From Gammaproteobacteria bacterium (GTDB taxonomy: Bacteria > Pseudomonadota > Gammaproteobacteria > GCA-001735895), in assembly GCA_050306135.1 (NCBI GenBank), contig JBNLGQ010000042.1, forward strand, positions 1,233-65,232: a DNA stretch of 64,000 nt, read 5' to 3'. The stretch's first letter is position 1. Each line of letters opens with the position of its first letter. Below are positions 1-64,000 of this stretch, piece by piece. The notes beneath the pieces were generated by a model that searched no databases, had not been told where the DNA came from, and worked only from the letters and a program-made list of their open reading frames with translations. Made by a program: the position numbers and the translations under genes.

Positions 1-1528
1 TTCGATTCCTATGAATACCAAAAAATATGCCTGGCAGTTTGAAACGATTGCGGAACCCGGTTTAAACAATCGCCGTATGCATTGCCCGCGTGGAAAGGTG
101 CTGGGTGGTTCATCATCCATAAACGGCATGGTGTATGTACGCGGTCATGCGAAAGATTTTGATGAGTGGGCTGATCACGGTGCTGATGAATGGGATTATG
201 CCCACTGCCTGCCCTATTTCAAAAAAGCAGAAAGCTGGAGCTTTGGCGGTGATGACTATCGCGGTGGCGAAGGCCCTCTGGCGACCAATAATGGCAACAA
301 TATGCAGAACCCTCTGTATAAGGTTTTTATAGAGGCTGGAAAACAGGCAGGCTATGATTTTACTGCCGACTATAACGGCAAACAGCAGGAAGGCTTTGGC
401 CCCATGCATATGACCGTTAAAGATGGCATACGCTGGTCAACGGCAAATGCTTATCTGCGCCCTGCCATGCAACGATCAAACTTAACAGTAATGACTCATG
501 CCCAGGTGCATAAGGTGTTGCTGCAAGATAAAAAAGCCAGGGGTGTAAAAGTTCTCCATAAAGGCAAAACACTGGATATCAAGGCCAGGCGTGAAGTCAT
601 CTTATCAGCAGGTTCAGTAGGTTCTCCGCATATTCTTCAGTTATCCGGAATTGGCAATGCAGATGTTCTTAAAAAAGCTGGCATACAAATACAGCATGAA
701 TTGCCCGGTGTGGGCGAAAACCTGCAGGATCATCTGGAATTTTATTTCCAGTTCAAATGTAAAAAGCCTATCACCCTGAATGGAAAGCTTGATCTATGGA
801 GTAAGTTTTTAATCGGCACGCGCTGGATCCTGACGCGAAAAGGCCTGGGCGCAACTAATCATTTCGAATCCTGTGGTTTTATTCGTTCTAAAGCTGGAGT
901 GGGATGGCCTGATCTGCAATATCATTTTTTACCTGCCGCAATGCGCTACGATGGCCAAAGTGCATTCGATGGCCATGGCTTTCAGGTACATATTGGTCAT
1001 AACAAACCCAAAAGTCGTGGCCATGTGCATGTGGTCAGTGCTGACCCTACGCAACAACCCGAAATACTGTTTAATTACCTGCAACATGAAACAGATCGCG
1101 AAGGTTTTCGTGATTGCGTCAGACTGACGCGTGAAATTATCAATCAACCGGCATTTGATGATTACCGTGACGACGAGATTCAGCCAGGACAATCAGTGCA
1201 GACAGATGATGAAATCGATGCTTTTGTACGCAGCAATGTCGAAAGCGCTTATCACCCATCATGCTCATGCAAAATGGGAACCGATGAACTGGCTGTGGTT
1301 GATCCACAGACTCGAGTTATCGGCATAGAGAATTTAAGAGTTGTAGATTCATCTATCTTTCCCACCATTCCTAACGGTAATTTAAATGCACCGACCATTA
1401 TGGTGGCAGAGCGAGCAGCCGATATGATCCGTGGTAAAACGCCCTTGCCTGCAGCAGGTAATGAAGTCGGCATGGACTCACAATGGCAACAACGGCAAAG
1501 AGGTGGAGAGCCACAACGTGTAATTTAG
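1..1528 (+). CDS. betA: Choline dehydrogenase (GMC oxidoreductase), 5'-truncated at window edge
   Basis: The ORF in frame from 11 encodes the middle and C-terminal part of a GMC oxidoreductase ([15 protein letters not shown]-terminal [15 protein letters not shown] active-site region). The N-terminal FAD GxGxxG region is missing, so the gene starts upstream of the window. It is followed by a choline/betaine ABC transporter. Confidence 0.85.
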
Positions 1529-1634
1529 AGCTTTGATCAAACTGTTTGATTCAGGGCCTAATTAATGTAACAAAATTAAGGTATGAACTTTTATAGAAGT
1601 GAATAAACACTAAATAAACCAAGAGGGGTTCCAA

Positions 1635-2561
1635 ATGAAGATGTTAAGAAGTATGTTAATCGCAGGTCTAATGGCTACAACTAGTATGGCAGCCCAGGCT
1701 GCTGATTGTTCTAAAGTACGATTTTCCGATGTAGGTTGGACCGATATCACGGCTACCACAGCTCTGGCTTCGGTGGTGCTGGAAGGTCTGGGATATAAGC
1801 CGAAAACCCAGTTATTGTCTGTACCGGTAACCTACAAATCACTAGAAAATAAGGATATTGACGTATTTCTTGGTAACTGGATGCCAACCATGGAAGCAGA
1901 TATCCGCCCTTACCTGGATCGTGGTAGCGTTGAAACGCTTAAAACCAACCTGACTGGTGCAAAATATACCCTGGCTGTTCCAAAATACGTTTACGATGCA
2001 GGGGTTAAAAACTTCGCTGATATCGCTAAATTTGCGGATAAGTTTGATAACAAGATTTTTGGTATCGAACCCGGTAATGATGGCAATCGTCTGATTCAGG
2101 ACATGATCGATAAAAATGCATTTGGTCTGAAAGGATTTACCGTGGTTGAATCCAGTGAAGCTGGCATGCTGTCACAGGTGAAACGTAAAGTCCGCCGTAA
2201 AGACTGGATTGTTTTCCTGGGCTGGGAACCACATCCAATGAATAGTAATTTTAAACTGGGTTATCTGGAAGGTGGCGATGATTACTTTGGCCCCAATCTT
2301 GGTGGCGCGAATGTAATGACCAACGTGCGTAAAGGGTTTACTAGTGAATGTCCTAATGTCGGTAGCTTCATCAATAATCTCGAATTTACCCTGAGCATGG
2401 AAAATCAAATAATGGGCGCCATCCTGGATGAAGGTAAAAAACCTGAAGCCGCTGCTAAAGCCTGGCTTAAGGCACATCCTGAGGTTCTTAATAACTGGTT
2501 AAAAGGAGTTAAAACCATCGATGGAAAACCTGGCCTAAGTGCTGTAAAAGCATCCCTGTAA
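1635..2561 (+). CDS. Choline/glycine betaine ABC transporter periplasmic substrate-binding protein (ChoX/ProX/OpuAC family)
   Basis: Signal peptide (MKMLRSMLIAGLMATTSMAAQAADCS) and ProX-type fold motifs. Sits immediately downstream of betA and upstream of the permease and ATPase. Confidence 0.8.
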   Translation: MKMLRSMLIAGLMATTSMAAQAADCSKVRFSDVGWTDITATTALASVVLEGLGYKPKTQLLSVPVTYKSLENKDIDVFLGNWMPTMEADIRPYLDRGSVETLKTNLTGAKYTLAVPKYVYDAGVKNFADIAKFADKFDNKIFGIEPGNDGNRLIQDMIDKNAFGLKGFTVVESSEAGMLSQVKRKVRRKDWIVFLGWEPHPMNSNFKLGYLEGGDDYFGPNLGGANVMTNVRKGFTSECPNVGSFINNLEFTLSMENQIMGAILDEGKKPEAAAKAWLKAHPEVLNNWLKGVKTIDGKPGLSAVKASL

Positions 2562-2571
2562 TTAACCGAGG

Positions 2572-2599
2572 GCAGCGTTAAACGTAAGTTTAACGCTGC
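2572..2599 (+). other. Perfect 12-bp stem / 4-nt loop hairpin between the binding-protein and permease genes
   Basis: gcagcgttaaac-gtaa-gtttaacgctgc read directly. No T-tract follows, so it is more likely an mRNA-stabilising or differential-expression element than a terminator. Confidence 0.4.
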
Positions 2600-2607
2600 A
2601 ATTATCT

Positions 2608-3438
2608 ATGGAAAATTATAAATTGCCTCTCGGTGATTATATCGAGATGTTTTTCGACTGGCTGGTTGATCACGCTTCCTGGTTCTTTGATGCCATTGCA
2701 TATGCTCTGGAAAATATCATTAACGAATCAACCGATGCGCTGCTGCTGTTAAACCCTGCTATTTTTATTGTGTTGGTGTGTGTGATTGCATATCGCCTGC
2801 ATCGCTCGATACCACTTGTGATTTATGCTGTGATTGCGCTGTTAACTATCTGGAACCTCGGCTATTGGGAAGAAACCATGCAAACCCTGTCACTGGTTCT
2901 ATATGCCACATTACTTTGCATATTACTTGGCCTTCCGCTCGGTATCTATTCAGCGCATCGCCCCAGGGTATTTTCGGTCATGCGGCCAGTGCTTGATCTT
3001 ATGCAAACGGTACCCTCCTTTGTGTACCTGATTCCTACCTTAACCCTGTTTGGTCTGGGCGTGGTCCCGGGATTAATTTCAACCATAGTCTTTGCCATAG
3101 CAACACCGATACGCCTGACCTATCTGGGTATCTCCGAAGTACCTCATGAGATTGTTGAAGCGGGTCAGTCATTCGGAGCCACTCGCTCGCAGTTATTATG
3201 GCGTATTGAATTACCCGCTGCAGCATCCAGCATAGCTGCGGGTATTACTCAATGCATTATGTTGTCTTTGTCGATGGTGGTTATTTCTGCTCTGGTTGGT
3301 GCTGATGGTCTGGGGAAACCTGTGGTAAGAGCTTTGAATACAGTAGATATCGCGGCTGGTTTTGAAGCGGGTCTGGCAATCGTATTGCTGGCTATCCTGC
3401 TGGATAGAATATTCAAACAACCTGAGGCATCGAGCTAA
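2608..3438 (+). CDS. Choline/glycine betaine ABC transporter permease (ProW/ChoW family)
   Basis: Multi-TM protein with an ABC transmembrane type-1 EAA-like loop. Placed in operon with the SBP and ATPase. Confidence 0.8.
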   Translation: MENYKLPLGDYIEMFFDWLVDHASWFFDAIAYALENIINESTDALLLLNPAIFIVLVCVIAYRLHRSIPLVIYAVIALLTIWNLGYWEETMQTLSLVLYATLLCILLGLPLGIYSAHRPRVFSVMRPVLDLMQTVPSFVYLIPTLTLFGLGVVPGLISTIVFAIATPIRLTYLGISEVPHEIVEAGQSFGATRSQLLWRIELPAAASSIAAGITQCIMLSLSMVVISALVGADGLGKPVVRALNTVDIAAGFEAGLAIVLLAILLDRIFKQPEASS

Positions 3439-3439
3439 C

Positions 3440-4606
3440 ATGATTGAAATTAAAAATCTTGATGTTATTTTTGGCTCTTCTCCTGAAGCTGCTTTTCCTT
3501 TGTTGGATGAAGGTGTTGATCGAGAACAAATCCGTGACAAAACGAACCTCGTTGTTGCTGTTAAGGATGCGACATTAACGGTTAAAAAGGGTGAAATCTG
3601 TGTATTAATGGGTTTGTCCGGTTCAGGTAAGTCCAGTCTGTTACGTTGTGTTAATGGCCTGAATCCGGTTTCTCGTGGACAGGTCAATATTGAACATAAT
3701 GGTGCTATGGTTGACTTTGCCAGCGCCGACAAGGCAACCCAGCGTGATATACGCATGCATAGAGTTTCTATGGTATTCCAAAAGTTTGCATTAATGCCCT
3801 GGCTGTCTGTTGAGCGTAATGTATCTATGCCACTGGAACTTCAGAAACTTGAAAAATCTGAAATTAAACGTCGTGTTGATGAACAGCTAGAGGTAGTAGG
3901 CTTAAGTGAATGGAGGCACCTGAAACCAAGTAAATTATCAGGTGGTATGCAACAGCGAGTAGGTCTTGCCCGCGCATTGACGATGGAAACAGATGTGCTG
4001 TTAATGGATGAACCCTTTTCCGCTCTTGACCCTTTAATACGTTCTCAACTACAGGATGAGCTGTTACAACTGCAGCAGAAACTGAAGAAGACCATTTTAT
4101 TTGTCAGTCATGATCTCGATGAAGCACTGAAGATTGGTAACCATATTGCCATCATGAAAAATGGTGAGATAGTCCAGCATGGTCGTCCTGAAGATATCGT
4201 ACTCAATCCAGCCAATGATTATGTACGAGATTTTGTCGCTCATACTAACCCATTAAATGTATTAAAAGCAGGATCAATCATGCGCCATTTATCAGGAATT
4301 CCGCTGCAAGATAGAGGCTACTGCCTGAGTAAAAGGCATAAATACTGGCTGAGTGCAGATAAACAGGTTGTGATGGTTAAAAAGGAAGAGTTTTCTTTAC
4401 AGCACTGGGAGCCGGGGCAATCTATGGAGGCATTAGAAAATCATCCAGTTTGTATAGATGCCAGTGTACCCATGCGAGAAGTGATGGAGCTTCGCTATAC
4501 AACAGGTCACTCACTGCTGATTACCGAACAGGGTGAAATTACCGGAGTTATAGGTGATCGAGAGCTATATCACTCTTTATTGGGAAAAATGTTATCAGAT
4601 GACTGA
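3440..4606 (+). CDS. Choline/glycine betaine ABC transporter ATP-binding protein with C-terminal tandem CBS domains (ProV/ChoV family)
   Basis: Walker A (GLSGSGKSS), ABC signature (LSGGMQQRVGLARAL) and Walker B (LLMDE). The start was reassigned to the ATG at 3440 (MIEIKNLDVIFG), one base after the permease stop. The track ORF 3362.. is an in-frame upstream extension overlapping choW. Confidence 0.85.
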   Translation: MIEIKNLDVIFGSSPEAAFPLLDEGVDREQIRDKTNLVVAVKDATLTVKKGEICVLMGLSGSGKSSLLRCVNGLNPVSRGQVNIEHNGAMVDFASADKATQRDIRMHRVSMVFQKFALMPWLSVERNVSMPLELQKLEKSEIKRRVDEQLEVVGLSEWRHLKPSKLSGGMQQRVGLARALTMETDVLLMDEPFSALDPLIRSQLQDELLQLQQKLKKTILFVSHDLDEALKIGNHIAIMKNGEIVQHGRPEDIVLNPANDYVRDFVAHTNPLNVLKAGSIMRHLSGIPLQDRGYCLSKRHKYWLSADKQVVMVKKEEFSLQHWEPGQSMEALENHPVCIDASVPMREVMELRYTTGHSLLITEQGEITGVIGDRELYHSLLGKMLSDD

Positions 4607-4634
4607 TACGTTTTAACTGCTATTTATAACCTGG

Positions 4635-4662
4635 CGGCTTGCAATCGTCTGATTGTAAGCCG
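4635..4662 (+). terminator. Possible transcript-end hairpin after the ABC transporter operon
   Basis: 12-bp stem (cggcttgcaatc / gattgtaagccg, one G-U pair) with loop gtct, 29 nt after the ATPase stop. No U-tract follows, so it is not a canonical intrinsic terminator. Confidence 0.3.
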
Positions 4663-4905
4663 ACTACTCCTATCACCTCTTATATCAATAACTTAGAGCC
4701 TGTTCTTAACAATCGACATCAACCTGGCCTTTTTCAAATAATGAGTCTATTACCGTAGTAATAACAAAATCCTGTGTTGCAGGATTGACTCTGCACCATT
4801 CTGGTTAGATGTTATCTCTACTTGCAATATCTATATAAGGATTCTATTATACGCGCCATTCTCGATATATCCCCCATAAAACCACTTTGAGTCCTGTTTC
4901 CATAC

Positions 4906-6507
4906 ATGGCTCTGGCAGATTATTTTCTAATGCTTTTTAAACTTTTCGAAAAGAAAAACGGTAACTATAAAGACGATACTTTATCCGGCTTAACGGTTGC
5001 TCTGGCACTGGTTCCTGAAGCCATCGCTTTTTCCTTTATTGCAGGTGTTGATCCAATCGTTGGCCTTTGGTCGGCGGTTTTCCTTGGATTGATCACTTCT
5101 TCTTTTGGCGGCCGCCCCGGAATGATTTCAGGTGCCACCGGTGCCATAGCGGTTGTTGTTGCCAAGGTCGTAGACATCGGTACGACCACCGGTCTGGAAA
5201 TGGGCGTTGATAATCTCGGCATGCAGTACCTGTTTGCGACTCTACTATTGGCTGGCATCATCCAGGCTGTGGTTGGAGCCTTAAAGCTGGGTAGATTTAT
5301 TCGATTAGTACCTCATCCTGTCATGATGGGGTTTGTTAATGGCCTGGCTATCCTGATCCTGATGGCCCAGTTTGATTCCTTTCGAGATGCGAATGGCAAC
5401 TGGTTAGATAACAATCAGCTGATCGTGATGGGCGGATTAGCCCTGCTCACTATGGCTATCATTCAATTCTTCCCAAAACTGACTCAGGCCGTGCCATCAA
5501 TTCTGGTCGCAATCGTGGGAGTTAGTCTGCTGACATACTTTGATGTGGTCAGTACCAAAACCATTGCCGATGTACTGTATGAAGGTACCGGCAGTGCATC
5601 GCTAGATACAGCACTACCTGCTTTCTCATGGCCCGGTGATATAGTCTGGAATACCAACACCTTACTACTGATAGGTGGAACAGCTGTCACCGTCGCTCTA
5701 GTAGGTCTTATCGAGTCACTGATGACACTTCAGCTTATAGATGACCTGACAGAGACACGCGGTCAGGGCAACCGTGAATGTTTTGCTCAGGGCGGTGCCA
5801 ACTTCATGTCCGGTTTATTCGGAGGCATGGGTGGTTGCGCTATGATCGGTCAGAGTCTGATTAACATCAAATCGGGTGGCCGTGGTCGCTGGTCGGGTTT
5901 TGTTGCTGCAACAACTTTGACCATTCTGATTATGGTGGGTGGCCCTGTTATCAGCCAGATCCCCATCGCTGCACTGGTAGGTGTGATGTTTATGGTCGTA
6001 ATTGGTACCTTTGAATGGGCCAGTTTTATGACCGTGGGCAAGGTACCTTTCGCTGAAGTAATCGTCATTCTGGTCGTTACACTGACAACGGTGATCATGC
6101 ATAACCTGGCACTGGCTGTGTTTGCCGGCGTTATCGTCTCTGCACTGGTCTTCGCCTGGCAGAGTGCTCAGCATGTTCGCCTGAATCCACATAACCTCGA
6201 AGACGGTACTCGAATCTACAATCTACAAGGGGTTCTGTATTTTGGTTCGGTACGTGAATTTGCCGAGCGACTTTCACCTGCTACAGATCCCGATCAGGTC
6301 ATTATTGACTTTAAAGATGCTCGAGTTGCAGATTACTCTAGCATGGAAGCGCTAAATGCCATTACCGAGCGTTATCGTAAGGCTGGTAAAAGACTGCGCT
6401 TGCGTCATCTAAGCCCGGAATGTCAGCATATGATAACCACTGCCGGTAGCCTGATAGAGGTGGAAATGGCTGAAGACGATCCGCATTATCATGTTGCACG
6501 GATATAA
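4906..6507 (+). CDS. SulP family inorganic anion (sulfate) permease with C-terminal STAS domain
   Basis: Multiple TM segments followed by a C-terminal STAS-like region (LQGVLYFGSVREFAERL...IIDFKDARVADYSSMEAL). Confidence 0.8.
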   Translation: MALADYFLMLFKLFEKKNGNYKDDTLSGLTVALALVPEAIAFSFIAGVDPIVGLWSAVFLGLITSSFGGRPGMISGATGAIAVVVAKVVDIGTTTGLEMGVDNLGMQYLFATLLLAGIIQAVVGALKLGRFIRLVPHPVMMGFVNGLAILILMAQFDSFRDANGNWLDNNQLIVMGGLALLTMAIIQFFPKLTQAVPSILVAIVGVSLLTYFDVVSTKTIADVLYEGTGSASLDTALPAFSWPGDIVWNTNTLLLIGGTAVTVALVGLIESLMTLQLIDDLTETRGQGNRECFAQGGANFMSGLFGGMGGCAMIGQSLINIKSGGRGRWSGFVAATTLTILIMVGGPVISQIPIAALVGVMFMVVIGTFEWASFMTVGKVPFAEVIVILVVTLTTVIMHNLALAVFAGVIVSALVFAWQSAQHVRLNPHNLEDGTRIYNLQGVLYFGSVREFAERLSPATDPDQVIIDFKDARVADYSSMEALNAITERYRKAGKRLRLRHLSPECQHMITTAGSLIEVEMAEDDPHYHVARI

Positions 6508-6542
6508 TCTGGTGAATCCCGTCAGCTAAAATTTGATGATAG

Positions 6543-8432
6543 TCAGGCTTTTGAATCATCCAGCACGACTGCATTGCGCCCTGCTTTCTTAGCCTGGTAC
6601 ATCGCTTGATCCGCCCAGGTGATCAGATTGTCTGTAGTAACCTCCCTGTCGAGAAAAAGAACCACTCCGATACTCACTTCGCTCTGGTGTTTTACCTTTT
6701 TCTCCTTAACTGTGTCCTGGGTAGGTATAAGTGTATAGGGCTCAGCCAAAGTGGATCGGATTTTTTCTGCCACATTGCCTGCTTGTAATGCAGATCTGGC
6801 CTTATCCTCATCCAGCTCATTAAGAACAACCACAAATTCATCACCACCATAGCGACCAACCGTATCTACCTGGCGTACACAGCCTTTTAATCTTTTTGCT
6901 ACCTCAACTAATAACAGGTCTCCAACGCTGTGACCATGCAAGTCATTAAGAGGCTTGAAATTATCCAGATCAATAAAGAGCACTGCAGAGTAACTACCAC
7001 TACGTGAACTGGCCTGTATCGCCTGACCCAGTCGATCTATCAACAGTCGACGATTAGGGAGTTGCGTTAAACTGTCAAAAAAGGCGAGATTGTGTATTTG
7101 CTCTTCAACCAGCTTGCGTTGAGTAATATCAACAAACGTAACCACTGCGCCCAGAATAACACCATCATTGATGATCGGCTTTGACCAGTATTCCACTGGT
7201 ATTGCACTTCCATCTTTTTTCCAGAACACTTCATCCGTTACATGATTATCTTCAATTTTATGAAATGCAAAAAAGGATTTACACTCAGATTCTGGATAGT
7301 CACTGCCATCTGGATATGAATGATGAATGAGATTATGAGCATTCTTGCCAATAAGTTCATCGCTCTGATCGTAGCCAAGTATTTCCAGAAATGCGCGGTT
7401 TACAAATTTTAAATTACCATTCTTATCGATGCCGTAGGCACCTTCAGCCATAGAATTAAGTAGTGAGTACATTTGTTGATGGGACTCATGCAGGGTTGTA
7501 ACATCCTGCGCGATACTCACTCCACCTATGATCTTTCCTGCTGTACTTCGCGCAGGTACACAAGTCATAGTGATCCATATAATGGCTTCATCGAATGAGG
7601 TAAAATAATTGCCGTCGTAATAGCCCTGCTCTCCTTGTAGCGCCCTGGTTAAAGCTGGCATAAAAGACTGATCATTGAGCAACCTCAGATCCATCCCGAT
7701 AAGACGCTCAGGAGTGCTGCCTAAGGTCTCTGCGAAACAATCATTGCAGTAGGTGACGATGAGATTAGTATCGTAATACATAATGCCTACGGGTGAATAA
7801 TCCAGCAACAACTGGTAGCGCTTTCTCGCTGTATCCTCACGCTCGGATGCCTCAAGACGCAGAATTATATTATCTCGAATGTTTCTATTCATATAACGCA
7901 AGATCACGAGCATAAAACCAAGATACAACAAGACAGCCATGCCCATAGACGTATACAAACTGTTGCCGGCTGAAAACAGGCGAATAAGAATAGGCGTAGA
8001 AACTAAAACAGAAAAACCTATTGAACTGGCAAGATCGGCAGCATATGAAATCACTCCTCCAGCCGATAGTCCTGCCAGCATGAAAACTATAAACATCTGA
8101 TGATGTGGATCGTTGGGCGGGAACATCACAATCCCTGACATTCCCCACACGAAACCAATAGCCAGCACACCAGCACGAAACTTCTGCATGCGTGCATCAG
8201 ACGAGGTATTTTCATCCAGCGGGAAACGTTTATAGGTATAAACGAGAATAAAGCGAGAGATAGCGACCAGTACGATCAGAGAAAGCCAGATCATAATCAC
8301 ATTTGAAGCGATCAAACCTTGCTGTATATAAGCTAGAAATATCGCAAGCAATGTACTGGTGATAATTGAGGTATAGCTGGAGGCTAGCATCTGCCGCAGC
8401 AGCTCAGCCTTTATCGCTCTCTTTTTATACAT
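6543..8432 (-). CDS. Sensor diguanylate cyclase: N-terminal multi-TM domain, two PAS/PAC domains, C-terminal GGDEF domain
   Basis: Intact GGDEF (RYGGDEFVV) with an RxxD I-site at the canonical spacing (RQVDTVGRYGGDEF). PAS-like segments lie in the middle and about 6 TM helices at the N-terminus. Confidence 0.85.
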   Translation of the reverse strand: MYKKRAIKAELLRQMLASSYTSIITSTLLAIFLAYIQQGLIASNVIMIWLSLIVLVAISRFILVYTYKRFPLDENTSSDARMQKFRAGVLAIGFVWGMSGIVMFPPNDPHHQMFIVFMLAGLSAGGVISYAADLASSIGFSVLVSTPILIRLFSAGNSLYTSMGMAVLLYLGFMLVILRYMNRNIRDNIILRLEASEREDTARKRYQLLLDYSPVGIMYYDTNLIVTYCNDCFAETLGSTPERLIGMDLRLLNDQSFMPALTRALQGEQGYYDGNYFTSFDEAIIWITMTCVPARSTAGKIIGGVSIAQDVTTLHESHQQMYSLLNSMAEGAYGIDKNGNLKFVNRAFLEILGYDQSDELIGKNAHNLIHHSYPDGSDYPESECKSFFAFHKIEDNHVTDEVFWKKDGSAIPVEYWSKPIINDGVILGAVVTFVDITQRKLVEEQIHNLAFFDSLTQLPNRRLLIDRLGQAIQASSRSGSYSAVLFIDLDNFKPLNDLHGHSVGDLLLVEVAKRLKGCVRQVDTVGRYGGDEFVVVLNELDEDKARSALQAGNVAEKIRSTLAEPYTLIPTQDTVKEKKVKHQSEVSIGVVLFLDREVTTDNLITWADQAMYQAKKAGRNAVVLDDSKA

Positions 8433-8895
8433 ATAAGATCTGGGAATATTAGATTAGTTACAACTAGCTATTCGTTAACCCCTCCTCCTGTTATGTAGAT
8501 AAAGCATCCTGACCGTAAAATCTTATTCGAAACAGGTCCTTACACTTCCTGCAATGAAGAAATTCAGCAGGCTACTGCTCCGAAAATAATAGTCTGCTCT
8601 ACTTAGCATAGTTTAGTCATGGATTATTTCCTTATATAGAAGGTGATTTTTTGTTCAGGTAACACGATGTGGTTCCGGTCAGTGGGGTAATTTGTGATGG
8701 GTGTAGAAGGGTTTATCAGATAGTTGAGAATGAGTTTTTCGTTAATATTCAATCTGTTTCACACAGTCCACATAACAGTTTGCAGACTATCATCACTACT
8801 GGTAAAGAGCTGGGGCCCTGTAAACTTTTAATGTAAATCCTGCGATAAAGGGACAGTGTGTTTATCAGGGCTTTAGATTTTATGAGTGATAAATT

Positions 8896-9243
8896 CTATT
8901 TATCAACAATACGTTTTTTATAAGCCGTCGGATTCATGTCCCTGACGTCAATACTAAGACTTGGCAGGTCGGTGAGGTAATCAGCCAAAGCACTCCTAAG
9001 CTGAATTGCCAGGTTTTCCTTTTGTTCATCAGTCCTCCCCTTAAGCAGGCTTACGGTAATATGAATAAATAAATCAGGTTGCCCGGCGAGCAAATAAAGA
9101 TCATAGGGTATGGCTCTAACCTTAATATCGGCGGGATCCATAATCCCACTGTTACCCCCAACCTCAAGTATCGTATTCATCACTCTTGTAAGATCAATGC
9201 TTTGCTCAAGTGGTCTGGCGTATTCGATTTGAAAATGTGGCAT
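8896..9243 (-). CDS. Tautomerase-superfamily protein, 5-carboxymethyl-2-hydroxymuconate isomerase-like
   Basis: 115-aa protein resembling CHMI/HpaF-type isomerases (MPHFQIEY...). It is the last gene of the minus-strand operon, 22 nt downstream of the GS-like gene. Confidence 0.55.
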   Translation of the reverse strand: MPHFQIEYARPLEQSIDLTRVMNTILEVGGNSGIMDPADIKVRAIPYDLYLLAGQPDLFIHITVSLLKGRTDEQKENLAIQLRSALADYLTDLPSLSIDVRDMNPTAYKKRIVDK

Positions 9244-9265
9244 AGTCGATTATCTCTATCTGGAA

Positions 9266-10726
9266 TTAAAATATGGATAGGTATTCATTTTCTTCCCAGT
9301 CAGTAACCGTGGCCATGAACCGATCCCATTCAGCCTGCTTAATGGTTGAATAATAATCGACGAAAGCATCTCCCAGGGTTTCTCGATAGAATTTACTTTC
9401 ACGAAACGCCTGCAGGGCTTCTAGCAAGGTTTTCGGTAGTCTCTCTGCATCACTGTCGTAGGGGTTGTTCACTGCAGGCGGTGACTCTAAACCACGTTTG
9501 ATACCATCCATGCCACTGACAACCTGTGAAAGCATATACAGATAAGGATTGGCTGCTGGCTCACCTACTCTGTTTTCTATACGACTGGCAGGGTCTCCAG
9601 GACCTGATAGAACACGTAGCATCGCACCCCGGTTATCTCGTCCCCACTGTATACGATCGGGCGCCAGAGAGAATTCACGATAGCGTTTGTAACCATTGAT
9701 AGTGGGCGTTGAGAACAGGCAGCTTTCACGCGCATGCTGCAGAAGTCCGGCAATCCATTGATGCCCTAAATCTGAAATAACACCCTCTTCAGGTGTAAAC
9801 AGGTTATCACCTGTTTTGCTATCGATGACTGATTGATGAAGATGCCATCCACTTGCCATTGCCTCCTTAAAACGAGGTCGACACATAAAGGTGGCATGTA
9901 AACCATTGCGACGGCATACCTGTTTAACCATGGAGCGGAATAAAATCATCGTATCCGCCTGCTGCATAGCTTGCTGAGGCTCAAAAGTCACTTCACATTG
10001 GCTTGGGCCAAACTCGACTTCAAAAGAGCGCACAGGTAATCCTAGAGCACGAGCATTTTTGCGAATCAGTGCAAATACGTCTTCCTGCTGATCATAGATA
10101 TCTTCAGTCAGATATTGATAGCCCTGAGAGATTAGACTTACTTTAGGTGGAGCTCCAGGCTGACCGGCGTCTTCAAGATTGAGTGGAACATCCAGTGCTT
10201 TGAAGACATAAAATTCGACTTCAAGCCCGGTAATAAACTGTCGACTGGAACGCTCCAGTTCTGCCAGTGCTTTAGCCAGTAACCCTCGTGTGGAGAACGC
10301 ATTGACTGTGCCATCGGTATTATAGAGATCCGATAGCATCCAGCCGTTACCGGCTGCCCAGGGCAGGATTTTAAAACTTAGAGGGTCTGGTACCATAACA
10401 AGATCTGATGCACCGGTCATAGCGCCATCACCGAATCCTGCATCTGTCTTCCAGATTGGAAAAACGGTACGATGTGACGTGTCTTTTAACAATAATGTGG
10501 ATGTCATAGTGACACCACTCCTGAAACATGACACAAGCGCATCGGCAGCGATTGTCTTGCCACGCAATATCCCGTGCTGATCAACGAAAGAAATCCGCAC
10601 TACTTCAATATTGTTTTCTTCAATTGACTTGATAACTTCACTGGCTGCCGACTTTTGTTGTGGCGTCCATAATCCATATCTGTCGATAAAAGGACGCGAA
10701 TCGAATGATTGAGTAGTATCGTTCAT
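9266..10726 (-). CDS. Glutamine synthetase family protein (probable gamma-glutamyl-amine/amide synthetase)
   Basis: GS catalytic-domain motifs are present: EVEFYVF, GWHLHQS and ENRVGEPAANPYLYM. The likely start is the ATG at 10726 (MNDTTQSF...), 16 nt after the Rieske gene stop. The track ORF start at 10834 would overlap the upstream gene by 92 nt. Confidence 0.75.
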   Translation of the reverse strand: MNDTTQSFDSRPFIDRYGLWTPQQKSAASEVIKSIEENNIEVVRISFVDQHGILRGKTIAADALVSCFRSGVTMTSTLLLKDTSHRTVFPIWKTDAGFGDGAMTGASDLVMVPDPLSFKILPWAAGNGWMLSDLYNTDGTVNAFSTRGLLAKALAELERSSRQFITGLEVEFYVFKALDVPLNLEDAGQPGAPPKVSLISQGYQYLTEDIYDQQEDVFALIRKNARALGLPVRSFEVEFGPSQCEVTFEPQQAMQQADTMILFRSMVKQVCRRNGLHATFMCRPRFKEAMASGWHLHQSVIDSKTGDNLFTPEEGVISDLGHQWIAGLLQHARESCLFSTPTINGYKRYREFSLAPDRIQWGRDNRGAMLRVLSGPGDPASRIENRVGEPAANPYLYMLSQVVSGMDGIKRGLESPPAVNNPYDSDAERLPKTLLEALQAFRESKFYRETLGDAFVDYYSTIKQAEWDRFMATVTDWEENEYLSIF

Positions 10727-10742
10727 AGATATATTTTCGCTG

Positions 10743-12065
10743 TTATTCGCCTTTAGCCCAGCTTGAATCGGCGCGTCGTTTTTTATCATAGTCATGCCAG
10801 GAGTTACTCCAGTTATCGACCGGAGCAATGGCATCTACAGCGATGGGACCATGAATACCTCTTGCCTTAGTTTCGTCGACTATCAGGGGAAGATCCTTCA
10901 CTCCGTCACCATTTTCCAACTGTCTAATCGCGTTACGCAGAATCTTACGGTATTTCTTTATAGCTACATCCGTGCTGCCCAGGTGCTCATCCGTTCTATC
11001 CTGAATCTGCCCCATAGATTCACAGGCCCATTGATCATGCACGTTGATATCCATTCCCATACCGGTATAGGTTTTGTTTTTCTGCTCTTCAGGATCAAAC
11101 AGATAGTTATTCGCCTTGTTTCGGATAGGAGCATAGTCGGGTACGGTTTGCGATTCCAGGCGTTGTGCTCGCATCTTTTCCTTATCTACCGGATCAGTGA
11201 AGCTGGTAAACATCGAATACCAGTAACAGTTATAATCGTCGATGGGAACATGCCACTGGGTTATCGTCATTTCTCGCGACATGGGGATATGAATAGCACA
11301 GGGGAAAACCTGATTGGTAATACGTACATGCATTTGCCCATTGTTTAGATTACGTAGCGTGGTCAGGCGAAGGCCCCAGTCGGTCTCTTCTACTCGAATC
11401 TCGGGGCGGTCAAATTCGCGTAGTACTTTGGTCAGCGGAATACCCGTATCTGCGGCTGAATCACGAAACTGTTTGCCATAGCCCTCTTCAGGCGCTTCAT
11501 CTTCAGCAAAGCGATGCAGGAAGGATGCATGCACAGGATCGATGCCGACTTCCAGAGCCTGTAGCCAGTTACATTCCCAGAGACCTTTGTAAGAGAACAC
11601 GTGAGAGTCAGGCGCAACAAAACAATCAAAATCTGGAAATGCTGGCGCTTCGCCCTCTCCCATGAATGCCCAGATGATGCCATTCTTTTCGATCGCGGGA
11701 TAGGCTTTGATTTTCACATTTTCATGCATACGGGAACCTTCAGGCTCACCCGGTTGCCCTGTACATTGTCCTGTAGCATCAAAATGCCAGCCATGAAAAG
11801 GGCAACGCAGGCCATTGTTCTCAACACGGCCTATACACAGGTCGACTCCACGATGGGCACAGCTACGTTGAACCAGAGCTGGTTTTCCATCCTCGGTACG
11901 GAACAGTGCCAGGTTTTCACCTAACAAACGAACAGGTACTACAGATCTACCGAATTCCAGTTCTTCACTTAACGCTGCTGGCATCCAGTATTGACGCATT
12001 AAAGTGCCTGCAGGAGTACCTGGACCGATACGGGTTATTTCATCATTCTTTTGCTGGCTCATCAT
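10743..12065 (-). CDS. Rieske non-heme iron oxygenase, catalytic (alpha-type) subunit, single-subunit GbcA/CntA/Stc2-like architecture
   Basis: Rieske motif CAHRG...CPFHGWHF and mononuclear iron motif DPVHASFLH. No beta-subunit or reductase gene is adjacent. Confidence 0.8.
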   Translation of the reverse strand: MMSQQKNDEITRIGPGTPAGTLMRQYWMPAALSEELEFGRSVVPVRLLGENLALFRTEDGKPALVQRSCAHRGVDLCIGRVENNGLRCPFHGWHFDATGQCTGQPGEPEGSRMHENVKIKAYPAIEKNGIIWAFMGEGEAPAFPDFDCFVAPDSHVFSYKGLWECNWLQALEVGIDPVHASFLHRFAEDEAPEEGYGKQFRDSAADTGIPLTKVLREFDRPEIRVEETDWGLRLTTLRNLNNGQMHVRITNQVFPCAIHIPMSREMTITQWHVPIDDYNCYWYSMFTSFTDPVDKEKMRAQRLESQTVPDYAPIRNKANNYLFDPEEQKNKTYTGMGMDINVHDQWACESMGQIQDRTDEHLGSTDVAIKKYRKILRNAIRQLENGDGVKDLPLIVDETKARGIHGPIAVDAIAPVDNWSNSWHDYDKKRRADSSWAKGE

Positions 12066-12082
12066 AGCGTGAATTCTCTTTA

Positions 12083-12544
12083 TTATTTAACCGTTGTATC
12101 AACCTTCTTATCAACTGATAACATGGTTCTAATGTCTTCTGGTACCGGCTGCGCCACCATTTTTTCTGGATTATCCGGGTCAGAGTAACCCCAAACTCGA
12201 ACTTCGTTGCCTAGCGCTACTGGATCAGGGTCATCACCCTGCCTGAATTCATGGCTAACCACAAACGAGGTATTACCAAATTTTTCTACTTTTGAGCTTA
12301 GCTCTGTGATATCGCCAAAATATAACGGACGCTTAAATGCCATATTACTGGCAACCAGAGGGAATCCCCTGAAGAGTTTATCTTCACGAATCTTTTGTGG
12401 TAGATCAAAACCGGCAGCCTGAAGCATTGAATGCGATCCACCATCCATCCAGATGTAATAATGGGGGTTAAAGATAATACCTGCAGCATCGCAGTGTGCC
12501 CATTCGACTCTAATTCTTTGAATAGCTGTGAACATTGATAACAA
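12083..12544 (-). CDS. Hotdog-fold acyl-CoA thioesterase (4HBT/YbgC-like)
   Basis: 153-aa protein with the typical 4HBT N-terminal region (HCDAAGIIFNPHYYIWMD). Confidence 0.6.
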   Translation of the reverse strand: MLSMFTAIQRIRVEWAHCDAAGIIFNPHYYIWMDGGSHSMLQAAGFDLPQKIREDKLFRGFPLVASNMAFKRPLYFGDITELSSKVEKFGNTSFVVSHEFRQGDDPDPVALGNEVRVWGYSDPDNPEKMVAQPVPEDIRTMLSVDKKVDTTVK

Positions 12545-12672
12545 TCCTACAATGAGTTAACGCAGTCATGGCGCGTGATAGCGTGGCAATCTTTTACAGC
12601 ATTTCCAATTGTTGATAGATTGCCGCGCTACCGCTCGCAATGACAGAAATGGTTGATGTCAGCTAAGACACC

Positions 12673-13383
12673 TTAAATACCCAGATAACGTGATTTTAAT
12701 TCAGCATCATGAGTCAGCAATTCTGAATTACCTTGCCAGACCACCTTACCTTTTTCAACGATATAGTGTTGGTCGGCGATATCGGCAAATTCATCTATAT
12801 TTTTGTCGATGAGTAATATAGTCAAGCCGGTTTCTTTTAACTGTTCGAGGCGCCGCCAAATTTCCTGACGAATCAATGGTGCTAATCCTTCGGTAGCTTC
12901 ATCTAGAATCAACAGCCGTGGATTAAGCATAAGCGCTCGTCCTATTGCCAGCATTTGCTGTTCTCCACCCGATAACTGGTTGCCCATATTATCCAGTCGC
13001 TCACTCAAACGAGGGAAAAACTCGAGGACTTTTTCCAGAGTCCAGGGATTACTGCTACCACTGTAATTGGCTGCAGTAGCTATCAGATTTTCAAGCACGG
13101 ATAAATTCGGAAAAATCTGTCGGCCTTCAGGTACCAGACCTATTCCGAGTTGTGCGACCTCATAAGCGGGCCTACCCGATATCACTTTGCCCCCAAACTT
13201 TATTTCACCACTACGAATGGACATAATACCCTGTATAGAAGAAACCGTAGTCGTTTTCCCCATGCCGTTACGACCTATCAGGGTAGTCACCTCACCTTCC
13301 TTACACTGCAGAGTCATTCCAAATAGGGCCTGAATCGTGCCATAAAAAGATTCTACATTGTTCAACTCAAGCATGGCTGTCAC
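12673..13383 (-). CDS. Branched-chain-amino-acid-type ABC transporter ATP-binding protein (LivF-like)
   Basis: Walker A GRNGMGKTT, signature LSGGEQQMLAIGRAL, Walker B LILDE. Confidence 0.85.
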   Translation of the reverse strand: MTAMLELNNVESFYGTIQALFGMTLQCKEGEVTTLIGRNGMGKTTTVSSIQGIMSIRSGEIKFGGKVISGRPAYEVAQLGIGLVPEGRQIFPNLSVLENLIATAANYSGSSNPWTLEKVLEFFPRLSERLDNMGNQLSGGEQQMLAIGRALMLNPRLLILDEATEGLAPLIRQEIWRRLEQLKETGLTILLIDKNIDEFADIADQHYIVEKGKVVWQGNSELLTHDAELKSRYLGI

Positions 13384-14119
13384 CTAAGTAGGCCTGTTGC
13401 ACTTCTATATTGTTACGAATGTTTTCTACCGTATCAGTTGCAATCACATGTCCATTCACCAGCACAGAGAGTTTATCAGCCATACGGAATACGGCATCCA
13501 TATCATGCTCTACCAGCAGGATAGTGATATCACCCTTTAGACGATTTAATATTTCCACCATCACTTCGCCCTCTTCCTTACCCATACCAGCCATAGGTTC
13601 GTCAAGTAGCATCATGCGTGGCTTCATCGCCAGCGCCATTGCGAGTTCGAGCTGGCGTTGTTCACCATGGGATACATTAGCCGCAATACTTTGCGCTCTA
13701 TCTTCCAGTCCCAGTTGCGCCAGACATTGCATAGCAGCATCTTTCATCTTTGTATCATTTTTGACGGGTTTCCAGAAGCGGAATGAATGACCGCTGGTAC
13801 CCTGGATAGCTAGCATGACATTTTCCAGTAATGTCATTGGTAGTACTACGCTGGTAATTTGAAAAGATCGAGCCAGACCCTCATGAGCTCGACGTGCCAT
13901 ACTGTAATCGACAATACTATGGCCACCAAAGCGAATATCACCTGAGTCGGGTTTAATCTGCCCGGAAAGCTGAGAAATCAAGGTTGTTTTACCTGCTCCG
14001 TTGGGACCAATAATGGCATGTATTTTTCCTTCTTCGACCATTAAGTTCACATCATCGGTAGCACGTATACCGCCAAAACTTTTGTTAAGCCCGGTAACCT
14101 CAAGCAGATGATTAGCCAT
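13367..14119 (-). CDS. Branched-chain-amino-acid-type ABC transporter ATP-binding protein (LivG-like)
   Basis: Walker A GPNGAGKTT, signature SHGEQRQLELAMAL, Walker B LLDEP. Overlaps the downstream ATPase gene by 17 nt. Confidence 0.85.
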   Translation of the reverse strand: MANHLLEVTGLNKSFGGIRATDDVNLMVEEGKIHAIIGPNGAGKTTLISQLSGQIKPDSGDIRFGGHSIVDYSMARRAHEGLARSFQITSVVLPMTLLENVMLAIQGTSGHSFRFWKPVKNDTKMKDAAMQCLAQLGLEDRAQSIAANVSHGEQRQLELAMALAMKPRMMLLDEPMAGMGKEEGEVMVEILNRLKGDITILLVEHDMDAVFRMADKLSVLVNGHVIATDTVENIRNNIEVQQAYLGDSHA

Positions 14120-15081
14120 TACTTAACTTCTCCTTTTCTATCCAGCAGTGTTAGCCAGCCATGGATACCACCCTTGCCAAACATGACCAGTGCAACCAGT
14201 AACACACCAAATATCAAATGCCAGTAAATAGTGATGGCAGACAGGCCTTCTTCTAACAGTACAAAAATCATGGTGCCAATTAATGGACCCAAAAAAGAAC
14301 TCACGCCACCAATGATAGCCATAAACATCAGTTCACCAGAACGTGCCCAGCTAATCATGTCAGGACTGATAAAGCCTGAAAAATTACCCATTAACACACC
14401 AGCCAGACTACACATCATTGCTGAAATTACATAACAGCTCAGGCGATAACGATAGGTGTTAAAACCCAGTGCCTGCATACGTTCTTCATTATGTTTTGAA
14501 CCTACAATAACGCGACCAAAACGAGCCATCACCAGGCGCCAGGTAAAAAACAGAGACAGTAGCAGGACAGCAAATATCCAGTAATAAAGCTGAGTATTAC
14601 TCTCCATGCTAATCAGTTCTGGGAATTCACTACGTGAGTAAATTACGAGACCATCATCCGCGCCATATTCTTCCAGACTTACAAAGGTGAAATACACCAT
14701 TTGGCTGAAAGCCATGGTGATCATAATAAAATATACGCCTTTGGTGCGTAGGCTGATTGCTCCGGTTATTAAAGCAAAGGTCCCACTTACCGAGAGTGCG
14801 AGTGCCAGGTGTAACCAGCCATTATAATAATCATAATAAGAAGGTATACCGACGCAGTAAGCGCCAATACCAATATAAGCAGCATGCCCCAGACTCACCA
14901 TGCCACCAAAACCCAGAATCAAATTCAAACTAATAACGGCAATACTGAGGATTAACGCTCGACTCAATACATCAAGATAAAAAGGTTTATCAATCCATTC
15001 AAATATAAATGGTGCCAGTGCTAGTAATATCAGCAATATAGCGTAAATACGACCGGAAGTACTTTTTGGGAAAAACACCAT
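14119..15081 (-). CDS. ABC transporter permease (LivM-like)
   Basis: Polytopic membrane protein. Start and stop overlap the neighbouring genes (ATGA junctions). Confidence 0.8.
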   Translation of the reverse strand: MVFFPKSTSGRIYAILLILLALAPFIFEWIDKPFYLDVLSRALILSIAVISLNLILGFGGMVSLGHAAYIGIGAYCVGIPSYYDYYNGWLHLALALSVSGTFALITGAISLRTKGVYFIMITMAFSQMVYFTFVSLEEYGADDGLVIYSRSEFPELISMESNTQLYYWIFAVLLLSLFFTWRLVMARFGRVIVGSKHNEERMQALGFNTYRYRLSCYVISAMMCSLAGVLMGNFSGFISPDMISWARSGELMFMAIIGGVSSFLGPLIGTMIFVLLEEGLSAITIYWHLIFGVLLVALVMFGKGGIHGWLTLLDRKGEVK

Positions 15082-16004
15082 TACTTCTTCCCTGCCGGGG
15101 GAAACAGCCCCTGTGGTCGAAAGGCCAGCACCGCAGCCATTAGTATATAAACCAGCATTGCTGACAATGCAGGTGCGGCAGTTTCAGCGTAGTTATTAGG
15201 CATAGCCAGTTTAAGTAACACATCAAGGTAGGAACGGCTCAAGGTATCAATCAAACCCAGAATCATAGCCGCATAAAATGCCCCTTTAATCGACCCTATG
15301 CCTCCGATAATAACCACCACGAATGCGATAATAATGATATCGTTACCCATGCCTATACTGGCTTCGGTAATTGGAGCAATAAGCATGCCTGCCAGTCCAG
15401 CCATGGCTGCACCCAGTGCAAATACGATGAGGAATAATCGATTAATATTCACGCCCAGAGCTTCAACCATTACTCGATTTGAAGCCCCCGCTCTTATCAG
15501 CATACCCAGACGTGTTTTTGAAACCAGAAAGTAAAGTGCTGCCGCTACCACCAATCCTGCAAATATAATCAACAGTCTGTAGGTAGGTAGCTCGACTCCA
15601 GCTAATGTGATTTGACCATTTAGAGATGCAGGTAGACGTATTGCCATACCAGATGCACCCCAGATTAAATGTACCAGAGTATCGAATATTAATATCAGAC
15701 CAAAAGTAACCAGCACATGGTCAAGATGATCCGCGCGGTATAACTTTCTGACAATTGCCCATTCGACGATGGCACCAATAATAAAAACTCCAATCAGTCC
15801 TAGCACTATACCAAGCAGAAATGAGCCACTATAGGCAACTACACTACCGCAGAAATAGGCACCAATCATATAGAAGGAGCCATGAGACAGGTTGATAAAG
15901 TCCATGATGCCAAAGATCAGGGTCAATCCAGAGGCCAGTAAAAACAATAACAACCCGAGCTGCAGCCCATTCATCAATTGAGAGATGAGAAGATTCCAGT
16001 CCAT
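15081..16004 (-). CDS. ABC transporter permease (LivH-like)
   Basis: Polytopic membrane protein of the HAAT family pattern, in operon. Confidence 0.8.
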   Translation of the reverse strand: MDWNLLISQLMNGLQLGLLLFLLASGLTLIFGIMDFINLSHGSFYMIGAYFCGSVVAYSGSFLLGIVLGLIGVFIIGAIVEWAIVRKLYRADHLDHVLVTFGLILIFDTLVHLIWGASGMAIRLPASLNGQITLAGVELPTYRLLIIFAGLVVAAALYFLVSKTRLGMLIRAGASNRVMVEALGVNINRLFLIVFALGAAMAGLAGMLIAPITEASIGMGNDIIIIAFVVVIIGGIGSIKGAFYAAMILGLIDTLSRSYLDVLLKLAMPNNYAETAAPALSAMLVYILMAAVLAFRPQGLFPPAGKK

Positions 16005-16081
16005 AATGCTTACCAGGATTTTTTTGGAGAAGTTAACCGGTTCCGAACAAGCTTCAGAACCGGGAGAAGAGAGCTAACTTT

Positions 16082-17272
16082 TTATTTCATCTTACATTGA
16101 GAGGCGTAAGGATCCTGATGGTTTGTGTATACTGTACTTACGATTTTTGTGGTCCAGCGACCTTCTGCGTCAGCAACAACTTCACGAAGGTAGAAATTCT
16201 GGATAGGCATATGGTTATTGCCATAGGTATATCTACCTCGAACAGAATCAAAATCAGCTGCTTTTAATGCCTTACGAATAGCATCTTTATCTTTTAAATT
16301 ACCACCAACCGCTTCAACAGCAGACTTAATCAGCATGATTGAATCATAAGATTGTGCACCATAGAACGATGGGTACTTACCATACTTTTTCAGGTAATCA
16401 GATACAAATCGTTTATTGGTTGGGTTATCCATATCGGGGGACCATTCCTGAGTATTCTTGGTACCCAGCACACCTTTTAAACCTGCCTGCTGTAACTTAG
16501 GTAATGCGATTGAATCAACAGTAAAAACGGTATATAGCGGCATCTCATCCTGCAGACCGGCCTGTTGATATTGTTTAATAAAAGCACCACCGGCTTTACC
16601 AGGATAGAATATGAAGATAGCTTCAGCACCAGATGCCTTGGCTTTTGCCAGTTCAGCAGAAAAATCGAGCTGGGCATCTGCACCCCACTTGGTCAGATCC
16701 TTACCCACTACCTTCCCTTTGAAGGTATTTTCTACGCCAGCCGCCATGTCTTTACCCGCAGCATAGTTAGGGACCATGATATAGATCGATTTAACGCCTT
16801 GTTGATTCAGATACTCACCCATTGCCATCGGCGTCTGGTCATTCTGCCAGGAGGTAGAGAAGAAGTTTTTATTACAACGCTTGCCTGCGATTTGGGAAGG
16901 CCCTGCATTTGTACTGATAAGGAATTTGTCTGCTCTTACTACTGAATTCATGGATGCCAGTAATACATGAGACCAGAGATAACCTGCAACAAAATCAACA
17001 TCATCCTGTTTAACCAGCTTATCTGTCTTTTGCTTGCCCACATCAGGTTTAAAGCCATCGTCTTCCATGATTAATTCAACATCCAGGTTGCCCATTTTGT
17101 TACCAATATGGTCGAGCGCAATTTCTACTGAATTTTTTACATCTTCACCAATGACACCTGCTGGCGTGGTGAGTGTGGTAACAAAACCAATTTTAACGCT
17201 ATCGGCCTGAGTAACACCGGTCGTAGCAAGAGCTGCTGCGACAACCGCAGTCTGAATTATTTTAGAAAACAT
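16082..17272 (-). CDS. Periplasmic substrate-binding protein, Liv/amide/urea-type (family 4 SBP)
   Basis: Signal peptide (MFSKIIQTAVVAAALATTGVTQA) on a roughly 370-aa periplasmic binding fold. It is the first gene of the minus-strand operon. Confidence 0.8.
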   Translation of the reverse strand: MFSKIIQTAVVAAALATTGVTQADSVKIGFVTTLTTPAGVIGEDVKNSVEIALDHIGNKMGNLDVELIMEDDGFKPDVGKQKTDKLVKQDDVDFVAGYLWSHVLLASMNSVVRADKFLISTNAGPSQIAGKRCNKNFFSTSWQNDQTPMAMGEYLNQQGVKSIYIMVPNYAAGKDMAAGVENTFKGKVVGKDLTKWGADAQLDFSAELAKAKASGAEAIFIFYPGKAGGAFIKQYQQAGLQDEMPLYTVFTVDSIALPKLQQAGLKGVLGTKNTQEWSPDMDNPTNKRFVSDYLKKYGKYPSFYGAQSYDSIMLIKSAVEAVGGNLKDKDAIRKALKAADFDSVRGRYTYGNNHMPIQNFYLREVVADAEGRWTTKIVSTVYTNHQDPYASQCKMK

Positions 17273-17440
17273 CTCACATCCTCTTTTACAGTTTATTTAT
17301 TAGTTATTGATAAGGGCTATCAATAAGTATTACTTTTTGTTTCTGAGTATCAATACTGCCACCAACCGATTATCTCTACAAACATTGTGTGAGCTTCATG
17401 CTGCCAGAGTCACTACAGGGTTGAGTACCAAAACCGTTAA

Positions 17441-17520
17441 AATGCATTATTATGCATGCGTCTGGATACTAATCTCTGCAATATGCACTGTCAAGAACTA
17501 TACTGCATGCAAATAGGTCA
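17441..17520. promoter_or_regulatory. TGCA-rich operator-like region containing a TGCA-N6-TGCA element (ATGCATTATTATGCAT at 17442-17457)
   Basis: Read directly: about 7 TGCA tetramers in 80 bp, including TGCA-ttatta-TGCA. This motif type is the one recognised by BzdR/BoxR regulators. Confidence 0.4.
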
Positions 17521-17760
17521 ACTGGATTACTGTGAAAATTATTGATCGAATTCTTTGTAACCTATATTAGAGTAAACAGGATATAACTATTAAGCTCATG
17601 AAAAAGAACTGATCAAAGCATTTTTTGCTATCAACATAATATCTCCGAAGAGATTATATTGATAATTACCATGTATTATATTTCTCATTCATATTGTGAA
17701 TGATAGTAATTAATAATGCATGAAAATTTGAAAACATAATGTCCCAAATTCCATCTTACC

Positions 17761-17816
17761 TGCATTATAATTTCGCTCATTGCACCTTCATTGCACCTTC
17801 ATTGCATTAGCTTGCA
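17761..17816. promoter_or_regulatory. Direct repeat array (cattgcacctt x2.7), TTGCA every 10-11 bp, upstream of the MFS gene
   Basis: tcattgcacct tcattgcacct tcattgcatt agcttgcact read directly. Helical-turn phasing suggests a regulator binding array in the 5' leader of the MFS gene. Confidence 0.4.
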
Positions 17817-17917
17817 CTATATTGCTACACTCACTGCCGATATGTGAAGCTGATCTATTTGAAAGAAATCACTATAAACACCCTAAATCTCTCCGCTTTT
17901 CTGGGAATAGCAGTTAT

Positions 17918-19099
17918 ATGAATAAAACCCACTGGACCAACGTCGGGATCGCATTTTTTGCTGGTTGTATAACCGCCTTCCAGATTGGTAAAGCCTTTGC
18001 TTCTCTAGCATTAATTATTGACGAACTCTCCCTTAGCCTGGTTCAGGCGGGCTCTCTGCTATCTTTATTCACCCTGATCGCCGCCCTGGCAGGCTCAGGA
18101 TTTGGACTACTGGCTGATCGCATTGGCCACTTACATATGGCACTTGCTGGACTGGTCATCTCTGCCAGCGGTGCTTTTCTGGGTTCAATGGCAGATGGGC
18201 TGTCATTTCTGATGTTTTCGCGTCTGGTCGAAGGATTCGGTTTTATCATGTCTATTGTTGCCCTGCCCTCGTTAATGAGCCGTTCTGCTAGCGATGAAGA
18301 TAGACCTCTGGTGATGGGCATCTGGGCAGCTTTTATGCCAACAGGAATCGGTCTATCGATGATCATTACACCGCTACTACTGGAGTTACATGGATGGCGT
18401 GGGTTATGGAATGATATAGGATTAATTATGCTTGCCTGGGCAGTGATTATATATTTTGCTTTTCGTAACCATAGAAAAAAACATGCAGTACCCACGAACT
18501 CACTCAACTTCATCAACAGTATTCTTAGGATAGGTCCATTGCTAGTGGTCACCGGGTTTATCTGTTACTCGACTCTGTACCAGTCACTTACTGCTTTTCT
18601 ACCGACTATGCTGGTTCAGAACTATGCGGTAGCTATCGATAAAGCCGCGCATTTTGGTGCCATCGTAGTTGTTGGCAACATCATTGGTAATATTTCCGCA
18701 GGCTGGTTGATAGGTCGAGGTATGGCACCCTGGAAGGTCGTTACTATGGCTTTTAGCGCCATGTTAGTCTGTGCCTCGATGGTATTTGCCAGCATGACAG
18801 ACCCAGTGACAAAGGTCATTGCTGGGTTTCTGTTTTCAGCATTTGGGGGCCTCTTTCCAGGTACGGCTTTTGTGCTCGCATCACGTTTCTCACCCAGTCC
18901 ATCGCATATGGCGCTCATGACAGGCCTGATTTTACAGGGTGCGGGCATTGGGCAAACTTTGGGCCCTATGATGGTTAGCTCGGTAGTTGAATATAATGAT
19001 AACTGGAATTATGCCATCCTGGTCGTCGTCTTAATGGCTACTATAGGTCTTAGCTGTGCCTGGCAGTTGAGCAAAACTAAAGAGGCTTCAAATAGCTGA
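17918..19099 (+). CDS. MFS transporter (12-TM)
   Basis: Polytopic protein with MFS loop motifs. The start was reassigned to the ATG at 17918 (MNKTHWTNVGIAFFAG). The track ORF begins 138 nt upstream inside the repeat array. Confidence 0.75.
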   Translation: MNKTHWTNVGIAFFAGCITAFQIGKAFASLALIIDELSLSLVQAGSLLSLFTLIAALAGSGFGLLADRIGHLHMALAGLVISASGAFLGSMADGLSFLMFSRLVEGFGFIMSIVALPSLMSRSASDEDRPLVMGIWAAFMPTGIGLSMIITPLLLELHGWRGLWNDIGLIMLAWAVIIYFAFRNHRKKHAVPTNSLNFINSILRIGPLLVVTGFICYSTLYQSLTAFLPTMLVQNYAVAIDKAAHFGAIVVVGNIIGNISAGWLIGRGMAPWKVVTMAFSAMLVCASMVFASMTDPVTKVIAGFLFSAFGGLFPGTAFVLASRFSPSPSHMALMTGLILQGAGIGQTLGPMMVSSVVEYNDNWNYAILVVVLMATIGLSCAWQLSKTKEASNS

Positions 19100-19122
19100 C
19101 GAAAGGGTCACATAACACTTAA

Positions 19123-20601
19123 ATGCAAACCTATAAATATTCAGCAAGCATCATACTCACGCGTGGGCCGGATGATAACCCGGAAGTTTATCTTGCTCGT
19201 CGTGCCCCCAAGATTAAAATCTTTGGTGATTTCTGGGTATTCCCGGGCGGTAATGTCAGCGAGATTGATTGTCACAGAGAGGATGATACCTTAGAGCAGG
19301 TTTTTGCACGCTGTGCAATTCGTGAAGCTTTTGAAGAGTGTCAAATTTTGTCAGCTACATTAGGCAAATCTTTTAGTTCTGATGAAAAACAAAAGCTTAA
19401 AAACACGTTGACTCAATCACCTGATAGCTGGAAATCTTTCATCTCTGATTTTGATCAAAACTTCAAACAGTTAATACCGGTATTTCGCATCAGCACTCCA
19501 CCTTTCACACCACTACGGTATGACACACAGTTTATGCATGTACGTGCAGTAGATGATGAAGTGCCTTCGATTGATAATTATGAGCTAGTCGAAGACTGCT
19601 TTATTAAGCCTGCAGCAGCAATCAATGCCTGGCTTAAAGGTAAAATGAAAATTGCACCACCTGTATTACAGATGTTAAAGCTACTGGATGAAAAAAAGTT
19701 ATCCGGTTTCTATGAACTAACGGCTTCAGCAAGCGAAGCATTACAGCAAGGTGATTTGCATCAGATATATTTTTCACCAGGGATATTCATAGCTCCTCTA
19801 TTAACCGATACCATTCCACCTGCTACAACCACCAATACCTTAATTGTTGGCACAGAGAACCTTTATATAGTTGACCCTGCCACGCCAGATGAAAGAGAAC
19901 AGCAACGTTTATTCAAACAGCTGGATCAACTGCTTGGCAATGGCTGCAAACTTAAAGCAATTCTCCTCACACATCACCATCCTGATCATGTGGCTGCGGT
20001 TAATGCACTAAGCCAGCGATATCAATTACCCGTACGAGCTCATGAATTATGCTACCCCAGAATTGCAAAAGGGTTTATTAAAGGGGACGCACTAAAAGAT
20101 GGTGATATTCTTGAACTAGGGACTGCTCCAGATGGGACAAAAGGCTGGCAACTAACTGTATTGCACACACCCGGGCATGCGGTAGATCATTTATGCTTTA
20201 TCGAAAACAGATATCAATCAGCTATTGTTGGCGATATGTTATCAACGGTGTCAACCATTCTGATCAACCCACCTGAAGGTCACATGCAAACCTATCTGAA
20301 TAGTTTACATCGACTACTGGCATGCAATATCAAGGCACTATATCCAGCGCATGGTCCCGCGAAAAGTGATGGTGCCGGTTTGATTAAGTATTACATCAAA
20401 CACCGAGCAGATCGTGAACAGGAAACACTGTCTGCATTGACAAAAACGCCTCAAACCATCGAACAGATATTGCCCAGCGTTTACAATGATGTACCTGAGT
20501 CGGTATACCCAATTGCGAAGCGTTCTCTGCTAGCGGAGCTTATCAAGCTGGAAGAAGAAAACAGGTGCTGCCAGAGTATACAGGGTTGGAAGTTAACGTG
20601 A
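19123..20601 (+). CDS. Two-domain hydrolase: N-terminal NUDIX-like domain fused to C-terminal MBL-fold metallo-hydrolase
   Basis: A NUDIX-box-like segment (GGNVSEIDCHREDDTLEQVFARCAIREAFEECQI) lies in the first 100 aa. The MBL motif THHHPDHVAAV (HxHxDH) plus downstream His/Asp ligands lie in the C-terminal half. The gene starts 23 nt after the MFS stop. Confidence 0.65.
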   Translation: MQTYKYSASIILTRGPDDNPEVYLARRAPKIKIFGDFWVFPGGNVSEIDCHREDDTLEQVFARCAIREAFEECQILSATLGKSFSSDEKQKLKNTLTQSPDSWKSFISDFDQNFKQLIPVFRISTPPFTPLRYDTQFMHVRAVDDEVPSIDNYELVEDCFIKPAAAINAWLKGKMKIAPPVLQMLKLLDEKKLSGFYELTASASEALQQGDLHQIYFSPGIFIAPLLTDTIPPATTTNTLIVGTENLYIVDPATPDEREQQRLFKQLDQLLGNGCKLKAILLTHHHPDHVAAVNALSQRYQLPVRAHELCYPRIAKGFIKGDALKDGDILELGTAPDGTKGWQLTVLHTPGHAVDHLCFIENRYQSAIVGDMLSTVSTILINPPEGHMQTYLNSLHRLLACNIKALYPAHGPAKSDGAGLIKYYIKHRADREQETLSALTKTPQTIEQILPSVYNDVPESVYPIAKRSLLAELIKLEEENRCCQSIQGWKLT

Positions 20602-20648
20602 AACTATTGGCGTTTAGATAGTTGAAAACTTTCTCTGAAATAATTTTA

Positions 20649-21215
20649 TTAGTGCTTTCTCATACGAACAGGTCCCTGATTTTGTGGCAGCCTGCCTTTG
20701 ATGTTTTGATAATAATCAGCAATAATTTCCATATCTGCATCAATATTACCACTAGGGTATAAAACTTGATCAAAGCCCATTCTGCGATTGCCATAATCAA
20801 TATAAGCTAAACAGATGGGCACTTTCGCTGACCTGGAAATATGATAAAAACCACTTTTCCAATACTCTGCTCTTGAACGAGTACCTTCTGGCGCTAAGGA
20901 AAGTACCATGTCATCTGCTTCCTCAAATCTTTTGGTGATCTGCTCAATGAAGCCCTGCGAGGCACTTCGATCAACAGGTATACCACCAAGATAGGTGAAC
21001 AGATAATATAAAGGGCCCCAGAAGATCTCTATTTTCCCCACCCAGGAAATCTTAATATCGAGTGTGCCAAAGGCGAGGAGAGCAAGTGGAAAATCCCAGT
21101 TACTGGTATGCGGAGCGCCTATCAGAACGAATTTCTTTTCTTCAGGTAGAACAATATTAAGTTCCCAGCCGATCAATTTTAAAATTTTATTTGAAAAAAA
21201 CTTAACAATGTTCAT
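20649..21215 (-). CDS. Lysophospholipid/1-acyl-glycerol-3-phosphate acyltransferase family protein
   Basis: HX4D acyltransferase motif (APHTSNWD) in a 188-aa protein. Confidence 0.65.
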   Translation of the reverse strand: MNIVKFFSNKILKLIGWELNIVLPEEKKFVLIGAPHTSNWDFPLALLAFGTLDIKISWVGKIEIFWGPLYYLFTYLGGIPVDRSASQGFIEQITKRFEEADDMVLSLAPEGTRSRAEYWKSGFYHISRSAKVPICLAYIDYGNRRMGFDQVLYPSGNIDADMEIIADYYQNIKGRLPQNQGPVRMRKH

Positions 21216-21402
21216 TGTTGTACTATTTTATAACTATGGTGGGGCAATAGTTAGACATCGCGGATTAATAATCAACATAAAAGAATAACTGATGTATGAA
21301 TTAATCAGAGCCGCCTAAACTCAAAAGCCTCAAAAACTATTAACTGAATAGATACTGGGTTAAAATTAACTTACACAGAATTTCTTTTAGGAAAAGTCAA
21401 CA

Positions 21403-21999
21403 ATGGATACATCACTAATTATTTTCCTCGTCGTTATTGCTCTGATTATCTTTTACATAATCGGTATTTTTAACAAACTGGTTTCTCTCAAAAACCGTTA
21501 TCTGAATGCTTTTTCTCAGATAGAGGTACAACTGAAACGTCGCTACGATCTGATACCCAATCTGGTGGAAACCGCCAAAGGCTACATAAAGCACGAAAGA
21601 GAAACACTGGAAGCAGTAATTCAGGCTCGAAATACTGCGGCCAATAGTCTGCAGAAAATTGCTTCTGACCCAGGCAATGCCAGCGCCATGGGTGAATTGA
21701 TGGGTGCAGAATCAAAATTAGCCGGTGCTCTGGGTAACTTCAATGTATTGATGGAGGCCTACCCTGATCTGAAGGCTAGCGAGAACATGATGCAATTAAG
21801 CGAAGAGCTGGTGACTACTGAAAACCGGGTGGCCTTCGCACGACAGGCATTCAATGATCAGGTGATGGAATATAATGCTTACCGTCAATCCTTTCCACAA
21901 ACGATTTTTGCCGCTACCTTTGGCCACCCCAAAGATGCCACATTACTTAAATTTGAAGATAGTGCTGCAATACAGTCTGCACCAAAGGTTTCATTCTAG
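21403..21999 (+). CDS. LemA family protein
   Basis: N-terminal TM helix followed by conserved LemA region ([36 protein letters not shown]). Confidence 0.8.
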
Positions 22000-22014
22000 T
22001 TTCATCACATTGCT

Positions 22015-23982
22015 ATGAATTTTTTTGCCTCTCAGGCACAGGCTCGCAGGAATACTTTTCAACTGGTTGTTCTGTTTATTCTTGCGGTCTGCTGTTTCAT
22101 TGTGCTGACAAATCTGGTTGTGATGCTGGCAATAGGTTTTTTTAAAAACTCTCAAATCACCGACTTGCAAACCATGATCCAGAACATGGACTGGTGGAGA
22201 TTCGGTATGATCGGGCTGGCGGTATGGATAGTGGTATTAGCAGGCAGTATCTATAAAATCATCGCATTATCAGCGGGTGGTAGAGTGATTGCTGAGGCCC
22301 TTGGGGGCAAACTTGTTTTACATAATTCTACTGATCGAAAACATCGACGTTTACTCAATGTAGTCTCTGAGATGGCGATAGCATCCGGAACCCCTGCACC
22401 ACCTGTTTATATCATGTCACAGGAGCACGGTATTAATGCCTTTGCTGCCGGCTACTCTAGCCGTGATGCCGTGATTAGTGTCACTCAGGGCCTTGTTGAT
22501 CATTTAAACCGTGAACAGTTACAGGGCGTTATAGCGCATGAATTCAGTCATATCTTTAATGGCGATATGCGACTTAACATCCAGTTGATAGGCGCCTTAA
22601 ATGGCATTCTGATCATCGGCATCATCGGTTATGAATTGCTGCGCTTACCATTTCGAGGATCGAGTTTCAGGTTAGGTAGTAGAAGCCGTAGTAGCGGTGG
22701 CGGAGATGCCAGACTAACCTTTGCCCTGATTGCTCTGGGGCTAAGCCTGATGATTATTGGCTACACCGGGACCTTTTTTGGGAATATGATCAAGGCAGCG
22801 GTCAGCCGACAACGTGAATATCTTGCCGATGCCTCTGCCGTACAATTCACCCGCAATCCTAAGGGGCTCGCAGGAGCATTAAAACGAATTGGAGGATTAG
22901 ATACAGGGTCACGTATGCAGGCCTCTGCTGCTGTCGAAATCAGCCATGCCTTTTTTGCTCAGGGGGTTTCCAGCTTTGTTGAATCTCTATTTGCCACACA
23001 CCCTCCGCTGATTAAACGTATAAAGCGAATCGATCCCTACTGGAATGGACATTTCATTACAAAAGATAGAATAGATACGGAAATGGCGAACGAGAGTTAT
23101 AAGGGAGCGGTTTCCTCTTTTGCAACTGATTCCTCGTCAGCACCAACGTCTACTACCCAGGAGTTAAATCAGGCTGTGCTAGCTACAGGCGAGCTAACGC
23201 AACAATCCATCGAACTCGCACGTACCCTGTTATCAGATATCTCCGCCAATATTCGTCAAACAGCTGAAGAGCCATTCGGTGCCAGGGCTGTCATCTATGC
23301 TTTACTCTTAGATAAGGCATATCCCGTTCGTGTTAAACAACTGGAACAGTTGCAGTACCATGCCGAGCGCGAGGTTTACCTGTTAACGCAGAAGATCATG
23401 TCAGAGATGGATGCCCTGGATATTCGTCTGCGCCTGCCCCTGATAGATATCACAATCCCTGTACTGAAGCAGCTTTCTAACCATCAATACCAGGCCTTCC
23501 GAGACAATGTCTCTTCTCTCATGGATGCCGATGGAAAAATTAATCTGATGGAGTGGTCACTACAGAAAATCCTGTTCAATCATCTAGATCAAAATTTTCA
23601 TAACCAGCCTAAGCTCATAGCCAGGTCTGCCGGGTTATCACAGCTCAAGGTAGAGGTTAGCATTGCTTTATCATTGTTAGCTATTGCTGGTCATAGCAAA
23701 ATTGAACAGGCGAGAGCAGCCTTTAAGACTGCGGTAACTCATCTTAAACTGGAGCATATAGACTTCATTGAGAAAAAAAAGTTGAAACTCTCCGTAATAG
23801 ATAATGCTTTGCAGAAATTACAGCACATGTCTTTAATGAATAAGATGGCATTACTTGAGTCCTGCATATTATGCATAGAACATGACCAGGTCAGTTCCAG
23901 CAGAGAGGTTGAAATATTGCGTGCATTTTCATCCGCAATAGACTGCCCTATTCCTGTGGTGGTTAATTCAAATCGGCCATAA
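22015..23982 (+). CDS. M48 family zinc metalloprotease (HtpX-like) with long C-terminal extension
   Basis: HExxH zinc motif (IAHEFSHIFNGD), several TM segments and about 300 extra C-terminal residues. Sits 15 nt downstream of the LemA gene. Confidence 0.75.
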   Translation: MNFFASQAQARRNTFQLVVLFILAVCCFIVLTNLVVMLAIGFFKNSQITDLQTMIQNMDWWRFGMIGLAVWIVVLAGSIYKIIALSAGGRVIAEALGGKLVLHNSTDRKHRRLLNVVSEMAIASGTPAPPVYIMSQEHGINAFAAGYSSRDAVISVTQGLVDHLNREQLQGVIAHEFSHIFNGDMRLNIQLIGALNGILIIGIIGYELLRLPFRGSSFRLGSRSRSSGGGDARLTFALIALGLSLMIIGYTGTFFGNMIKAAVSRQREYLADASAVQFTRNPKGLAGALKRIGGLDTGSRMQASAAVEISHAFFAQGVSSFVESLFATHPPLIKRIKRIDPYWNGHFITKDRIDTEMANESYKGAVSSFATDSSSAPTSTTQELNQAVLATGELTQQSIELARTLLSDISANIRQTAEEPFGARAVIYALLLDKAYPVRVKQLEQLQYHAEREVYLLTQKIMSEMDALDIRLRLPLIDITIPVLKQLSNHQYQAFRDNVSSLMDADGKINLMEWSLQKILFNHLDQNFHNQPKLIARSAGLSQLKVEVSIALSLLAIAGHSKIEQARAAFKTAVTHLKLEHIDFIEKKKLKLSVIDNALQKLQHMSLMNKMALLESCILCIEHDQVSSSREVEILRAFSSAIDCPIPVVVNSNRP

Positions 23983-24164
23983 GTTCATGGCATAGGCATT
24001 AAAGCAATTGGGTAGCGTTTTCAAAATAAGACAAGCTTGCGAACAGTGGCAGAGACAGGGTCAACAGCAAGAAGAGTGCTCAGATCTGCTGAGAATAACT
24101 GGCCAAGACGATTCAATCAGAGCTTCCATAGCCCCCCTGAGTTACTCCAGAATTAAGGCGGCAG

Positions 24165-24914
24165 CTACTCAGGAACAGTAAGCGAATAGCTTTTCATTAT
24201 CCTGGAAAAAACACCATTCGCCTTTATCGCTGCCAGGCCTTTATTAAATGCCTCGATAATTTCCTGGTGACGTGGATTTTTGTATCCGGATGCGATATAT
24301 AAATCACGATGGGAAAGCGAGTTTTCCGAAAACCTTACCTGGTCTAACAACTTGGGATCTTCCTTCGCAATGCGCTGCCTGGCGACAATTTCATCTTCAA
24401 GCGTCAAATCGATTCGCTTTGATATAATCTTTTTCATATTCAGCATAAAGTCGGGAACGCCGAATTGTTTAAACCCTTTCGCGTTGGTAAATTCTTCGCT
24501 GTAAACATATCCCCTGATAACCCCGACCCTTTTCCCACTCAGACTTTTTATTCCATCAAATTCAAACGGATCATTTTTCAAGGCGATAAATTTAATATCA
24601 TTACTGGCGTAAGGCTTGCTATACATGAAATCCTTCGTCCTGGCTTCGGTAAACCAGACGTCCGGGAGAGCATCGTAGATACCAGTTTTAACACCGTCCT
24701 CAGCCCTTGCCCAGGGGATATTTTTATATATCACGTCATAGCCCTGAGTTTTATAGGCAGCCCTGATGATTTCAAGCGACAGCCCCTGCTTTTCGTCTTG
24801 AGGATCCACGTATGGTGGCCATGGATCTGCCGCAACGACGATGGCTTTTTTTTCAGCCCCATTTACCGGTACTGAAAACAATATTGCCATCAGAATAGGT
24901 AAAATCAGTTTCAT
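24165..24914 (-). CDS. Periplasmic solute-binding protein (family 3, amino-acid-binding type), orphan
   Basis: Signal peptide on a 230-aa SBP_bac_3-like fold. No adjacent permease or ATPase. Confidence 0.6.
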   Translation of the reverse strand: MKLILPILMAILFSVPVNGAEKKAIVVAADPWPPYVDPQDEKQGLSLEIIRAAYKTQGYDVIYKNIPWARAEDGVKTGIYDALPDVWFTEARTKDFMYSKPYASNDIKFIALKNDPFEFDGIKSLSGKRVGVIRGYVYSEEFTNAKGFKQFGVPDFMLNMKKIISKRIDLTLEDEIVARQRIAKEDPKLLDQVRFSENSLSHRDLYIASGYKNPRHQEIIEAFNKGLAAIKANGVFSRIMKSYSLTVPE

Positions 24915-25136
24915 CTTTTATTCCTCTTTAGTTTTTTCAAAAGAGCCTTCCAGAAACGCAGCGAAAGACCTCAATACCTAAATTATTCATTAACCTGAGA
25001 TGACATCAGCCCGCCTGGGATCTCCAAAGATACTTTTACCCTGGACAGAAGGTGCTGACAGGGTATTCCCGGCTCTATCTATACCAGCTCGGACTTCTAA
25101 GCATAATCCCGAGAAGGCCTTGACCTTGACAGAATC

Positions 25137-26666
25137 TCACCATTTAAAACCCGCCAAATGGCTTGTCAGCAAATCGGTTTGTTCATTGAGACTACGGTTA
25201 CAGCTCCCAGCCTGAACCAACTGGGAGTTGGACTCCTGGGCCAATACCGACAGGCGTTGTATATTCTGGTCCAGTTCCTGTGTAACCTTCGACTGCTCCT
25301 TAACAGCTGATGCGATGTGTGTGGACATATCGTTTATCTGCCCGATCAAGTCATTTACCGAGCGCAGAGAGCCCAGGGCCTGCGCAACAGTCTCGACTCC
25401 CTCACGACTAGCCTGACTACCGCTGCTAAATAATTTTGCGCCAGCTTCACTGCTGCTGATCAGGCAGTCAATTTTAGCGCTGATCTCCTGCGTTCCCTCT
25501 CGAGTCCTCTCGACCAGTGCATGAACTTCATCTGCTATCGAAGCAACTCCATTTTTGTTCTCCCCTGCCTGGGCAGCTTCAGCAGCTACATTACGCGCCA
25601 ATTGCTCGCCCTGCTCCGCGATCCCCCTCATAATAGTCGTAATTTCAGCTACTGCATCGACATCCGACTTCAGTGTCGTCATCGACTCTAGGGTTTGCTG
25701 AAATGTGCCATCGAGTTCCTGTATGAATTTAGCAGTTGACACCATATAAACCTGAGACTTTTGGATATCTTTATGCGCGTTGTCAGCTGCTGTCGATGTG
25801 GCTTGTGCATTCTCGGCTATATCCAGGGTCGCTGTGGTACTTTCGGTAACAGCTGTAGCAATGGAATCTATTTCAAGAGTCTGCTCAGAAACCAGCTTAC
25901 GACTGATATCGAAAGATGCATCCAGGTCGGTTGCTGTCTGGTGCGCCTGGCTAGCCACCTGGCCTACCGCAGACATGGAGCTTTGCAGCTTATTCATAAA
26001 GCGGTTAAAGTGCTCCACCAGTTGACCGATTTCATTGTTCTGGGTAATTGAAAGTCTTTGGGTAAGATCCCCTTCCCCCTCGGCTATATCCCGCATGGCA
26101 TCACTAAGCTTGAGTATTGGTTTCCTGACCAACCACTTCAACAACAGGTAAGTTGCGACGGCCAGACCAAGACAGAGAACCAACGCCCGGATAATCGAGG
26201 TGCTGACCAAAACGTTCATCTGCTGGGTCACATAGTTTTCGTTAATATCAAAATAGACTGTCGCTATCGGCTCTACGCCGGCATCGTCGAGGTAAATCTT
26301 CAATGTGGTAAGGTTTGTATCTTTCGGCAGGCTGTCTTGCGTTTGAACACCCTCATTATTATGTTTCCAGAAACCTTTCCTGAATTTATCTTTTTCAACA
26401 ACATATATACCATCAATAACCTTGCTGTTTACCGCAGAGATAAGCACTCTGTCCACGGCCTCCATTTCATAGTTCCACAAGGCCGGTGGCAACGACAAAG
26501 AGACAAATTCACCAATCTCCGCCGCCCGTTCTTCAATACTCCAGTACCAGCGATTGGAATTGATCCGATAATCGATAGCGATACTAATGCTCATAAACAA
26601 AACGATGAACAAAGCTGCCCAAAGCGTAATGCGAGCAACCAACGAATAAGATTTTGCTGATTCCAC
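25137..26666 (-). CDS. Methyl-accepting chemotaxis protein (periplasmic sensor, HAMP, MCP signalling domain)
   Basis: Two TM segments, a HAMP region, and a C-terminal highly conserved MCP signalling domain rich in A/Q/S/T coiled coil. Confidence 0.85.
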   Translation of the reverse strand: MESAKSYSLVARITLWAALFIVLFMSISIAIDYRINSNRWYWSIEERAAEIGEFVSLSLPPALWNYEMEAVDRVLISAVNSKVIDGIYVVEKDKFRKGFWKHNNEGVQTQDSLPKDTNLTTLKIYLDDAGVEPIATVYFDINENYVTQQMNVLVSTSIIRALVLCLGLAVATYLLLKWLVRKPILKLSDAMRDIAEGEGDLTQRLSITQNNEIGQLVEHFNRFMNKLQSSMSAVGQVASQAHQTATDLDASFDISRKLVSEQTLEIDSIATAVTESTTATLDIAENAQATSTAADNAHKDIQKSQVYMVSTAKFIQELDGTFQQTLESMTTLKSDVDAVAEITTIMRGIAEQGEQLARNVAAEAAQAGENKNGVASIADEVHALVERTREGTQEISAKIDCLISSSEAGAKLFSSGSQASREGVETVAQALGSLRSVNDLIGQINDMSTHIASAVKEQSKVTQELDQNIQRLSVLAQESNSQLVQAGSCNRSLNEQTDLLTSHLAGFKW

Positions 26667-26903
26667 CTAATCATCCTCTGCTATATTTATTGGCTCCTGT
26701 TACGTAGATTCACCTGAAGTTCAACAGGTCTATAGAGCACCCATATTTAGGTATAGCGCCAGATAAAGCCGACCTTATTCTCTGACAGGTCTGTAACAAA
26801 TGTAATTCTATGTTCTTGAGTCTAGCATCCCAGTAAAAATTTTCTCGGTATCAATTTAAGTTATTTAACAATTGTCAAATTCATTATAAAGGATACTTAC
26901 AGA

Positions 26904-27038
26904 ATGGCTAAAACTGCCACCAAACAAATAAACATGGATAAACATGGACATATATGGATATCTACCAAATGTCATGACAAATGTGTCCATAAACTCAAAG
27001 AATTGAGTTTTTATGATTCTGTTGATGCCATGTTTTAA
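26904..27038 (+). CDS. Candidate small ORF (44 aa) rich in His/Cys: MAKTATKQINMDKHGHIWISTKCHDKCVHKLKELSFYDSVDAMF
   Basis: ATG preceded by AAGGA 11 nt upstream. Below the ORF-track size cutoff. It lies in an otherwise ORF-free 750-bp gap. Purely sequence-derived and may be non-coding. Confidence 0.2.
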   Translation: MAKTATKQINMDKHGHIWISTKCHDKCVHKLKELSFYDSVDAMF

Positions 27039-27420
27039 ATTGACGGAGGTTTAGTAAAAAATGTGCTGACATATATTCGGGCTCATGTTTGAAAGCTTTG
27101 TAGCCTTCCGCCCCTGATGAAACCAGCTCTAACTGGCACTAAAGAATTCTTTTAGTTATGAGCTTAAGTAAGTGCCATTCGGGTTAGATTCACGTTAAAA
27201 CAAAAAGTTAAATTGTTGCCCAGCTCTTTTACGGTCGTGAGTGGTGTGGTGTATTGTACTTAACAAACTAAATAGCGGCTTCCTCGTTACCTGGAATAGT
27301 GTTACGTTTTCCTAAAGTGAATGGCAGCTCGTGTGCACCTTACAACCAATTGTAAAACACAATAAAATATGAGCTATCAAATCAAAATATCTTCTTGTTT
27401 GTGTAAGATTGTATCCAGAT

Positions 27421-27702
27421 TCAAGCTCCTAAACACCCATCAACAACACTTACAATTTCATTTTCTATTTGAGTACTCAGCATGCGTAACATCATACTAA
27501 GATTTACTTTGAGGTGAAAATTACCTTCGTCTATTTCAATGCTTCCGTTGAGTCCCTTGCGGCGAAATAACAGGATCTGGTCACTTTCCCATTCTGATCG
27601 GACTTCGAATCTGTTCTCTATATCTTTTTTAAGTTCATCAATCTTGAGCTTTAATTCATCTATCGAAAATTGATGGGAGCGAGTAATAGTAATTGCTGAC
27701 AT
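27421..27702 (-). CDS. Small PHA-system-family (TIGR02610-like) protein of unknown function
   Basis: 93-aa protein matching the conserved pattern of that family (RSH..., F.V.W..., L.F.R.G..G.I, L.V.L.ML). It is the last gene of the operon, 11 nt after the giant gene. Confidence 0.5.
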   Translation of the reverse strand: MSAITITRSHQFSIDELKLKIDELKKDIENRFEVRSEWESDQILLFRRKGLNGSIEIDEGNFHLKVNLSMMLRMLSTQIENEIVSVVDGCLGA

Positions 27703-27713
27703 TGCCTGTGGTT

Positions 27714-30700
27714 CTATCTTTTCTGTGGAGATCTACTTTGTTGGATCTGGGGTTTTACCTGCTTAGCTATGCTATCTAATTTACGATTTATCTCTGACAT
27801 ATTTTTATGTGTACCCAGATCTAAATCCAGCTTGCCATTCATAATTCGAACTAGAGGTTGCAGCGTATTCTCAAGTACATCAGCCAGTTTATCGGATGAT
27901 GTACTTCCTGAGTCATTAGGACTTTCTTCCTGAATACCCGCATTGATATTATCGACCAGTTGATTGATCGCTTTGGCTATATCCGAAAGTGCCTTCTGAT
28001 TTTGTTTTCTGTTAATAGCGATCTCTCGACTCTTTACTTCATTTTCTTCACTTCGAGATTTTTCAGCGCTGTCACGCCATGCATTGATACCACCAACCAG
28101 ATCATTAAGCTGTACTACAATTTTTGATCCGGTATCGGCATCATCACCACCCATTGCCTTATTGCGCATAAAATCAGCTTTGATTTGAGCCCAGCGCTGC
28201 TGTTGCTCTTCACTCATAGTCTCTCTAATTTCTACCAGTTTGAGTAAATTAGCCTCTGTGCCAGTAGTGAGTAATTGAGCCTCACCCTGATAGTGATCAT
28301 CAACCAGACGTATCAACTCATCGTCACTCATGATGGAAGATATCTTTTCCGCCATCTTATTCATGTTCCGATACGATCCCTGTAACTTGAATATTGGTTC
28401 GGTGCGGTATTTATCATCCTGTGCACTTGCTGCGATGTAGGCCTGGTTTACTTTCCAGACCACATTCTGGATTATTTTCATTTTCTGTAACACATCGACT
28501 ATTTCTTTAGTTTCTGCGGAGCTGTACTGATGTGAAAAATCGGTTGTTGCGACAGCAACCCCATTAGCCATGTCGATGAATTTGTAAACGTCGCTCATTT
28601 CACGCGTTGCAAGCGGTGCTAATACAGGATTAGATGTTAATGAGTTTTCGATATAACTGAGAGCAAACACATCTTCCTTGCCACTTAAGACATCACCCAG
28701 ATTATAAATATCTGCCCGGTTAGCAAGCATATCGGGTATCTCAAAGGCTTCACCCGATTCGGTATAAGGATTACCTGCCATGACGACACAAAACTTCTTG
28801 CCGCGCATGTCATAGGTTTTGGGCTGTTTTTTCCAGACCCCTTCAATACGCCTTGTACCATCAGAGAGTGAAATAAACTTTTGCAGAAATTCACTATTGG
28901 TATGCTGTATGTCATCAAGGTATAACATGACATTGTTGCCCATCTCCAGGGCCAGGTTAAGTTTTTCCAGCTCCTGTCTGGATGCACTGTTATCTGCCTG
29001 TTCTGGATCAACCGAGGTAATTGAGTGGCCGATAACCGGACAATTTATCTTCATAAAGATAAGCCCAAGTCGGTCGGCAACATATTCCATCAAGGTAGTT
29101 TTACCGTAACCTGGTGGAGAAATCATCAATAGCAGGCCCATTAAATCGGAACGCTTTTTATCGCCGACCGTTCCTATCTGTTTGGCCAGGTTATCACCAA
29201 TTAAAGGGAGATATACTTCGTTGATAAGCCGATTTCTGACAAAAGATGACAATGGTTTTGCCTTAAATTCTTCCAGCCTTAATTGTTGTCTCTTTTCAAC
29301 AATTATCTGGTGGCGTTTTTCTAAATAATTCTGATAAGCCGGTATTACCTGCTCGTGGTGAGTGCGATTACTATCCAGAAATTGATCAAGTTGAATGGTC
29401 AGTTGACGATTTTCAATCTTGTCATGCGTGCCGAGTAAGCCTTCGATATTGAATTGAATATCGCTCTCTCTATCCTCGCGATCTATTCTTTGTTCTGCGT
29501 TTAGTATTCCAATAGCTTCAACCACAAAACTTTTGAACTGCGTTTTTTGTTGTGACTGTATAAACGCATTGAGCCAGCTCTCTGCCAGTGCCCAGCGTTT
29601 GCCTACCTGCCCTTTCATATCATCTAATGCTTTTTGATAATCACGCCAGATGTTATGCGTCTTTAAGTGTGTAATAAATTCATCACAAAGTTGTCGTGCA
29701 TATTTCGTGGTTGCAAAGCTGATTCTTTCCTGTGCTAGCTCATCTGTTAAATATTCACTGGCACTAATCAGTAGACGCTGATCTTCAGGCAAGTGATGCT
29801 GAGTGACAAACTGCAACATGTGTTCAGCAATTTCATCTCGCAGAATATTCTGGGCATTGGTATCAGAAAAGATACTGGCCATCTGTGCTGCATTTCTGGC
29901 TCGCTGATGCCATAGTTTTTGCTCGTCTCCATTTTGAGTATTAGCCCAATAGATTGCGCCTAGTCCGCGAGCCGTTGGAGAGTATTTGAAGACTCCGGCG
30001 GTTTGGTACACCGGTACTATTTTAATAAGAATTAAGCTGGCATCATGATCATGTATGCCTTTTTCATATCCTTCCTTATAACGTGCAGAGGCAAAGCTTG
30101 TTACCAGTTTAAGCATATCTTTCTGGTCTGCCGCTGCGATACTTAAGGTCTCCCAGCTAATATTATCGTTATTATTTTCTGCTGCCTTAAGGATGCTATA
30201 GGCGAGATATTCTGCACGGCAAACCTGCTCATTTTCAGAGGGGATTTGCATAGACCAGTAATCTCGCATGCTGTTAAGCTCTGCATTGTCGAGAGCTTCA
30301 TAGAAATCGGTACCCGTTAAGCGGATATATAATTCATCGCCTCTGGGTAAAACGGTTAAATCCAGCTCCTGTGTATTGACCGAAAACTTGTGTCTCGGAC
30401 CCAGTTTGATAACCTGACCATCGGCTTCATACAGATCACTTTTATCTCTCAGTGAGCGAATCGATTGTTGCCTGACTGATTTTAACTGTGAATCCAGATC
30501 TTCGGCTTTTACGCTGTCATCTAATGCCCTTAATTTAGCGATGATATCGTTGATTTTTCCGACCAGACTGTCGGCACTAAAAAAGGTATTTAATTCATCC
30601 TGTGTTGAGAAACGTTTGACTCGACGCTGAACGCTTTGCAATATGCGTTCTCCCGCATCGGCGAGTGATTGTGCCTTGCGTTGCTGAGCATCGATTAAAC

Positions 30701-32993
30701 CCTGCTTATGTTCTTCAAATGTTTCGAATATTTCTTCGCGTTTTTTGACTATATCAGCAATGAAATCATCATAGTCTCCAAACTCAGCTTCGAGTTCTTC
30801 CATCTGTACCAGAAGTCTGGAAAACTGTTCATCACTTTTTGTCGGCGTGGTAGACATGCCGAGTGCGTTGTGAATACTCTGCTCCAACAGTTTGAGTCGT
30901 GCTGAAAACTGCGCAGTGGCTTCTGCGCTGCCCATGGTTTTACGTTGATGCTCAAGTTCTGCGTTTTGCTGATTGAGGCGGCTATATAGCTCAGAAACAG
31001 CATCGACTATTCTGGTTTGAACGGTGGCGTCTTCTACTTTTAATGTCGCCATCATTTCAGAAATCAGATCCAGAGATTGAGCCAGTTTCTGTAGCGTTTC
31101 AATATGAGGTTTTAATTCAGCGTTGGTTTTGCATTTAATACGTTCCGCTGCAACACTATCGAGTACCTTGTAATAACTTTTTAAAGCGCCTTCGGAACCC
31201 AGAAACTCAACCGTATGTGTATTAAGCGTTTGCTCAACTTTGGCAATATCAGTATCTAATTGTTCAATCTTATCAGTGTCGATATAGCGATATGATTTTA
31301 TCGTCATCAAATGACCACGATGCTGTCTTATGCTGAATAATCCATCGACATATTCCTGTGGGGAGTGCCAGCTATCAGGTTCGATATTACGTATTATTTC
31401 GAGTTGAGCTGCTTCTGCTTCTGTCAGTGCCTTGGTCGATTGCGCCCGAATACTTTCAACTTTTTCATATTCGTCTATCACCAGCTCGGCAGTATTTCCT
31501 ATCTGACGCAATAGTTTTGCAATTGCAGCCAGATCGGGCGAATCTAACCAGTAATAATTATCGAAAATTTTATGACAGGATTGACTGATACGATTATAGT
31601 GATCGGCTGATACATCCTCTAACAGCATACTTCTGCTGATGCTATATAGCTCAGAGATGCCTCGAACCAGTTCGGCATTACCAATTTTTCCATAAAAGCT
31701 TTGCGATGGTGGCTGTTTACTGGCATGGCTATCGCTGTAATAAGGCGTTTGCCAGATTTGTAATGGATGTACTCTGCCCGGTTCATCTTCTGCATAAAAG
31801 ATGATCATGCGTCCATCATCATATAAACCATAGCCATGGCCCTTTAACGGGTTCTGTAATGATTTTTCAATCAGATTGTATCCATACAGTACGATGACAT
31901 TGGTTTCCGGCTGGTAAAATACATACAGTACATCCTCACCATTAGGTGAACGCATCGAACGCTTGAAGACCAGATTTTCCAGGTTTTCATCGAATGTTTT
32001 AGTTTCTCCGGTGGTTAAATAATAACCGCCTGGAAAAATGATGCCCTGGTCTTCCGGTAGTTGTAAACAGGCGCCACCAATCGCATCAATTCGTTGTACA
32101 TCCTGTGTGTTTCGATTAAAGACCAGATAACGAAAATTTTCTTCGCGATAGGGTTTTATCTTTAACAGGATGAGCTGGTTAAGATTCGCGTAGAAAAATT
32201 CAGCATCGTCCAGAGACTGGTTTTCCTCTTCAACGGATTCTGAATATATACCGAGTCCGACATCAGTATTGTTTTCTACCTTAATGGTAATATCGCCACG
32301 AGAAGCATCAACAAACAGGGTATCCAGTATATTGATATGCGGATTACGTCCATCTACGACATCATCACGTTGGCACTCTACCCACTCAAAATCGTGACTT
32401 GCCGGTAACTGGATATCGCGCTCGCCACGGTTATCGATATACTCAATCTGTTTACCATCCGCAGAAACTTCCCAGCGGAATACACGAACATCTGTCAGCT
32501 TTTCACCAATCTGAAATGAGGCTAGCAACTTGTTATTTTTGAACACCAGCTGGGATAAAGCCGTATTTTTATAATAGGCATACAGCTCCTGAAATTCGGT
32601 TTGAAAGCGACTGTCGGCCAGAAAAGAATCTTTGACTGCAACCGATGTTAAATCATAGGCACCGTCTTTTTCATCGAGCATGTAGAGTGAAAGTACATCT
32701 TCGATACGCGTTTCTTTTCTCAGACCGATATGAACGTTATACCCAAACAGCACATATTCGCCGACCACAACCAGATCTTTTGCCTGACAGTTATTTTCAG
32801 TACGCAGTCGCAGGCGACCAAGAACTTTCATCTCGGTACTACCGAACTCTTGCTGACGTGCTGTATTGATGTCGCTGACTAACTTATCAAGTGATTGCTG
32901 CTGCTCGGTTAAGCGCTGACGAATAACTTCGTAAGCCCCACCCTCAGCCACTGCCTGTTCGGATATCGATGTCTTTTCAGTTTGATCTGTCAC
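27714..32993 (-). CDS. Giant (1759 aa) coiled-coil protein with MoxR/AAA_5-like AAA+ ATPase module
   Basis: Walker A MISPPGYGKTTLMEY at about aa 1290-1300 (nt about 29094-29120), Walker B VMLYLDD 56 aa later, and sensor-1 VVMAGNPY. A MoxR-like box follows (AGNPYTESGEAFEIPDMLANRAD, compare NP...G..LPEALLDRF). Flanking regions are dominated by heptad-like coiled coil. The roughly 450-aa N-terminal region is aromatic-rich and non-coiled. Confidence 0.7.
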   Translation of the reverse strand: MTDQTEKTSISEQAVAEGGAYEVIRQRLTEQQQSLDKLVSDINTARQQEFGSTEMKVLGRLRLRTENNCQAKDLVVVGEYVLFGYNVHIGLRKETRIEDVLSLYMLDEKDGAYDLTSVAVKDSFLADSRFQTEFQELYAYYKNTALSQLVFKNNKLLASFQIGEKLTDVRVFRWEVSADGKQIEYIDNRGERDIQLPASHDFEWVECQRDDVVDGRNPHINILDTLFVDASRGDITIKVENNTDVGLGIYSESVEEENQSLDDAEFFYANLNQLILLKIKPYREENFRYLVFNRNTQDVQRIDAIGGACLQLPEDQGIIFPGGYYLTTGETKTFDENLENLVFKRSMRSPNGEDVLYVFYQPETNVIVLYGYNLIEKSLQNPLKGHGYGLYDDGRMIIFYAEDEPGRVHPLQIWQTPYYSDSHASKQPPSQSFYGKIGNAELVRGISELYSISRSMLLEDVSADHYNRISQSCHKIFDNYYWLDSPDLAAIAKLLRQIGNTAELVIDEYEKVESIRAQSTKALTEAEAAQLEIIRNIEPDSWHSPQEYVDGLFSIRQHRGHLMTIKSYRYIDTDKIEQLDTDIAKVEQTLNTHTVEFLGSEGALKSYYKVLDSVAAERIKCKTNAELKPHIETLQKLAQSLDLISEMMATLKVEDATVQTRIVDAVSELYSRLNQQNAELEHQRKTMGSAEATAQFSARLKLLEQSIHNALGMSTTPTKSDEQFSRLLVQMEELEAEFGDYDDFIADIVKKREEIFETFEEHKQGLIDAQQRKAQSLADAGERILQSVQRRVKRFSTQDELNTFFSADSLVGKINDIIAKLRALDDSVKAEDLDSQLKSVRQQSIRSLRDKSDLYEADGQVIKLGPRHKFSVNTQELDLTVLPRGDELYIRLTGTDFYEALDNAELNSMRDYWSMQIPSENEQVCRAEYLAYSILKAAENNNDNISWETLSIAAADQKDMLKLVTSFASARYKEGYEKGIHDHDASLILIKIVPVYQTAGVFKYSPTARGLGAIYWANTQNGDEQKLWHQRARNAAQMASIFSDTNAQNILRDEIAEHMLQFVTQHHLPEDQRLLISASEYLTDELAQERISFATTKYARQLCDEFITHLKTHNIWRDYQKALDDMKGQVGKRWALAESWLNAFIQSQQKTQFKSFVVEAIGILNAEQRIDREDRESDIQFNIEGLLGTHDKIENRQLTIQLDQFLDSNRTHHEQVIPAYQNYLEKRHQIIVEKRQQLRLEEFKAKPLSSFVRNRLINEVYLPLIGDNLAKQIGTVGDKKRSDLMGLLLMISPPGYGKTTLMEYVADRLGLIFMKINCPVIGHSITSVDPEQADNSASRQELEKLNLALEMGNNVMLYLDDIQHTNSEFLQKFISLSDGTRRIEGVWKKQPKTYDMRGKKFCVVMAGNPYTESGEAFEIPDMLANRADIYNLGDVLSGKEDVFALSYIENSLTSNPVLAPLATREMSDVYKFIDMANGVAVATTDFSHQYSSAETKEIVDVLQKMKIIQNVVWKVNQAYIAASAQDDKYRTEPIFKLQGSYRNMNKMAEKISSIMSDDELIRLVDDHYQGEAQLLTTGTEANLLKLVEIRETMSEEQQQRWAQIKADFMRNKAMGGDDADTGSKIVVQLNDLVGGINAWRDSAEKSRSEENEVKSREIAINRKQNQKALSDIAKAINQLVDNINAGIQEESPNDSGSTSSDKLADVLENTLQPLVRIMNGKLDLDLGTHKNMSEINRKLDSIAKQVKPQIQQSRSPQKR

Positions 32994-33082
32994 GTGTATT
33001 CCCTGCCATTAGTTACAGTCATTAGCTTGATCTGGGCACTCTTGATATACAGAGTGCCCGGGAAGATTGGCATGTAGATTGA

Positions 33083-35074
33083 TTAAGAATTTAAATCAGC
33101 TTTGGTATCTTCACTATCTGACCCAGGAATGGTTTTGGGTACATTACTGGCACCGCCCATGAGCTTTTCCATCAAAGCCTGAACAATCGGACTTTTCTCG
33201 ATAAAACCGTTCACTGCATTTCCGGCACCCATGCCTTTGGCAAGCTTGTCGAAGTAATCGCCCTGGCCACCGACGATATCGATATTTGCATTTTTAAGCG
33301 CAGCAGCCAGTACATCTGCCTGATCTCCTGCAATTTCTTTATTGGCTTCGATAGAGGCCATAACTTCCTGTAGATGAACATCAAGATTAAGGCGGAATTC
33401 TTCGAACTCACGAGACTCTTTATTCATATTGTTCATTGCGGCAAATTTTTCTACCAGAGCGTCGGCTTCAGCCTTACCTTTTTCGCGTAAAACTTCAGCA
33501 TGACTCATTCCGATTTCCTTATTAGCTACGGCTTCAGCTTTGCCCAGTTCCTCATTACCGCGGGCTTCTGCAGTTAATTTCTCTTCCAGTACTCGGGCTT
33601 CTGCAAGACCTGCTTTTTCGGATGAAATAGCTTTCGCTTCCTGAACATGCGCTTCGGCAATGCCTTCCTTCTCAGTGGCATCCGCTTTCGCTTCCATGAC
33701 TCGAGCTTCTGCCAACCCTTTAGCAGCAGCGGTTGCCTGCGCACCTTCAGCTAATTTCTTCTCAGCTTCAGATTTTTTCGATGCAGCTTCTAATTCGGCC
33801 TGTGCCATTACATTAATTTCACGGGCTTTATGTGTTGCTTTCTTTTCATCCGCTTCTGCTCGCATCACAGTATGTACCAGTTCTTCCTGAGCGGACGCCT
33901 CGGCTGCTAGCACCAGCACCTGTTTATTACGGTCTGCTTCAGAAACTTCTTTAACTTCTTTAATACGCTCTTCTTCTTCGGTTACTTTCTTTTCAACCGC
34001 GATTCTTTCACTGATGGTCTGCGCAATGACTTTCTTTTCTTCTTCAAGTGCCTTGTCTTTTTCAATAATGGCTAATTCAACTTCGCGATGTCGATTAACC
34101 TCTTCCATTTTCTGCGCCCGGATGACCTTTTCCTTTTCGATCACAACGGCACGTTCGCGGTTTTGTTCTGCTATCTCGACCTGACGAAGTTTGACCTGAT
34201 TACGAATTTCGAGTTGCTCATTGGTTTCGATGGTAGCCTGATCCGCTTTAAGACGCTCTTCTTCCTGAACCTTTTTGGTTTCTGCAGCTTCACGCGCCTG
34301 TACAGTTTCTATTTCACGTTTCTGCTTTGACTCAGCATCGACCTGCTGACGCTCTAAAGCCAGCATGGCTTCGCGGGTTTCAACATTCTTTTTGGTAATG
34401 GCGAGGGTTTCATCTTTTTCCAGACGGTTAGTCTGGACATTCTGGATAGCGGTGATTTCAGTGATTCTACGAATACCTTCTGAATCAAGAATATTAGTGG
34501 GATCGAGCTGGGACTTCGGTGTTTGTTCCAGATAATCAATTGCAACGTCTTCTAATACATAGCCATTCAGATCATCACCAATCACCTCGATAATTTTCTC
34601 CCTGAACTTGATTCTGTTTTCAAACAGGTCAAGAAATACCATGTTTTTACCCACGGTCTTTAATGCCTCAGAAAACTTGGCTCCGAATAATTCGTCTACC
34701 GCATCTTTATCTGACGCCCGGTCTACACCAATCGATTTGGCAACTCGAAGCACATCTTCTCTGGTTTCGTTCACTCTCAGGTAAAACGCCACGATAATAT
34801 CTGCACGAAGATTATCCTGACAAATCAGGCCATCTTTCCCTCTACGGTCAATTTCCAGGGTAATGAGAGAAATCTTCATGACTTCCATCTTGTGGATAAC
34901 CGGCCACACAAGACCACCTGTAAAATGCACCTTGGGCTTTGATGACATATCGTTGACGATTAATGCGTATCCCTGAGGTACTTTTTTATAAAAGGCACTG
35001 AAAATCATCGCTAAAGCGACTATAGCGATTAAGATAATGCCGCCGTAAGTTAATATTGGTAATAGTAATTCCAT
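33083..35074 (-). CDS. yqiK: Flotillin-like SPFH/Band-7 protein (YqiK family) with long C-terminal Ala/Glu-rich coiled-coil repeats
   Basis: N-terminal TM anchor followed by an SPFH/PHB domain. The C-terminus has tandem EA repeats (LAEARVMEAKA... GLAEARVLEEK). Sits immediately downstream of an NfeD-like yqiJ homologue, as in the E. coli yqiJK operon. Confidence 0.75.
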   Translation of the reverse strand: MELLLPILTYGGIILIAIVALAMIFSAFYKKVPQGYALIVNDMSSKPKVHFTGGLVWPVIHKMEVMKISLITLEIDRRGKDGLICQDNLRADIIVAFYLRVNETREDVLRVAKSIGVDRASDKDAVDELFGAKFSEALKTVGKNMVFLDLFENRIKFREKIIEVIGDDLNGYVLEDVAIDYLEQTPKSQLDPTNILDSEGIRRITEITAIQNVQTNRLEKDETLAITKKNVETREAMLALERQQVDAESKQKREIETVQAREAAETKKVQEEERLKADQATIETNEQLEIRNQVKLRQVEIAEQNRERAVVIEKEKVIRAQKMEEVNRHREVELAIIEKDKALEEEKKVIAQTISERIAVEKKVTEEEERIKEVKEVSEADRNKQVLVLAAEASAQEELVHTVMRAEADEKKATHKAREINVMAQAELEAASKKSEAEKKLAEGAQATAAAKGLAEARVMEAKADATEKEGIAEAHVQEAKAISSEKAGLAEARVLEEKLTAEARGNEELGKAEAVANKEIGMSHAEVLREKGKAEADALVEKFAAMNNMNKESREFEEFRLNLDVHLQEVMASIEANKEIAGDQADVLAAALKNANIDIVGGQGDYFDKLAKGMGAGNAVNGFIEKSPIVQALMEKLMGGASNVPKTIPGSDSEDTKADLNS

Positions 35075-35141
35075 TGGTAACGCTCCTAAAAATAAGTGTT
35101 CATGTTAAATGTAAATCTGTTAAACCTGTTTGTTTACTGTA

Positions 35142-35810
35142 TTAATCTAAATGTTGTTTAAAATCTGCTTCACTAACCACGTTAAAAACCTGTTTCTCTT
35201 TATTGTGTTCAATCACTACTACCCTGTCTCCGGTGTTAAAGGTCTGATCCCCCACTGCCCTGACTTTCACAATCAGACTCGCTCCTTCAAGCTGACATTC
35301 TGCTTCACCAAAATCTGCATCCGCGCGGCTACTTCTAATACGACAGGTCGCCCCTAACAAAGACTTTGATATAGGCGCCTGGTTTACTTTTCTAAACAAT
35401 CCTTTAAGTGGTTTTATCATGGTTGCTGTAACTGGAATTGAAACCAAAAAACTCACGATGGCTACAGCAATATTTATCGCAACCTGAACCAGTGAAATAA
35501 ACTGCGGAAAAGTCGGGATAAGAAGAATAAGGAAGTAGCAGATAATCCATGCGTTGAGTACTAACAGGCTGATCACGATAGTGATCGGTACACCTGTTAA
35601 ACCCAAAGTGGTCAATAGCCCTGCAATACCACCTATTTCAGAAATATCACCATCCAGCTCCAGATCCATATCGATATCTACACCAACATCAAATGCATCC
35701 ATGTCAAAAGTCCCGGTAAACGCTAGCAGCCAATATCCAACAACTACCACCAGTAAGGTGGTGTAAATCACTGTTGGAAAACTGCTTATATTGACTAGAA
35801 AACCATCCAT
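35142..35810 (-). CDS. yqiJ: NfeD-like inner-membrane protein (YqiJ/DUF1449 family) with C-terminal OB-fold
   Basis: Three TM helices. An acidic loop (DMDAFDVGVDIDMDLELDGD) and a C-terminal beta-rich segment are typical of NfeD partners of SPFH proteins. Confidence 0.65.
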   Translation of the reverse strand: MDGFLVNISSFPTVIYTTLLVVVVGYWLLAFTGTFDMDAFDVGVDIDMDLELDGDISEIGGIAGLLTTLGLTGVPITIVISLLVLNAWIICYFLILLIPTFPQFISLVQVAINIAVAIVSFLVSIPVTATMIKPLKGLFRKVNQAPISKSLLGATCRIRSSRADADFGEAECQLEGASLIVKVRAVGDQTFNTGDRVVVIEHNKEKQVFNVVSEADFKQHLD

Positions 35811-35812
35811 TT

Positions 35813-36385
35813 CTAATTTCCTCGAATTATTTTACGCATTGTTTTATATTTCCTACCTGCCCATAGCCAGGCACAAAAAACACCAGATATGAATCCAAAT
35901 ATATGTCCTTCAAAACTAATCCCTGGGCGAAAGTCAAACAGAGTGAAGACCGCACCGCTATAAATTATCAGGGTGATAACTGCAATCGCAATATTTTTAA
36001 AACTACGATTAAAATACGCATTACTGATCAGATATCCCCAATACCCCATAACTAACCCGGAAGCACCCGCGTGTAACCCATCTCTTGCAAAAATCCACAC
36101 CAGTGACCCGGTGAATAGCATGATTAAAAATGTAACACGAGGCAACTTATTGAGCGAACTGACAAAAAAACCAAGAACCAGCAGCGGTATGGTATTGGAT
36201 AACAAATGCCCAATACTGTTGTGCAGAAAGTGCATGGTGATTATGCCGTATAAACTACCCACTTCTCTAGGGCGTAGTGCATAATGATTTAAGCCATGAC
36301 TTAAAAGCAGATTCACTATTTCTATACCCCATAATAAGACTATATAAATTAGTAATAATTTATAGTCCTTCATTGCCTTTCGCAT
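35813..36385 (-). CDS. Rhomboid family intramembrane serine protease
   Basis: Six TM helices, a catalytic GxSG (HAGASGLVMGY) and a TM6 His motif (HIFGFISG). Lies 2 nt from yqiJ. Confidence 0.75.
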   Translation of the reverse strand: MRKAMKDYKLLLIYIVLLWGIEIVNLLLSHGLNHYALRPREVGSLYGIITMHFLHNSIGHLLSNTIPLLVLGFFVSSLNKLPRVTFLIMLFTGSLVWIFARDGLHAGASGLVMGYWGYLISNAYFNRSFKNIAIAVITLIIYSGAVFTLFDFRPGISFEGHIFGFISGVFCAWLWAGRKYKTMRKIIRGN

Positions 36386-36389
36386 TAGA

Positions 36390-36719
36390 CTATTGCTTTT
36401 CCTCTTTCATTACGTTGGCAATAATCTCTTTTGCTGCCTGCTCTTTAATAGCCAGTTTATCCTCTGGATCGAGTTTATAAATATTAGCTAAAATCTCATA
36501 ATCTTTAGCTGTCAATGATATGGTCAACCTGGGTCGAACCGGCTTTTTCCTCGGCAAACCCAAAATTTCACGCATTTGGTCCGATGGTGACAAACCATTT
36601 TGGCTAGCCATTAACTTTAGCTTTTTTTGCGCTTCGGTTGAAATATCGAAAGCGACCTGGGTTGCCTTGACTGCTTTCTTTTCATTTTCCCAGCGTTCGG
36701 GTTTACCTTTTTTCATCAA
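36390..36719 (-). CDS. Small DNA-binding-like protein with two tandem ribbon-helix-helix (CopG/Arc/MetJ-type) repeats
   Basis: Two repeats follow a beta-strand/helix/helix pattern: VAFDISTEAQKKLKLMASQNGLSPSDQMREILGL and RLTISLTAKDYEILANIYKLDPEDKLAIKEQAAKEII. The family assignment is inferred from pattern only. Confidence 0.45.
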   Translation of the reverse strand: MMKKGKPERWENEKKAVKATQVAFDISTEAQKKLKLMASQNGLSPSDQMREILGLPRKKPVRPRLTISLTAKDYEILANIYKLDPEDKLAIKEQAAKEIIANVMKEEKQ

Positions 36720-36741
36720 CTATCCCCGTACCTGCTCAGGT

Positions 36742-37428
36742 TTAACTTTTCGCTTTTAACCGTGCTAGAACATCTTCCGCCGAATGCTTTTCATTTTTTA
36801 TACCAGCAGCTTTCAGCTTATTATCCAGCTCATCACCACCAAGTTCCTTGCGCAGTTGAATGCCAGCATTGAGCTTATCCTGTTCAGATTGTTGCTTCTG
36901 TTTAATTCTTTCTAACGATTCACGAGCAGAACCGATAGCGCTATCATTGGCTGTGACAGTTTGAGTAACCGATTTAGTAGCCTGTTGAACTGACTCTCTA
37001 GCCTTGGCCATTGCCAGCTCTCTTTCATGCTCGGCGATAATTTTTTCGGCTTCCTGTATCTGAGACTTCAATATCGATACATTCTGATCATAAGTGGCAA
37101 GTTCATTACTCACTTCCTCAGCAGAAGCTTCCAGCTTAGCAATCTTACCAGCAACTTCTAAAGCAAGCGCTTCATCCGATTTTTCCAGGGCTTTAACTGC
37201 ATAGCCTTCATTTTCGGTTATCTTTTCCATGATGTCTGCCAGTTTTCTTTCAGTAGCCATCTTCTTTGCCACTATTTCAGTCAAGCCTTCTTTAGCTTCG
37301 GCAAGACTGGCTTTTGAATCTTCGATTTCCTGTTCAAAAATCCTCATCGCCTGTGTATCGACAATGGCTTCGCCCAGTTCTCTGGCTCCACCGCGTAAAG
37401 ATGTTAATAATTTTTTCATCACGTTCAT
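36742..37428 (-). CDS. PspA/IM30 family protein (YjfJ-like; bacterial ESCRT-III superfamily)
   Basis: 228-aa all-helical protein with the PspA-like N-terminal amphipathic helix and coiled-coil hairpin (LGEAIVDTQAMRIFEQEIEDSKASLAEAKEGLTEIVAKK...). Confidence 0.8.
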   Translation of the reverse strand: MNVMKKLLTSLRGGARELGEAIVDTQAMRIFEQEIEDSKASLAEAKEGLTEIVAKKMATERKLADIMEKITENEGYAVKALEKSDEALALEVAGKIAKLEASAEEVSNELATYDQNVSILKSQIQEAEKIIAEHERELAMAKARESVQQATKSVTQTVTANDSAIGSARESLERIKQKQQSEQDKLNAGIQLRKELGGDELDNKLKAAGIKNEKHSAEDVLARLKAKS

Positions 37429-37468
37429 TTCTTTCTTCCTCTTAATATTAAATCCAGATAAGTATTGA

Positions 37469-37876
37469 TTACTTAATGTAATCTTCTAAGGCCTGCAGTG
37501 TATCTATTGAGTTGGCTGCCAATGTAATCAATTCCTGGCAGATGCTTTCATTATTAGACTCACGATCAAGCGCTCCAAATATGGTGTAATAATCATCCAC
37601 CAGAGCAAACGCACTCAATGGCATGGGTACATTCAGCTCCAGTAGATATTGATTTAATTCAGCCTCCATTTCCGAATGAATCTCCTGTTTGGTGAATAGA
37701 TAAGAAATACATAATATTTGAGTTTCAGTCACGGTAATGAAGATCGGAATTTCCTCAAGCCCACTGACCTCAACCCTTAACACCTCCTGTCCACTATTCA
37801 TCGGTAAACAATTAAACCGATAACCCTTAAATTCACAGTCTGACAAATGTTTAGACAAATCTTGCAATACACTCAT
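37469..37876 (-). CDS. YjfI-like DUF2170 protein
   Basis: 135-aa protein whose C-terminal region (DDYYTIFGALDRESNNESICQELITLAANSIDTLQALEDY) resembles what I recall of E. coli YjfI, the gene upstream of the PspA-like yjfJ. This comparison is from memory and unverified. It is the first gene of the operon, with an AAGGAG RBS at 37881-37886. Confidence 0.55.
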   Translation of the reverse strand: MSVLQDLSKHLSDCEFKGYRFNCLPMNSGQEVLRVEVSGLEEIPIFITVTETQILCISYLFTKQEIHSEMEAELNQYLLELNVPMPLSAFALVDDYYTIFGALDRESNNESICQELITLAANSIDTLQALEDYIK

Positions 37877-37890
37877 GATAACTCCTTGCT

Positions 37891-37935
37891 TGACATATTA
37901 TGTCACTAAAGTAGCGCTCTCGACATAATATGTCA
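37891..37935. promoter_or_regulatory. Two palindromic operator-like sites TGACATA-t-TATGTCA (37891-37905) and GACATA-a-TATGTC (37922-37934), centres 30 bp apart
   Basis: Read directly. Both are perfect 6-7 bp inverted repeats with a 1-nt centre. They lie 5 nt upstream of the RBS of the first operon gene, inside the 300-bp divergent intergenic region. Confidence 0.55.
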
Positions 37936-38175
37936 AGAATAATTTTGTGAATATTCCAGATAATTTCAGGTTTAGTCATTTTCGATAATCTGGTCAAACA
38001 TTAGAGTATAGACAAGCTACCTGAAAGCAGGTATTAAACAATCAACTGATTGATATCAAGAATGCATAAAATCATCATGAAGCACTTTATATGTAACTAT
38101 TGACTACCACGTTATTTGCACCGGTAACATAATCGATTGTAAGCTCAAATCAAATTAACTCGCTCAAATTATCAG

Positions 38176-39084
38176 ATGAAGGAACTAATAGAAAAAAGCA
38201 TAGAGACTGTTCGCTCGGCAAGCGATAAAGCCAGCAATGAAATCTCTGCAGGGTTTATTCTCATAAAGGAAAAGATTAACGGACTACCGATATTTGTATC
38301 ATCTGAGACATCTAATAAATACAAGAACATAAAGTATGATGAAAAACACTATTTCGTGATCCCTTATCACCTTTCAGAGCATAAATTCGCACTGCATACG
38401 ATGAGATGCCTGCCTGAATCAGTCCCTGAAATAAATAATCTCCCCAAAAGAAGAGTGTTTCATTTTGCTAACGAACATTCTGAGGCTATGCTCAAGGAGT
38501 ATATGCGACAAAGCGCAATTGATATTGTGCTTGATGAGAGAAAAGACAATCTAAACAGCCTTCAATCCCTGGCAAACGAAATTGATTCTCTGGACAAAAA
38601 ATTAACCTACGGGATGCTGCTGGTTGGCGGTTTAACCGCTATAGCAAATCCACTGGTAGGTGCAGGTATAGCCGCAAAGGCATTACTTCCAGGTGTAGGA
38701 GGCTTGCTGAATAAATATGGATTACGTCCTACCGGTGAAAAACTTAGCAAATATCAACTCGATAAATCTATCAGGGAAGCAGAAGATTCTGTTAACAAGG
38801 AGTTTGAGAATTCAAATACCCTAAAAGTAGTAAACCCGATATTACAGGAACTAGAGCTAGCGCTGCGTACCACTGAAACCGAGCACGACCCTTTGCTTGA
38901 TCCGAATTTATCGAATGGCAGTATCCCTGAGCTTAGCGACGAAAGATGGCGAACATTAACAGAAGTTGCCATCTGCAATGTATATAAAGACGTTTATGAA
39001 AACCCTGACTTGCATCAGAAAGCAAACCTCGGCCCTGAGGATATACGGTGGTTAAAAGTATTGTTCGAAGTGAACAAGAGCTAA
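38176..39084 (+). CDS. Hypothetical protein with central glycine-zipper hydrophobic segment
   Basis: No recognisable family. Hydrophobic segment GMLLVGGLTAIANPLVGAGIAAKALLPGVGGLL. The gene is AT-rich (roughly mid-30s % GC by eye). Confidence 0.5.
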   Translation: MKELIEKSIETVRSASDKASNEISAGFILIKEKINGLPIFVSSETSNKYKNIKYDEKHYFVIPYHLSEHKFALHTMRCLPESVPEINNLPKRRVFHFANEHSEAMLKEYMRQSAIDIVLDERKDNLNSLQSLANEIDSLDKKLTYGMLLVGGLTAIANPLVGAGIAAKALLPGVGGLLNKYGLRPTGEKLSKYQLDKSIREAEDSVNKEFENSNTLKVVNPILQELELALRTTETEHDPLLDPNLSNGSIPELSDERWRTLTEVAICNVYKDVYENPDLHQKANLGPEDIRWLKVLFEVNKS

Positions 39085-39158
39085 CGAATATACACTAACC
39101 CACAATATTACGCTATTCTACACCTCTGAATTATAAGCTATATTCCAAAGGAAATTTC

Positions 39159-39695
39159 ATGCACTGTCCGAAATGTAAAACGATTATTCTTAAGCCAACC
39201 AAACTAGATGACAGCCTGCCCGTATTTGGCTGCCCTGAGTGTGGTGGATCACTGTTATCTCTTCTCTATTATAGAGATTGGGCGGAAAGAGTTACCCTCG
39301 ATTCTTCTGATTTTGAATCTAGTAGTGAGGTAGTAGAAGATGCTGACACCAAAACTTCTTTGAGCTGTCCTAAGTGCAGCCGAATTATGACAAAGTACTC
39401 CATATCTGGATCGATACATAGTCGTCTAGATCTGTGTGGCAATTGTGACGAGGCCTGGCTTGATGGTGGGGAATGGCAATTGCTTAAATCTCTGGAAATG
39501 GCAAACAGGTTACCAAAAATTTTCACCGAACAGTGGCAGCAAAAGGTTCGAAGCGAAAAAATGGCATTGAGTAAGATCGAACGCCTGAAAAAAGTTATTG
39601 GTGAAATTGATACTGAGAAAGCCGTAGAAATAAAGAAATGGATTAATGAGCACGCTAATAAGGCTAGCATTATTCAATTCATAGGTTCTGATTAG
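39159..39695 (+). CDS. Tandem TFIIB-type zinc-ribbon protein (zf-TFIIB/PF13453-like) with C-terminal coiled coil
   Basis: Two CxxC...CxxC ribbons (CPKC...CPEC; CPKC...CGNC). The second is followed by the family-typical WLDGGEW motif. Confidence 0.55.
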   Translation: MHCPKCKTIILKPTKLDDSLPVFGCPECGGSLLSLLYYRDWAERVTLDSSDFESSSEVVEDADTKTSLSCPKCSRIMTKYSISGSIHSRLDLCGNCDEAWLDGGEWQLLKSLEMANRLPKIFTEQWQQKVRSEKMALSKIERLKKVIGEIDTEKAVEIKKWINEHANKASIIQFIGSD

Positions 39696-39874
39696 ACTCA
39701 GAGTTATTTATCTGTATCGATGCTTGTTGAACAATCCCTCTATTTCTTGCTGTAAACTAAATGTATCCGCACGATTTAAGGCATATTTGAACTTTCAACC
39801 GTAATTCAAAACATTCGGGACGAGTCGGGATATATTTAGCTAATATACAAATTCATGAATTAATAGGAGTCTGC

Positions 39875-40114
39875 TTAAGTAAAAGCATTAAAAGCAATAA
39901 TGGTATGCGTATCCCGAATCCCAGGAATGCTATGTATCTGAGTTTCTACATAACGTCCGATATCTTCGGAGTTATCCAGATAACACTTCGCCATTAAATC
40001 GTACTGACCTGAAATCGAGAAAACTTCTGACACACTGTCTCTTTCGACCAGCTCAGCTGCGACTTCATAAGCCTTGCCCAGTTCACATTTTAATTGTACG
40101 AATATGGCTTGCAT
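39875..40114 (-). CDS. Stand-alone Lrp/AsnC ligand-binding (RAM) domain protein
   Basis: About 79 aa matching the AsnC_trans_reg C-terminal domain. The ATG at 40114 has an AGGAAA RBS. The track ORF begins at a TTG at 40159. Confidence 0.55.
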   Translation of the reverse strand: MQAIFVQLKCELGKAYEVAAELVERDSVSEVFSISGQYDLMAKCYLDNSEDIGRYVETQIHSIPGIRDTHTIIAFNAFT

Positions 40115-40171
40115 GTAACTTTCCTGAGATAGATTTGATTCCAGATGAGTATAAACCAACCGCTATTCTGG

Positions 40172-40486
40172 TCAATCTATAGCTGCGTATACCTGGTCAT
40201 TATCGATCTTGCTAGGGTATGTCTGTACATCGCTCTCCAGCGGTGCACACAGTGCCTTACCCGTTTTGATACAAAACTTGCCCTGGTGCAGAGGGCATTC
40301 AATCTGCCCGTCTTCGACAAAGCCATCACTTAGTCTGGCCAGACCATGGGTGCAGATATTATCCGTCACATACACCTCGCCTTGTATACTGTAGATGGCC
40401 AGATCTTTTCCATCTACTACAACACCGATAACGTCATCATCTATAAGCTCATTGACGCTAACAATTGTTTTCCATTGATCTCCCAT
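40172..40486 (-). CDS. Rieske-type [2Fe-2S] ferredoxin component of the ring-hydroxylating oxygenase system (NagAb-like)
   Basis: 104 aa with CTHG...CPLHQGKF Rieske ligands. Confidence 0.8.
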   Translation of the reverse strand: MGDQWKTIVSVNELIDDDVIGVVVDGKDLAIYSIQGEVYVTDNICTHGLARLSDGFVEDGQIECPLHQGKFCIKTGKALCAPLESDVQTYPSKIDNDQVYAAID

Positions 40487-40494
40487 TACTCACC

Positions 40495-40968
40495 TCACAC
40501 AGGATATATGACAGAATTAGGCACCATTTCGCTATCGTATACGGCTCTACGGCTTTTAAATTTCAAACCCTGTTCTGTCCTTTGAACTTCATCAATATAG
40601 CGACCTGCATTAAATACCGTCGTCATACCATCGTATTTGGTGCGCATAACAGAATAATTGGCTTCAGAATATATGACATCACCTTCCACTTTGATCACAT
40701 GCGGAGCACCGACAATGTGGCGTTGATAATAGGGGTCATAGAAAAGGGTTTCCTTGATACCATACACGCGGTCTACCAGCATTTCCCTGCTTTCAAGATC
40801 CAGCAGGCCCAGCGGCATACCTCGTTCATAGTTCTCACGCGGTTGTAGGCTATACACACAATCCTCAGTGAAAAATTCAGGCCACTCGTCCCAGTTATCT
40901 GAATCCACAACCAGAGAGTATTCGGCATAAAGGTTTAATAGTTCGTAATAGGTTTCGAAATTGATCAT
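40495..40968 (-). CDS. Ring-hydroxylating oxygenase small (beta) subunit (NagH-like)
   Basis: NTF2/SnoaL-like beta-subunit fold. The start is at the ATG at 40968 (MINFETYY) with a GGAGGT RBS, 4 nt after the alpha-subunit stop. Confidence 0.8.
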
Positions 40969-40972
40969 AGTC

Positions 40973-42235
40973 TTATACCTCCATCGTCTTGCGCCAGTAG
41001 TTGTACATGCCACGTATCAGGGTTTCAGTAACCATGTGCTCGCTATCTGCGATATCAGTGCCACCCATCTCAACAAGCGTACGATGTGATGGTTTTGTCT
41101 CAAAACCTTCCTGTGAGAACTCGATGACTTCACCGTCATCGGCCGATACGAATCCTGCAGGACCAAACAGATTGGCCTGTATTAAACGACGTTTCACCAT
41201 CTCTTCATCATCATCTTCATAACAGAAATGCGTCCAGACAAAATCAAAGCTATCTTTACCATTGGGCTGTATGTGTCGGGTAGAGACACTATTCACCTGT
41301 TGCTGGAAAATGACTGAAGGGAAAACCGTTGTCATTACAGCCGTTGGACCGCCCCACCAGGACTCCTGAACGATATCCAGCAGTCGGTTATCGTTAACCT
41401 TCATGTCTTCCTTGAAGCTTTCAATACCATTGACCACCTCGTCTACCTTACCGCCCTTGCCTCTTGTAGAGATCATTGCCGCATGACGAAACTTATCATC
41501 CATACGTAATTGCGATTCATTGTCCGCACGCCACAGGCCAAAGGTTACAAACCAGGTATGTAACAGTCCGGGATGGTAAGGATCTTTGATATTTTCCTGC
41601 ATCAGCTTCCAGTTACCGGGAATACGTTGTTTGCGATAGCCGAGGATCTTTAGCTTTCGACCATCAAAGGTACGATCAAAATACTTTAATATTTCTGGGC
41701 CTAAAAAATCTTCTAAAGACTCTACATTATGATCAAAGGAAGCAAACACCACGCCATTGCGTATAGCAACCTTGAGCTTTGTTAAACCGTGATCCTTTGG
41801 GTGAAAATCCTTTGGCATACCACCATTGACCTTACCGTCTTTCTTGACCCCACGTAAAAATGGTACGCCCTGTAAATCGCCATTATGTGCATAATTCCAC
41901 TGGTGATAAGGACAGACAAAATCCTTGCGATTGCCATGTCTCTCACGGCAAAAGCGCATACCACGATGTGCACAAACGTTTTCTACAACAAAAATTTCAT
42001 CATCCTTTCCACGCGTCATAATAACGGAACGCTCACCCACAAATGTGCGTTTGAAGTCTCCGTGTTCGGGGATCTCGGCTTCTAAGCCGACATAGCACCA
42101 GTGGTTTGAATAAAAAAAACGTTCTAACTCTTTCTGGTAAAGATCTTGCGAGGTATAAGCCCAGAAAGGGATACGACTAGTGCCCTGTTGTTTCCACTTT
42201 TCTTCTACGGGAAAAGCATTTGATGCTTCATTCAT
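40973..42235 (-). CDS. Ring-hydroxylating oxygenase large (alpha) subunit, salicylate-5-hydroxylase/anthranilate-dioxygenase-like (NagG/AndAc family)
   Basis: Rieske CAHRG...CPYHQWNY and catalytic iron motif DPYHPGLLH. 420 aa. Confidence 0.8.
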
Positions 42236-42260
42236 ATTGATTCGTCCTCCAGTTTAATTA

Positions 42261-43247
42261 TTAAATGCCAGAACTGTAAAAAGCATCGGTATATATTCTG
42301 TCGCTATCATGACCCGCCTTTTTCAACATCATATTGGCTGCTTCAACCATCTGTGGTGATCCGGCCAGATAGCTACGCCAACCGGCAAAATCTTTAAAAT
42401 CTTCAAAAACTGCATCTGTGACTAAGCCACTGCGGTATGTACCATTTTCAGGACCGGACATAACGACAATGTGAAAATGAATATTCGGATATTGAGATGA
42501 AAGCTGTAGAAATTCGTCTTCGCCGTAGACATCATTCGATGTCAGTGCGCCAAAATAGACATGTATCGGATTAGTCATACCCCGGCTCACAGCCGAGCGT
42601 ACTATCGATAAAATAGGTGCCAATCCAGTGCCACCAGCAATACAGAGCATTGGCCCCTGATGTAAAGTTCGTAGGTAGGACGTCCCCATTGGGCCGGTCA
42701 CGCGAACATTATCACCAACCTTTAACTGGTCTTTTATGTAACTGGTCACTCGACCATTGGGGACCAGGCGCACATGGAAATCCATCAAGTCATCATCAGC
42801 TAGACAGGCCATTGAATAAGGTCGAATATGATCGGGAGTAAATTGTAAAGTGACATACTGGCCTGCCGAAAAGTCCATCTTTTTGGCGGTTTTTAAGCGG
42901 ATATGCAGAATATCGTGTGTCAGGTATTCAAGCTCAGCCACACTGGCTTTGAGTATTTTTGCTGGGTGAGTAACCGGTTCATCAGGTTCTGGTATCTCTA
43001 TTACGCAATCTTCAGTAACGGTTGACTGACAGGCCAGGATTGTTCCATCATTTTTCTCACCGGGTAAAGCAGCATCGCGTCCTCCTTCAAGCACATGACC
43101 GGAAATCACCTTGCATCTGCACACACCACATTTGCCGGAGATACAGCTATAGGAAACCGGTATATTTTCATTCCTCAGGGTGTCCAACAGGTTCGCACCT
43201 GTTTCAACATCAATGGTCTGGTCTAAAGGCTGAATATTCAGTTTCAT
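42261..43247 (-). CDS. Oxygenase reductase component: plant-type [2Fe-2S] ferredoxin fused to FNR-like FAD/NAD(P)-binding domain (NagAa-like)
   Basis: Ferredoxin motif CISGKCGVCRCKV followed by an FNR-family flavin and NAD-binding region (328 aa). Confidence 0.8.
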   Translation of the reverse strand: MKLNIQPLDQTIDVETGANLLDTLRNENIPVSYSCISGKCGVCRCKVISGHVLEGGRDAALPGEKNDGTILACQSTVTEDCVIEIPEPDEPVTHPAKILKASVAELEYLTHDILHIRLKTAKKMDFSAGQYVTLQFTPDHIRPYSMACLADDDLMDFHVRLVPNGRVTSYIKDQLKVGDNVRVTGPMGTSYLRTLHQGPMLCIAGGTGLAPILSIVRSAVSRGMTNPIHVYFGALTSNDVYGEDEFLQLSSQYPNIHFHIVVMSGPENGTYRSGLVTDAVFEDFKDFAGWRSYLAGSPQMVEAANMMLKKAGHDSDRIYTDAFYSSGI

Positions 43248-43348
43248 ATTGGTAGTGATCCTGGTAACTGATGCTAATGTTAGACCTGAGATGGTTATAT
43301 TGATAATTTATATGTATTATATTTATCATTCACAAACTGAATAACACT

Positions 43349-44254
43349 ATGAAGAATTTAGACCTTAATCTACTGATAGTTTTTAATGAACTATTCAAGC
43401 GCCGTAGCGTTTCTGCCGTTGCCTCTTCGATTAATCTGACACAACCTGCCGTCAGTAATGCTTTGCGACGACTACGTGAGTCCTTAAACGATGAACTTTT
43501 TGTTAAAACCTCTCGCGGTATGGTCCCTACACCATTCGCACTGCAATTTGCTGAACCTATTGCCTATGCATTAAATTCCATACAAAGCACTCTGGATCAA
43601 AATATCAACTTTGACCCATTAAGCAGTTCTCGCACCTTTAACGTAGCAATGTCTGATATTGGTGAGATTTATTTCATCCCCATCCTGATCAAACACTTAA
43701 GCGAGATTGCTCCAAATATCAATATCCGAACCTATCGCACAAGTGGTGAAGATTTAAAAGAGAAAATGGAAGACGGTGAAATAGATCTGGCTGTCGGCCT
43801 GTTACCCGATCTAAAAAGTGGATTTTTTCAACGACGCCTGTTCAACCAGAAATACGTCTGCTTAACCCGTTCAGGTCAGGAGTATGGGAAAAAACTCAGT
43901 TTAAAAAAATTTCTGGAAGCCGATCATGTTGCGATTGATGCCGTTGGTACTGGTCATAGCGAGATTGAAACCATCCTGAATAGAATGGGATACTCTCGAA
44001 ACATCGTTATGCATGTACCGCATTTTGTCGCAGTCGGTCATATTTTATCCGCCTCAAACCTGATTGCGACAGTGCCTGAAAAGTTTGCTGACTGTTGCAC
44101 TGCACCCTTTAATCTGACGGCCTATCCTCACCCGATTGATCTACCCAGCATTATGATCAATATCTTCTGGCATGGTCGCTTTCATAAGGAAGCTGGTAAT
44201 CAATGGCTCAGATCAGTGTTTGCGGATCTATTTGCAGAAAATGAAAAACCATAG
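43349..44254 (+). CDS. LysR family transcriptional regulator (divergent from oxygenase operon)
   Basis: N-terminal wHTH (LNLLIVFNELFKRRSVSAVASSINLTQPAVSNALRRLRE) with a LysR substrate-binding domain. Confidence 0.85.
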   Translation: MKNLDLNLLIVFNELFKRRSVSAVASSINLTQPAVSNALRRLRESLNDELFVKTSRGMVPTPFALQFAEPIAYALNSIQSTLDQNINFDPLSSSRTFNVAMSDIGEIYFIPILIKHLSEIAPNINIRTYRTSGEDLKEKMEDGEIDLAVGLLPDLKSGFFQRRLFNQKYVCLTRSGQEYGKKLSLKKFLEADHVAIDAVGTGHSEIETILNRMGYSRNIVMHVPHFVAVGHILSASNLIATVPEKFADCCTAPFNLTAYPHPIDLPSIMINIFWHGRFHKEAGNQWLRSVFADLFAENEKP

Positions 44255-44297
44255 CAATCTAGTTCAAAACACAATAAACATTCAAACCTGATAAGGA

Positions 44298-46547
44298 TTA
44301 TAAACCCTGGATATATTGTGCATGAGTCGATTTCTTAACCAGTTTGTGCAATTGTGATTGCGCTGGATCATCACCGTTTAACAGCTGTTCAAAGTGTTTA
44401 ATCAATATAGCTTTATCCTGCTCTGCTTCTGAATCGGTGCCAATGTTGGTCAGATCAATAAAAAACTCATCAAATAGATCGGCTAGATCGTTCACTATGT
44501 CGAGATTTAAGAACTGTTCGTGATTATAGATAGCTGGATAGCCACCTTTTTGTTTATCTACAGTAAAAGGAACGCCTTTTATATTGGTAATAGAGGTTGA
44601 TTTTGTACAGGTCAACATACAGCTATCATTGATACTGGGCTTTTTACAACCTACTGTCTGCTGGAAAAAACACTGACGACTCACCATCATTAATATCGGG
44701 TGATAAATACTGTACAGCAGTTTGAAGTTGTCAGGGCGAGCAATATTTTTGATTTGCATACGATTAATCTCGTTTGAAATAAAGGCTCCCGCACAGTTCA
44801 AGTCTTCTTTTAAGGTTAACAGTGCATATGAATTGGTCGTATTTAAGAATGGACCCGCTATCCACTCTATACCCATTTCAAATGCTTTATAGGCTATTCC
44901 AGTATTGTTACTGATAATTCGTGGAGGACGGACGTGTTCGAGTATCCGAACAGATTCCTCATAGTCTTTACCAATCAATACCGCAGGAAACCACGGAATC
45001 AGACGAGGATTACGCAATAAGATATCAATGTGTTTATTGCTGCCTTTTTTGAGACTTTCCGGCAACTTGAAATACACATCTGCATCAGTCAGATCACACA
45101 GATGTAGGTCTTTTTCATCCGCAATTAATATCGACAAGGCAGGTTTAGCTGCAGTTTTGTTGTACTTATCTAGCGGCGGAACATCGACAAAAGGAACATA
45201 TTCTACTGAGTTATCTAATAATGATGCAGCCTGTTTTTTTAATAGCGTAAGTTCCTTAAACGGTACCGTTAAGCCATCATCAAGATCACTGTAATCAAGA
45301 GCAGATACGTTATAACTATTACAGGCAAAGTTTTTAAAATGCTTGTCTAAAGCAATTTGATTGACCGCTTTTCTAGTGGCTGGTTTTAGCAGTGATGACG
45401 TTTCTAATCTGATCACTTTATCATTATCACCAATTGTCATAGTTAAACAAAAGGGTGTATTCAGCTTTCCAGAAAAAGCTAAGGTTAACGATTCTTTAGC
45501 AATGCTCAGATGTTTAATCTTTTCTGCGAGTTCATCTCCGAGTTTATTCTTTTGCGTGTGAAGCTCATCTTTCACATGCTGTATATCTTGTACCAGAACG
45601 GCATGACTTTTCTCAATCGCGTAGGTAACACTATGATCACGAGGATTATCGATAAACATCTCTTTGTTGAGGTTGCCTTTCAAAAAGGAGTTCGTAAAGT
45701 CACGATTAAAAACACGATGTAAATTAGAGTCGTCAGTTAATGGTATTCCTGTTTTATAAAACGCGTCTATCTGCTTTCTCCAGGTGTCGACTACTGTGTA
45801 AACATAGTGTGCATTCTTAATACGACCCTCAATCTTCAATGAATCAACGCCAGCATCGACTAATTCAGGAAGATCAAAATAAGCAGAATTATCTTTCAAA
45901 TTGAGTGGAAAACGATTGCCCGCAGCAGTAATTTCATATTCGTCACGACATGCCTGACTACAGCTGCCACGATTGCCTGAGTTACCCACTCTAACCGAAC
46001 TGGAGTAACACTGCCCGGAAAACGCGATACACAGTGCACCATGTACAAAAACCTCTATTTGAATATCATGTCTGTGGGCTAATTCGGTTAATGATTTTAT
46101 TTCATCAATATTCAATTCACGTGATAGATTGATACGAGAGACAGCAATTTTTTTCAGGAATAATATCTGGCCTTCATTAAGCGTAGTCATCTGAGTAGAA
46201 GCATGAATTTTTATGCGCGGGAAATACTTCTTTACCAGATTAAAAATACCCAGATCCTGTACGATAATGCCATCTATAGCGGTATTGGCCAGCTTGTTCA
46301 GTAGTTTGATCAAGCTGGGAAGTTCGCGTTCGAGAATAACCACGTTTAAGGTCAAAAAGACACTACAATCGTATTTGTGCGCTAAAACGATGATGCCGGT
46401 TAAGTCATCAAAACTTAGATTAGATGCTCGATTTCGAGCATTAAAATTATCCAGGCCACAATAGACCGCATCCGCGCCGGAAACAATAGCTGCTTTAATG
46501 GCTTCTACATCGCCACCGGGGGCTAATAATTCGATATTTGTATTCAT
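44298..46547 (-). CDS. Peptidase U32 family protein (long form, collagenase-like)
   Basis: N-terminal U32 core (LLAPGGDVEAIKAAIVSGADAVYCG...; E..H..Q motif region) with a long C-terminal extension. Confidence 0.75.
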   Translation of the reverse strand: MNTNIELLAPGGDVEAIKAAIVSGADAVYCGLDNFNARNRASNLSFDDLTGIIVLAHKYDCSVFLTLNVVILERELPSLIKLLNKLANTAIDGIIVQDLGIFNLVKKYFPRIKIHASTQMTTLNEGQILFLKKIAVSRINLSRELNIDEIKSLTELAHRHDIQIEVFVHGALCIAFSGQCYSSSVRVGNSGNRGSCSQACRDEYEITAAGNRFPLNLKDNSAYFDLPELVDAGVDSLKIEGRIKNAHYVYTVVDTWRKQIDAFYKTGIPLTDDSNLHRVFNRDFTNSFLKGNLNKEMFIDNPRDHSVTYAIEKSHAVLVQDIQHVKDELHTQKNKLGDELAEKIKHLSIAKESLTLAFSGKLNTPFCLTMTIGDNDKVIRLETSSLLKPATRKAVNQIALDKHFKNFACNSYNVSALDYSDLDDGLTVPFKELTLLKKQAASLLDNSVEYVPFVDVPPLDKYNKTAAKPALSILIADEKDLHLCDLTDADVYFKLPESLKKGSNKHIDILLRNPRLIPWFPAVLIGKDYEESVRILEHVRPPRIISNNTGIAYKAFEMGIEWIAGPFLNTTNSYALLTLKEDLNCAGAFISNEINRMQIKNIARPDNFKLLYSIYHPILMMVSRQCFFQQTVGCKKPSINDSCMLTCTKSTSITNIKGVPFTVDKQKGGYPAIYNHEQFLNLDIVNDLADLFDEFFIDLTNIGTDSEAEQDKAILIKHFEQLLNGDDPAQSQLHKLVKKSTHAQYIQGL

Positions 46548-46887
46548 GTTACTGATAATTCAAAGGTAATACTTTTGGGGTGGATCATTCAGGTAGGGTT
46601 TACAATCTTCAGGCTATCTGGCCTCAGGTTTAATAAGCTTTTGCAGGCCTACATACTATTGAATGAATGAACTAAAATACACTAGCCTGTTGTATAGGGT
46701 ATATTGCCACTTAAGGCTGGGTTATGCCATCGTTGTGTTCTCATCACATCCTTTTAATTGTAACCGGCAGATCAGCACTATGGTACCTGATTCTTGTTTC
46801 TCTGTTACCTAATCCTGTGTTTAAATATTTATAGATGGCAATGTCTTACAAAATATGGGCCAATAGGATATACATGATTTAAGCATA

Positions 46888-47766
46888 ATGATAAAACTAC
46901 ATACCTCCCCCATCCAGAATATCACCTTCCAGAATCAATCTTTTTTAATCAAAAGAGATGACCTACTGGATACTGATTTTTCAGGGAATAAGGCTAGAAA
47001 ATTTCATTACTTTCTGGTCAATGAGTTTCCTAATATAGATACAGTGATCAGCTATGGCTCAAATCAGTCTAATGCCATGTACTCTTTATCGGTGCTTTGT
47101 AAATTTAAAAAGTGGAACTTTATATACTATGTGGACCATATACCAGGTTTTTTAACAGCAAATCCTGACGGCAATTATAAATATGCATTAGAAAATGGCA
47201 TGCGTCTCAGGATATTTGCAAACGATCAAACCATAGCTGATATTGAATATGACTCCTCAACTACTTTATTGATAAACGAAGGCGGCGCCAATATTGAATC
47301 TCAGTATGGTATAGAGATTCTTGCCAATGAAATACGGCAGTATAAAGATGAAAACAATATACGAGATTTAAAGATATTCCTGCCCAGCGGTACCGGTACC
47401 ACAGCCCTTTTTTTACAAAAGTATATTCGTGATGAAGTGTTGACCACTCCCTGTGTTGGCGATGTGGCATATCTAAAAAAACAATTTTTAGATTTAGAAA
47501 GAGATGAATCAATTCATCCAACCATTATCCCTGCTGATAAAAAATATCACTTTGGCAAGCTGTATAAAGAGAATTATCAACTCTGGAAAGCCCTAAAAGA
47601 GACAACCAATATTGAGTTTGATTTACTGTATGACCCGGTTGGCATGAAGGTATTTCTGGAACTTGAAAAAGAGGATAACTTTCAATATCTGTATATCCAT
47701 CAGGGAGGCTTAATAGGTAATGAAACCATGATAAAAAGGTATCAATTCAAGTTTAAAGATATTTAG
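46888..47766 (+). CDS. PLP-dependent ACC deaminase/D-cysteine desulfhydrase family protein
   Basis: IKRDDL...SGNKARKF PLP-lysine region, YGSNQSN, and C-terminal IHQGG. The gene is conspicuously AT-rich compared with its neighbours. Confidence 0.65.
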   Translation: MIKLHTSPIQNITFQNQSFLIKRDDLLDTDFSGNKARKFHYFLVNEFPNIDTVISYGSNQSNAMYSLSVLCKFKKWNFIYYVDHIPGFLTANPDGNYKYALENGMRLRIFANDQTIADIEYDSSTTLLINEGGANIESQYGIEILANEIRQYKDENNIRDLKIFLPSGTGTTALFLQKYIRDEVLTTPCVGDVAYLKKQFLDLERDESIHPTIIPADKKYHFGKLYKENYQLWKALKETTNIEFDLLYDPVGMKVFLELEKEDNFQYLYIHQGGLIGNETMIKRYQFKFKDI

Positions 47767-47936
47767 AAGCTGACACATGAAAGGCTTCTCAATATTCGGA
47801 GTTCAGATCAACTTACCGACACCATTCATTCTTCCTTTTGTCGGAGCTACAGAATGATCAGGTTACCGGCTATACACAACAGCTTTCTTCTACAGTGATT
47901 TACGTGCCCCGTGACCTACTCGCGGAAAGGGAGGCT

Positions 47937-48353
47937 TTACAAAACCTTTTCCAGTGCCTGCTTGATAGGGGCTGGTATTTCTGCAGATTTGCGTGTTTGC
48001 GGGTCAAAGAAGACTTCCGTAGTTTCATAGCTTGCATGCACCTCCCTGCTGTCGACGTGCAACATGCGCTGTTTGAAAGTGCAACTTTTACGCCCAATTC
48101 TATCCAGTAAACTTTCTACGATTATTAAGTCTCCTGCGACCAGTTCCTTCAGGTACTGTATATTCGCCGAAGCTGTTACGGTATGAACAGCAAACTCATC
48201 CTGCATTTTCTGGTGACTGCCCCAGTAAAGAGGCCAGATGTGAAACGCGGCATCATCAAAAAAATGACTGTACCAGCGAACATTCATATGACCGAAGCTA
48301 TCGCAAAACCAGGGGTGTACTACTCCGCGTAGAGTTTCTATGGGTTCAGACAT
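47937..48353 (-). CDS. Hotdog-fold thioesterase family protein
   Basis: 138-aa 4HBT-like protein (VVHPWFCDSFGHMNVRWYSHFFDDAA). Confidence 0.6.
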   Translation of the reverse strand: MSEPIETLRGVVHPWFCDSFGHMNVRWYSHFFDDAAFHIWPLYWGSHQKMQDEFAVHTVTASANIQYLKELVAGDLIIVESLLDRIGRKSCTFKQRMLHVDSREVHASYETTEVFFDPQTRKSAEIPAPIKQALEKVL

Positions 48354-48373
48354 AATTCATCTCAAATGGTTAA

Positions 48374-49291
48374 TTATTCTGCAGTGGTCAGATACTCACC
48401 ACATTGATTAGATATTTCCTGAACACAATCGATCAACGTTCTATTTGAAGTATCCAGTTCATAGTCAGCCTGGCTATACTCAGCTTCTCGTTCCTGCAGA
48501 ATCAATTTTAAATCTTCCATGGCTTCTTCGTTATTAGCCATTGGCCTCAGATCACCCTGAGCCAACACACGATTCATATGCTCCTCCGGTGATGCTTTTA
48601 TCCAAACTGTATAGTAGGAATCAAGCAGAAGCTTAAAAGTGTCAGACATTGCGACTATGCTTCCTCCTGTTTCAAGCACGATATTTTTCTGATTCCTGAT
48701 CACTTCTTCCAGTGCCTGCTTTTCCATCCGTCGATAGGCTTTTTGACCACCTAAGGAGAACAGTTCTCCAGTTGTCATTTGGGCATACTTCTCGATTAAA
48801 TCACTAATCTGAACAAACCTGACGCCATACTTATCAGCAAGCATACGTCCCAGGCTGGATTTACCCGCCCCACGCAGGCCGATTAAAGCCACACCATTGA
48901 TTTGTTGTGTTGACTTACTAAACCGACGTTTAAGTAATGATAGCGCTGTATCCTGTTGTTCATGATCGAGACGCATCAGGTAAGTCATTAATGCTGCATT
49001 TCCCTTGCGGAAATCACAGTCCGGGAATAACTCTGGAATCTTGACCCCCATGCTATTGGCTATTTTCCAAAGCATGTGTACCGATATATTCGCCTTACCG
49101 GTTTCCACCTGTGCAATATAACGTTCAGAGACACCTGACTGGCGTGACAGGTCTTTACGGATCATACCTCGACTGGTGCGTATCGCTCGAATGCGATTAC
49201 CTATGTCTATGATGTACTCCTGAAACAGCGCATCATCCTGATCATTATCGCCCTGCTCCAGGGCTATTGTTTCTTGTTTACTTCCACTCAT
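48374..49291 (-). CDS. boxR: BoxR/BzdR-type regulator: N-terminal XRE-family HTH fused to shikimate-kinase-like P-loop domain
   Basis: HTH (IRKDLSRQSGVSERYIAQVETGKANISVHMLWKIA) plus a shikimate kinase-like GLRGAGKSSLGRMLA domain. Adjacent to the boxABC genes. Confidence 0.75.
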   Translation of the reverse strand: MSGSKQETIALEQGDNDQDDALFQEYIIDIGNRIRAIRTSRGMIRKDLSRQSGVSERYIAQVETGKANISVHMLWKIANSMGVKIPELFPDCDFRKGNAALMTYLMRLDHEQQDTALSLLKRRFSKSTQQINGVALIGLRGAGKSSLGRMLADKYGVRFVQISDLIEKYAQMTTGELFSLGGQKAYRRMEKQALEEVIRNQKNIVLETGGSIVAMSDTFKLLLDSYYTVWIKASPEEHMNRVLAQGDLRPMANNEEAMEDLKLILQEREAEYSQADYELDTSNRTLIDCVQEISNQCGEYLTTAE

Positions 49292-49382
49292 ATGTATTAA
49301 TCTCGTGATTACGAATTCCGTCAGCGACCGGACTGGTATGAATTATAATACATATTCGTTGAAGTATGCTATTTCTCCCTGA

Positions 49383-49961
49383 TCAGCTTCCCAGACCATG
49401 AGGAGCCGGTGCTAGATTAACAATCCGAGTGGCCAGATCACTGAATTCCTCCTTTTGCTTTCGCCCAAATACAGGGTCGTCATGTGCGGTAAAGATGGCA
49501 TCCAGCTCCGTCCAGTCGCTTTCGGTTAATGACTTTTCGGCCAAAGGCAGAACTTCACGTTCTTCTGTCCCCATGTGATGCCATTCAAAATCACGGTACA
49601 CCATCGCTATGTTATAGAAGGACTCAAAAGAAGCTTCATCCTGCCTGGCTTTATAATTGTCCAGATTAGTGCGCAGCTTAACCAGTATATCCTTACCTTC
49701 TACATGCTCACTTTCCAGTCGCTGTATCACTTCAGCACAGTCACTGGCACGCTGTAACAAACGGGGGAATAGATACTCATCTTCCTTTGGATGGTGAAAT
49801 CGATATAGAAACTGTTCAAAGTAAACGACTACCTGTTCAAACATTTCAAGTTCAGGAGCGTGATCACGATCCTTTATTTCCTGCAAAACACCTACAAAAC
49901 AGTTTATAACCGCTGCCAGACGGCGATGCTCTGCACGAATAATTTTTAACGTTTCTGACAT
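49383..49961 (-). CDS. Hemerythrin-like (HHE cation-binding) domain protein
   Basis: Repeated H...E/HH...E ligand pattern (RAEHRRL, FHHPKEDEYLFP, ESEHVEG, WHHMGTEEREVLP). Confidence 0.65.
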   Translation of the reverse strand: MSETLKIIRAEHRRLAAVINCFVGVLQEIKDRDHAPELEMFEQVVVYFEQFLYRFHHPKEDEYLFPRLLQRASDCAEVIQRLESEHVEGKDILVKLRTNLDNYKARQDEASFESFYNIAMVYRDFEWHHMGTEEREVLPLAEKSLTESDWTELDAIFTAHDDPVFGRKQKEEFSDLATRIVNLAPAPHGLGS

Positions 49962-50012
49962 GTAATACCCCTGTTTATTTTTCTCATGAACATCCAGGAC
50001 CTGTTAACAGCC

Positions 50013-51236
50013 CTAATAGGTTTCTATATGTAACCGGCCCTGTTGACGCATTTCCCGGCTTTTCTCGTTCCAGTCTATACCATGACTTCTACAAATGGCA
50101 TGCATGGATTCATTGACTCCGACCTCCATCTGCTTCAAACCACAGACAAAGATATAGGTATTTTCATCTGCCAGGTAGTTTGCAATATCATCAGCACGTT
50201 TCATCATACGATCCTGAACATATTCTTTCGGCTGACCTTCTTCCCTGGAGAATACCAGCTCTTTATCAATCAAATTGTCCGGTAGTTTCTTTAACGGGCC
50301 AAAGTAAGGAAGCTCTCCTTTAGTTCGGGCACCAAAGAACAATAGCATTTTCCCACTATCCCCGGCATTGCGTTTACGACGGCGACGTTCGGTCATTGCT
50401 CGAAACGGTGCAGAACCGGTACCTGTACAGATCATAATAATATTCGCCTCAGGATGGTTCGGCATCAGGAAGGTATTACCAAATGGTCCTGTCACCTTAA
50501 CCTCTGCACCTTTTTCAAGATCGCAAAAATAGTTGGAACAAACACCTGAGAATTTACCATCTTCAGTATCAACAACAACGCGTTTAACAGTTACTGATAG
50601 ATTATTGTGATTTGGACGCTCACCATCTCTAGGGCTGGCAACTGAATACAGCCGTACCAGATGTTCTTTGCCATTCTCATCAACTCCGGATGGAATAATA
50701 CCGATACTCTGACCTTCCAGCACTGGAAATGTTGTACTACCAAAATCAAGCACAATGTGATGAATATCCGACTCTGAATCAACATCAGTAATACGATAAT
50801 TTCCTGCAATTTTTGCTATCGCAGGACGTTCACGAGTATAAATATTGATAAACGGATGTGCTGCAGAAAAAGGTGGCAGGACTTTACCTTCTGTACTATG
50901 TGCAATTTCAAGAATCTGACTGGCTTCTGATTCAATAGCATCCAGAGATTCTGAAGCGGTTGCTTCAATTTCAGAATCATCGACCTCTAATTGCTCTGGC
51001 AACTCTTCCCAGCTGTACTGGTCTTCCAAAGTATAGGGAGTGATCACATTGCGCCAGTTATCGATGGCACCGGTTGGACAGGGTGTGACACAGTTCAAGC
51101 AAAACTCGCACCTATCAACCATGACCACATAGTTTTCATTATTATGCGTAATAGCATCTATAGGACATGTTTCTTCACAGGTATTACAGCGAATACAGAT
51201 TTCTGGATCGATCAGATGCTGTCTTATAGCTGGCAT
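50013..51236 (-). CDS. boxA: Benzoyl-CoA 2,3-epoxidase reductase component BoxA (two [4Fe-4S] plus FNR-like domain)
   Basis: [12 protein letters not shown] and [12 protein letters not shown] cluster motifs followed by an FNR-like FAD/NADPH domain. 407 aa. Confidence 0.85.
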
Positions 51237-51298
51237 TTGAGAACTCCCACTTTCTTTTTTAAAAGGTCAGAGATTAACTCTCTGACCCCGTTATTACC

Positions 51299-52768
51299 TT
51301 AATCGTGAATCTTAACGTACTCATAGTCACCAGGCATTTGGTTAATACCCATTTTTGGAGGCGCTATCCAGGAAGCATACTTACCTGCTTCGGTAACCGG
51401 CTTCATCAAAGAAGAGATAAAGGCGAGATCACCGGCAGATGCCAGGAACTCATCCATTCTGCTTTCCCATTGTGCTTCGTCCACAACTTCACCATCAGGA
51501 GTTACTGATAAGCCACTAAATTCACCGATCTTGCGATTGAATGCCTTATGCGGCAGGGTCAGCTCGAAATCAATACCAGCTTTCTTAATGCTCTTATTCC
51601 AGCGCCCTACTCCACCTTGAGCATCATTGTAGTAATCATCACGCAGACGACAGTTAATGGCATTTAATGCAGGTTCTTCAACATCCTTAAATTCACCATT
51701 TACCAGTTTCAGAACGGGATATACATCGTTATGAAGCTGATGGTCATCATCAATCCTGGTTTCCTGGAAACGCCCCTTTAGACCTGCTTCAAAAGCTGCT
51801 GCACCATTGGTTGAAATTTCGGCACCAAAAAGATCCAGCGTCACAGAAACATGAAAGTTTACTTTTTTCTGTATAGTCGGTAAATCAATCACACCCAGCT
51901 TACGCACCGCTTCAATATCATTCGGATCAGTGATGCCAGCATCGTTCATTGCTTTACAGGTAGCTTCAATCACTCGACCTACACCTGTTTCACCGACAAA
52001 CATATGATGCGCTTCTTCGGTCAACATAAAACGACAGCTGCGAGATAAGGGGTCAAACCCACTTTGAGCCAGTGCCTCCAGCTGCATCTTGCCATCACGA
52101 TCAGTGAAGTAGGTAAACATAAAGAAAGACAGCCAGTCAGGCGTTTCTTCATTAAACGCACCCAGAATACGCGGCTTGTCTTCATCGCCAGAACGACGTT
52201 GTAACAACATTTCTGCTTCTTCACGACCATCGCTGCCGAAATACTTCTGTAGCAGATAAACCATGGCCCATAAGTGACGTCCTTCTTCAACATTTACCTG
52301 GAAAAGGTTACGCATATCATATAGAGAAGGTGCGGTTTTCCCCAGATAGCGTTGTTGCTCAACCGATGCAGGTTCGGTATCACCCTGAACAACAATCAAA
52401 CGACGCAGTAGTGAACGATATTCACCAGGAACTTCCTGCCATACAGGCTCACCCTTGTGCTTGCCACAGGGAATGGTACGACCTTCTACCTGTGGAGCCA
52501 GTAACACACCCCAGCGATATTCAGGCATTTTGACATGGTCAAAAACAGCCCAGCCTTTTGGATCAACACCTACCGCAGTACGTAGATATACTTCAGATTC
52601 ATGAAAGCCATCGGGGCCTGCATCTTTCCACCAGTCAATATATCCGGGGTGCCAGGATTCGAGTGCTTTTTTCAGACGACGGTCATTGGCCAGATCAACA
52701 TTATTGGGAATCAGATCGTCATAGCTGATTTCGACTACTGCATTCTTTGCCACATCTTCTTCAATCAT
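51299..52768 (-). CDS. boxB: Benzoyl-CoA 2,3-epoxidase oxygenase component BoxB (diiron)
   Basis: The N-terminus (ISYDDLIPNNVDLANDRRLKKALESWHPGYIDWWKDAGP) matches BoxB as I remember it. About 489 aa with E/H diiron ligands. Confidence 0.85.
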   Translation of the reverse strand: MIEEDVAKNAVVEISYDDLIPNNVDLANDRRLKKALESWHPGYIDWWKDAGPDGFHESEVYLRTAVGVDPKGWAVFDHVKMPEYRWGVLLAPQVEGRTIPCGKHKGEPVWQEVPGEYRSLLRRLIVVQGDTEPASVEQQRYLGKTAPSLYDMRNLFQVNVEEGRHLWAMVYLLQKYFGSDGREEAEMLLQRRSGDEDKPRILGAFNEETPDWLSFFMFTYFTDRDGKMQLEALAQSGFDPLSRSCRFMLTEEAHHMFVGETGVGRVIEATCKAMNDAGITDPNDIEAVRKLGVIDLPTIQKKVNFHVSVTLDLFGAEISTNGAAAFEAGLKGRFQETRIDDDHQLHNDVYPVLKLVNGEFKDVEEPALNAINCRLRDDYYNDAQGGVGRWNKSIKKAGIDFELTLPHKAFNRKIGEFSGLSVTPDGEVVDEAQWESRMDEFLASAGDLAFISSLMKPVTEAGKYASWIAPPKMGINQMPGDYEYVKIHD

Positions 52769-52770
52769 TG

Positions 52771-54420
52771 TTATACCCTCTCGTAGTTATATTGCGGACG
52801 TGTGCCTGTACCATAGAGCTTTAATGCTCCACCTTCAGCGACGGCATTTGGTCTTTGGAATATCCAGTTTTGCCAGGCTGTTAAACGCCCGAAGATTTTT
52901 GTTTCCATGGTTTCGGGTCCTGCGAAGCGTAGATTTGCTTCCATACCCGTCAGCGCATCAGGAGAAAATGAAGTTCGTTCTTCAAGCATCAATCGAATTT
53001 CTTCATCCCAGTCGATATCGTCATAGGCATAAGTCACCAGCCCCATATCCAGTGCAGTTTTGGCATCGATATCCTGCCCTATTGCTTTTTCTGCTTTACT
53101 TACGCTTTCCGGCTCACCATAAAAACGTGTTTCCAGTCGAGTAATGTCATTACTCATTTTCATGGGGCCAAAGTTATAACTGGACAGACGAATAATAGCT
53201 GCGGGTCGCTCATCACCTTCATACTGACCTTCCAGCATGTAACTGCGATCAGCAGCAAAAACCAGTTCAGCCAGAATGCCGCAGTAGCAACTGCCTGGAC
53301 CAACCAGAGTAATCAAACTGCGCGCAGTTAGATCAACGCGTTTTAATGTGCGTTTCCAGTACAGTGTGATTTCTCGAACCAGCCAGTTATCACTATTAGC
53401 TAGCATGAGCTTTTCATACCCGCTAATACGATCAATATCACCTTCCGTTTTAAATATTACCGTCCCCAGTTCGGCTTCGTTGGTACGCAGGTGCAATAGT
53501 GCATCGTCAAACTCTCGTGCAAGTTTTAGCAGCCAGAAATCAGAACCCTGCTGCTCGATTTCTTCAACACTTGCTGGGGCATCATCTTTTGGTCCCCTGA
53601 GTGTTACAGTAGCGATGCGTTTGGTTTTATCCAGTTCAATCTGAAGGCATTCATAGTTGACGAAATCTTCACCAAACTCTCGCTTTAAGGGCTTTAAATC
53701 GACTCCTTTTGCATTTTTTGGACGATCAGTTTGTGCAGCAAATTCATTCGCTCTTTCAGCCACCGTTGCATCAAACTTTGAACCCTGTACTGATTCATCA
53801 ACCAGACGCCAGTCAACGGCTTTCTGTCCGCGCGCGCCTTCTTCAATCGAGCTAAAAATATCAGCAAGGTCGCGTCGTACTTTTCGTTTATCGACGAGTC
53901 TGGTTAATCCCCCAGTACCTGGTAACACCGCTAATAGTGCGACCTCTGGTAATGAGACTGACGCGCTACCATCGTCGATGAGCATAATATGGTCAGTTGC
54001 CAGCGCCAGTTCATAGCCTCCACCCGCTGCGGTACCATTTACTGCAGAAATATATCTTTGCTGAGAATTTTCACTGGCATCCTCAATAGAGTTTCGTGTT
54101 TCGTTGGTGAATTTACAGAAATTAACCTTGTGTGCATGAGAAGACATCCCCAGCATACGAATGTTTGCACCTGCACAGAATATGCGCGGCTTGGCTGAGC
54201 GTATCACTACACAGCCTGTTTCCGGGTGCGAAAAGCGTAAACGTTGAATGGCATCGTATAACTCAATATCCACACCCAGATCATATGAATTCATTTTCAA
54301 TTCATAACCAGGCTTGAGACCGTGATTTTCGTCAACGTCCATAGTCAGATATGCAACATTACCTTCGAATGTAACTTTCCAGTGGTGATACTTTTCAGGA
54401 CTGGTTTGAAAATCTATCAT
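52771..54420 (-). CDS. boxC: 2,3-epoxybenzoyl-CoA dihydrolase BoxC (crotonase superfamily, two-domain)
   Basis: Crotonase fold (SAKPRIFCAGANI) in a roughly 550-aa protein, 2 nt from boxB. The likely start is the ATG at 54420 (MIDFQTSPEKYHHWK) with a GAGG RBS. The track ORF extends to 54474. Confidence 0.8.
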   Translation of the reverse strand: MIDFQTSPEKYHHWKVTFEGNVAYLTMDVDENHGLKPGYELKMNSYDLGVDIELYDAIQRLRFSHPETGCVVIRSAKPRIFCAGANIRMLGMSSHAHKVNFCKFTNETRNSIEDASENSQQRYISAVNGTAAGGGYELALATDHIMLIDDGSASVSLPEVALLAVLPGTGGLTRLVDKRKVRRDLADIFSSIEEGARGQKAVDWRLVDESVQGSKFDATVAERANEFAAQTDRPKNAKGVDLKPLKREFGEDFVNYECLQIELDKTKRIATVTLRGPKDDAPASVEEIEQQGSDFWLLKLAREFDDALLHLRTNEAELGTVIFKTEGDIDRISGYEKLMLANSDNWLVREITLYWKRTLKRVDLTARSLITLVGPGSCYCGILAELVFAADRSYMLEGQYEGDERPAAIIRLSSYNFGPMKMSNDITRLETRFYGEPESVSKAEKAIGQDIDAKTALDMGLVTYAYDDIDWDEEIRLMLEERTSFSPDALTGMEANLRFAGPETMETKIFGRLTAWQNWIFQRPNAVAEGGALKLYGTGTRPQYNYERV

Positions 54421-54469
54421 TCCGATCGCCTCTTCAATATGGTTTCTTATAATGTGAGGTGAATTATAA

Positions 54470-54545
54470 TGCATTATAGTTCATATGCAAGATATTTTAA
54501 GTATTTAGTTGCATTATTGTGCATTTTGGTGTGTATTAAAATGCA
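54470..54545. promoter_or_regulatory. TGCA-rich operator-like region upstream of boxC, with TGCA-N6-TGCA at 54510-54523 (TGCATTATTGTGCA)
   Basis: Five TGCA tetramers in 76 bp, read directly. This is the motif class bound by BzdR/BoxR repressors. Confidence 0.45.
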
Positions 54546-54798
54546 GCAAACGCTCAAAAAGCTTTTAAACACGCTCAATAACCATCGCAAGACCCTACCT
54601 CACGCTAATACACATTGTGCACAGTGCGTATTGACCACTATTACGCAGCAATTGAGCTGCGTGCTATCCTTTTTCAGCCGCATCCTGCTGAGCATCGAAC
54701 AGAAAACCTGATTACCAGCTGCAACCTGAGCAACGGTACCAGAGTTACCTCTGAAAAATCAGAGCTTGCGAAAATTAACAAATAACAGATGCTCTGAT

Positions 54799-56400
54799 TT
54801 ACGATCCACTCTTTTCAAGCTCTCTTAACTTGAAGCGCTGTATCTTTCCTGTGGCTGTTTTGGGTAATTCATCAACAAATTTGAACCAGCGAGGATATTT
54901 ATAGGGTGCCAGAGTATCTTTTACATGCTGTTTGAGAGCAGCACTCATTTCATCGCTTGCTTCATAGCCCTCTTTAAGCACTACATAGGCGGCAGGCTTG
55001 ATTAAATGATCCGGATCTTCTTTTGCAATGACAGCGACTTCCAGTACCGCTTCATGCGACATCAGTGTGGACTCAACTTCTATAGGTGAAACATAGATAC
55101 CACTCACCTTAAGCATATCGTCATTACGACCTGCATAAACGTAGTAACCATCATCATCCAGATAGTATTTATCACCACTTCGGGTCCATTCACCCAAAAA
55201 TGTAGAACGTGTTTTCTGGCGATTATTCCAGTAACCATTTGCAGCACTTGGTCCACGTACCTGTAACTCACCAGACTCATTAGGCTTATCAATAATATCG
55301 CCCTGATCGTCGATAATCTTCAGATCATAACCGGGAACAGCCTTGCCTGTAGTGCCATAACGTATATCACCAGGACGATTGGAGAGGTAAATATGCAGCA
55401 TTTCGGTGGAGCCAATACCATCAAAAATATCCACACCAAAATGCTCATACCAGCGTTTACTCAGTTCTTCTGGAAGCGCCTCACCTGCTGATGTGCACAG
55501 ACGAATACTCACCTCATCTCTAGCCGGCAATGACTTACTGGCAAGCATGCCTCCATACAGCGTGGGTACGCCATAAAAAATACTCGGCTGATGATCGATT
55601 AAACGCTTACTTACCGATTCAGGTGTTGGACGTTCTGCCATCAGTATGGTGGTTGCTCCCACAGACATAGGGAAACTTAATCCGTTACCCAGGCCATAGG
55701 CAAAAAACAGTTTGGCTGCGGAAAAAACAACATCATTTTCATTGATGTTCAGAATGGGTTTTGCATATAACTCAGCAGTATTGATTAAACTGGAATGAAT
55801 GTGGACAGTTCCTTTCGGAGAGCCGGTTGAGCCTGATGAATACAGCCAGAAACAGGCATCATCAGAGACCGTTTCCACTATTTCAAACTGTTCTGATTGC
55901 CCCTGCATAATGCAAGCTAGAGAATCTTTCTCAGTCTCTGGTTTTCCTGAAACAATGATCTGCTCCAGGGTTGAGACTCGATCAAGCAAAGGGGCGAAGG
56001 TGGCGAGTAAAGGCTCAGAAATAATAGCGATTCGTGCACGGCTATCGTTGAGCATATATTCGTAATCTTTTTCTGATAACAGCGTATTTGCCGCTATAGG
56101 AATAATGCCCGCTTTTATAGTACCAAGGAATACGGTAGGGAAATCGATATTATCGTGCATACACATCATCACACGCTGTTCACGTTGCAGGCCGATTGAT
56201 GTGAGTGCGTTTGCAAGCTGAGAGCTGCGCTTGTCCAGGTCCGCATAGCTGTATTGGCCCTGGTCATCGATAAATGCGATTTTATCACCACGATTCGCCT
56301 GCAGATTTCTTTGTAGCAAGTCATAGGCAGCATTATATTGACGTGGAATTTCAACCTCAGGAGGCGATACATTGTGATTGGCTGAACTTAATTGTGGCAT
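54799..56400 (-). CDS. bclA: Benzoate-CoA ligase (AMP-forming)
   Basis: AMP-binding signature LYSSGSTGSPKG, 533 aa. Immediately upstream of boxCBA in the same orientation. Confidence 0.8.
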   Translation of the reverse strand: MPQLSSANHNVSPPEVEIPRQYNAAYDLLQRNLQANRGDKIAFIDDQGQYSYADLDKRSSQLANALTSIGLQREQRVMMCMHDNIDFPTVFLGTIKAGIIPIAANTLLSEKDYEYMLNDSRARIAIISEPLLATFAPLLDRVSTLEQIIVSGKPETEKDSLACIMQGQSEQFEIVETVSDDACFWLYSSGSTGSPKGTVHIHSSLINTAELYAKPILNINENDVVFSAAKLFFAYGLGNGLSFPMSVGATTILMAERPTPESVSKRLIDHQPSIFYGVPTLYGGMLASKSLPARDEVSIRLCTSAGEALPEELSKRWYEHFGVDIFDGIGSTEMLHIYLSNRPGDIRYGTTGKAVPGYDLKIIDDQGDIIDKPNESGELQVRGPSAANGYWNNRQKTRSTFLGEWTRSGDKYYLDDDGYYVYAGRNDDMLKVSGIYVSPIEVESTLMSHEAVLEVAVIAKEDPDHLIKPAAYVVLKEGYEASDEMSAALKQHVKDTLAPYKYPRWFKFVDELPKTATGKIQRFKLRELEKSGS

Positions 56401-56651
56401 CGACTATTCCTCAGTTATGGTTAATCAATTACCCGGTTTTCTTATTGCTGTGTTGATTATTGCACCGGTTTAATCTTTATGAATTATTATGCAGCCCAGT
56501 AATATTGTCAATGCATTATAATACATTTAAACTTTAACTCGAACTGATCGACAAGGCACTCAGTCGCTGTATTTTTGGTTGAAAATCATCCTTTCCCCTG
56601 CGCGCCAGGTAGCGTGAACTCAGCGTCCAGATAGCGCATGGGTATATATCA

Positions 56652-57443
56652 TTATTCGCCTGTAACCAGGGTATTTATAAAATGCTCCACAGCATTGAGC
56701 ACTGCTTTGGTTTGATCTCTATGTGGTGAATGACGACATTGTGCTAACTTTAATAACTCTGTATCAGGCAGATGTTTCTGTATGCCTTCTATCTGCAGCA
56801 TACTGCCGTATTCATCATCTTCACCCTGAATCGCCAGTACCGGCACCTTTACCGAAGGCAGGAACTCTTCAATGTTCCAGTATAAAAAATCGGGATGTAG
56901 CCAGATATCATTCCAGCCTTTAAATGCTGCTTCGACGTTGTCGTGATACCTGCCTAATTTCTTTTTCAGATCTGTGTTGTACCAGGCCACTTTAGCCTGT
57001 TTAATACTTTCAACAGTGATGGGTTCAACCATAATATGAGGTGCCATAACAATTATGCCGCCAAGTTCGGTATCAGTCCCTCCTCCGCATATCAGTGATA
57101 TAGAACCACCATCACTATGACCCATTAATACAGGCCGAGTTAAACCTAACTCATCGATAAGCTGTGGCAATACCTGCAGGCCTTCATCATGCATATAACG
57201 CACAGTGCGCGGTAAATGCGCAGGCCCCGATTTGCCGTAACCAGCTCGTGAGTAGACAATAATCTCACAGGCTGTTTTCTCAGCCAGTTGTGAAGGAAAG
57301 TCGCGCCACATGGATACAGAACCCAGTCCTTCATGTAAAAGAATCAGTGCCGGTTTAGTGGCATCGTATGAATCGGGTAATACACGAACGAGTTCAAGCT
57401 CCACATCATTGATGATGTGGTTTTCTGGTTTCACGCTAACCAT
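56652..57443 (-). CDS. Alpha/beta-fold hydrolase
   Basis: GxSxG nucleophile elbow (MGHSDGGS) in a 263-aa protein. Confidence 0.65.
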   Translation of the reverse strand: MVSVKPENHIINDVELELVRVLPDSYDATKPALILLHEGLGSVSMWRDFPSQLAEKTACEIIVYSRAGYGKSGPAHLPRTVRYMHDEGLQVLPQLIDELGLTRPVLMGHSDGGSISLICGGGTDTELGGIIVMAPHIMVEPITVESIKQAKVAWYNTDLKKKLGRYHDNVEAAFKGWNDIWLHPDFLYWNIEEFLPSVKVPVLAIQGEDDEYGSMLQIEGIQKHLPDTELLKLAQCRHSPHRDQTKAVLNAVEHFINTLVTGE

Positions 57444-57447
57444 CTGT

Positions 57448-57912
57448 CTATCGAGTAAACTCTATCGCCCCATCTGGTAGCAGATAAAGTACATAGGCAC
57501 TGCCCTCGGTAACTGTAGGTTTATGCGCACTGGCGGGAGGATAAACCAGCCAGCCTTTCTCAGCGCCATCAAAGCGAGCATCACCCTGGATTGGCATAAT
57601 CATGTCGATTTCACCATTAGGGTGAGCGTGATGCGGGCCAACAATATTCTCCATCTGAACCACATCAACACTAAATCCGTGGGTGTCTTGCGAAGGTTTG
57701 ATGACTCTACCAAAGCGAATACCTGCATGCTCCCGTTCACACATCCAGCCATCTTCTGTAGCCTGGTGACAGGCACTTTCAATATATTTGAACAGCTCAC
57801 CCTGTGCCGGGAATTCATCGTTTAGATATTGCTGCAAACTGGTATCTAAGGGTTTATCAGCAATTTTTGACGTGACTTCACTAATCAGACTTTTAAACTT
57901 TTCCAGATCCAT
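57448..57912 (-). CDS. DUF4863-like protein (family that I recall includes 4-hydroxylaminobenzoate lyase PnbB)
   Basis: 154-aa protein. The family assignment is from memory of conserved His cluster regions (HHAHPNGEIDMIMP) and is unverified. Lies 4 nt upstream of the hydrolase gene. Confidence 0.35.
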   Translation of the reverse strand: MDLEKFKSLISEVTSKIADKPLDTSLQQYLNDEFPAQGELFKYIESACHQATEDGWMCEREHAGIRFGRVIKPSQDTHGFSVDVVQMENIVGPHHAHPNGEIDMIMPIQGDARFDGAEKGWLVYPPASAHKPTVTEGSAYVLYLLPDGAIEFTR

Positions 57913-58239
57913 TCTTCAATCCCCCAAATTGATATAAAACTAATGACTTATTCACTTCCCTGTAACGGTTAAGCACGCTAATATGCACTATATTACATTT
58001 AAACATTCTTTAGACAAGCATTTCATTGCATGATTTACTGTAAAACTGCTTTTTACTGCACATAGTGGTGACTCCTGGAACCGTTTCTAATGGAATCACC
58101 TGTGCTAAACAGAGAGGCTTGCTTAATGAATGAGAAAGCAAAAGAAGGCTTTAATACCTTTCTGGAAAATAGACTAGCAAACTGGTTACCCCAAAATGAA
58201 AACAATTAATTCAACAGACAATGCAGGAGTACTACTGTA

Positions 58240-58905
58240 ATGGATGTCCATCACGCATTACGTAATCGTAGATCTATCCGTGCTTACCTCGACAAACCGG
58301 TCAGCGATGAACTCATAGTGAATCTGTTAGAAAGTGCAAAGTGGGCGCCTTCAGGCAGTAACACTCAGCCCTGGAAGGTAGTTGTGTTAAAAGGTGAACG
58401 AAAAAATCTTTTACAGCAACAACTGGAGGATGTTTATTTAAGCGGTGAAAAAGCCAGCACAGATTATACCTATTACCCCGACAGATGGGTTGAGCCCTAT
58501 AAAGAGAGAAGGAAGGCCTGTGGTCTTCAGCTATACAAATCTTTAAATATTGCAGTACAGGATAAACATAGACGTCAGGAGCAATGGATAGCTAATTATC
58601 ATTCATTTAATGCGCCAATTCTGTTGCTGTTTTTTATGGATGATGTGATGCAAACCGGCTCCTATATGGATTACGGTATGTTCTTACAGTCGCTCATGCT
58701 AGCCGCGACTGAACAGGGACTTGCCACCTGTGCTCAGGCTGCTCTATGTGATTACGCCACACATATTAGAAAGTTTCTGGGTTACGATGACAACAAAATC
58801 CTGGTATGCGGTATGGCACTGGGATATGAGGACGTAAAAGCGGAAATAAATAACTATCGTACCTCTAGAGAGCCTGTTGTCAGCTTTACAGAATTTCTCG
58901 ACTAG
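58240..58905 (+). CDS. NAD(P)H nitroreductase family protein
   Basis: Classic N-terminal RRSIRAY...APSGSNTQPW FMN-binding motifs. 221 aa. Confidence 0.85.
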   Translation: MDVHHALRNRRSIRAYLDKPVSDELIVNLLESAKWAPSGSNTQPWKVVVLKGERKNLLQQQLEDVYLSGEKASTDYTYYPDRWVEPYKERRKACGLQLYKSLNIAVQDKHRRQEQWIANYHSFNAPILLLFFMDDVMQTGSYMDYGMFLQSLMLAATEQGLATCAQAALCDYATHIRKFLGYDDNKILVCGMALGYEDVKAEINNYRTSREPVVSFTEFLD

Positions 58906-58930
58906 CCCTCTTTACTGTGCATTTCAGCAG

Positions 58931-59821
58931 CTAATAATCCTCAAGAACCTTACGTATTCGCGTTAGCGCTTCGTCAGAAGCATTGCCTTTCTGCTTAGAT
59001 AGTTGCACAGCGACTTCCCCGAGTCTGGCATACAGGCCGGCTAAATTGGGATCCCACTTAGCAAAGGCTAACAGCTGGTTTTCTACCACAAGGTCATCAC
59101 CGCGCGCTATTGGCCCAGTCAAAGCATCTACCGTACCCATGCGAAAAATGTTGTCCAGCGTTTCACGTACCAGTGGTTGCATAACCTGCACAGCAGTATC
59201 AGTATCTAATCCAGACTTTTGATAGCTTTGTAACCCTGCCTCCATCAATGCGGTTAGATAGTTGCACACCATGACACTTGCGGCATGGTAATAGATTTTA
59301 CCCTCAGCCTTTACGTGAAAAATTCTGGCTCCTATTTCCTGCATTGCTGTTTCAATTATATCCAGTGCCTGCGGATCACCTTCTACACCGCAGTATGTGT
59401 CCTGAAAGTTTTCAACTGCCTTATATGAATCAGCAAAACTTTTAACAGGATGTACGCTACAGGTAAAAACATCATGACTATTCACCATATTAAGGACCTC
59501 TGAAGAGAGTGCCCCGCTACAGTGAAAGACAATATCACCCGGATTAAGCAAGTCTGAATCAAGCAGTGACTGACAGGCATTGAAAATTTCATTATCCGGT
59601 GTCGCGATCAGGTACACCTGAGCGGGAGGCATTTCATTAAGCGTGCTTACTGCTGTGCCCTGACCAATGAAATTAACTGCCTTCAGCGTACTATCCAGTG
59701 ACCGATTAAACACACCTCCGATGTTAAAACATTGATGATCCGACCACAGTTTTGCCAGAGATTTCCCAAGATGACCACATCCGATGATGTTGAGGGTTAG
59801 TTTTTTCATCTGTTTTGCCAA
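58931..59821 (-). CDS. Rossmann-like DUF2520 domain protein (putative NAD(P)-dependent oxidoreductase)
   Basis: N-terminal GxGxxG (IIGCGHLGKSLA) followed by a DUF2520-like C-terminal helical domain. Confidence 0.6.
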   Translation of the reverse strand: MAKQMKKLTLNIIGCGHLGKSLAKLWSDHQCFNIGGVFNRSLDSTLKAVNFIGQGTAVSTLNEMPPAQVYLIATPDNEIFNACQSLLDSDLLNPGDIVFHCSGALSSEVLNMVNSHDVFTCSVHPVKSFADSYKAVENFQDTYCGVEGDPQALDIIETAMQEIGARIFHVKAEGKIYYHAASVMVCNYLTALMEAGLQSYQKSGLDTDTAVQVMQPLVRETLDNIFRMGTVDALTGPIARGDDLVVENQLLAFAKWDPNLAGLYARLGEVAVQLSKQKGNASDEALTRIRKVLEDY

Positions 59822-60112
59822 CTCATTCCTGATTAAATATGTTTAGGGAAATAGGACATTGAATATGTGATCTAAAGTTCTAAAGCAGGCAGTTCCAGAT
59901 CTGCTATTTATCTTGTTTAATCAAAATTATTAAGATTTTTCCCGAAAATGGAAAGTATCCTAAGTTAAGTTAATCTAAATGTAACATATCTATTTGCTAG
60001 TTCCCCGATCTGTACTAAATAAACACTTAATCAGATCATTTCTTTTGTACTAATGTATTGAGAAGCGAGCTACCGAGTTACCTGTAAGTATTATCCACTG
60101 GTTGGTTTTAAA

Positions 60113-62020
60113 ATGTTAAAGAATATCAATATCGGCACCCTGCTTGGGCTCAGCTTTTCTATTGTTTTACTCATAGTCACCTTAGTTAATATTCCTGTCG
60201 TGATATCTAGCGTTAACTCCGTGGCGCAATCTGCTGAACAACGTGAACTTAAGACACTGTTTGAAACAGCGACCATGGAGATCGAAGCGGAAGGTCATCT
60301 GGCCAATGCACTGGCATCGACGATCGCAAATATAGACATTTTTAGCGAAATGTTTGCCAATAAGGACAGAGAGGGTCTGTCCCAAAACCTTGCAAAGGTT
60401 TTCAAGGTTATGAAAAAAGATTTTAATGCACGACAGTTTCAGTATCACCTACCACCAGCAACCTCATTTCTTCGTCTGCATAAACCAGAAAAGTTTGGTG
60501 ATGACCTGTCCTCTTTTCGAAAAACGGTTATTGCGACTAATAAGGACAAAAAAAATATAGTCGGCCTGGAGAAAGGTGTTGCGGGTCTGGGTATCAGAGG
60601 TATCTCTCCTGTTTTTTCCAGCGGCCAACATATCGGCTCAGTCGAATTTGGTATGTCGTTTGGACAACCTTTTTTTGAAAAATTTAAACAGCGTCATGCG
60701 GTCGATATATCGCTTTATTTGAACAATGGCTCTGATTTTAAAAAGTTCGGCTCCACCTTAAAAGGAGCTGCTTTATTAACAACTGATCAACTAAAAACAG
60801 CTATGGATACCCCTGTTATCGAAAATATTTCAGTCGATGGGCAGGATCTAGCCGTCTACGCCTATCGCGTCAATGATTATACGGGGCATGCAGTAGGAGT
60901 ACTGGAAATTGGTATGGATCGAAGTCATTATGTAGACAGCATTGCCAACGCTAGAAACACCGCAATTATTATTGGTGTCACTTCGCTTATAGTGGGTTTA
61001 ATCATCGCTACATTTATCGGACGACTGATCAGTGCTCCATTAAATTCAACCGTTGAAGCAATGAGTGAGATTGCTGAAGGCGGTGGAGACCTCACCCGTC
61101 GCCTTGATGATTCTGGTAATAATGAGATCACTCGCCTGAGTAAAGCCTTTAACCTGTTTGCCGAAAAAATTCGTGATACAGTGAGTAAGGTCAGTCACTC
61201 AACCACACAGCTAGCAGCAGCTTCGGTTCAAATGTCAACAATCACTGAACAAACCACTAAAGGTACTTCACAGCAACAATCTGAAACTGTACAGGTGGTT
61301 ACCGCCATGAATGAAATGACTGCTACGGTTCAGGAGGTTGCTCGTCATGCTAACGATGCTGCCGACGCAGCAAATAACGCCGATCAGGCCTCTGCTGAAG
61401 GAAAACAGCTGGTCGATAAAACGATGCAGGCAATAGAGGCTTTATCCGAAGAAGTTCATACGGCAGTCAATGTGATTGGGCAACTTGAGAAAGATAGTGA
61501 AAATATCGGATCTGTGCTGGATGTAATCAGAGGCATAGCAGAGCAAACAAACTTACTCGCTTTGAATGCCGCAATTGAGGCCGCACGAGCTGGTGAACAA
61601 GGAAGAGGATTCGCGGTAGTAGCCGATGAGGTCCGTAACCTGGCTAGCAAAACCCAGCAATCTACACAGGAAATCCAGCAAATGATCGAAAAGCTACAGT
61701 CTGGCGCTCAAAGCGCAGTCAAAGTAATGGATGAAAGTCGAACCAGAGCAAACGACAGTGTGGCACAGGCGGACAAAGCCAATACCTCTCTTGAGATTAT
61801 CGCTAACTCAGTATCAAAGATTAAGGATATGAATGCTCATATCGCCACCGCAGCTGAGCAACAAAGCACAGTAGCTGAAGAGATTAATAAAAATATTGTA
61901 AATATCAGTGATATTGTTGAAGGTACCGCTGAAGGAGCCACTCAAACGGCTAAGGCTAGTGAAGAACTGTCTCGACTGGCGGTAGATTTACAGCATTTGG
62001 TAAATCAATTTAAGGTTTGA
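60113..62020 (+). CDS. Methyl-accepting chemotaxis protein with periplasmic Cache-type sensor, HAMP and MCP signalling domain
   Basis: TM1, a roughly 250-aa periplasmic Cache-like region, TM2, HAMP ([14 protein letters not shown]) and a conserved MCP domain. Confidence 0.85.
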
Positions 62021-62192
62021 AGAGTTTTTATTATTAACGCAGTCCTGATTTAGAGGCAATATATTAGCGTCTAAATCAGGTCAATGATTTATCGGTTTGC
62101 TGCTGCATAAAAACGGTGTCATAACTTTGAACACAAACCTCATCATCGAATGCCTGTAGACTGAGCTAAAAGCACCTTTGTAGGAAGTCCGG

Positions 62193-63947
62193 TCAAATGA
62201 TTCTTTTACCCGCTTTAATTACCTGTTTAGCTAAGTCCTTGAAATCTCCTGTTTTGCATATGACAAAAAAATCACCTGGCAAATCGAGATTTTGCATAAC
62301 CCTGGTTTCATATTTATCAGATGAAAACAGAAACCCTTTTACAGCAAATACGATGATATAAACAGGCTTGTCTGGAAAGTATTCAAGTTGTTTTTGTGCC
62401 AACCAGACCTTACCCACTTTTTTATTTCGCTTAAGATTTTTAATAAGTTGTTGAAGCAGTTCCTGATCGATCTCGGGAGGAAAAAAATGATCATCCGTTG
62501 TCACTCTTTCACGTTCTGCGCTAGCGGCCTGGAATACCTCATTTTGCTCGATAGACTCCTGCCACCAGGCCTCTGCCTCGGCATCCTTACCCTGCTGTTT
62601 AAGAAAATCATAACCCGCATTTGCTGCATCCTTTATAAGACTTGCACTTTTGCGTGCCAGACGCAGCTGGTTTAGACCAGCCACATCGCCCTGCTCTATC
62701 AGAATCAAGCCTATAAAATAGGCTGGATCCGGATCTTGCGGATGTCGTTCCTGATAAGCCTGAAAAAGAGGCATAGCCGAACTGGCTGATTCAAACTCAT
62801 GACTCCAGTATGCATAGCTCCACAGATCTTCGTCACTCAGATCCGACACATCGCTAAGGGCGAATTCCTGTAGCCCCTTGCGAGCTTTGCTGACGTAGTC
62901 AAAGCGCTGCTTCCATGATTCCTCATGGTCATTCATCCATTGTTGATCAAACTCTAGCATAATCTGCTGGTTGAGTTCACCCAGCCAGGCCTCAGCAGCA
63001 CTCGTTTCAGGTATTTGAGGGAGCTGCGGTGCAGCCCTCAGTGCACGCACTCTATCCTTAAGGCTTGGATGAGTATCAGCGTAATGAGTTTCTACTCCCA
63101 TCGCTTTACGGATGCTCTCCAGCATCTCATCTCTAGCCATGGGATTGTCACCCAGAAATCGAGCAAGTCCCTCGAATGGGGCATAGGGCGGTTGTTCCTG
63201 CATGTCAGCATACTTGAAATAGCTATCCCAATATCTCTCATCCACATAGGGAGCTGTAGCGTGTACATTGACCAGTGCTCGAGTCGCTATCTCAGGTGAG
63301 GTCAATTCGGCGGCAATAGCATCCGCTTCGAATTCATTGCTACGTGCTAGCGCAAACGAATACGCCTCAAATTGTGGAGAGTACCAGTCAAAGAACTTAC
63401 GCATTAGCCTGCCACCCCAGGAGTCTGTATTATCAAAAGCTGAAAGCACGCGCATCCAGGTAATCCTTACCCGGTAAATCCAGGCGCTAAAACGGCTGTG
63501 ATTACCTGACAAATGGCCAAACTCATGGGCCAGCACAGAGCGCATCTCATCAGGAGATAATGTCAGCAACAATTGATAACCGAGGATGAGATAGTTCTTA
63601 TGCCATCCGAGAATACCCAGCCGGGGATGCTGTACAACGGAAGCATTTAGATTTTGATCCAGAATCACTTCATGGATCTTAAGCGAGTTTAACTGCTTGC
63701 TAAGTTGATCCACTTCAGCAAACAATTGAGGAAACTGCTTACGTTTCAAAGAATAACCTTCTGGTGGCGTAAACCTCACCCAAAGAGCACGCAGCAACAC
63801 CCAGATGCCAGCCCCCACCATGATGATCAGTTTCTTTTTAAGCAAAAGAATAAAAAGCCCAGTACTGAAAAATGCTGAAGCGACAAGGCCACCAGCCAAC
63901 CCGATCAGGGCGAACAGAACCAGAAAAATAACCACATACCCAAGCAA
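62193..63947 (-). CDS. M48 family metallopeptidase, membrane-anchored
   Basis: HExxH (LAHEFGHLSGNH) with N-terminal TM helices and a TPR-like C-terminal region. Confidence 0.75.
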   Translation of the reverse strand: MLGYVVIFLVLFALIGLAGGLVASAFFSTGLFILLLKKKLIIMVGAGIWVLLRALWVRFTPPEGYSLKRKQFPQLFAEVDQLSKQLNSLKIHEVILDQNLNASVVQHPRLGILGWHKNYLILGYQLLLTLSPDEMRSVLAHEFGHLSGNHSRFSAWIYRVRITWMRVLSAFDNTDSWGGRLMRKFFDWYSPQFEAYSFALARSNEFEADAIAAELTSPEIATRALVNVHATAPYVDERYWDSYFKYADMQEQPPYAPFEGLARFLGDNPMARDEMLESIRKAMGVETHYADTHPSLKDRVRALRAAPQLPQIPETSAAEAWLGELNQQIMLEFDQQWMNDHEESWKQRFDYVSKARKGLQEFALSDVSDLSDEDLWSYAYWSHEFESASSAMPLFQAYQERHPQDPDPAYFIGLILIEQGDVAGLNQLRLARKSASLIKDAANAGYDFLKQQGKDAEAEAWWQESIEQNEVFQAASAERERVTTDDHFFPPEIDQELLQQLIKNLKRNKKVGKVWLAQKQLEYFPDKPVYIIVFAVKGFLFSSDKYETRVMQNLDLPGDFFVICKTGDFKDLAKQVIKAGKRII

Positions 63948-64000
63948 AGCGAAAAGAGCGAGCTTGGTAGTATAAAATCTGGGGTTTGACTCAGCATCGT

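Follow-up and report, generated by a model that had tools for sequence, protein, structure and literature searches.

A probable operon for the catabolism of an anionic aromatic amine, centered on a glutamine synthetase-like ligase and a lone Rieske oxygenase

Nine genes in a 64,000-nucleotide (64 kb) stretch of gammaproteobacterial DNA (JBNLGQ010000042.1:1233-65232), the whole of which is here called the window, probably make up an operon through which an anionic aromatic amine is catabolized and its nitrogen salvaged. This operon would be of the sad or aniline dioxygenase type, with 4-aminobenzoate or a close analogue as the leading candidate for its substrate. Since its core is a pair of known type, which deaminates an aromatic amine by way of glutamylation, the operon is another case of a known kind of pathway, and not a new osmolyte route. 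The anionic character of the substrate is argued from three features considered together: the kinds of transporter that accompany the pair, the basic nature of a loop in the ligase, and an arginine of the oxygenase that is conserved as a carboxylate anchor.

Locus organization

The nine open reading frames are all intact, lie in the same orientation on the minus strand, and span positions 17272 to 8896. Domain assignments from Pfam and NCBIfam bore out the gene content described in an earlier note on this DNA. The series begins with a Peripla_BP_6 periplasmic binding protein (396 aa; 16082-17272; Pfam, 256 bits), followed by two BPD_transp_2 permeases of the LivH/UrtB (307 aa; 15081-16004) and LivM/UrtC (320 aa; 14119-15081) families, the latter gene overlapping both of its neighbors by 1 nt. 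Two ABC_tran ATPases complete the importer, one LivG/UrtD-like with an additional BCA_ABC_TP_C domain (250 aa; 13367-14119) and one LivF/UrtE-like (about 233-236 aa, and 233 aa in the gene call of the same species; 12673-13383). Next come an accessory hotdog-fold aryl-CoA thioesterase (150 aa; 12083-12535; Pfam 4HBT and 4HBT_2), whose gene starts at ATG 12535, an alpha-only Rieske oxygenase of the phthalate family (440 aa; 10743-12065; Pfam Rieske and LigXa_C), the predicted GS-like gamma-glutamyl-arylamide synthetase (486 aa; 9266-10726; Pfam Gln-synt_C, 277 bits), and an accessory CHMI-family protein of the tautomerase superfamily (115 aa; 8896-9243; Pfam CHMI). For the GS-like gene, ATG 10726 is the likeliest start, as it gives 486 aa, equal in length to the closest homologue; a 522-aa version of the frame, overlapping the Rieske gene, is probably not real.

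Intergenic gaps range from -1 to 77 nt, with the sole exception of a 137-nt spacer upstream of the hotdog gene. This spacer holds a hairpin (12565-12644, minus strand), detected both as an inverted repeat with 28-nt arms that are 82% complementary and as an RNA fold of -36.4 kcal/mol (z -3.9); it occurs once in the window and has no match in Rfam. A sigma-70-like promoter match (17466-17494, minus strand; TTGACA-17-TAGTAT, 10/12 positions) precedes the binding-protein gene by about 200 nt, and is a candidate only, because such sites are no more numerous in the region than the shuffled expectation. Within the 64 kb window there is no homologue of a beta subunit, ferredoxin, reductase, or glutamine amidotransferase, and no IclR regulator. 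The window does provide an aromatic context for the operon, in that it encodes a full box cluster and a further ring-hydroxylating dioxygenase. It also holds betaine genes on the opposite strand (11-4606), comprising a truncated betA and an OpuA-type ABC system.

The ligase and its oxygenase partner

Sequence comparisons support the GS-like protein as an amine-activating gamma-glutamyl ligase rather than a true glutamine synthetase, as the earlier note had proposed. Its nearest solved relative is NpaA1 (8wwu; 440 bits, E 1e-130), against about 180 bits for true glutamine synthetases (GlnA) and about 125 bits for GmaS. Identity reaches 45-48% with the DcaQ/TdnQ-type and NpaA1 enzymes, compared to 28% with Escherichia coli GlnA and 26% with PuuA. 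In a neighbor-joining tree the ligase is sister to DcaQ/TdnQ plus NpaA1, far from GlnA, PuuA, and IpuC, so that the suggested phylogenetic placement yielded no GlnA clustering. Plasmid-borne matches fall into tiers, led by ligases that partner alpha-only Rieske genes (49-56%) and followed by the DcaQ/TdnQ type (46-47%), NpaA1 (43%), and IpuC (31%).

The active site is congruent with this placement. All GlnA residues for metal, ATP, and glutamate are retained in the alignment, and to this extent the catalytic motifs are indeed intact and fit for gamma-glutamyl-phosphate chemistry. The description does not extend to the ammonium site, where D50 is replaced by Thr and E327 by Leu; S53 is in addition replaced by Gly. 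Leucine at position 327 is common to the ligase, DcaQ, and NpaA1, and the NpaA1 amine-pocket residues E232 and E234 are likewise conserved (PMC11335346). The substrate-entry loop, TSTLLLKDTSHRTVFP, is basic and polar, whereas its counterpart in the aniline and naphthylamine enzymes is hydrophobic.

Both metal sites of the oxygenase are recognizable by motif, C69xH71...C88xxH91 for the Rieske center and D176xxH179xxxxH184 for the iron, and its gene is full length and not part of a multi-component dioxygenase encoded nearby. Its character as a lone alpha-type enzyme was correctly recognized from the outset, but the suggested kinship with GbcA, CntA, and Stc2 found no support: the protein scores 235 bits against isophthalate dioxygenase (9ina) and 188 bits against phthalate dioxygenase (7fjl), versus 28 and 21 bits for CntA and Stc2, respectively. 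Identity amounts to 18% with E. coli YeaW, 16-18% with aniline-dioxygenase alpha subunits and CntA/YeaW, and 16% with NpaA3 and the DcaA1 type; NCBIfam returned no GbcA match. Weak matches include DdmC and NdmA/B, which are O- and N-demethylases of the phthalate family. The oxygenase belongs to a clade of its own with 57-81% internal identity, including copies from plasmid pSA3 of Novosphingobium resinovorum SA1 (58.6%) and from Polaromonas JS666 (57.6%), and the nearest phthalate-type enzyme outside it is 37% identical. R248 is invariant across the family alignment and aligns with R244, the carboxylate anchor of phthalate dioxygenase, whose equivalent in isophthalate dioxygenase is R234 (PMC12445078). 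By analogy, the enzyme is proposed to be a gamma-glutamyl-arylamide dioxygenase. The conserved arginine and the basic ligase loop could instead bind the alpha-carboxylate of the glutamyl group, with no ring substituent involved.

That the ligase is functionally coupled to the lone oxygenase is supported by their genomic association. Among the 82 related loci with enough sequence to judge gene order, 79 have the GS-like gene directly downstream of the Rieske gene. The distance matrices of the two proteins correlate (Mantel r 0.80), a value reached by none of 999 permutations. The core, with or without the CHMI-like gene, occurs in at least 600 genome stretches, and 599 of the 600 matches listed encode a relative. 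The pair is widespread and little studied, and not the unrecognized gene combination that it had been taken for; it is found on the SA1 plasmid, and its content matches that of the sad operon (PMC5632844). Plasmids and chromids of Burkholderia, Caballeronia, and Paraburkholderia carry the Rieske and GS-like genes at about 57% and 54% identity, respectively, and a Polaromonas JS666 plasmid combines them with a ferredoxin, a reductase, a Liv-type ABC system, and a type-1 glutamine amidotransferase.

Transporter and accessory genes

The importer belongs to the Liv type at the level of family only: the binding protein scores 84 and 60 bits against the Urt and Liv equivalogs of NCBIfam, far below the cut-offs of 492 and 477. 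Among solved structures, it is closest to 4evq/4evr, 4ey3, 4evs, and 4f06 (91-140 bits), compared to 74 bits for urea binders and 28 bits for LivJ. These closest relatives are binders of benzoate derivatives from Rhodopseudomonas, and such aromatic-acid ligands suggest that the substrate is anionic. About 21 other loci have an orthologue of the binding protein (51-71% identity) beside the Rieske/GS pair, and orthologues of the 15081-16004 permease (56-68%) likewise lie next to the pair elsewhere. These associations involve several gene orders and several bacterial families. In other lineages, such as Oceanobacter, genes for a TRAP transporter (DctPQM) are part of the pair's operon, and TctC genes are nearby in some. 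These transporters speak for an anionic substrate, as do orthologous ABC systems that adjoin genes of the benzoate-CoA-ligase type in two loci (L010 and L032).

The roles of the thioesterase and the tautomerase are conjectural, since both genes are missing at most related loci. The best solved relatives of the hotdog protein are the 4-hydroxybenzoyl-CoA thioesterases 5wh9 (72 bits) and 1bvq (47 bits), and its D16 aligns with D17 of the latter. Its close homologues elsewhere reside in box, gentisate-type, or beta-oxidation contexts rather than beside a Rieske/GS pair. The CHMI-like protein keeps Pro1 and passes the Pfam CHMI cut-off (51 bits against 26.5), yet reaches 27 bits against the NCBIfam CHMI equivalog, whose cut-off is 215. 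In N. resinovorum SA1 (37%), in Oceanobacter (58%), and at one further locus (L027), a homologue directly follows the GS-like gene; others are near the pair at three more loci (L050, L051, and L063).

Proposed pathway and its alternatives

In the proposed pathway, the ABC importer would bring in an arylamine acid, as its resemblance to aromatic-acid binders suggests. The ligase would then use ATP and L-glutamate to convert the amine to a gamma-glutamyl anilide, a step that we infer from the 45-48% identity to AtdA1/NpaA1-type relatives and the conserved catalytic residues. For AtdA1 and NpaA1, gamma-glutamylation of an arylamine has been shown, followed by conversion to a catechol by a Rieske dioxygenase (PMC11335346). 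By analogy, the oxygenase, drawing electrons from a ferredoxin and reductase encoded outside the window, would dihydroxylate the ring at the nitrogen-bearing carbon and its neighbor, and the resulting carbinolamide would collapse to glutamine and a catechol, namely protocatechuate if the substrate is 4-aminobenzoate. Speculatively, the CHMI-like tautomerase may aid keto-enol rearomatization or a later step, and the hotdog protein may hydrolyze aminobenzoyl-CoA misformed by the benzoate-CoA ligase that the window's own box cluster encodes. Of the substrates originally envisaged, an aromatic amine undergoing ring hydroxylation is the one that fits, and the osmolyte and N-dealkylation readings are not supported. 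The placement of the pair within a box operon at one locus and a paa operon at another is left unexplained by a simple protocatechuate route.

Those two loci would suit a different substrate. The amine that the pair deaminates might be a cationic aralkylamine, with benzylamine and 2-phenylethylamine as examples: gamma-glutamylation and Rieske hydroxylation of the carbon beside the nitrogen would give a carbinolamide that decays to glutamine and an aldehyde, which would be oxidized to benzoate or phenylacetate and so enter box or paa, close to the N-dealkylation option of the earlier note. In L003, the closest relative (81%), the pair directly follows paaK-paaZ inside the paa operon, and in L010 it is between ABC genes and the benzoate-CoA ligase/boxCBA genes, inside the box operon. 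A box cluster lies within 10 kb of the pair in about 18 loci, mostly in Bradyrhizobium and relatives, as well as in the window itself, and the demethylases of the phthalate family set a weakly matching precedent. This reading is nonetheless distinctly unlikely. The TRAP and TctC transporters of the same operons and the aromatic-acid type of the binding proteins favor an anion; the ligase clade is sister to enzymes for ring-bound amino groups; the Rieske/GS/CHMI trio is on the plasmid of a sulfanilate degrader, and the sad product is a catechol (PMC5632844); and the window has no linked gene for an aldehyde dehydrogenase. Somewhat less improbable, though still unlikely, is that the locus juxtaposes two modules, a benzoate-type importer and aryl-CoA thioesterase serving box, and a sad-type Rieske/GS/CHMI module that operates on its own, with a different way of entry for its substrate. 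The spacer with its stable hairpin separates transporter from hotdog gene, hotdog homologues adjoin box genes and are otherwise unlinked to the pair, orthologous ABC systems adjoin benzoate-CoA-ligase-type genes (in L010 and L032), and the transporters linked to the pair have been exchanged many times. Against such independence, about 21 loci combine the pair with the orthologous ABC system, among them L057, L059, and L072 with co-directional Rieske-GS-ABC operons; only 17 nt separate the end of the hotdog gene from the Rieske gene; and no strong terminator was found between the two modules.

The osmolyte reading, in which an amine osmolyte or quaternary amine is imported, gamma-glutamylated, and N-demethylated by a GbcA/CntA/Stc2-type oxygenase, drew on the betaine and choline genes 4-9 kb away and on a transporter whose broad family also includes the Urt and Liv systems. 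It is now very improbable. The oxygenase and ligase scores point elsewhere (to isophthalate dioxygenase over CntA and Stc2, and to NpaA1 over GmaS and PuuA), quaternary amines lack the N-H that glutamylation requires, and the betaine genes, on the other strand beyond unrelated SulP and PAS-GGDEF genes, showed no link to the operon. Scarcely worth entertaining is the idea of a nitrogen-assimilating glutamine synthetase of the usual kind that by chance adjoins an unrelated oxygenase: the Gln-synt_C domain and the intact metal, ATP, and glutamate residues would suit it, but the ligase scores 230 bits against TIGR00653 (GlnA; cut-off 429), has lost D50 and E327, is distant from E. coli GlnA, and is strictly adjacent to the Rieske gene at nearly all loci.

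Comparison with known systems

An operon for an anionic aromatic amine, the preferred reading, combines features of several characterized systems. The oxygenase shares its fold, its Rieske and LigXa_C domains, and its alpha-only architecture with the phthalate (PDO, 7fjl) and isophthalate (IPDO, 9ina) dioxygenases of Comamonas testosteroni KF1 (E 1e-54 to 1e-68; about 31-38% identity), and all keep the carboxylate-anchoring arginine (PMC12445078). PDO and IPDO differ in that they convert dicarboxylates to cis-dihydrodiols with a PDR-type reductase and require no GS-like partner. The logic of a ligase followed by a Rieske dioxygenase is instead that of the aniline, chloroaniline, and 1-naphthylamine systems (AtdA1-A5, TdnQTA1A2B/DcaQTA1A2B, and NpaA1-A5), to whose ligases that of the window is a sister clade; both show Leu in place of E327 and have the amine-pocket glutamates in common. 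Unlike these systems, the window has an alpha-only oxygenase of the phthalate family without a beta subunit, lacks the glutamine-amidotransferase-like hydrolase and the fused reductase, and has a basic rather than hydrophobic ligase loop. The pab genes of Paraburkholderia terrae KU-15 reportedly convert 4-aminobenzoate via gamma-glutamyl-4-carboxyanilide to protocatechuate. If so, this chemistry would match both the route and the likeliest substrate proposed here. The KU-15 genome announcement makes no mention of pab genes (PMC9302171).

The closest parallel is the sad operon of Hydrogenophaga intermedia PBC, which encodes an oxygenase (sadA, 4-aminobenzenesulfonate 3,4-dioxygenase), a GS (sadB), a ferredoxin (sadC), and a reductase (sadD), and deaminates 4-aminobenzenesulfonate to 4-sulfocatechol (PMC5632844). 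Like the window, it has a single Rieske gene without a beta subunit together with a GS-like gene, a likeness drawn from gene content, with the SA1 plasmid copies serving as proxies for SadA and SadB (WP_009515254.1, WP_009515256.1). On pSA3 of the sulfanilate degrader SA1, the Rieske, GS-like (53.5%), and CHMI-like genes follow the same order as in the window; insertion sequences lie on either side of this cluster, and genes for a ferredoxin, an FAD reductase, a glutaminase, and a maleylacetate reductase are nearby. The window differs from both in having no linked ferredoxin or reductase and in its additional five-gene ABC importer and hotdog thioesterase. Its genome, of about 44% GC, is also not that of a pollutant degrader. 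The authors of the sad study themselves suspected an analogue of sulfanilate as the natural substrate (PMC5632844).

Identity and organization of the operon

The locus is most likely a member of the sad-type systems, that is, of the alpha-only, glutamine synthetase (GS)-dependent arylamine dioxygenase systems named after the Hydrogenophaga sad operon; its importer, thioesterase and tautomerase are specific to the lineage, and it lacks linked redox partners. The earlier note had seen in it an unfamiliar route for an osmolyte or aromatic amine, in which gamma-glutamylation is followed by N-dealkylation or ring hydroxylation. The core of that proposal, gamma-glutamylation of an aromatic amine and then ring oxygenation, is supported; the osmolyte and N-dealkylation route and the claim of novelty are not.

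Its gene inventory was likewise correct: nine co-oriented ORFs occupy the minus strand between 17272 and 8896, and Pfam and NCBIfam bear out all the named domains. In order, the genes encode a Peripla_BP_6 binding protein, two BPD_transp_2 permeases, two ABC ATPases, a 4HBT hotdog protein, an oxygenase with Rieske and LigXa_C domains, a Gln-synt_C (GS-like) protein and a CHMI-family protein. The hotdog gene starts at ATG 12535, and the GS-like gene at ATG 10726, 16 nt past the stop of the co-oriented Rieske gene, as judged from the sequence and from the closest homologue (486 aa); an overlapping 522-aa ORF is disfavored relative to this start. Intergenic gaps range from -1 to 77 nt, the sole exception being a 137-nt spacer ahead of the hotdog gene, at the boundary between transporter and enzyme genes. 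This spacer contains a stable hairpin (12565-12644; 28-nt arms, -36.4 kcal/mol, z -3.9) that is unique within the window and has no trailing U tract. An Rfam search of the hairpin and the operon returned no match, and a promoter and terminator scan found sites no more often than in shuffled sequence; the hairpin could be an intercistronic processing or stabilizing element, or an operator. Nine contigs, drawn from an NCBI assembly and several metagenomes, encode an identical Rieske protein with the same neighboring genes.

The GS-like ligase

Among solved structures, the GS-like protein (9266-10726) is by far closest to NpaA1, which gamma-glutamylates 1-naphthylamine (8wwu; E 1e-130, 440 bits); true glutamine synthetases reach about 180 bits and GmaS about 125. 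Identity to NpaA1 and the DcaQ type is 45-48%. Matches in a plasmid collection fall into tiers: the top one, at 49-56% identity, consists of GS-family genes adjoining alpha-only Rieske genes, followed by the DcaQ/TdnQ type of chloroaniline plasmids (46-47%), NpaA1 (43%) and IpuC (31%). A neighbor-joining tree, with references from annotated records (NpaA1, the DcaQ type of pTB30, IpuC, E. coli PuuA and GlnA), places the protein within a clade of alpha-only-Rieske partners, to which DcaQ and NpaA1 are sister; PuuA and IpuC branch next, and GlnA is outermost.

All the metal, ATP and glutamate ligands of GlnA are conserved, while the ammonium-site residues D50, S53 and E327 are replaced by T, G and L, respectively. 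The leucine at the E327 position is common to this ligase, DcaQ and NpaA1, and the amine-pocket glutamates E232 and E234 of NpaA1, whose roles follow PMC11335346, are retained. These losses, together with a TIGR00653 (GlnA) score of 230 bits against a cut-off of 429, lead us to reject a true type I glutamine synthetase. Judged by its sequence, the protein is an arylamine-type gamma-glutamyl ligase, not an enzyme of nitrogen assimilation.

The Rieske oxygenase

The Rieske protein (10743-12065) is full length and shows the hallmarks of a phthalate-family, alpha-only oxygenase: the CxH...CxxH Rieske motif, the DxxHxxxxH iron site, a LigXa_C catalytic domain and an anchoring arginine. This residue, R248, occupies the alignment position of R244, the carboxylate anchor of phthalate dioxygenase and the residue equated with R234 of isophthalate dioxygenase (PMC12445078); R248 is invariant across a 20-sequence family alignment. 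The best solved relatives are alpha-only isophthalate and phthalate dioxygenases (9ina, 235 bits; 7fhr, 212; 7fjl, 188), and no ORF for a beta subunit adjoins the gene. In the Rieske tree the protein falls in a tight clade with internal identities of 57-81%, compared with 37% to a phthalate-type enzyme and 16% to the alpha subunits of aniline and naphthylamine dioxygenases. Among plasmid matches, 17 records reach 52-60% and none of the others exceeds 40%; this clean gap marks the clade as a distinct subfamily. One further plasmid match, from Hydrogenophaga BPS33, has no bearing here, being a common phthalate-type oxygenase accompanied by a PDR reductase.

The assignment of this oxygenase to the GbcA/CntA/Stc2 quaternary-amine clade has to be abandoned. 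It scores only 28 bits against CntA and 21 against Stc2, its clade is 18% identical to E. coli YeaW (CntA), and an NCBIfam search gave no GbcA match. On the scores and trees of both oxygenase and ligase, a quaternary-amine or osmolyte reading is rejected. The betaine genes cited in its favor (11-4606), a betA choline dehydrogenase gene truncated at the window edge (834 bits) and a glycine-betaine ABC system of OpuA type, lie on the opposite strand and are separated from the operon by SulP and PAS-GGDEF genes.

The oxygenase-ligase pair as a module

A scan limited to a single genome for each species gave at least 600 matching stretches, and a relative was encoded in 599 of the first 600. Neighborhoods were surveyed at 85 loci, 82 of which had enough sequence for an adjacency count; the GS-like gene lies directly downstream of the Rieske gene, on the same strand, in 79 of these 82. 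The distance matrices of the two proteins are correlated (Mantel r 0.80, with 0 of 999 permutations as high), a value to which shared species history contributes.

The other neighbors of the pair vary. Among the 85 loci, an IclR regulator lies upstream in 44, an ABC system orthologous to that of the window (binding protein 51-71% identical) lies nearby in about 21 and a second Liv-type ABC lineage in 8, TRAP DctPQM genes in 4 to 7 and TctC in a few. A putidaredoxin-type ferredoxin accompanies the pair at 8 loci, an FAD-type reductase at about 8, a CHMI-like gene at 6 and a glutamine-amidotransferase-like gene at 2. An Oceanobacter locus assembles many of them in one series: IclR, then TRAP, ferredoxin, reductase, Rieske, GS-like and CHMI. 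Searches of the 64-kb window by tblastn with the ferredoxins and reductases of Polaromonas JS666 and Novosphingobium resinovorum SA1 gave no match, and neither a homologue of the JS666 glutamine amidotransferase nor an IclR regulator was found there. Since only about 8 of the 85 loci carry redox partners, their absence is normal for the wider family.

Importer and likely substrate

All five ABC proteins score well under the equivalog cut-offs for UrtA-E and LivJHMGF (UrtA, 84 against 492; LivJ type, 60 against 477), and neither a urea (Urt) nor a branched-chain amino-acid (Liv) importer can be assigned. Instead, the nearest solved relatives of the binding protein are 4evq/4evr, 4ey3, 4evs and 4f06, which bind neither urea nor Leu/Ile/Val and which we take to be Rhodopseudomonas binders of benzoate derivatives. 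Orthologous ABC systems adjoin genes of the benzoate-CoA-ligase type, and in other lineages TRAP and TctC transporters occur in the operons or neighborhoods of the pair. In the ligase, an additional N-terminal loop, which forms part of the wall of the amine tunnel in NpaA1, is basic and polar throughout the clade and reads TSTLLLKDTSHRTVFP in the window protein, with a K and an R that SA1 also keeps; the enzymes for aniline and naphthylamine have a hydrophobic loop there.

Taken together, the transporters, the binding protein, the ABC context, the basic loop and the Rieske arginine make an anionic arylamine the likely substrate. Because sulfanilate (4-aminobenzenesulfonate), the sad substrate, is an isostere of 4-aminobenzoate, the latter is the foremost candidate; another aminobenzoate or an aminophenylacetate is also possible. 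The pab genes of Paraburkholderia terrae KU-15 reportedly convert 4-aminobenzoate via gamma-glutamyl-4-carboxyanilide to protocatechuate; a literature search did not find these genes, and the KU-15 genome note makes no mention of them.

Other aromatic-acid genes in the window

A complete aerobic benzoyl-CoA (box) cluster lies on the minus strand at 48374-57912, with BoxA, BoxB and BoxC above their NCBIfam equivalog cut-offs. It also comprises a BoxR-like regulator (XRE plus shikimate kinase), a hemerythrin, benzoate-CoA ligase, an alpha/beta hydrolase and, at its end, a PnbB-family (4-hydroxylaminobenzoate lyase family) protein (57448-57912, minus strand; Pfam 185 bits, with no matching NCBIfam model). 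The last represents another enzyme family of nitrogen-substituted benzoates within the window. The hemerythrin-domain gene (49383-49961) sits between boxR and boxA; a second one (locus L100, 11715-12293) occurs in a gentisate-type cluster that also holds a homologue of the hotdog protein, a recurring association with aromatic-acid clusters.

A second ring-hydroxylating dioxygenase region, with a divergent LysR regulator, spans 40495-44254. It encodes an AndAc-like alpha subunit (40973-42235; 367 bits, under the cut-off of 750), a putative beta subunit (40495-41013) and a BenC-like Fer2/FNR reductase (42261-43247). This reductase, 30 kb from the pair, is the only one of FNR/Fer2 type detected in the window; other oxygenases might in principle draw on it. 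Elsewhere, the plus strand encodes a 492-aa protein with metallo-beta-lactamase and BLACT_WH domains and a weak N-terminal NUDIX match (19123-20601), its gene adjoining an MFS transporter gene divergent from the operon, and a very large ORF of 1759 aa lies on the minus strand at 27714-32993.

Accessory enzymes

The hotdog protein matches Pfam 4HBT and the 4-hydroxybenzoyl-CoA thioesterase class (5wh9, 72 bits; 1bvq, 47 bits), its D16 aligning with D17 of 1bvq, presumably the catalytic Asp. Homologues at 66-86% identity are unlinked to Rieske/GS pairs: some adjoin BoxC/BoxB-like genes, and others sit within a gentisate-type cluster or with genes of beta-oxidation. The hotdog gene is thus not a regular partner of the pair. 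Given these contexts and the box cluster of the window, with its benzoate-CoA ligase, it is plausible, if speculative, that the thioesterase would clear wrongly made aminobenzoyl-CoA.

The CHMI-like protein is, on sequence grounds, a tautomerase-superfamily member: it passes the Pfam CHMI threshold (51 bits), and it keeps Pro1. It is not assignable as 5-carboxymethyl-2-hydroxymuconate isomerase (HpcD/HpaF), given an NCBIfam equivalog score of 27 bits against a cut-off of 215, an E value of only 0.004 to E. coli CHMI (1otg) and the absence of hpa (homoprotocatechuate-pathway) genes near it. Conjecturally, it might help to rearomatize the dienone left once glutamine departs.

Possible links to aryl-CoA pathways

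A simple route to protocatechuate does not explain why the pair repeatedly appears among aryl-CoA genes. In a Granulosicoccaceae locus (5101-20170) it stands, on one strand, between ABC genes and genes for a ligase, a hydrolase, boxC, boxB, boxA and a thioesterase. In the closest relative (81%; 1771-12840) it directly follows paaK-paaZ at the end of a paaFGHIJKZ operon, and a box cluster lies within 10 kb of the pair in about 18 loci, mostly from Bradyrhizobium and relatives. This pattern leaves room for a less likely reading, by which an aralkylamine would be deaminated and the resulting aldehyde would enter box or paa. More broadly, the pair might be more than a protocatechuate-forming aminobenzoate dioxygenase and be wired into aerobic aryl-CoA pathways, which we consider quite improbable. 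Its basis may be sought in the box operon of the Granulosicoccaceae locus, the paa operon of the closest relative and the aryl-CoA thioesterase of the window. Gamma-glutamylation and Rieske oxygenation could then form an undescribed route from an amino-substituted or aralkyl amine to a benzoate- or phenylacetate-type substrate, in which the nitrogen could be handed over directly as glutamine and the CHMI-like tautomerase could be a dedicated rearomatization or elimination catalyst. In a milder form, the pair may constitute a widespread natural pathway of soil and marine bacteria that recycles folate-derived 4-aminobenzoate.

Implications for annotation

JGI/IMG labels the proteins of the operon 'phthalate 4,5-dioxygenase', 'branched-chain amino acid transport system substrate-binding protein' and '5-carboxymethyl-2-hydroxymuconate isomerase', all three of which are likely misleading as to function; in annotated plasmid records the GS-like partner is called 'glutamine synthetase family protein'. 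Reading the pair instead as a glutamate-dependent dioxygenase of sad type that deaminates arylamines corrects such labels for a module present in at least 600 genome stretches of soil and marine Proteobacteria, and narrows the substrates to be tried with a marine bacterium to a few. This reading reveals neither a new kind of chemistry nor a new osmolyte pathway.

Comparison with known arylamine systems

In the aniline and naphthylamine systems, the GS-like enzyme makes a gamma-glutamyl anilide that is itself the substrate of the dioxygenase, which converts it to a catechol, and the amidotransferase-like hydrolase (NpaA2) is dispensable (PMC11335346). The AtdA, Tdn, Dca and Npa systems share with the window the GS-like gamma-glutamylanilide synthetase, down to its catalytic and amine-pocket residues. 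Their oxygenases, however, consist of alpha and beta subunits of the benzoate/toluate type, whereas that of the window has no beta gene, is 16% identical to NpaA3 and to the DcaA1 type and carries LigXa_C rather than Ring_hydroxyl_A as its Pfam catalytic domain. Those clusters also encode an amidotransferase-like hydrolase and a fused FNR-type reductase, both absent from the operon.

The closer parallel is the sad operon, which is conserved throughout Hydrogenophaga and deaminates 4-aminobenzenesulfonate to 4-sulfocatechol, its natural substrate being, as its authors proposed, a sulfanilate analogue (PMC5632844). Its gene content matches that of the family described here, and its hallmark, a single Rieske gene that has no beta-subunit partner and directly precedes a GS-like gene, is present in the window; its dedicated ferredoxin and FAD reductase (SadC/SadD type) are missing. 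None of the best 120 matches to the Polaromonas protein, all at least 79% identical, carries a Hydrogenophaga name. Orthology of the pair to SadA (WP_009515254.1) and SadB (WP_009515256.1) is inferred from gene content and from the SA1 plasmid cluster, which served as a stand-in. Another variant occurs on a plasmid of Polaromonas JS666, where GntR, Rieske, GS-like, ferredoxin and reductase genes are accompanied by a type-1 glutamine amidotransferase and a Liv-type ABC system of five genes.

On its plasmid pSA3, N. resinovorum SA1, a degrader of sulfanilic acid, encodes Rieske (58.6% identical), GS-like (53.5%) and CHMI-like (37%) proteins in the order of the window, the first two falling in the same tree clades as their window counterparts. 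The cluster is bracketed by insertion sequences (4681-18501 of its locus), and ferredoxin, FAD reductase, maleylacetate reductase and IclR genes lie nearby. Next to the ferredoxin and reductase genes lies one for a glutaminase, in keeping with a pathway in which the amine nitrogen leaves as glutamine. Copies in Afipia and Xanthobacteraceae, whose loci also bear CHMI, ferredoxin and reductase genes, share 84% and 75% identity with the SA1 proteins. This likeness suggests a natural origin for the xenobiotic sulfanilate pathway, which would have been recruited from a common one, probably for compounds resembling 4-aminobenzoate.

Follow-up and report, generated by a model that had tools for sequence, protein, structure and literature searches.

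The 645-bp intergenic region at 17273-17917 (33% G+C) is likely a divergent control region within the BoxR regulon, in which two operators, O1 and O2, bracket the predicted promoter of a putative aromatic-acid ABC importer. An earlier sequence-only reading had described arrays of TGCA repeats here, and they are present as described: within the window (the whole stretch of 64,000 nucleotides that was analysed), TGCA density is 18.6 per kb in 17273-17917, above the 2.8 per kb of the remaining intergenic DNA. Clusters of four or more TGCA within 80 bp occur just four times in the 64 kb: twice in this region, once in the boxC leader and once in coding sequence. The first array has TGCA at 17443, 17453, 17477, 17484, 17504 and 17508 (six in 17443-17511, rather than the seven or so counted before) and includes the reported ATGCA-TTATT-ATGCA at 17442-17456. 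The second has TGCA at 17761, 17781, 17792, 17803 and 17813, plus 17717. The TTGCA repeats reported there do exist, but their core is an exact 11-bp tandem repeat and the TGCA spacing is therefore N7, with N6 limited to the last pair (17803-17816). Of the 20 copies of the extended half-site TGCAYTAT in the window, five fall within 17273-17917 and three within 17713-17820.

Could this richness be a by-product of AT-rich composition or simple repeats, without regulatory meaning? The region has only 33% G+C, its second array is mostly tandem duplication, and the bare TGCA-N6-TGCA pattern is not enriched in the window (four matches vs. 2.5 expected, a count reached by 14 of 100 shuffles). However, TGCA density is 0-5 per kb in the other intergenic stretches of comparable G+C. 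Among 20,000 simulated intergenic-like 645-mers, not one attained the observed count (at least 12 TGCA) or two sites with matrix scores of 17 bits or more. In addition, full 16-bp palindromes match an independently derived matrix and are kept at orthologous positions in relatives with 79–85% identical proteins. Already contradicted by matrix scan, conservation and simulation, the compositional explanation is scarcely credible.

The matrix in question is a position weight matrix built from 126 published BoxR/BzdR sites of Betaproteobacteria and scanned over the 64-kb window. Its training sites (median 17.0 bits, range 7.6-22.8 bits) are computational predictions from another bacterial class, and its validation on this DNA consists only of its matching the box promoters. 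There are 11 matches of at least 12 bits, vs. 2.8 expected, and the ten best lie in 17273-17917, in box-cluster intergenic regions or, in one case, at a coding site inside the ABC gene string. Intergenic matches of at least 12 bits are confined to five regions, namely 17273-17917 and the DNA upstream of boxR, boxC, bclA and a PnbB-like gene, and the sites at 17442 and 17493 are among the window's four best. The features of the box cluster are as follows.

48374-49291, minus strand: boxR, HTH-XRE plus shikimate-kinase-like domain (Pfam HTH_3 and SKI; NCBIfam NF006015, 347 bits, cut-off 204)
49338-49353: BoxR-type site upstream of boxR, 14.7 bits
54459-54524: three BoxR-type sites in the boxC leader (54459, 54469 and 54509), 17.2, 20.7 and 17.1 bits
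54799-56400: bclA, benzoate-CoA ligase (TIGR02262 match, 804 bits)
56479-56526: two BoxR-type sites upstream of bclA, 15.2 and 17.3 bits
57983-58031: two BoxR-type sites upstream of the PnbB-like gene, 18.0 and 12.5 bits

The regulator architecture that had been proposed for 48374-49291 is upheld by these family models, and the boxC leader indeed holds five TGCA in 76 bp, including TGCATTATTGTGCA at 54510-54523. Its site at 54509-54524 is identical at 15 of 16 positions to the published ATGCAtTATtGTGCAT, and the site upstream of boxR has an identical counterpart before boxR in the related locus L001, at 15579. The PnbB-like gene heads a string of PnbB-like, lactonase and bclA genes (identities from Pfam). 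The claim that the repeats are BoxR/BzdR-type operators sharing the motif of the box genes 37 kb away agrees with the matches of the independent matrix in both regions; judged by their sequence, the repeats are genuinely of the binding-site type recognised by BoxR, the repressor of the benzoate pathway. Since TGCA cores are common to several regulator families (PMC6678401), one could think of another TGCA-recognising protein instead, such as a XylS/BenR-type activator (TGCA-N6-GGNTA) or a different XRE or CopG-like protein. We consider this very improbable: the sites are full BoxR-type palindromes, the same motif precedes boxR itself and every box transcription unit, TGCA-N6-GGNTA is present in neither the region nor the box leaders (three occurrences elsewhere in the window vs. 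2.5 expected), and in the related locus L081 the decay of boxR accompanies that of O2 and the promoter.

The left half of the region contains the following elements.

17442-17457: operator O1, a BoxR-type palindrome, ATGCATTATTATGCAT; 20.2 bits, the window's second-best matrix match
17493-17508: operator O2, BoxR-type, AAGAACTATACTGCAT, overlapping the -35 box; 17.8 bits
17466-17494, minus strand: predicted sigma-70 promoter of the ABC operon, TTGACA-17-TAGTAT, 10 of 12 positions
17346-17395, minus strand: conserved block in the predicted ABC 5' leader, with CAATACTGCCA, AACCG and CTCTACAAA invariant in four of four aligned sequences

O1 is identical at 15 of 16 positions to the published site ATGCAtTATtaTGCgT. 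The scores of both operators fall within the range of the training sites, and their distance of 51 bp (49–52 bp in relatives) places them whole helical turns apart; known BoxR sites are likewise multiple and mainly 3–5 helical turns apart (PMC6449761). TTGACA-17-TAGTAT is the best promoter-like match in 17200-18000 and is flanked by O1 and O2. The ABC transcript start that we infer from it would lie just upstream of O1 and implies a long leader of ~187 nt, whose conserved block has no Rfam match. The sequence-only reading assigned the operators to the MFS/NUDIX-MBL pair, and this assignment does not hold for the strong pair, which brackets the predicted minus-strand ABC promoter at a fixed distance from the gene for the substrate-binding protein (SBP): the start codon of the SBP gene is 177 nt from O1 and 228 nt from O2, and that of the MFS gene is 417–468 nt from the pair.

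A phylogenetic footprint of the operators is present at orthologous positions in the four relatives compared (L083, L081, L001 and L088). O1 is unchanged in L083 and L081. L001 and L088 have ATGAATTATTGTGCAC (16.8 bits) in its place, and their site orthologous to O2, AAGCACTATATTGCAT, reaches 20.9 bits. The TGTCAA block of the ABC promoter is kept in L083, L001 and L088. In the relatives the operator pair stays 177–189 and 228–241 nt from the SBP start codon while the flanking sequence has diverged, and its distance to the MFS start codon varies from 334 to 550 nt. L081 has a frameshifted boxR (a pseudogene) and a fragmentary boxA; O2 has decayed there to 12.7 bits together with both promoter hexamers, and O1 is intact despite the broken boxR. 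Seven farther loci with the same ABC/MFS arrangement (L087, L096, L098, L110, L130, L135 and L143) lack such sites, so that regulon membership is lineage-specific. The NUDIX-MBL gene of L001 and L081 borders immediately on the box cluster, so that this locus and the box genes once formed one cluster.

The operon to the left of the region comprises five Liv-type ABC transporter genes and, after them, one for an acyl-CoA thioesterase.

12083-17272, minus strand: Liv-type ABC uptake operon with a 4HBT thioesterase gene (Pfam)
16082-17272, minus strand: SBP (Pfam Peripla_BP_6)
15081-16004 and 14119-15081, minus strand: two permeases (Pfam BPD_transp_2, twice)
13367-14119 and 12673-13383, minus strand: two ATPases (Pfam ABC_tran, twice)
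12083-12544, minus strand: 4HBT thioesterase (Pfam 4HBT)

This divergent minus-strand operon was overlooked in the sequence-only reading. The SBP resembles aromatic-acid binding proteins, its best solved relatives being 4evq/4evr, 4ey3, 4evs and 4f06 (E = 9e-40 to 1e-25, a family-level match), and its closest plasmid homologue (on an A. tumefaciens plasmid) shares its operon with a gene of the benzoate-CoA ligase family. We take 4evq/4evr to be RPA0668. RPA0668 (HbaE) of R. palustris binds benzoate with high affinity (PMC3223731), and a putative benzoate ABC transporter belongs to the BoxR regulon in most of the Betaproteobacteria studied, the benzoate role of these systems being a prediction (PMC6449761). 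The importer would carry an aromatic acid, most likely benzoate. The presence of BoxR-type operators at a benzoate ABC transporter is already known from other bacteria, and the arrangement is therefore fairly ordinary.

In the mechanism that we infer, which covers the transcription starts, BoxR binding, the response to benzoyl-CoA and the transported substrates, O1 and O2, about five helical turns apart and on either side of the leftward sigma-70 promoter of the ABC importer, would be bound cooperatively by BoxR dimers, by analogy with BzdR and BoxR in Azoarcus. With the -35 box under O2 and the transcript start under O1, we propose that the promoter would thereby be shut. Benzoyl-CoA, made by BclA, would release BoxR and so, in this proposal, induce uptake together with boxCBA, bclA and boxR, which share this motif.

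The right half of the region and the genes beyond it contain the following.

17671-17693: conserved block with a weak BoxR-like site, ATGTATTATATTTCTC; 10.1 bits here, 13.1 bits in L081
17711-17771: two isolated BoxR half-sites, TAATAATGCAT (17711-17721) and TGCATTATAAT (17761-17771), with 100% and 91% match to the O1 half-site
17777-17806: 2.7 tandem copies of the 11-bp unit TCATTGCACCT, an exact repeat (100% matches, score 60 in Tandem Repeats Finder)
17812-17827: weak BoxR-like site TTGCACTATATTGCTA, overlapping the predicted MFS promoter; 11.9 bits
17823-17831, plus strand: conserved extended -10 element TGCTACACT, TGnTACACT in the window, L083, L081, L001 and L088
17918-19099, plus strand: MFS transporter, 393 aa (Pfam MFS_1)
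19123-20601, plus strand: NUDIX-like, MBL (LACTB2-type) and winged-helix fusion protein, 492 aa (Pfam Lactamase_B and BLACT_WH)

TGnTACACT precedes the MFS start codon by 95–139 nt in the window and the four relatives, and is the likely MFS promoter. The score of the site overlapping it is within the training range (minimum 7.6 bits), at a level where ~2.8 chance matches are expected per 64 kb, and the site is present in L083 and L081 but not in L001 and L088. The block at 17671-17693 is kept in L001, but with no called site of at least 7.5 bits. The half-site at 17711-17721 is lost in L081, and both half-sites are lost in L001. The 11-bp repeat, with one copy fewer in L081 and none in L001, is a recent slippage duplication that has multiplied TTGCA half-sites one helical turn apart.

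It is possible, though we think it doubtful, that the TGCA arrays are BoxR operators for a rightward MFS/NUDIX-MBL operon, instead of or besides the ABC operon, with the MFS as a benzoate importer and the NUDIX-MBL enzyme in the servicing of CoA esters. In line with this are the three extended half-sites in the MFS-proximal 110 bp (~0.03 expected), the overlap of the 11.9-bit site with the conserved extended -10 element, the occurrence of the MFS family within BoxR-headed operons elsewhere, the 23 nt without a terminator between the two genes, and a weak match of the MBL profile to the CoA thioesterase PqsE. Against it, the strong operators are 417–468 nt from the MFS start at a distance that varies from 334 to 550 nt, while that to the ABC operon is fixed; the proximal site and half-sites are missing from L001 and L088, and the array is partly the recent 11-bp duplication. 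The evidence on the NUDIX-MBL gene given below likewise argues against its inclusion. Direct BoxR control of the MFS promoter, for which the evidence is a weak site together with half-sites that L001 and L088 lack, is uncertain.

As for the MFS protein itself, the idea of an aromatic-acid importer has indirect support. In 25 of 35 informative metagenomic loci its homologues (50–70% identity) either form part of a box operon or face the same ABC operon, making a role in aromatic-acid transport plausible from gene context. Membership of the BenK-type (AAHS) family was considered and rejected: the AAHS model is the best partial NCBIfam match, with TIGR00895 giving 48.5 bits against a cut-off of 418.55 and covering the N-terminal half only. 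Some sources name the protein cyanate-transporter-like (CP family).

The NUDIX-MBL gene starts 23 nt past the MFS stop codon without a terminator between them, and is probably co-transcribed with MFS. The NUDIX domain scores just below the Pfam cut-off; the family profile matches 4ad9 (LACTB2) and 3qsj (NUDIX), and the predicted structure (pLDDT 81) has a TM-score of 0.77 to 4ad9. LACTB2 is the closest structure to the MBL domain, with GloB and PqsE scoring lower, and the HxHxDH metal-binding motif and downstream histidine and aspartate ligands are invariant. The suggested role in CoA-ester proofreading finds no backing in the family models, which reveal no CoA-specific signature: against the CoA pyrophosphatase model NF007980 the NUDIX domain scores 11.3 and 16.0 bits (cut-off 134), no better than against MutT, where it is likewise far below cut-off, and the solved CoA pyrophosphatase 1nqy matches the family profile with E = 0.037 over 46 residues only. 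For glyoxalase II, the MBL domain reaches 60.9 bits with TIGR03413 (cut-off 200.8) and 34.2 with NF007597 (cut-off 421). Homologues of at most 70% identity have unrelated neighbours, with box, MFS or SBP genes in 0 of 79 distant loci, and linkage to box or ABC genes is confined to the closest relatives. The placement of this widespread gene in the same regulon is thus not sustained; it is a widely distributed gene that is adjacent only locally.

A more elaborate scenario, which strikes us as rather unlikely, has two accessory genes of an unusual kind recruited to BoxR control in this gammaproteobacterial lineage through recently gained half-sites at the MFS promoter: a cyanate-transporter-like MFS replacing BenK as permease for aromatic acids, and a co-transcribed bifunctional NUDIX-MBL enzyme breaking down dead-end aromatic CoA esters. 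If true, thioester cleavage would fall to the MBL domain and cleavage of the CoA diphosphate to the NUDIX domain, and the 11-bp duplication would keep the new half-sites on the same face of the helix.

Within our preferred reading, BoxR control of the ABC importer, the MFS protein would be an accessory transporter of the box pathway, probably for aromatic acids, with its own conserved extended -10 promoter. This promoter has picked up a weak BoxR-like site and half-sites in this species, partly via the 11-bp duplication, and might for that reason be co-repressed, which we regard as uncertain.

How does this locus compare with known systems? The fusion protein has counterparts for its parts: human LACTB2 aligns with the C-terminal 250 residues including the winged-helix domain (E = 7e-29), and the NUDIX hydrolase 3qsj with the N-terminal 190 residues (E = 3e-18), with the Nudix-box REx2EE kept. 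Unlike in LACTB2 and 3qsj, the two domains are fused, and we know of no characterised member with this architecture; no sign points to RNA, glutathione esters or CoA esters as its substrates. Like BenK and PcaK, the MFS permease is encoded in or beside benzoate-pathway clusters, and it would be a BenK analogue from outside the AAHS family. Its pairing with an ABC transporter is also seen in the Aromatoleum bzd operon, where the ABC transporter is followed by benK.

The ABC operon shares its five-gene architecture and Peripla_BP_6 SBP with the putative LivKHMGF-type benzoate transporters of box, bzd and hba clusters (HbaEFGHI in R. palustris), and is likewise linked to the benzoyl-CoA pathway, physically and by regulation; it differs in the attached thioesterase gene, and its match to solved proteins is at family level only. 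The closest parallel for the regulation is the betaproteobacterial BoxR/BzdR regulon, known from the PN and PX promoters of Azoarcus sp. CIB and from the reconstruction by Suvorova and Gelfand 2019 (PMC6449761). In contrast to that regulon, the host here is an uncultured gammaproteobacterium of ~44% G+C, with BoxR binding and a benzoyl-CoA response predicted from sequence. The box genes of the window share a single orientation instead of forming two divergent clusters, boxD is absent from the window, and the ABC/MFS module is 27–37 kb from the box genes but adjacent to them in relatives. What the two have in common is extensive: the HTH-XRE plus shikimate-kinase-like regulator, the palindrome with consensus ATGCACTATAGTGCAT (TGCA-N6-TGCA), to listed examples of which sites in the window are identical at 15 of 16 positions, the use of multiple sites a few helical turns apart, the accessory genes for hemerythrin, a pfam16155 (PnbB-like) protein, a lactonase and COG0824-type thioesterases, and the presence of sites upstream of boxC, bclA, boxR and a Liv-type ABC transporter.

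A sequence-only reading had placed TGCA-repeat operators upstream of a gene pair encoding an MFS permease and a NUDIX-MBL fusion protein, and had linked them to BoxR, an HTH-XRE plus shikimate-kinase-like regulator, and to the box genes of the benzoyl-CoA pathway. That reading overlooked a divergent operon on the minus strand, to the left of 17273. This Liv-type ABC operon reads leftward from 17272, making the 17273-17917 region a divergent control region between two transcription units.

Genes and regions of the window.
12083-12544, minus strand: 4HBT thioesterase gene, last in the ABC operon; Rieske and glutamine-synthetase-like genes come after it
16082-17272, minus strand: periplasmic binding protein (SBP) gene, first in the ABC operon
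from 17272, minus strand: Liv-type ABC operon (SBP, two permeases, two ATPases, 4HBT thioesterase)
17273-17917: intergenic region between the SBP start (left) and the MFS gene (right)
17918-19099, plus strand: MFS permease gene
19123-20601, plus strand: NUDIX-like + MBL + winged-helix fusion gene (NUDIX-MBL)
47937-48353: second 4HBT thioesterase gene, in the box cluster just downstream of boxR
box cluster, minus strand: boxR (NF006015, 347 bits vs. a cut-off of 204)
box cluster, minus strand: boxC (TIGR03222, 914 bits)
box cluster, minus strand: bclA, benzoate-CoA ligase (TIGR02262, 804 bits)

The box cluster at 47.9-57.9 kb is complete and lies entirely on the minus strand, in the order PnbB-like gene, lactonase, bclA, a 324-bp gap, boxC, boxB, boxA, hemerythrin, boxR and 4HBT thioesterase. 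In two related loci, L001 (11477-14626) and L081, the box cluster begins immediately past the NUDIX-MBL gene, so that the 37-kb gap in the window is due to approximately 27 kb of unrelated genes. These genes (20649-47900, between NUDIX-MBL and the box cluster) include an acyltransferase, LemA, an M48 peptidase, chemoreceptors, a U32 peptidase and a 1759-residue DUF3686 AAA ATPase.

The TGCA strings quoted in the earlier reading are all present where it placed them. The bare TGCA-N6-TGCA pattern is not enriched (4 matches vs. 2.5 expected), and since this count is not significant it was replaced by density statistics and a matrix scan. Stretches with at least 4 TGCA per 80 bp occur only four times in 64 kb, with two in 17273-17917, one in the boxC leader and one in coding sequence. 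The TGCA density is 18.6 per kb in 17273-17917 and 18.5 per kb in the boxC leader, vs. 2.8 per kb in intergenic regions outside the five candidate-regulon regions, so that the enrichment is borne out against the intergenic background within the window; none of 20,000 simulated 645-mers of intergenic composition attained the TGCA count seen in 17273-17917. A TGCA cluster at 47982-48112, within the thioesterase ORF 47937-48353 and without a matrix match, was set aside.

BoxR and BzdR bind TGCA repeats with 1-, 6- or 15-nt spacing, the main form of the site being the palindrome ATGCACTATAGTGCAT, and their sites are multiple and separated mainly by 3-5 helical turns (PMC6449761, PMC6678401). We scanned the whole window with a symmetric position weight matrix derived from 126 predicted sites (Table S3 of PMC6449761).

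The ten best matrix matches of the window (position, score, location).
54469, 20.7 bits, boxC leader
17442 (O1), 20.2 bits, region 17273-17917
57983, 18.0 bits, upstream of the PnbB-like gene
17493 (O2), 17.8 bits, region 17273-17917
56511, 17.3 bits, upstream of bclA
54459, 17.2 bits, boxC leader
54509, 17.1 bits, boxC leader
11994-12009 (ACGCATTAAAGTGCCT), 15.4 bits, coding
56479, 15.2 bits, upstream of bclA
49338, 14.7 bits, upstream of boxR

In random sequences of equal length the top match scored 14.7 ± 1.8 bits and 2.8 matches reached 12 bits, vs. 11 such matches in the window. Intergenic matches of at least 12 bits are confined to five regions, i.e. 17273-17917 and the four box promoters. 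The matrix was built from another bacterial class yet finds every box transcription unit, and is therefore valid for this genome. With matches at 17442, 17493 and all box transcription units, the TGCA repeats represent a BoxR-type motif common to the box genes; the motif is real and significant, and had been correctly tied to BoxR and the box pathway. The match at 11994-12009 is in the coding N-terminus (GTLMRQYW) of a Rieske/LigXa-like ORF and was treated as a coding coincidence; given its location in coding sequence, it is probably accidental. The oxygenase gene itself is located after the ABC operon and before the glutamine-synthetase-like gene. The XylS/BenR motif TGCA-N6-GGNTA is absent from 17273-17917.

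To which of the two divergent units do the strong sites belong? O1 (17442-17457) and O2 (17493-17508) are 51 bp apart, and the best sigma-70-like match of the region is located between them on the minus strand, matching at 10 of 12 positions.

Predicted ABC promoter.
17494-17489, minus strand: TTGACA (-35 box), followed by 17 nt
17471-17466, minus strand: TAGTAT (-10 box), consensus match

O2 overlaps the -35 box of this predicted promoter and O1 spans about positions +2 to +17 of the transcript that it would yield, an arrangement that would be typical of a repressor. The same pair is present in four related loci, as listed below.

Spacing of the O1/O2 pair and distances of O1 and O2 to the flanking start codons.
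Window: spacing 51 bp; SBP start 177 and 228 nt; MFS start 468 and 417 nt
L083 (same species): spacing 51 bp; SBP start 177 and 228 nt; MFS start 468 and 417 nt
L081 (NUDIX-MBL 85% identical): spacing 49 bp; SBP start 180 and 229 nt; MFS start 383 and 334 nt
L001 (NUDIX-MBL 79% identical): spacing 52 bp; SBP start 189 and 241 nt; MFS start 550 and 498 nt
L088 (MFS 81% identical): spacing 52 bp; SBP start 188 and 240 nt; MFS start 535 and 483 nt

Relative to the SBP start the pair keeps a near-constant distance, while relative to the MFS start its distance varies, and the sequence separating the conserved blocks shows little conservation. This combination of a near-fixed SBP distance, a variable MFS distance and diverged intervening sequence argues that the operators are anchored to the ABC promoter. 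The strong operators are predicted to control the divergent ABC uptake operon rather than the MFS pair. The proposed link to BoxR and the box genes thus stands, and its target shifts from the MFS/NUDIX-MBL pair to the ABC operon.

If the promoter call is correct, the ABC operon has a leader of about 187 nt. Within it, between the predicted BoxR-controlled promoter and the SBP start codon, a block of ~50 nt (17346-17395; CAATACTGCCA, AACCG and CTCTACAAA) is invariant in four sequences despite divergent flanks. An Rfam scan of the whole window gave no match, and the block is therefore not a known RNA element. An inverted repeat, TTGATAAGGGCTATCAA (TTGAT-N7-ATCAA, 17309-17325), lies just upstream of the SBP ribosome-binding region and is kept in L081 and not in L001. 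A sigma-54 or FNR/CRP element was considered for both the block and the repeat and rejected, as by eye the spacing misfits either consensus.

Among solved structures the SBP is closest to 4evq/4evr, 4ey3, 4evs and 4f06, taken to be R. palustris proteins that bind benzoate derivatives. High-affinity benzoate binding is documented for RPA0668 (HbaE; PMC3223731). The closest plasmid-borne SBP homologue (53% identity) is from A. tumefaciens, where its operon also encodes a monooxygenase, an acyl-CoA thioesterase and a member of the benzoate-CoA ligase family.

For the MFS gene, an extended -10 element, TGCTACACT (17823-17831, plus strand), is present in each of the five sequences compared (window, L083, L081, L001 and L088), 95-139 nt ahead of the MFS start codon, and is likely the MFS promoter. 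A weak site, TTGCACTATATTGCTA (11.9 bits), overlaps this element in the window, L083 and L081; its left half is missing in L001 and L088. What had been described as a second array is an exact 11-bp tandem repeat, TCATTGCACCT, present in 2.7 copies (17777-17806), with one copy fewer in L081 (8660-8690) and none in L001; the copy difference moves the flanking half-sites by exactly one helical turn. Two isolated half-sites are found beside the repeat (17711-17721 and 17761-17771), and the extended half-site TGCAYTAT occurs three times within about 110 bp, a density far exceeding that of the window as a whole (20 per 64 kb). The half-sites and the weak site make some BoxR affinity at the MFS promoter plausible, and it is plausible that such affinity would be recent and confined to the window's species. 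From these elements, direct BoxR control of the MFS promoter would seem possible rather than probable.

Against the AAHS (BenK/PcaK) model the permease scored 48.5 bits (cut-off 418.55) and failed family membership, and databases name its homologues "MFS family permease" or "cyanate transporter-like". A profile scan of metagenomes for this family yielded 63 loci, to which four were added by exact look-up; the resulting 67 were compared with the window proteins, and 35 had enough flanking DNA to judge context. The MFS gene is downstream of box genes on the same strand in 16 of the 35 (typically in the order boxR, boxC, boxB, sometimes boxA, enoyl-CoA hydratase, hydroxyacyl-CoA dehydrogenase, thiolase, MFS, hemerythrin), faces the same ABC operon in 9, has only a box-type hemerythrin nearby in 5 and nothing related nearby in another 5. 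Several contigs are near-duplicates, leaving at least 8 distinct contexts. Loci with a full box operon have strong BoxR sites at the operon head, and in L084 an MFS homologue (68%) adjoins a protocatechuate/4-hydroxybenzoate cluster (pcaB, pcaGH, pcaC, pcaD, pobA). Given these box, ABC and protocatechuate/4-hydroxybenzoate contexts, the family is best read as an aromatic-acid permease, and a role like that of BenK, although outside BenK's own family, is somewhat favoured. The idea that the permease imports aromatic acids is upheld to this extent by gene context, making it a credible accessory transporter of the box pathway. The family is not known to have been linked with that pathway before. 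In L143, an enoyl-CoA hydratase gene is directly upstream of the MFS gene.

The MFS and NUDIX-MBL genes are separated by 23 nt without a terminator, so that they are likely co-transcribed. The NUDIX-MBL protein (about 492 residues) is well conserved, has hundreds of homologues and contains an invariant Nudix box (REx2EE) and MBL motif (HxHxDH). Its family profile finds LACTB2 (E = 7e-29) and 3qsj, an uncharacterised NUDIX protein (E = 3e-18), and the predicted model (pLDDT 81) aligns with 4ad9 at a TM-score of 0.77; the resemblance to LACTB2 and 3qsj seen by structure prediction and fold search does not go beyond the fold and gives no clue to the substrate. The protein matched neither the glyoxalase II nor the CoA pyrophosphatase model, which speaks against the CoA-ester enzyme that had been envisaged. 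Membership of the benzoate regulon fares no better. At 70% identity or less the neighbours are wholly different, and the matches listed from a profile search of genome contigs, mostly from distant Planctomycetota and Actinomycetota with L001 as the only close relative, provided a negative control for box linkage: box, MFS or SBP genes occur in none of the 79 distant loci among them. Adjacency to the MFS gene aside, nothing links NUDIX-MBL to benzoate, and its link to the box pathway is weak. In L084 and L085 (68-70% identical), the gene forms a divergent pair with one for a 250-residue enoyl-CoA hydratase and is followed by AsnC-type and NMO genes. A CoA-sparing role is more credibly assigned to the two 4HBT (YbgC-like) acyl-CoA thioesterases at 12083-12544 and 47937-48353. 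Homologues of the former (66-81% identity) recur in ABC and box loci of relatives, and COG824 is presumably a 4HBT-type thioesterase like it. In the published table of what BoxR regulons contain, one column is given to a COG824 gene (PMC6449761).

L081 is a box cluster caught mid-decay (11519-13397): tblastn shows boxR as a frameshifted pseudogene split into four pieces, boxA persists as fragments only, and neither boxB nor boxC is left. Still intact are the hemerythrin gene and, upstream of what remains of boxR, a BoxR site (12363, 19.4 bits). O1 too is preserved in this locus, O2 is reduced to 12.7 bits and the ABC promoter hexamers, read by eye, are now TTGGCA and GGATCA. Such parallel decay of boxR, O2 and promoter would be expected if the promoter and operators work with BoxR, and the window, L001 and L081 offer a natural decay series for studying how a regulon falls apart. 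BoxR-type sites are absent from the more distant ABC/MFS loci (L087, L096, L098, L110, L130, L135 and L143), suggesting that BoxR control of the module is a trait of the window's clade; the predicted regulation of the module has evidently changed from one lineage to the next. Some of these distant loci have an extra gene between the ABC operon and the MFS gene.

These data carry the operator code of BoxR and the layout of its regulon beyond cultured Betaproteobacteria, to uncultured Gammaproteobacteria of sediment and marine metagenomes, and since the code holds there, the 16-bp palindrome can be used to annotate benzoate-responsive genes in metagenomes. They also single out a large MFS family that has no name of its own and counts hundreds of homologues in the environment; it is likely to transport aromatic acids for the box pathway. 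No new class of mechanism is opened, as an ABC uptake operon under BoxR is already known from comparative genomics of Betaproteobacteria. In most of the Betaproteobacteria studied a putative ABC transporter for benzoate belongs to the BoxR regulon, as benK sometimes does (PMC6449761, PMC6678401), and the ABC operon of the window is predicted to be a regulon member of the same kind.

Follow-up and report, generated by a model that had tools for sequence, protein, structure and literature searches.

Eight genes packed along the minus strand of the 64,000-nucleotide stretch of DNA analysed here (the window) raise the question of what membrane system they encode, and whether it has been described before. 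The ORF listing of the window contains eight open reading frames running in one direction, and every gene and short gap of the initially annotated cluster was reproduced. In transcription order the gaps are 40, 22, 4, 2, 67, 89 and 11 nt, with 22 becoming 25 if the NCBI start of the RHH gene is used. The features considered are:

37892..37936, minus strand: promoter/operator region (sequence read)
37469..37876, minus strand: DUF2170 YjfI/BacA-family gene, 135 aa
36742..37428, minus strand: YjfJ-subfamily PspA/IM30 gene, 228 aa
36390..36719, minus strand: candidate RHH gene, 109 aa (NCBI: 108 aa, ATG at 36716)
35813..36385, minus strand: rhomboid protease gene, 190 aa
35142..35810, minus strand: YqiJ/YuaF-type gene, 222 aa
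33083..35074, minus strand: YqiK-type flotillin gene, 663 aa
27714..32993, minus strand: giant BacE-homologue gene, 1759 aa, GTG start
27421..27702, minus strand: PHA_gran_rgn gene, 93 aa, 11 nt 3′ of the giant gene
38176..39084, plus strand: gene of no assigned family, 302 aa, divergent from the operon
39159..39695, plus strand: double zinc-ribbon gene, 178 aa, divergent from the operon

Nearly all domain calls of the initial annotation were upheld, the exceptions being a "MoxR-like" ATPase and, in part, a "tandem RHH" protein. The YjfI protein matched DUF2170 (Pfam, 7e-33) and E. coli YjfI (9e-10); within a short/long dichotomy among YjfI proteins it belongs to the short type, which lacks the basic N-terminal extension. 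Because it scored 46.8 bits against the NCBIfam BacA model, well under the 300-bit cut-off, it is a homologue of BacA and not an equivalog. The DUF2170 family has a CesT/Tir-like chaperone fold. The PspA protein matched PspA_IM30 (Pfam, 2e-36), placing it in the bacterial ESCRT-III superfamily, and was far closer to E. coli YjfJ (36% identity, E 1e-30) than to E. coli PspA (E 0.3); the C-terminal helix SAxDVLARLK is conserved between the window protein and YjfJ.

Transmembrane segments were predicted only in the rhomboid, the YqiJ-like protein and the flotillin anchor, with none in the giant, PspA, YjfI or RHH proteins. The YqiJ-like protein combines N-terminal transmembrane segments with a C-terminal beta-rich soluble domain (short NfeD2-like). 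A sequence search of Pfam and the PDB gave no match for it, and a profile of its 33-member family aligned with E. coli YqiJ (hhalign, 90.3% probability, E 1.5e-6). Full-length flotillin likewise gave no Pfam match; its residues 1–230 matched Band_7 (2.9e-10), and the protein matched E. coli YqiK (5e-40). Its layout, an N-terminal transmembrane anchor (residues 7–25), an SPFH/Band_7 domain and a long EA-rich coiled coil, is of the SPFH2 type. The rhomboid (Pfam Rhomboid, 2.6e-18) retains the motifs H55-x4-H60-x3-N64, G107-A-S109-G and H161-xx-G-xxx-G, with catalytic residues intact and invariant.

The giant protein, which is predicted to be soluble, matched DUF3686 (Pfam, 3e-192), DUF7902 and AAA/AAA_5. 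Following an N-terminal helix, DUF3686 forms a 7-blade-like beta-propeller (aa 56–415, nt 31749–32828), succeeded by a mid-region of ~800 aa made of helical bundle and coiled coil that includes DUF7902, by a single divergent AAA+ module (aa ~1280–1470, nt 28584–29156) and by a coiled-coil tail. AlphaFold2 modelled the N-terminal part at pLDDT 83.5 and the C-terminal part at 66.5, with the AAA core at 76–88. The Walker A (SPPGYGKT, 1292–1299) and arginine (NP...R, 1408–1426) motifs are intact and invariant across members. Since Walker B (LYLDD, 1357–1361) carries DD instead of DE in every member of the family, ATP turnover may be slow or regulatory. The AAA+ domain constitutes a separate, divergent clade that cannot clearly be assigned to MoxR or to Vps4, and the "MoxR-like" label found no specific support. 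The giant shares 52% identity with the BacE homologue of P. paraeruginosa; its family is an uncharacterised one, not a well-characterised family with a non-membrane function.

The combination of genes is not new, contrary to its initial description as an undescribed system. Ravi et al. 2024 delineated an operon class uniting CesT/Tir-YjfI, YjfJ-type PspA, YqiJ/YuaF, a TM-band-7-flotillin and a novel AAA+ protein that carries a beta-propeller and coiled coil, together with abbreviated flotillin-YqiJ-AAA+ operons lacking PspA and with PLD as an optional member (PMC11237479). The core domain set of that class is the same as in the window; the paper gives neither a mechanism nor co-occurrence statistics, and its main text has 0 mentions of rhomboid. 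The same combination occurs in P. aeruginosa as bacABCDEF (PA3732–PA3727), the "biofilm-associated cluster" (PMC2587700, PMC10948618), for which phenotypes and a BacA crystal structure have been reported. RT-PCR across all junctions demonstrated co-transcription of bacA to bacF, and mutation of bacA raised BacB–F together by 6 to 13.5 fold (PMC10948618). Deletion of the flotillin PaFlo3/BacD reduced biofilm by only ~20% and caused no pronounced stress phenotype (PMC13086221). At the P. paraeruginosa locus (L019), the order BacA(DUF2170)-BacB(PspA)-BacC(YqiJ-like)-BacD(flotillin)-BacE(1746 aa)-BacF(PLDc_2), followed by yaeQ and recJ, agrees with PA3732 to PA3725. As the domain content matches the published class point by point, the sequence evidence gives good support for identifying the window operon as a local variant of a Bac-type envelope system. 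The short gaps and the Pseudomonas precedent suggest that the eight genes are also co-transcribed in the source organism.

A survey covered the best 80 of at least 583 giant homologues, mostly from Proteobacteria; 67 of these loci, all from different species, were well flanked. YqiJ and flotillin genes lay directly 5′ of the giant on the same strand in all 67. Other partners were less regular (PspA 49, YjfI 48, rhomboid 21, PLD 21, ZnR 13, RHH 6); PspA was near the giant in ~73% of proteobacterial loci, including Gamma- and Betaproteobacteria, in several orientations. In six distant relatives (29–35% identity, some loci at 73% GC), flotillin was directly 5′ in 5/6 and PspA adjacent in 1/6; one of these loci (L088) has a giant gene and no flotillin nearby. 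In the closest relative (L091, 86% identity), the order is the same and all but one of the eight genes are present. The core gene order thus recurs far beyond chance, and because flotillin accompanies the giant in 67/67 and 5/6 loci and PspA in only 73%, we identify the flotillin scaffold, not PspA, as the giant's constant partner, a relationship newly described here. Given this conserved neighbourhood, the eight genes very likely constitute one functional system that acts at the inner membrane, on its cytoplasmic side. The "single machine" of the initial annotation is nevertheless too strong, as the system is modular: YjfI-PspA-RHH is divergent from YqiJ-Flot-Giant in four loci (L023, L065, L066, L070) and occupies a separate operon 4 kb away in another (L093).

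A second new observation is that one short rhomboid subfamily (~187 aa) recurs in 21/67 loci (31%). Its position varies, being 5′ of yqiJ in the source clade and just 3′ of the giant in Pseudomonas and Cellvibrio; 15 of the 21 start within 42 nt of the giant stop, and in nine loci the rhomboid gene overlaps the giant stop codon by 4 nt.

The third concerns regulation. Two 13-bp palindromes, GACATA-N-TATGTC, lie upstream of yjfI at 37922–37934 and 37892–37904, the former overlapping a TTGACA −35 box (37931–37936), and an AAGGAG ribosome-binding site follows at 37882–37887. Allowing ≤1 mismatch, the motif occurs at these two places only within the 64-kb window. It was also found 5′ of yjfI in L091 and L093, and RHH-bearing loci held 11 matches in 151 kb, all at yjfI or yqiJ promoters. 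RHH-lacking loci held two matches in 1.67 Mb, both 5′ of pspA in an Aliikangiella locus (L082), giving a ~60-fold enrichment in RHH-bearing loci, where the motif sits on promoters. The RHH gene is found strictly together with short YjfI and the operator motif, the conserved operators lying over the promoter. Its product is small and basic, and two strand-helix-helix repeats are visible in the alignment; the profile matches over seven orthologues are all sub-threshold (Pfam RHH_1, 7.6e-4; RHH_10; FitA-like, 6e-3). It is thus probably a tandem ribbon-helix-helix protein and a candidate autorepressor binding the upstream palindromes. The pairing is not proven, because L082 has the motif and no RHH gene within its 25-kb locus.

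Three further genes are peripheral. Aliikangiella coralliicola also encodes the PHA_gran_rgn protein (Pfam 9e-21, TIGR02610 2e-15) 3′ of its giant, whereas in L091, the 86%-identical relative, a 46-aa remnant is left. The other 80 loci, taken as the best 80 of at least 583, do not have the gene, a clade-specific and decaying accessory. The double zinc-ribbon protein (Zn_ribbon_TFIIB, 3.6e-11) is a possible accessory component: in 13/67 loci a homologue (ZnR) adjoins the operon, the usual order being Giant-Rhomboid-PLD-ZnR, and a ZnR-rhomboid fusion occurs in L070. The 302-aa protein gave no Pfam match and contains a Gly-rich hydrophobic hairpin (aa 147–178). It is conserved at 87% identity, in the same divergent position, in the closest relative, L091, and is absent from the other loci; its membership of the system is uncertain.

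These observations can be accommodated by a model, to which as a whole we assign a probability of roughly 0.6, of a Bac-type system of two separable modules on the cytoplasmic face of the inner membrane. In the first module, a sigma-70-type promoter overlapped by two operators, probably repressed by the system's own RHH protein, would drive the CesT-like chaperone YjfI and the YjfJ-type PspA. YjfI may hold PspA soluble until membrane stress, upon which PspA would polymerise on the membrane and seal it. In the second, invariant module, the YqiJ/NfeD-like protein and the YqiK-type flotillin would form a scaffold marking a membrane patch, predicted to be cage-like by analogy with solved SPFH–NfeD cages (cited in PMC13086221). 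The giant could dock there via its beta-propeller and long helical arm, and its single AAA+ ring would then spend ATP on scaffold assembly, opening or disassembly, or on pulling out clients. The short rhomboid would act as an accessory intramembrane protease in or at the patch, a partnership with membrane proteases known from other SPFH scaffolds, and PspA may be recruited to the flotillin-marked patch, as experiments showed for PspA and YdjI in B. subtilis. All mechanistic steps assigned to the ATPase and the rhomboid are inference.

Alternative arrangements of the same components were considered. The giant might be the missing bacterial Vps4 analogue, with the YjfJ/PspA polymer as substrate and flotillin/NfeD as a mere platform. 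PspA shares the neighbourhood in 73% of loci and is convergently adjacent in one distant lineage, the conserved SAxDVLARLK helix could be a docking motif, and ATP-dependent membrane remodelling has been proposed for PspA-AAA+ associations (PMC11237479); moreover, reviews still name no bacterial equivalent, a 2025 review stating, in agreement with the initial annotation, that bacteria appear to lack a Vps4-like ATPase (PMC7619361). However, flotillin is beside the giant in 72/73 loci (67 proteobacterial and six distant) and YjfI-PspA(-RHH) is divergent or elsewhere in several genomes, so that a "Vps4 for PspA", the lead idea at the outset, now appears unlikely. We are similarly doubtful of a membrane-protein quality-control hub, in which flotillin/NfeD corrals, the rhomboid clips transmembrane segments, the giant extracts and PspA seals lesions, and of its being the bacterial counterpart of erlin-RHBDL4-p97, SLP2-PARL-YME1L or HflK/C-FtsH. 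SLP2-PARL-YME1L in mitochondria and erlin-RHBDL4-p97 in the ER each join an SPFH protein, a protease and an AAA+ protein, and both use a rhomboid; HflK/C-FtsH and Pyrococcus PH1511-PH1510 (NfeD-ClpP) also have an SPFH scaffold that is co-encoded with, or complexed to, a membrane protease and an AAA+ activity. Unlike these pairs, the window ATPase is free of any protease domain, a rhomboid is present in 31% of loci and thus optional, and the complex is putative.

It is still less probable that the YjfI-YjfJ(-RHH) Psp-like unit and the flotillin-NfeD-giant unit are independent neighbours with no joint function. They are divergent in four loci, form separate operons in Pleionea and lie 1.2 Mb apart in E. 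coli, and YjfI and PspA are paired as well in a spermine-synthase-type operon unrelated to this one (PMC11237479). Adjacency in ~73% of species-level representatives, in several orientations, nonetheless indicates selection for linkage; in Pseudomonas the two units are co-transcribed and co-regulated, and divergent loci carry operator motifs in the intergenic region common to both units. An anti-phage or abortive-infection device at the membrane, raised in the initial annotation, seems very improbable. PspA was discovered as a phage-shock protein, large coiled-coil ATPases are common in defence systems and there is a weak IetA match (E 0.0026), but PADLOC gave no significant match (coiled-coil/P-loop noise, E ≥8e-4, 12–15 bits), GC content stays even along the locus, the flanks hold housekeeping and sensory genes rather than defence islands or mobile elements, and the chromosomal position is stable across species. 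We give hardly any credence to a DNA-repair ATPase with irrelevant membrane neighbours, as the title of Pfam PF12458 and many NCBI names would have it. The operon adjoins recJ in Pseudomonas, and a single-HKD PLD/Nuc-like gene or a helicase lies downstream in some loci; yet the weak RuvB matches cover ~45 residues of P-loop (E 0.002–0.05), a Pfam search of the giant found no DNA-binding or nuclease domain, a literature search found no mention of DUF3686, and the invariant neighbours are membrane proteins.

The two-module Bac-type reading can be set against several known systems. As in ESCRT-III/Vps4, a polymer of the ESCRT-III superfamily is encoded beside an AAA+ protein, with proposed ATP-driven control of a membrane-bound polymer; the window AAA+ is, however, not a Vps4 orthologue, has no MIT domain and a different best structural match, and resides in a 1759-aa beta-propeller protein whose invariant partner is flotillin rather than the ESCRT-III homologue. 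B. subtilis pspA-ydjGHI (samGHI) likewise joins a PspA to membrane adaptors and an SPFH protein, YdjI, on which membrane recruitment of PspA is reported to depend (PMC8581546); YdjI is of another SPFH subfamily, the adaptors (YdjG, YdjH/TPM) are different ones, and an AAA+ giant, YjfI and a rhomboid are all lacking. E. coli K-12 encodes homologues of the window's YjfI, YjfJ, YqiJ and YqiK in two separate loci, yjfIJKLMC and yqiJK, as initially noted; yjfIJ belongs there to a polyamine-type operon, and the annotation shows neither a giant ATPase nor a rhomboid or RHH gene beside yjfIJ or yqiJK. The closest comparison is bacABCDEF. Neither its PLD-like BacF nor its reported sigma-54 promoter has a counterpart in the window operon. 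In P. aeruginosa BacA is long with a basic N-terminal extension, whereas the window has a short YjfI with a separate RHH gene, a rhomboid inserted before yqiJ and PHA_gran_rgn after the giant. Common to both are homologous BacA–BacE components in the same order, with BacE at 52% identity.

Eight open reading frames lie head-to-tail on the minus strand between positions 27421 and 37876, separated, in operon order, by gaps of 40, 22, 4, 2, 67, 89 and 11 nt. These positions and the NCBI gene calls (GCA_050305115.1, JBNLES010000095.1), which agree but for a third-gene start placed one codon later, bear out the eight co-directional genes and gaps of the initial annotation, whose upper bound of 37935 had included the promoter region. 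Terminator-like sites on the minus strand were all intragenic, and counts from the terminator and promoter scans equalled the shuffled expectation.

Pfam searches confirmed five of the domain calls made previously: DUF2170 in the yjfI product (7e-33), PspA_IM30 (2e-36; 126 bits against a gathering cut-off of 33.9), Rhomboid (2.6e-18; 67 bits against 22.6), the AAA+ module of the giant 1759-aa protein, and PHA_gran_rgn in the product of the last gene (9e-21). The yjfI gene, encoding a CesT/Tir-like DUF2170 protein, is located directly 5′ of pspA on the same strand (40-nt gap). The PspA homolog belongs to the YjfJ subfamily (E 1e-30 against E. coli YjfJ, E 0.3 against E. coli PspA), and its PspA_IM30 domain predicts membership of the bacterial ESCRT-III superfamily; judged by eye, the spacing of a MIM1-like C-terminal motif in the YjfJ protein was off the MIM1 consensus. 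The rhomboid motifs are intact (HxxxxHxxxN at residues 55-64, GASG with S109 at 107-110, H161xxGxxxG at 161-168), so that by domain and catalytic motifs this protein is classed as a rhomboid intramembrane serine protease.

The remaining assignments fared unevenly. The flotillin call stood: the full-length 663-aa protein gave no Pfam match, which may be due to HMMER composition filtering on its coiled coil, while residues 1-230 matched Band_7 (2.9e-10, 40.9 bits against a cut-off of 23.6), the protein aligned with E. coli YqiK (5e-40) and a transmembrane segment was placed at residues 7-25. Its architecture, a membrane anchor at the N-terminus followed by an SPFH/Band_7 domain and a coiled coil rich in EA, is that of an SPFH2/YqiK-type flotillin. 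The YqiJ call was supported by hhalign only, with a 33-member family profile aligning to E. coli YqiJ at 90.3% probability (E 1.5e-6, 142 columns); the 222-aa protein and four orthologues had no Pfam match, and the profile found none among PDB sequences. YqiJ and YuaF have been termed 'minimally conserved NfeD homologs' (PMC2636767), and yqiJ lies directly 5′ of its SPFH partner gene, 67 nt away. For the 109-aa candidate ribbon-helix-helix (RHH) protein, all matches were sub-threshold and spread over RHH_1, RHH_10, FitA-like, RHH_9 and RHH_5 among different orthologues, and its profile had no match in the PDB sequences. Overall, only P-loop or noise matches came back when PDB sequences were searched with the giant protein, the flotillin (its N-terminus as well as the whole protein) and the YqiJ and RHH profiles. 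Membrane embedding is confined to the rhomboid, YqiJ and the flotillin anchor; no transmembrane segment was predicted for the giant protein, PspA, YjfI or the RHH protein, which are probably cytoplasmic.

The operon had been put forward as an undescribed system, a claim that does not survive, since its central combination has been published and experiments on one example are in progress. Ravi et al. (2024, mSystems, PMC11237479) described a conserved operon of a CesT/Tir-like YjfI-PspA dyad and three further genes, with PLD sometimes present and PspA-less abbreviated versions being more widespread. The surveyed Pseudomonas paraeruginosa locus (L019) encodes, in order, a DUF2170 protein (206 aa), PspA (231 aa), a YqiJ-like protein (213 aa), a flotillin (688 aa), a giant protein (1746 aa; 52% identical to that of the window over its full length) and PLDc_2 (235 aa); yaeQ and recJ come next, as in PA3732 down to PA3725. 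The P. aeruginosa 'biofilm-associated cluster' bacABCDEF (PA3732-PA3727) is the same system, and we assign the window operon to the Bac type with a probability of about 0.9. Because this operon class was already flagged, both by Ravi et al. and through the bac operon, finding it in the window does not amount to discovering the system.

In P. aeruginosa, RT-PCR products were obtained across all bacA-bacF junctions (Wallart et al. 2024, PMC10948618). Along with the 2-89-nt gaps and the lack of intergenic terminator-like sites in the window, this is indirect evidence that the window genes may be co-transcribed. The same study reported that BacB-F accumulate 6 to 13.5 fold when bacA is mutated, suggested a sigma-54 site for the operon and solved the crystal structure of BacA, which is CesT-like. 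Biofilm and virulence defects were reported by Mace et al. 2008 (PMC2587700), and a 2026 study identified BacD as PaFlo3 and BacC as a short NfeD, with only mild phenotypes upon paFlo3 deletion (PMC13086221). The giant ATPase is characterised in none of these four papers; within the literature searched, DUF3686 was not mentioned and PA3728/PA3729 appeared in omics tables only. The operon is real and conserved, and its kind is known while its mechanism is uncharacterised.

A one-genome-per-species scan returned at least 583 relatives of the giant protein, and the best 80 loci were analysed with the window proteins as queries, first by tblastn and then by HMM searches iterated over the ORFs of all six frames. 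Counts rest on the 67 of these loci having at least 6.5 kb upstream and at least 3 kb downstream of the giant gene.

Genes accompanying the giant gene in 67 loci (drawn from the best 80 of at least 583)
YqiJ: 67/67 loci; upstream of the giant gene, same strand
Flotillin: 67/67 loci; upstream of the giant gene, same strand
PspA: 49/67 loci; upstream
YjfI: 48/67 loci; upstream
Rhomboid: 21/67 loci; mostly directly 3′ of the giant gene
PLD-like protein: 21/67 loci; downstream
TerB-like protein (~80 aa): 14/67 loci; variable position
Double zinc-ribbon protein: 13/67 loci; variable position
RHH protein: 6/67 loci; with YjfI-PspA
PHA_gran_rgn: 1/67 loci; downstream

The neighbourhood proved to be conserved, with flotillin and YqiJ accompanying the giant gene, and yqiJ directly 5′ of the flotillin gene, in every one of the 67 loci from the best 80 of at least 583. 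Six much more distant relatives of the giant protein, at 29-35% identity and including three from genomes of 73% GC, were inspected singly: the flotillin gene was directly upstream in five and YqiJ was detectable in three, PspA was adjacent in one (convergent), and in one the giant gene stood alone. The YjfI-PspA pair is divergently transcribed in four loci (L023, L065, L066 and the Marinobacter locus L070), and in Pleionea sediminis it resides 4 kb away in a separate operon of the spermine-synthase type. These counts, from the 67 loci and the six distant relatives, indicate that the invariant unit is flotillin(-YqiJ)-giant, with YjfI-PspA a frequent but separable companion. Linkage is hierarchical: flotillin/YqiJ with the giant protein, then YjfI/PspA, then the rhomboid, PLD, zinc-ribbon and RHH genes.

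Several loci carry further neighbours. In a Zetaproteobacteria MAG whose giant protein is 77% identical, two tandem near-identical PDDEXK_2 genes of Rpn/transposase-like type lie between the flotillin and giant genes (L001 8036-9936, L092 6036-7936), and this locus is without PspA, YjfI and rhomboid. In Pleionea sediminis (L093 1904-4640), genes for a Ser/Thr kinase, a PP2C phosphatase and an FHA protein lie directly 5′ of the rhomboid-YqiJ-flotillin-giant genes and are a possible phospho-regulatory input. Other recurrent accessory genes adjoining the giant gene (L015 15435-16867, L080 15629-16768, L005 17158-17394, L002 15830-16663) encode a ~80-aa TerB-like or EF-hand-like protein (14/67 loci), whose gene at times separates flotillin from giant, as well as an MscS-like channel and a SEC-C-bearing peptidase of the M90 (MtfA-like) type.

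The rhomboids form one short (~187 aa) subfamily that occupies two different positions. In the window clade (the window, its closest relative L091, Aliikangiella and Pleionea) the gene is directly 5′ of yqiJ, with a 2-nt gap in the window, and the two genes of Pleionea overlap by 4 nt. Its place in Pseudomonas, Cellvibrio and relatives is directly 3′ of the giant gene; among the 67 loci surveyed, its start lies at most 42 nt from the stop codon of the giant gene in 15, with a 4-nt overlap in 9. Two loci have the rhomboid and no PspA. That the linkage holds in either position speaks for a functional link with the core. We found no paper linking a bacterial rhomboid to flotillin/NfeD operons, an absence from the searchable literature that is not proof of novelty. 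The flotillin transmembrane segment was considered as a rhomboid substrate and set aside, as no feature of it was specific to rhomboid-containing loci.

A gene for a double zinc-ribbon protein lies divergently at 39159-39695 (+), and its homologues adjoin the operon in 13/67 loci, the usual order being giant-rhomboid-PLD-zinc ribbon. In the Marinobacter locus (L070 754-1842), two such zinc ribbons and a rhomboid domain are fused in one 362-aa protein, hinting that the zinc-ribbon protein is a partner of the rhomboid.

The region 5′ of yjfI holds the 13-bp palindrome GACATA-N-TATGTC twice, at 37922-37934, where it overlaps a TTGACA -35 box, and at 37892-37904. Allowing at most one mismatch, these were the only two sites within the 64-kb window. 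Loci bearing the RHH gene contained 11 matches in 151 kb, every one at a yjfI or yqiJ promoter region, as against 2 matches in 1.67 Mb for loci lacking it, both directly 5′ of pspA in Aliikangiella (L082). L091 and Pleionea carry the motif 5′ of yjfI as well; the RHH gene of Pleionea is part of the YjfI-PspA operon. In several genera the palindrome is usually paired and lies over the -35 box of the yjfI/pspA promoter and of the divergent yqiJ promoter (L065 6898-7083; L023 7017-7181; L091 3058-3102; L093 18322-18372; L082 5578-5621). It is probably the operator of the small RHH protein, whose genetic association with these conserved palindromes favours a role in DNA binding. Aliikangiella, with operator sites and no RHH gene in the locus, is an unexplained exception to this pairing.

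The form of YjfI follows the same division. All RHH-bearing loci, the window included, encode a short form (134-166 aa), whereas nearly every YjfI-carrying locus without RHH (L001-L082) encodes a long form (204-276 aa), with a basic N-terminal extension, KSSAHYQRxYRxRLREQGLVKKEVWILPE, conserved in nearly every case. The sole exception, a 124-aa YjfI in a locus without RHH (L014), looks like a truncated ORF call. Negative control of the bac operon has been reported for BacA, a long form (PMC10948618), and the split suggests that the extension and the RHH protein share a regulatory job. No TGGCAC-N5-TTGC-like site (at most two mismatches) fitting as a -24/-12 promoter of yjfI was found in 37877-38175; two weak sigma-54-like matches there are on the opposite strand, and the window-wide count is that of chance. 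We infer that in the window clade a separate RHH protein with operators has replaced the arrangement of BacA extension and sigma-54.

Two further genes were rejected as conserved components. PHA_gran_rgn is confined to this clade and is decaying in the nearest relative, 86% identical, where a 46-aa remnant lies 3′ of the giant gene (L091 13292-13429); it is an accessory gene being lost within the clade. A 302-aa protein encoded divergently from the operon at 38176-39084 (+), without a family match and with a Gly-rich hydrophobic hairpin at residues 147-178, keeps its position and sequence (87% identity) only in the same relative. Farther out, a LemA-family gene followed by one for a 655-aa M48 peptidase forms a membrane-associated pair (21403-23982, +) ~3.5 kb beyond the operon end, with genes for an MCP and a solute-binding protein between. 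On the other flank lies a Rieske-type ring-hydroxylating oxygenase cluster (40495-43247, -) comprising the alpha and beta subunits and a ferredoxin reductase; these housekeeping or catabolic genes are unrelated to the operon and bear no signature of mobile elements.

Within the giant protein, Pfam detected DUF3686 (3e-192), DUF7902 and a single AAA/AAA_5 module. The MoxR-like label of the initial annotation, which would call for a particular affinity of this module to the MoxR/AAA_5 clade and a VWA-domain partner, is not specifically supported. AlphaFold2 models built with a 28-sequence alignment predict an N-terminal helix, a beta-propeller (residues 56-415) and a helical bundle to residue 700 (mean pLDDT 83.5), followed in the C-terminal model by an AAA+ core (pLDDT 76-88) within lower-confidence helices and a coiled-coil tail. 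No family member deviates in Walker A (SPPGYGKT), the NP...R motif or Walker B. The last of these is LYLDD, Asp-Asp and not Asp-Glu (28911-28925, residues 1357-1361), in 28/28 aligned members, and ATP hydrolysis may be slow or regulated. Structure matches to the N-terminal model were generic propellers; weak Foldseek matches of residues 56-700 (30894-32828) to the clathrin heavy-chain terminal domain and linker and to IFT-A (TM scores ~0.1-0.2) reflect a propeller-plus-helical-repeat layout, the scores being too low for a coat-protein relationship.

PspA/Vipp1 polymers and flotillin/SPFH cages are widely studied membrane organisers, and no energy-dependent partner is known for bacterial ESCRT-III-like polymers or for SPFH cages (PMC7619361), which is why the operon remains of interest; coupling both organisers to a 1759-aa AAA+ protein, it is the most obvious place to seek such a partner. 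In the mechanism that we consider, flotillin and YqiJ would form a cage-like scaffold, by analogy with solved SPFH-NfeD complexes, on which the giant protein would dock, spending ATP on scaffold remodelling or client extraction. The rhomboid would act within the scaffolded membrane patch, and YjfI would serve as chaperone for the YjfJ-type PspA, which would be drawn to the patch and there stabilise or seal the membrane, much as B. subtilis PspA depends on its SPFH partner (PMC8581546); the RHH protein would autoregulate the promoter. This account of the giant protein as an ATP-driven motor on flotillin is tentative. Its most specific form is rather unlikely: an ATPase devoted to remodelling flotillin/NfeD cages, which would be a 'Vps4' of SPFH scaffolds and not of PspA, with the coupled rhomboid and recruited PspA as the counterpart of a quality-control hub.

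The initial annotation had favoured a Vps4-like role of the ATPase on PspA within one indivisible machine. Both ideas are weakened by the survey, in which YjfI-PspA is separable and flotillin invariant, and the giant protein does not combine an N-terminal MIT domain with a Vps4-type AAA module. Mere adjacency of two systems is an unlikely rival. A further rival is a hub for membrane quality control made up of SPFH protein, rhomboid and AAA+ protein. Membrane proteases pair with SPFH scaffolds in HflK/C-FtsH and PH1511-PH1510, and SLP2-PARL-YME1L is another such pairing, to which a preprint adds RHBDL4-erlin. Phage defence, the alternative raised previously, found no match to any defence-system model in a PADLOC scan of the eight proteins beyond coiled-coil or P-loop noise (E at least 8e-4, 12-15 bits), and no evidence was found for 'DNA repair ATPase', the database name of the giant protein. 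Together with a flat GC profile, housekeeping flanks and invariant membrane neighbours, the PADLOC result essentially excludes both.

If the cage-remodelling account were true, the giant protein would be the first energy-dependent machine known to control SPFH microdomains in any organism and, with its translationally coupled rhomboid and ESCRT-III-like PspA, would make up a bacterial counterpart of the eukaryotic SPFH-rhomboid-AAA+ membrane quality-control hubs. Three refinements emerge: the ATPase is tied to flotillin/NfeD rather than to PspA, redirecting the question accordingly; one particular rhomboid subfamily recurs as an accessory in tight coupling; and the window clade appears to use an RHH/operator switch instead of the BacA N-terminal extension and sigma-54. 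Experiments arising from them are suited to the tractable P. aeruginosa, Cellvibrio, Hahella and Marinobacter.

Compared with the published operon class and with bac, the window has the YjfI-PspA pair, the YqiJ-flotillin pair and the giant protein with its beta-propeller. In contrast, the BacF-type PLD/HKD gene 3′ of the giant gene, optional in the published description, is absent and PHA_gran_rgn is found there instead, and the sigma-54 (-24/-12) promoter, reported for P. aeruginosa only, gives way to a sigma-70-like -35 box with operators. What marks the window operon as a variant is the rhomboid gene ahead of yqiJ, the probable RHH regulator encoded on its own and accompanied by operators, and the presence of PHA_gran_rgn where PLD would otherwise stand.
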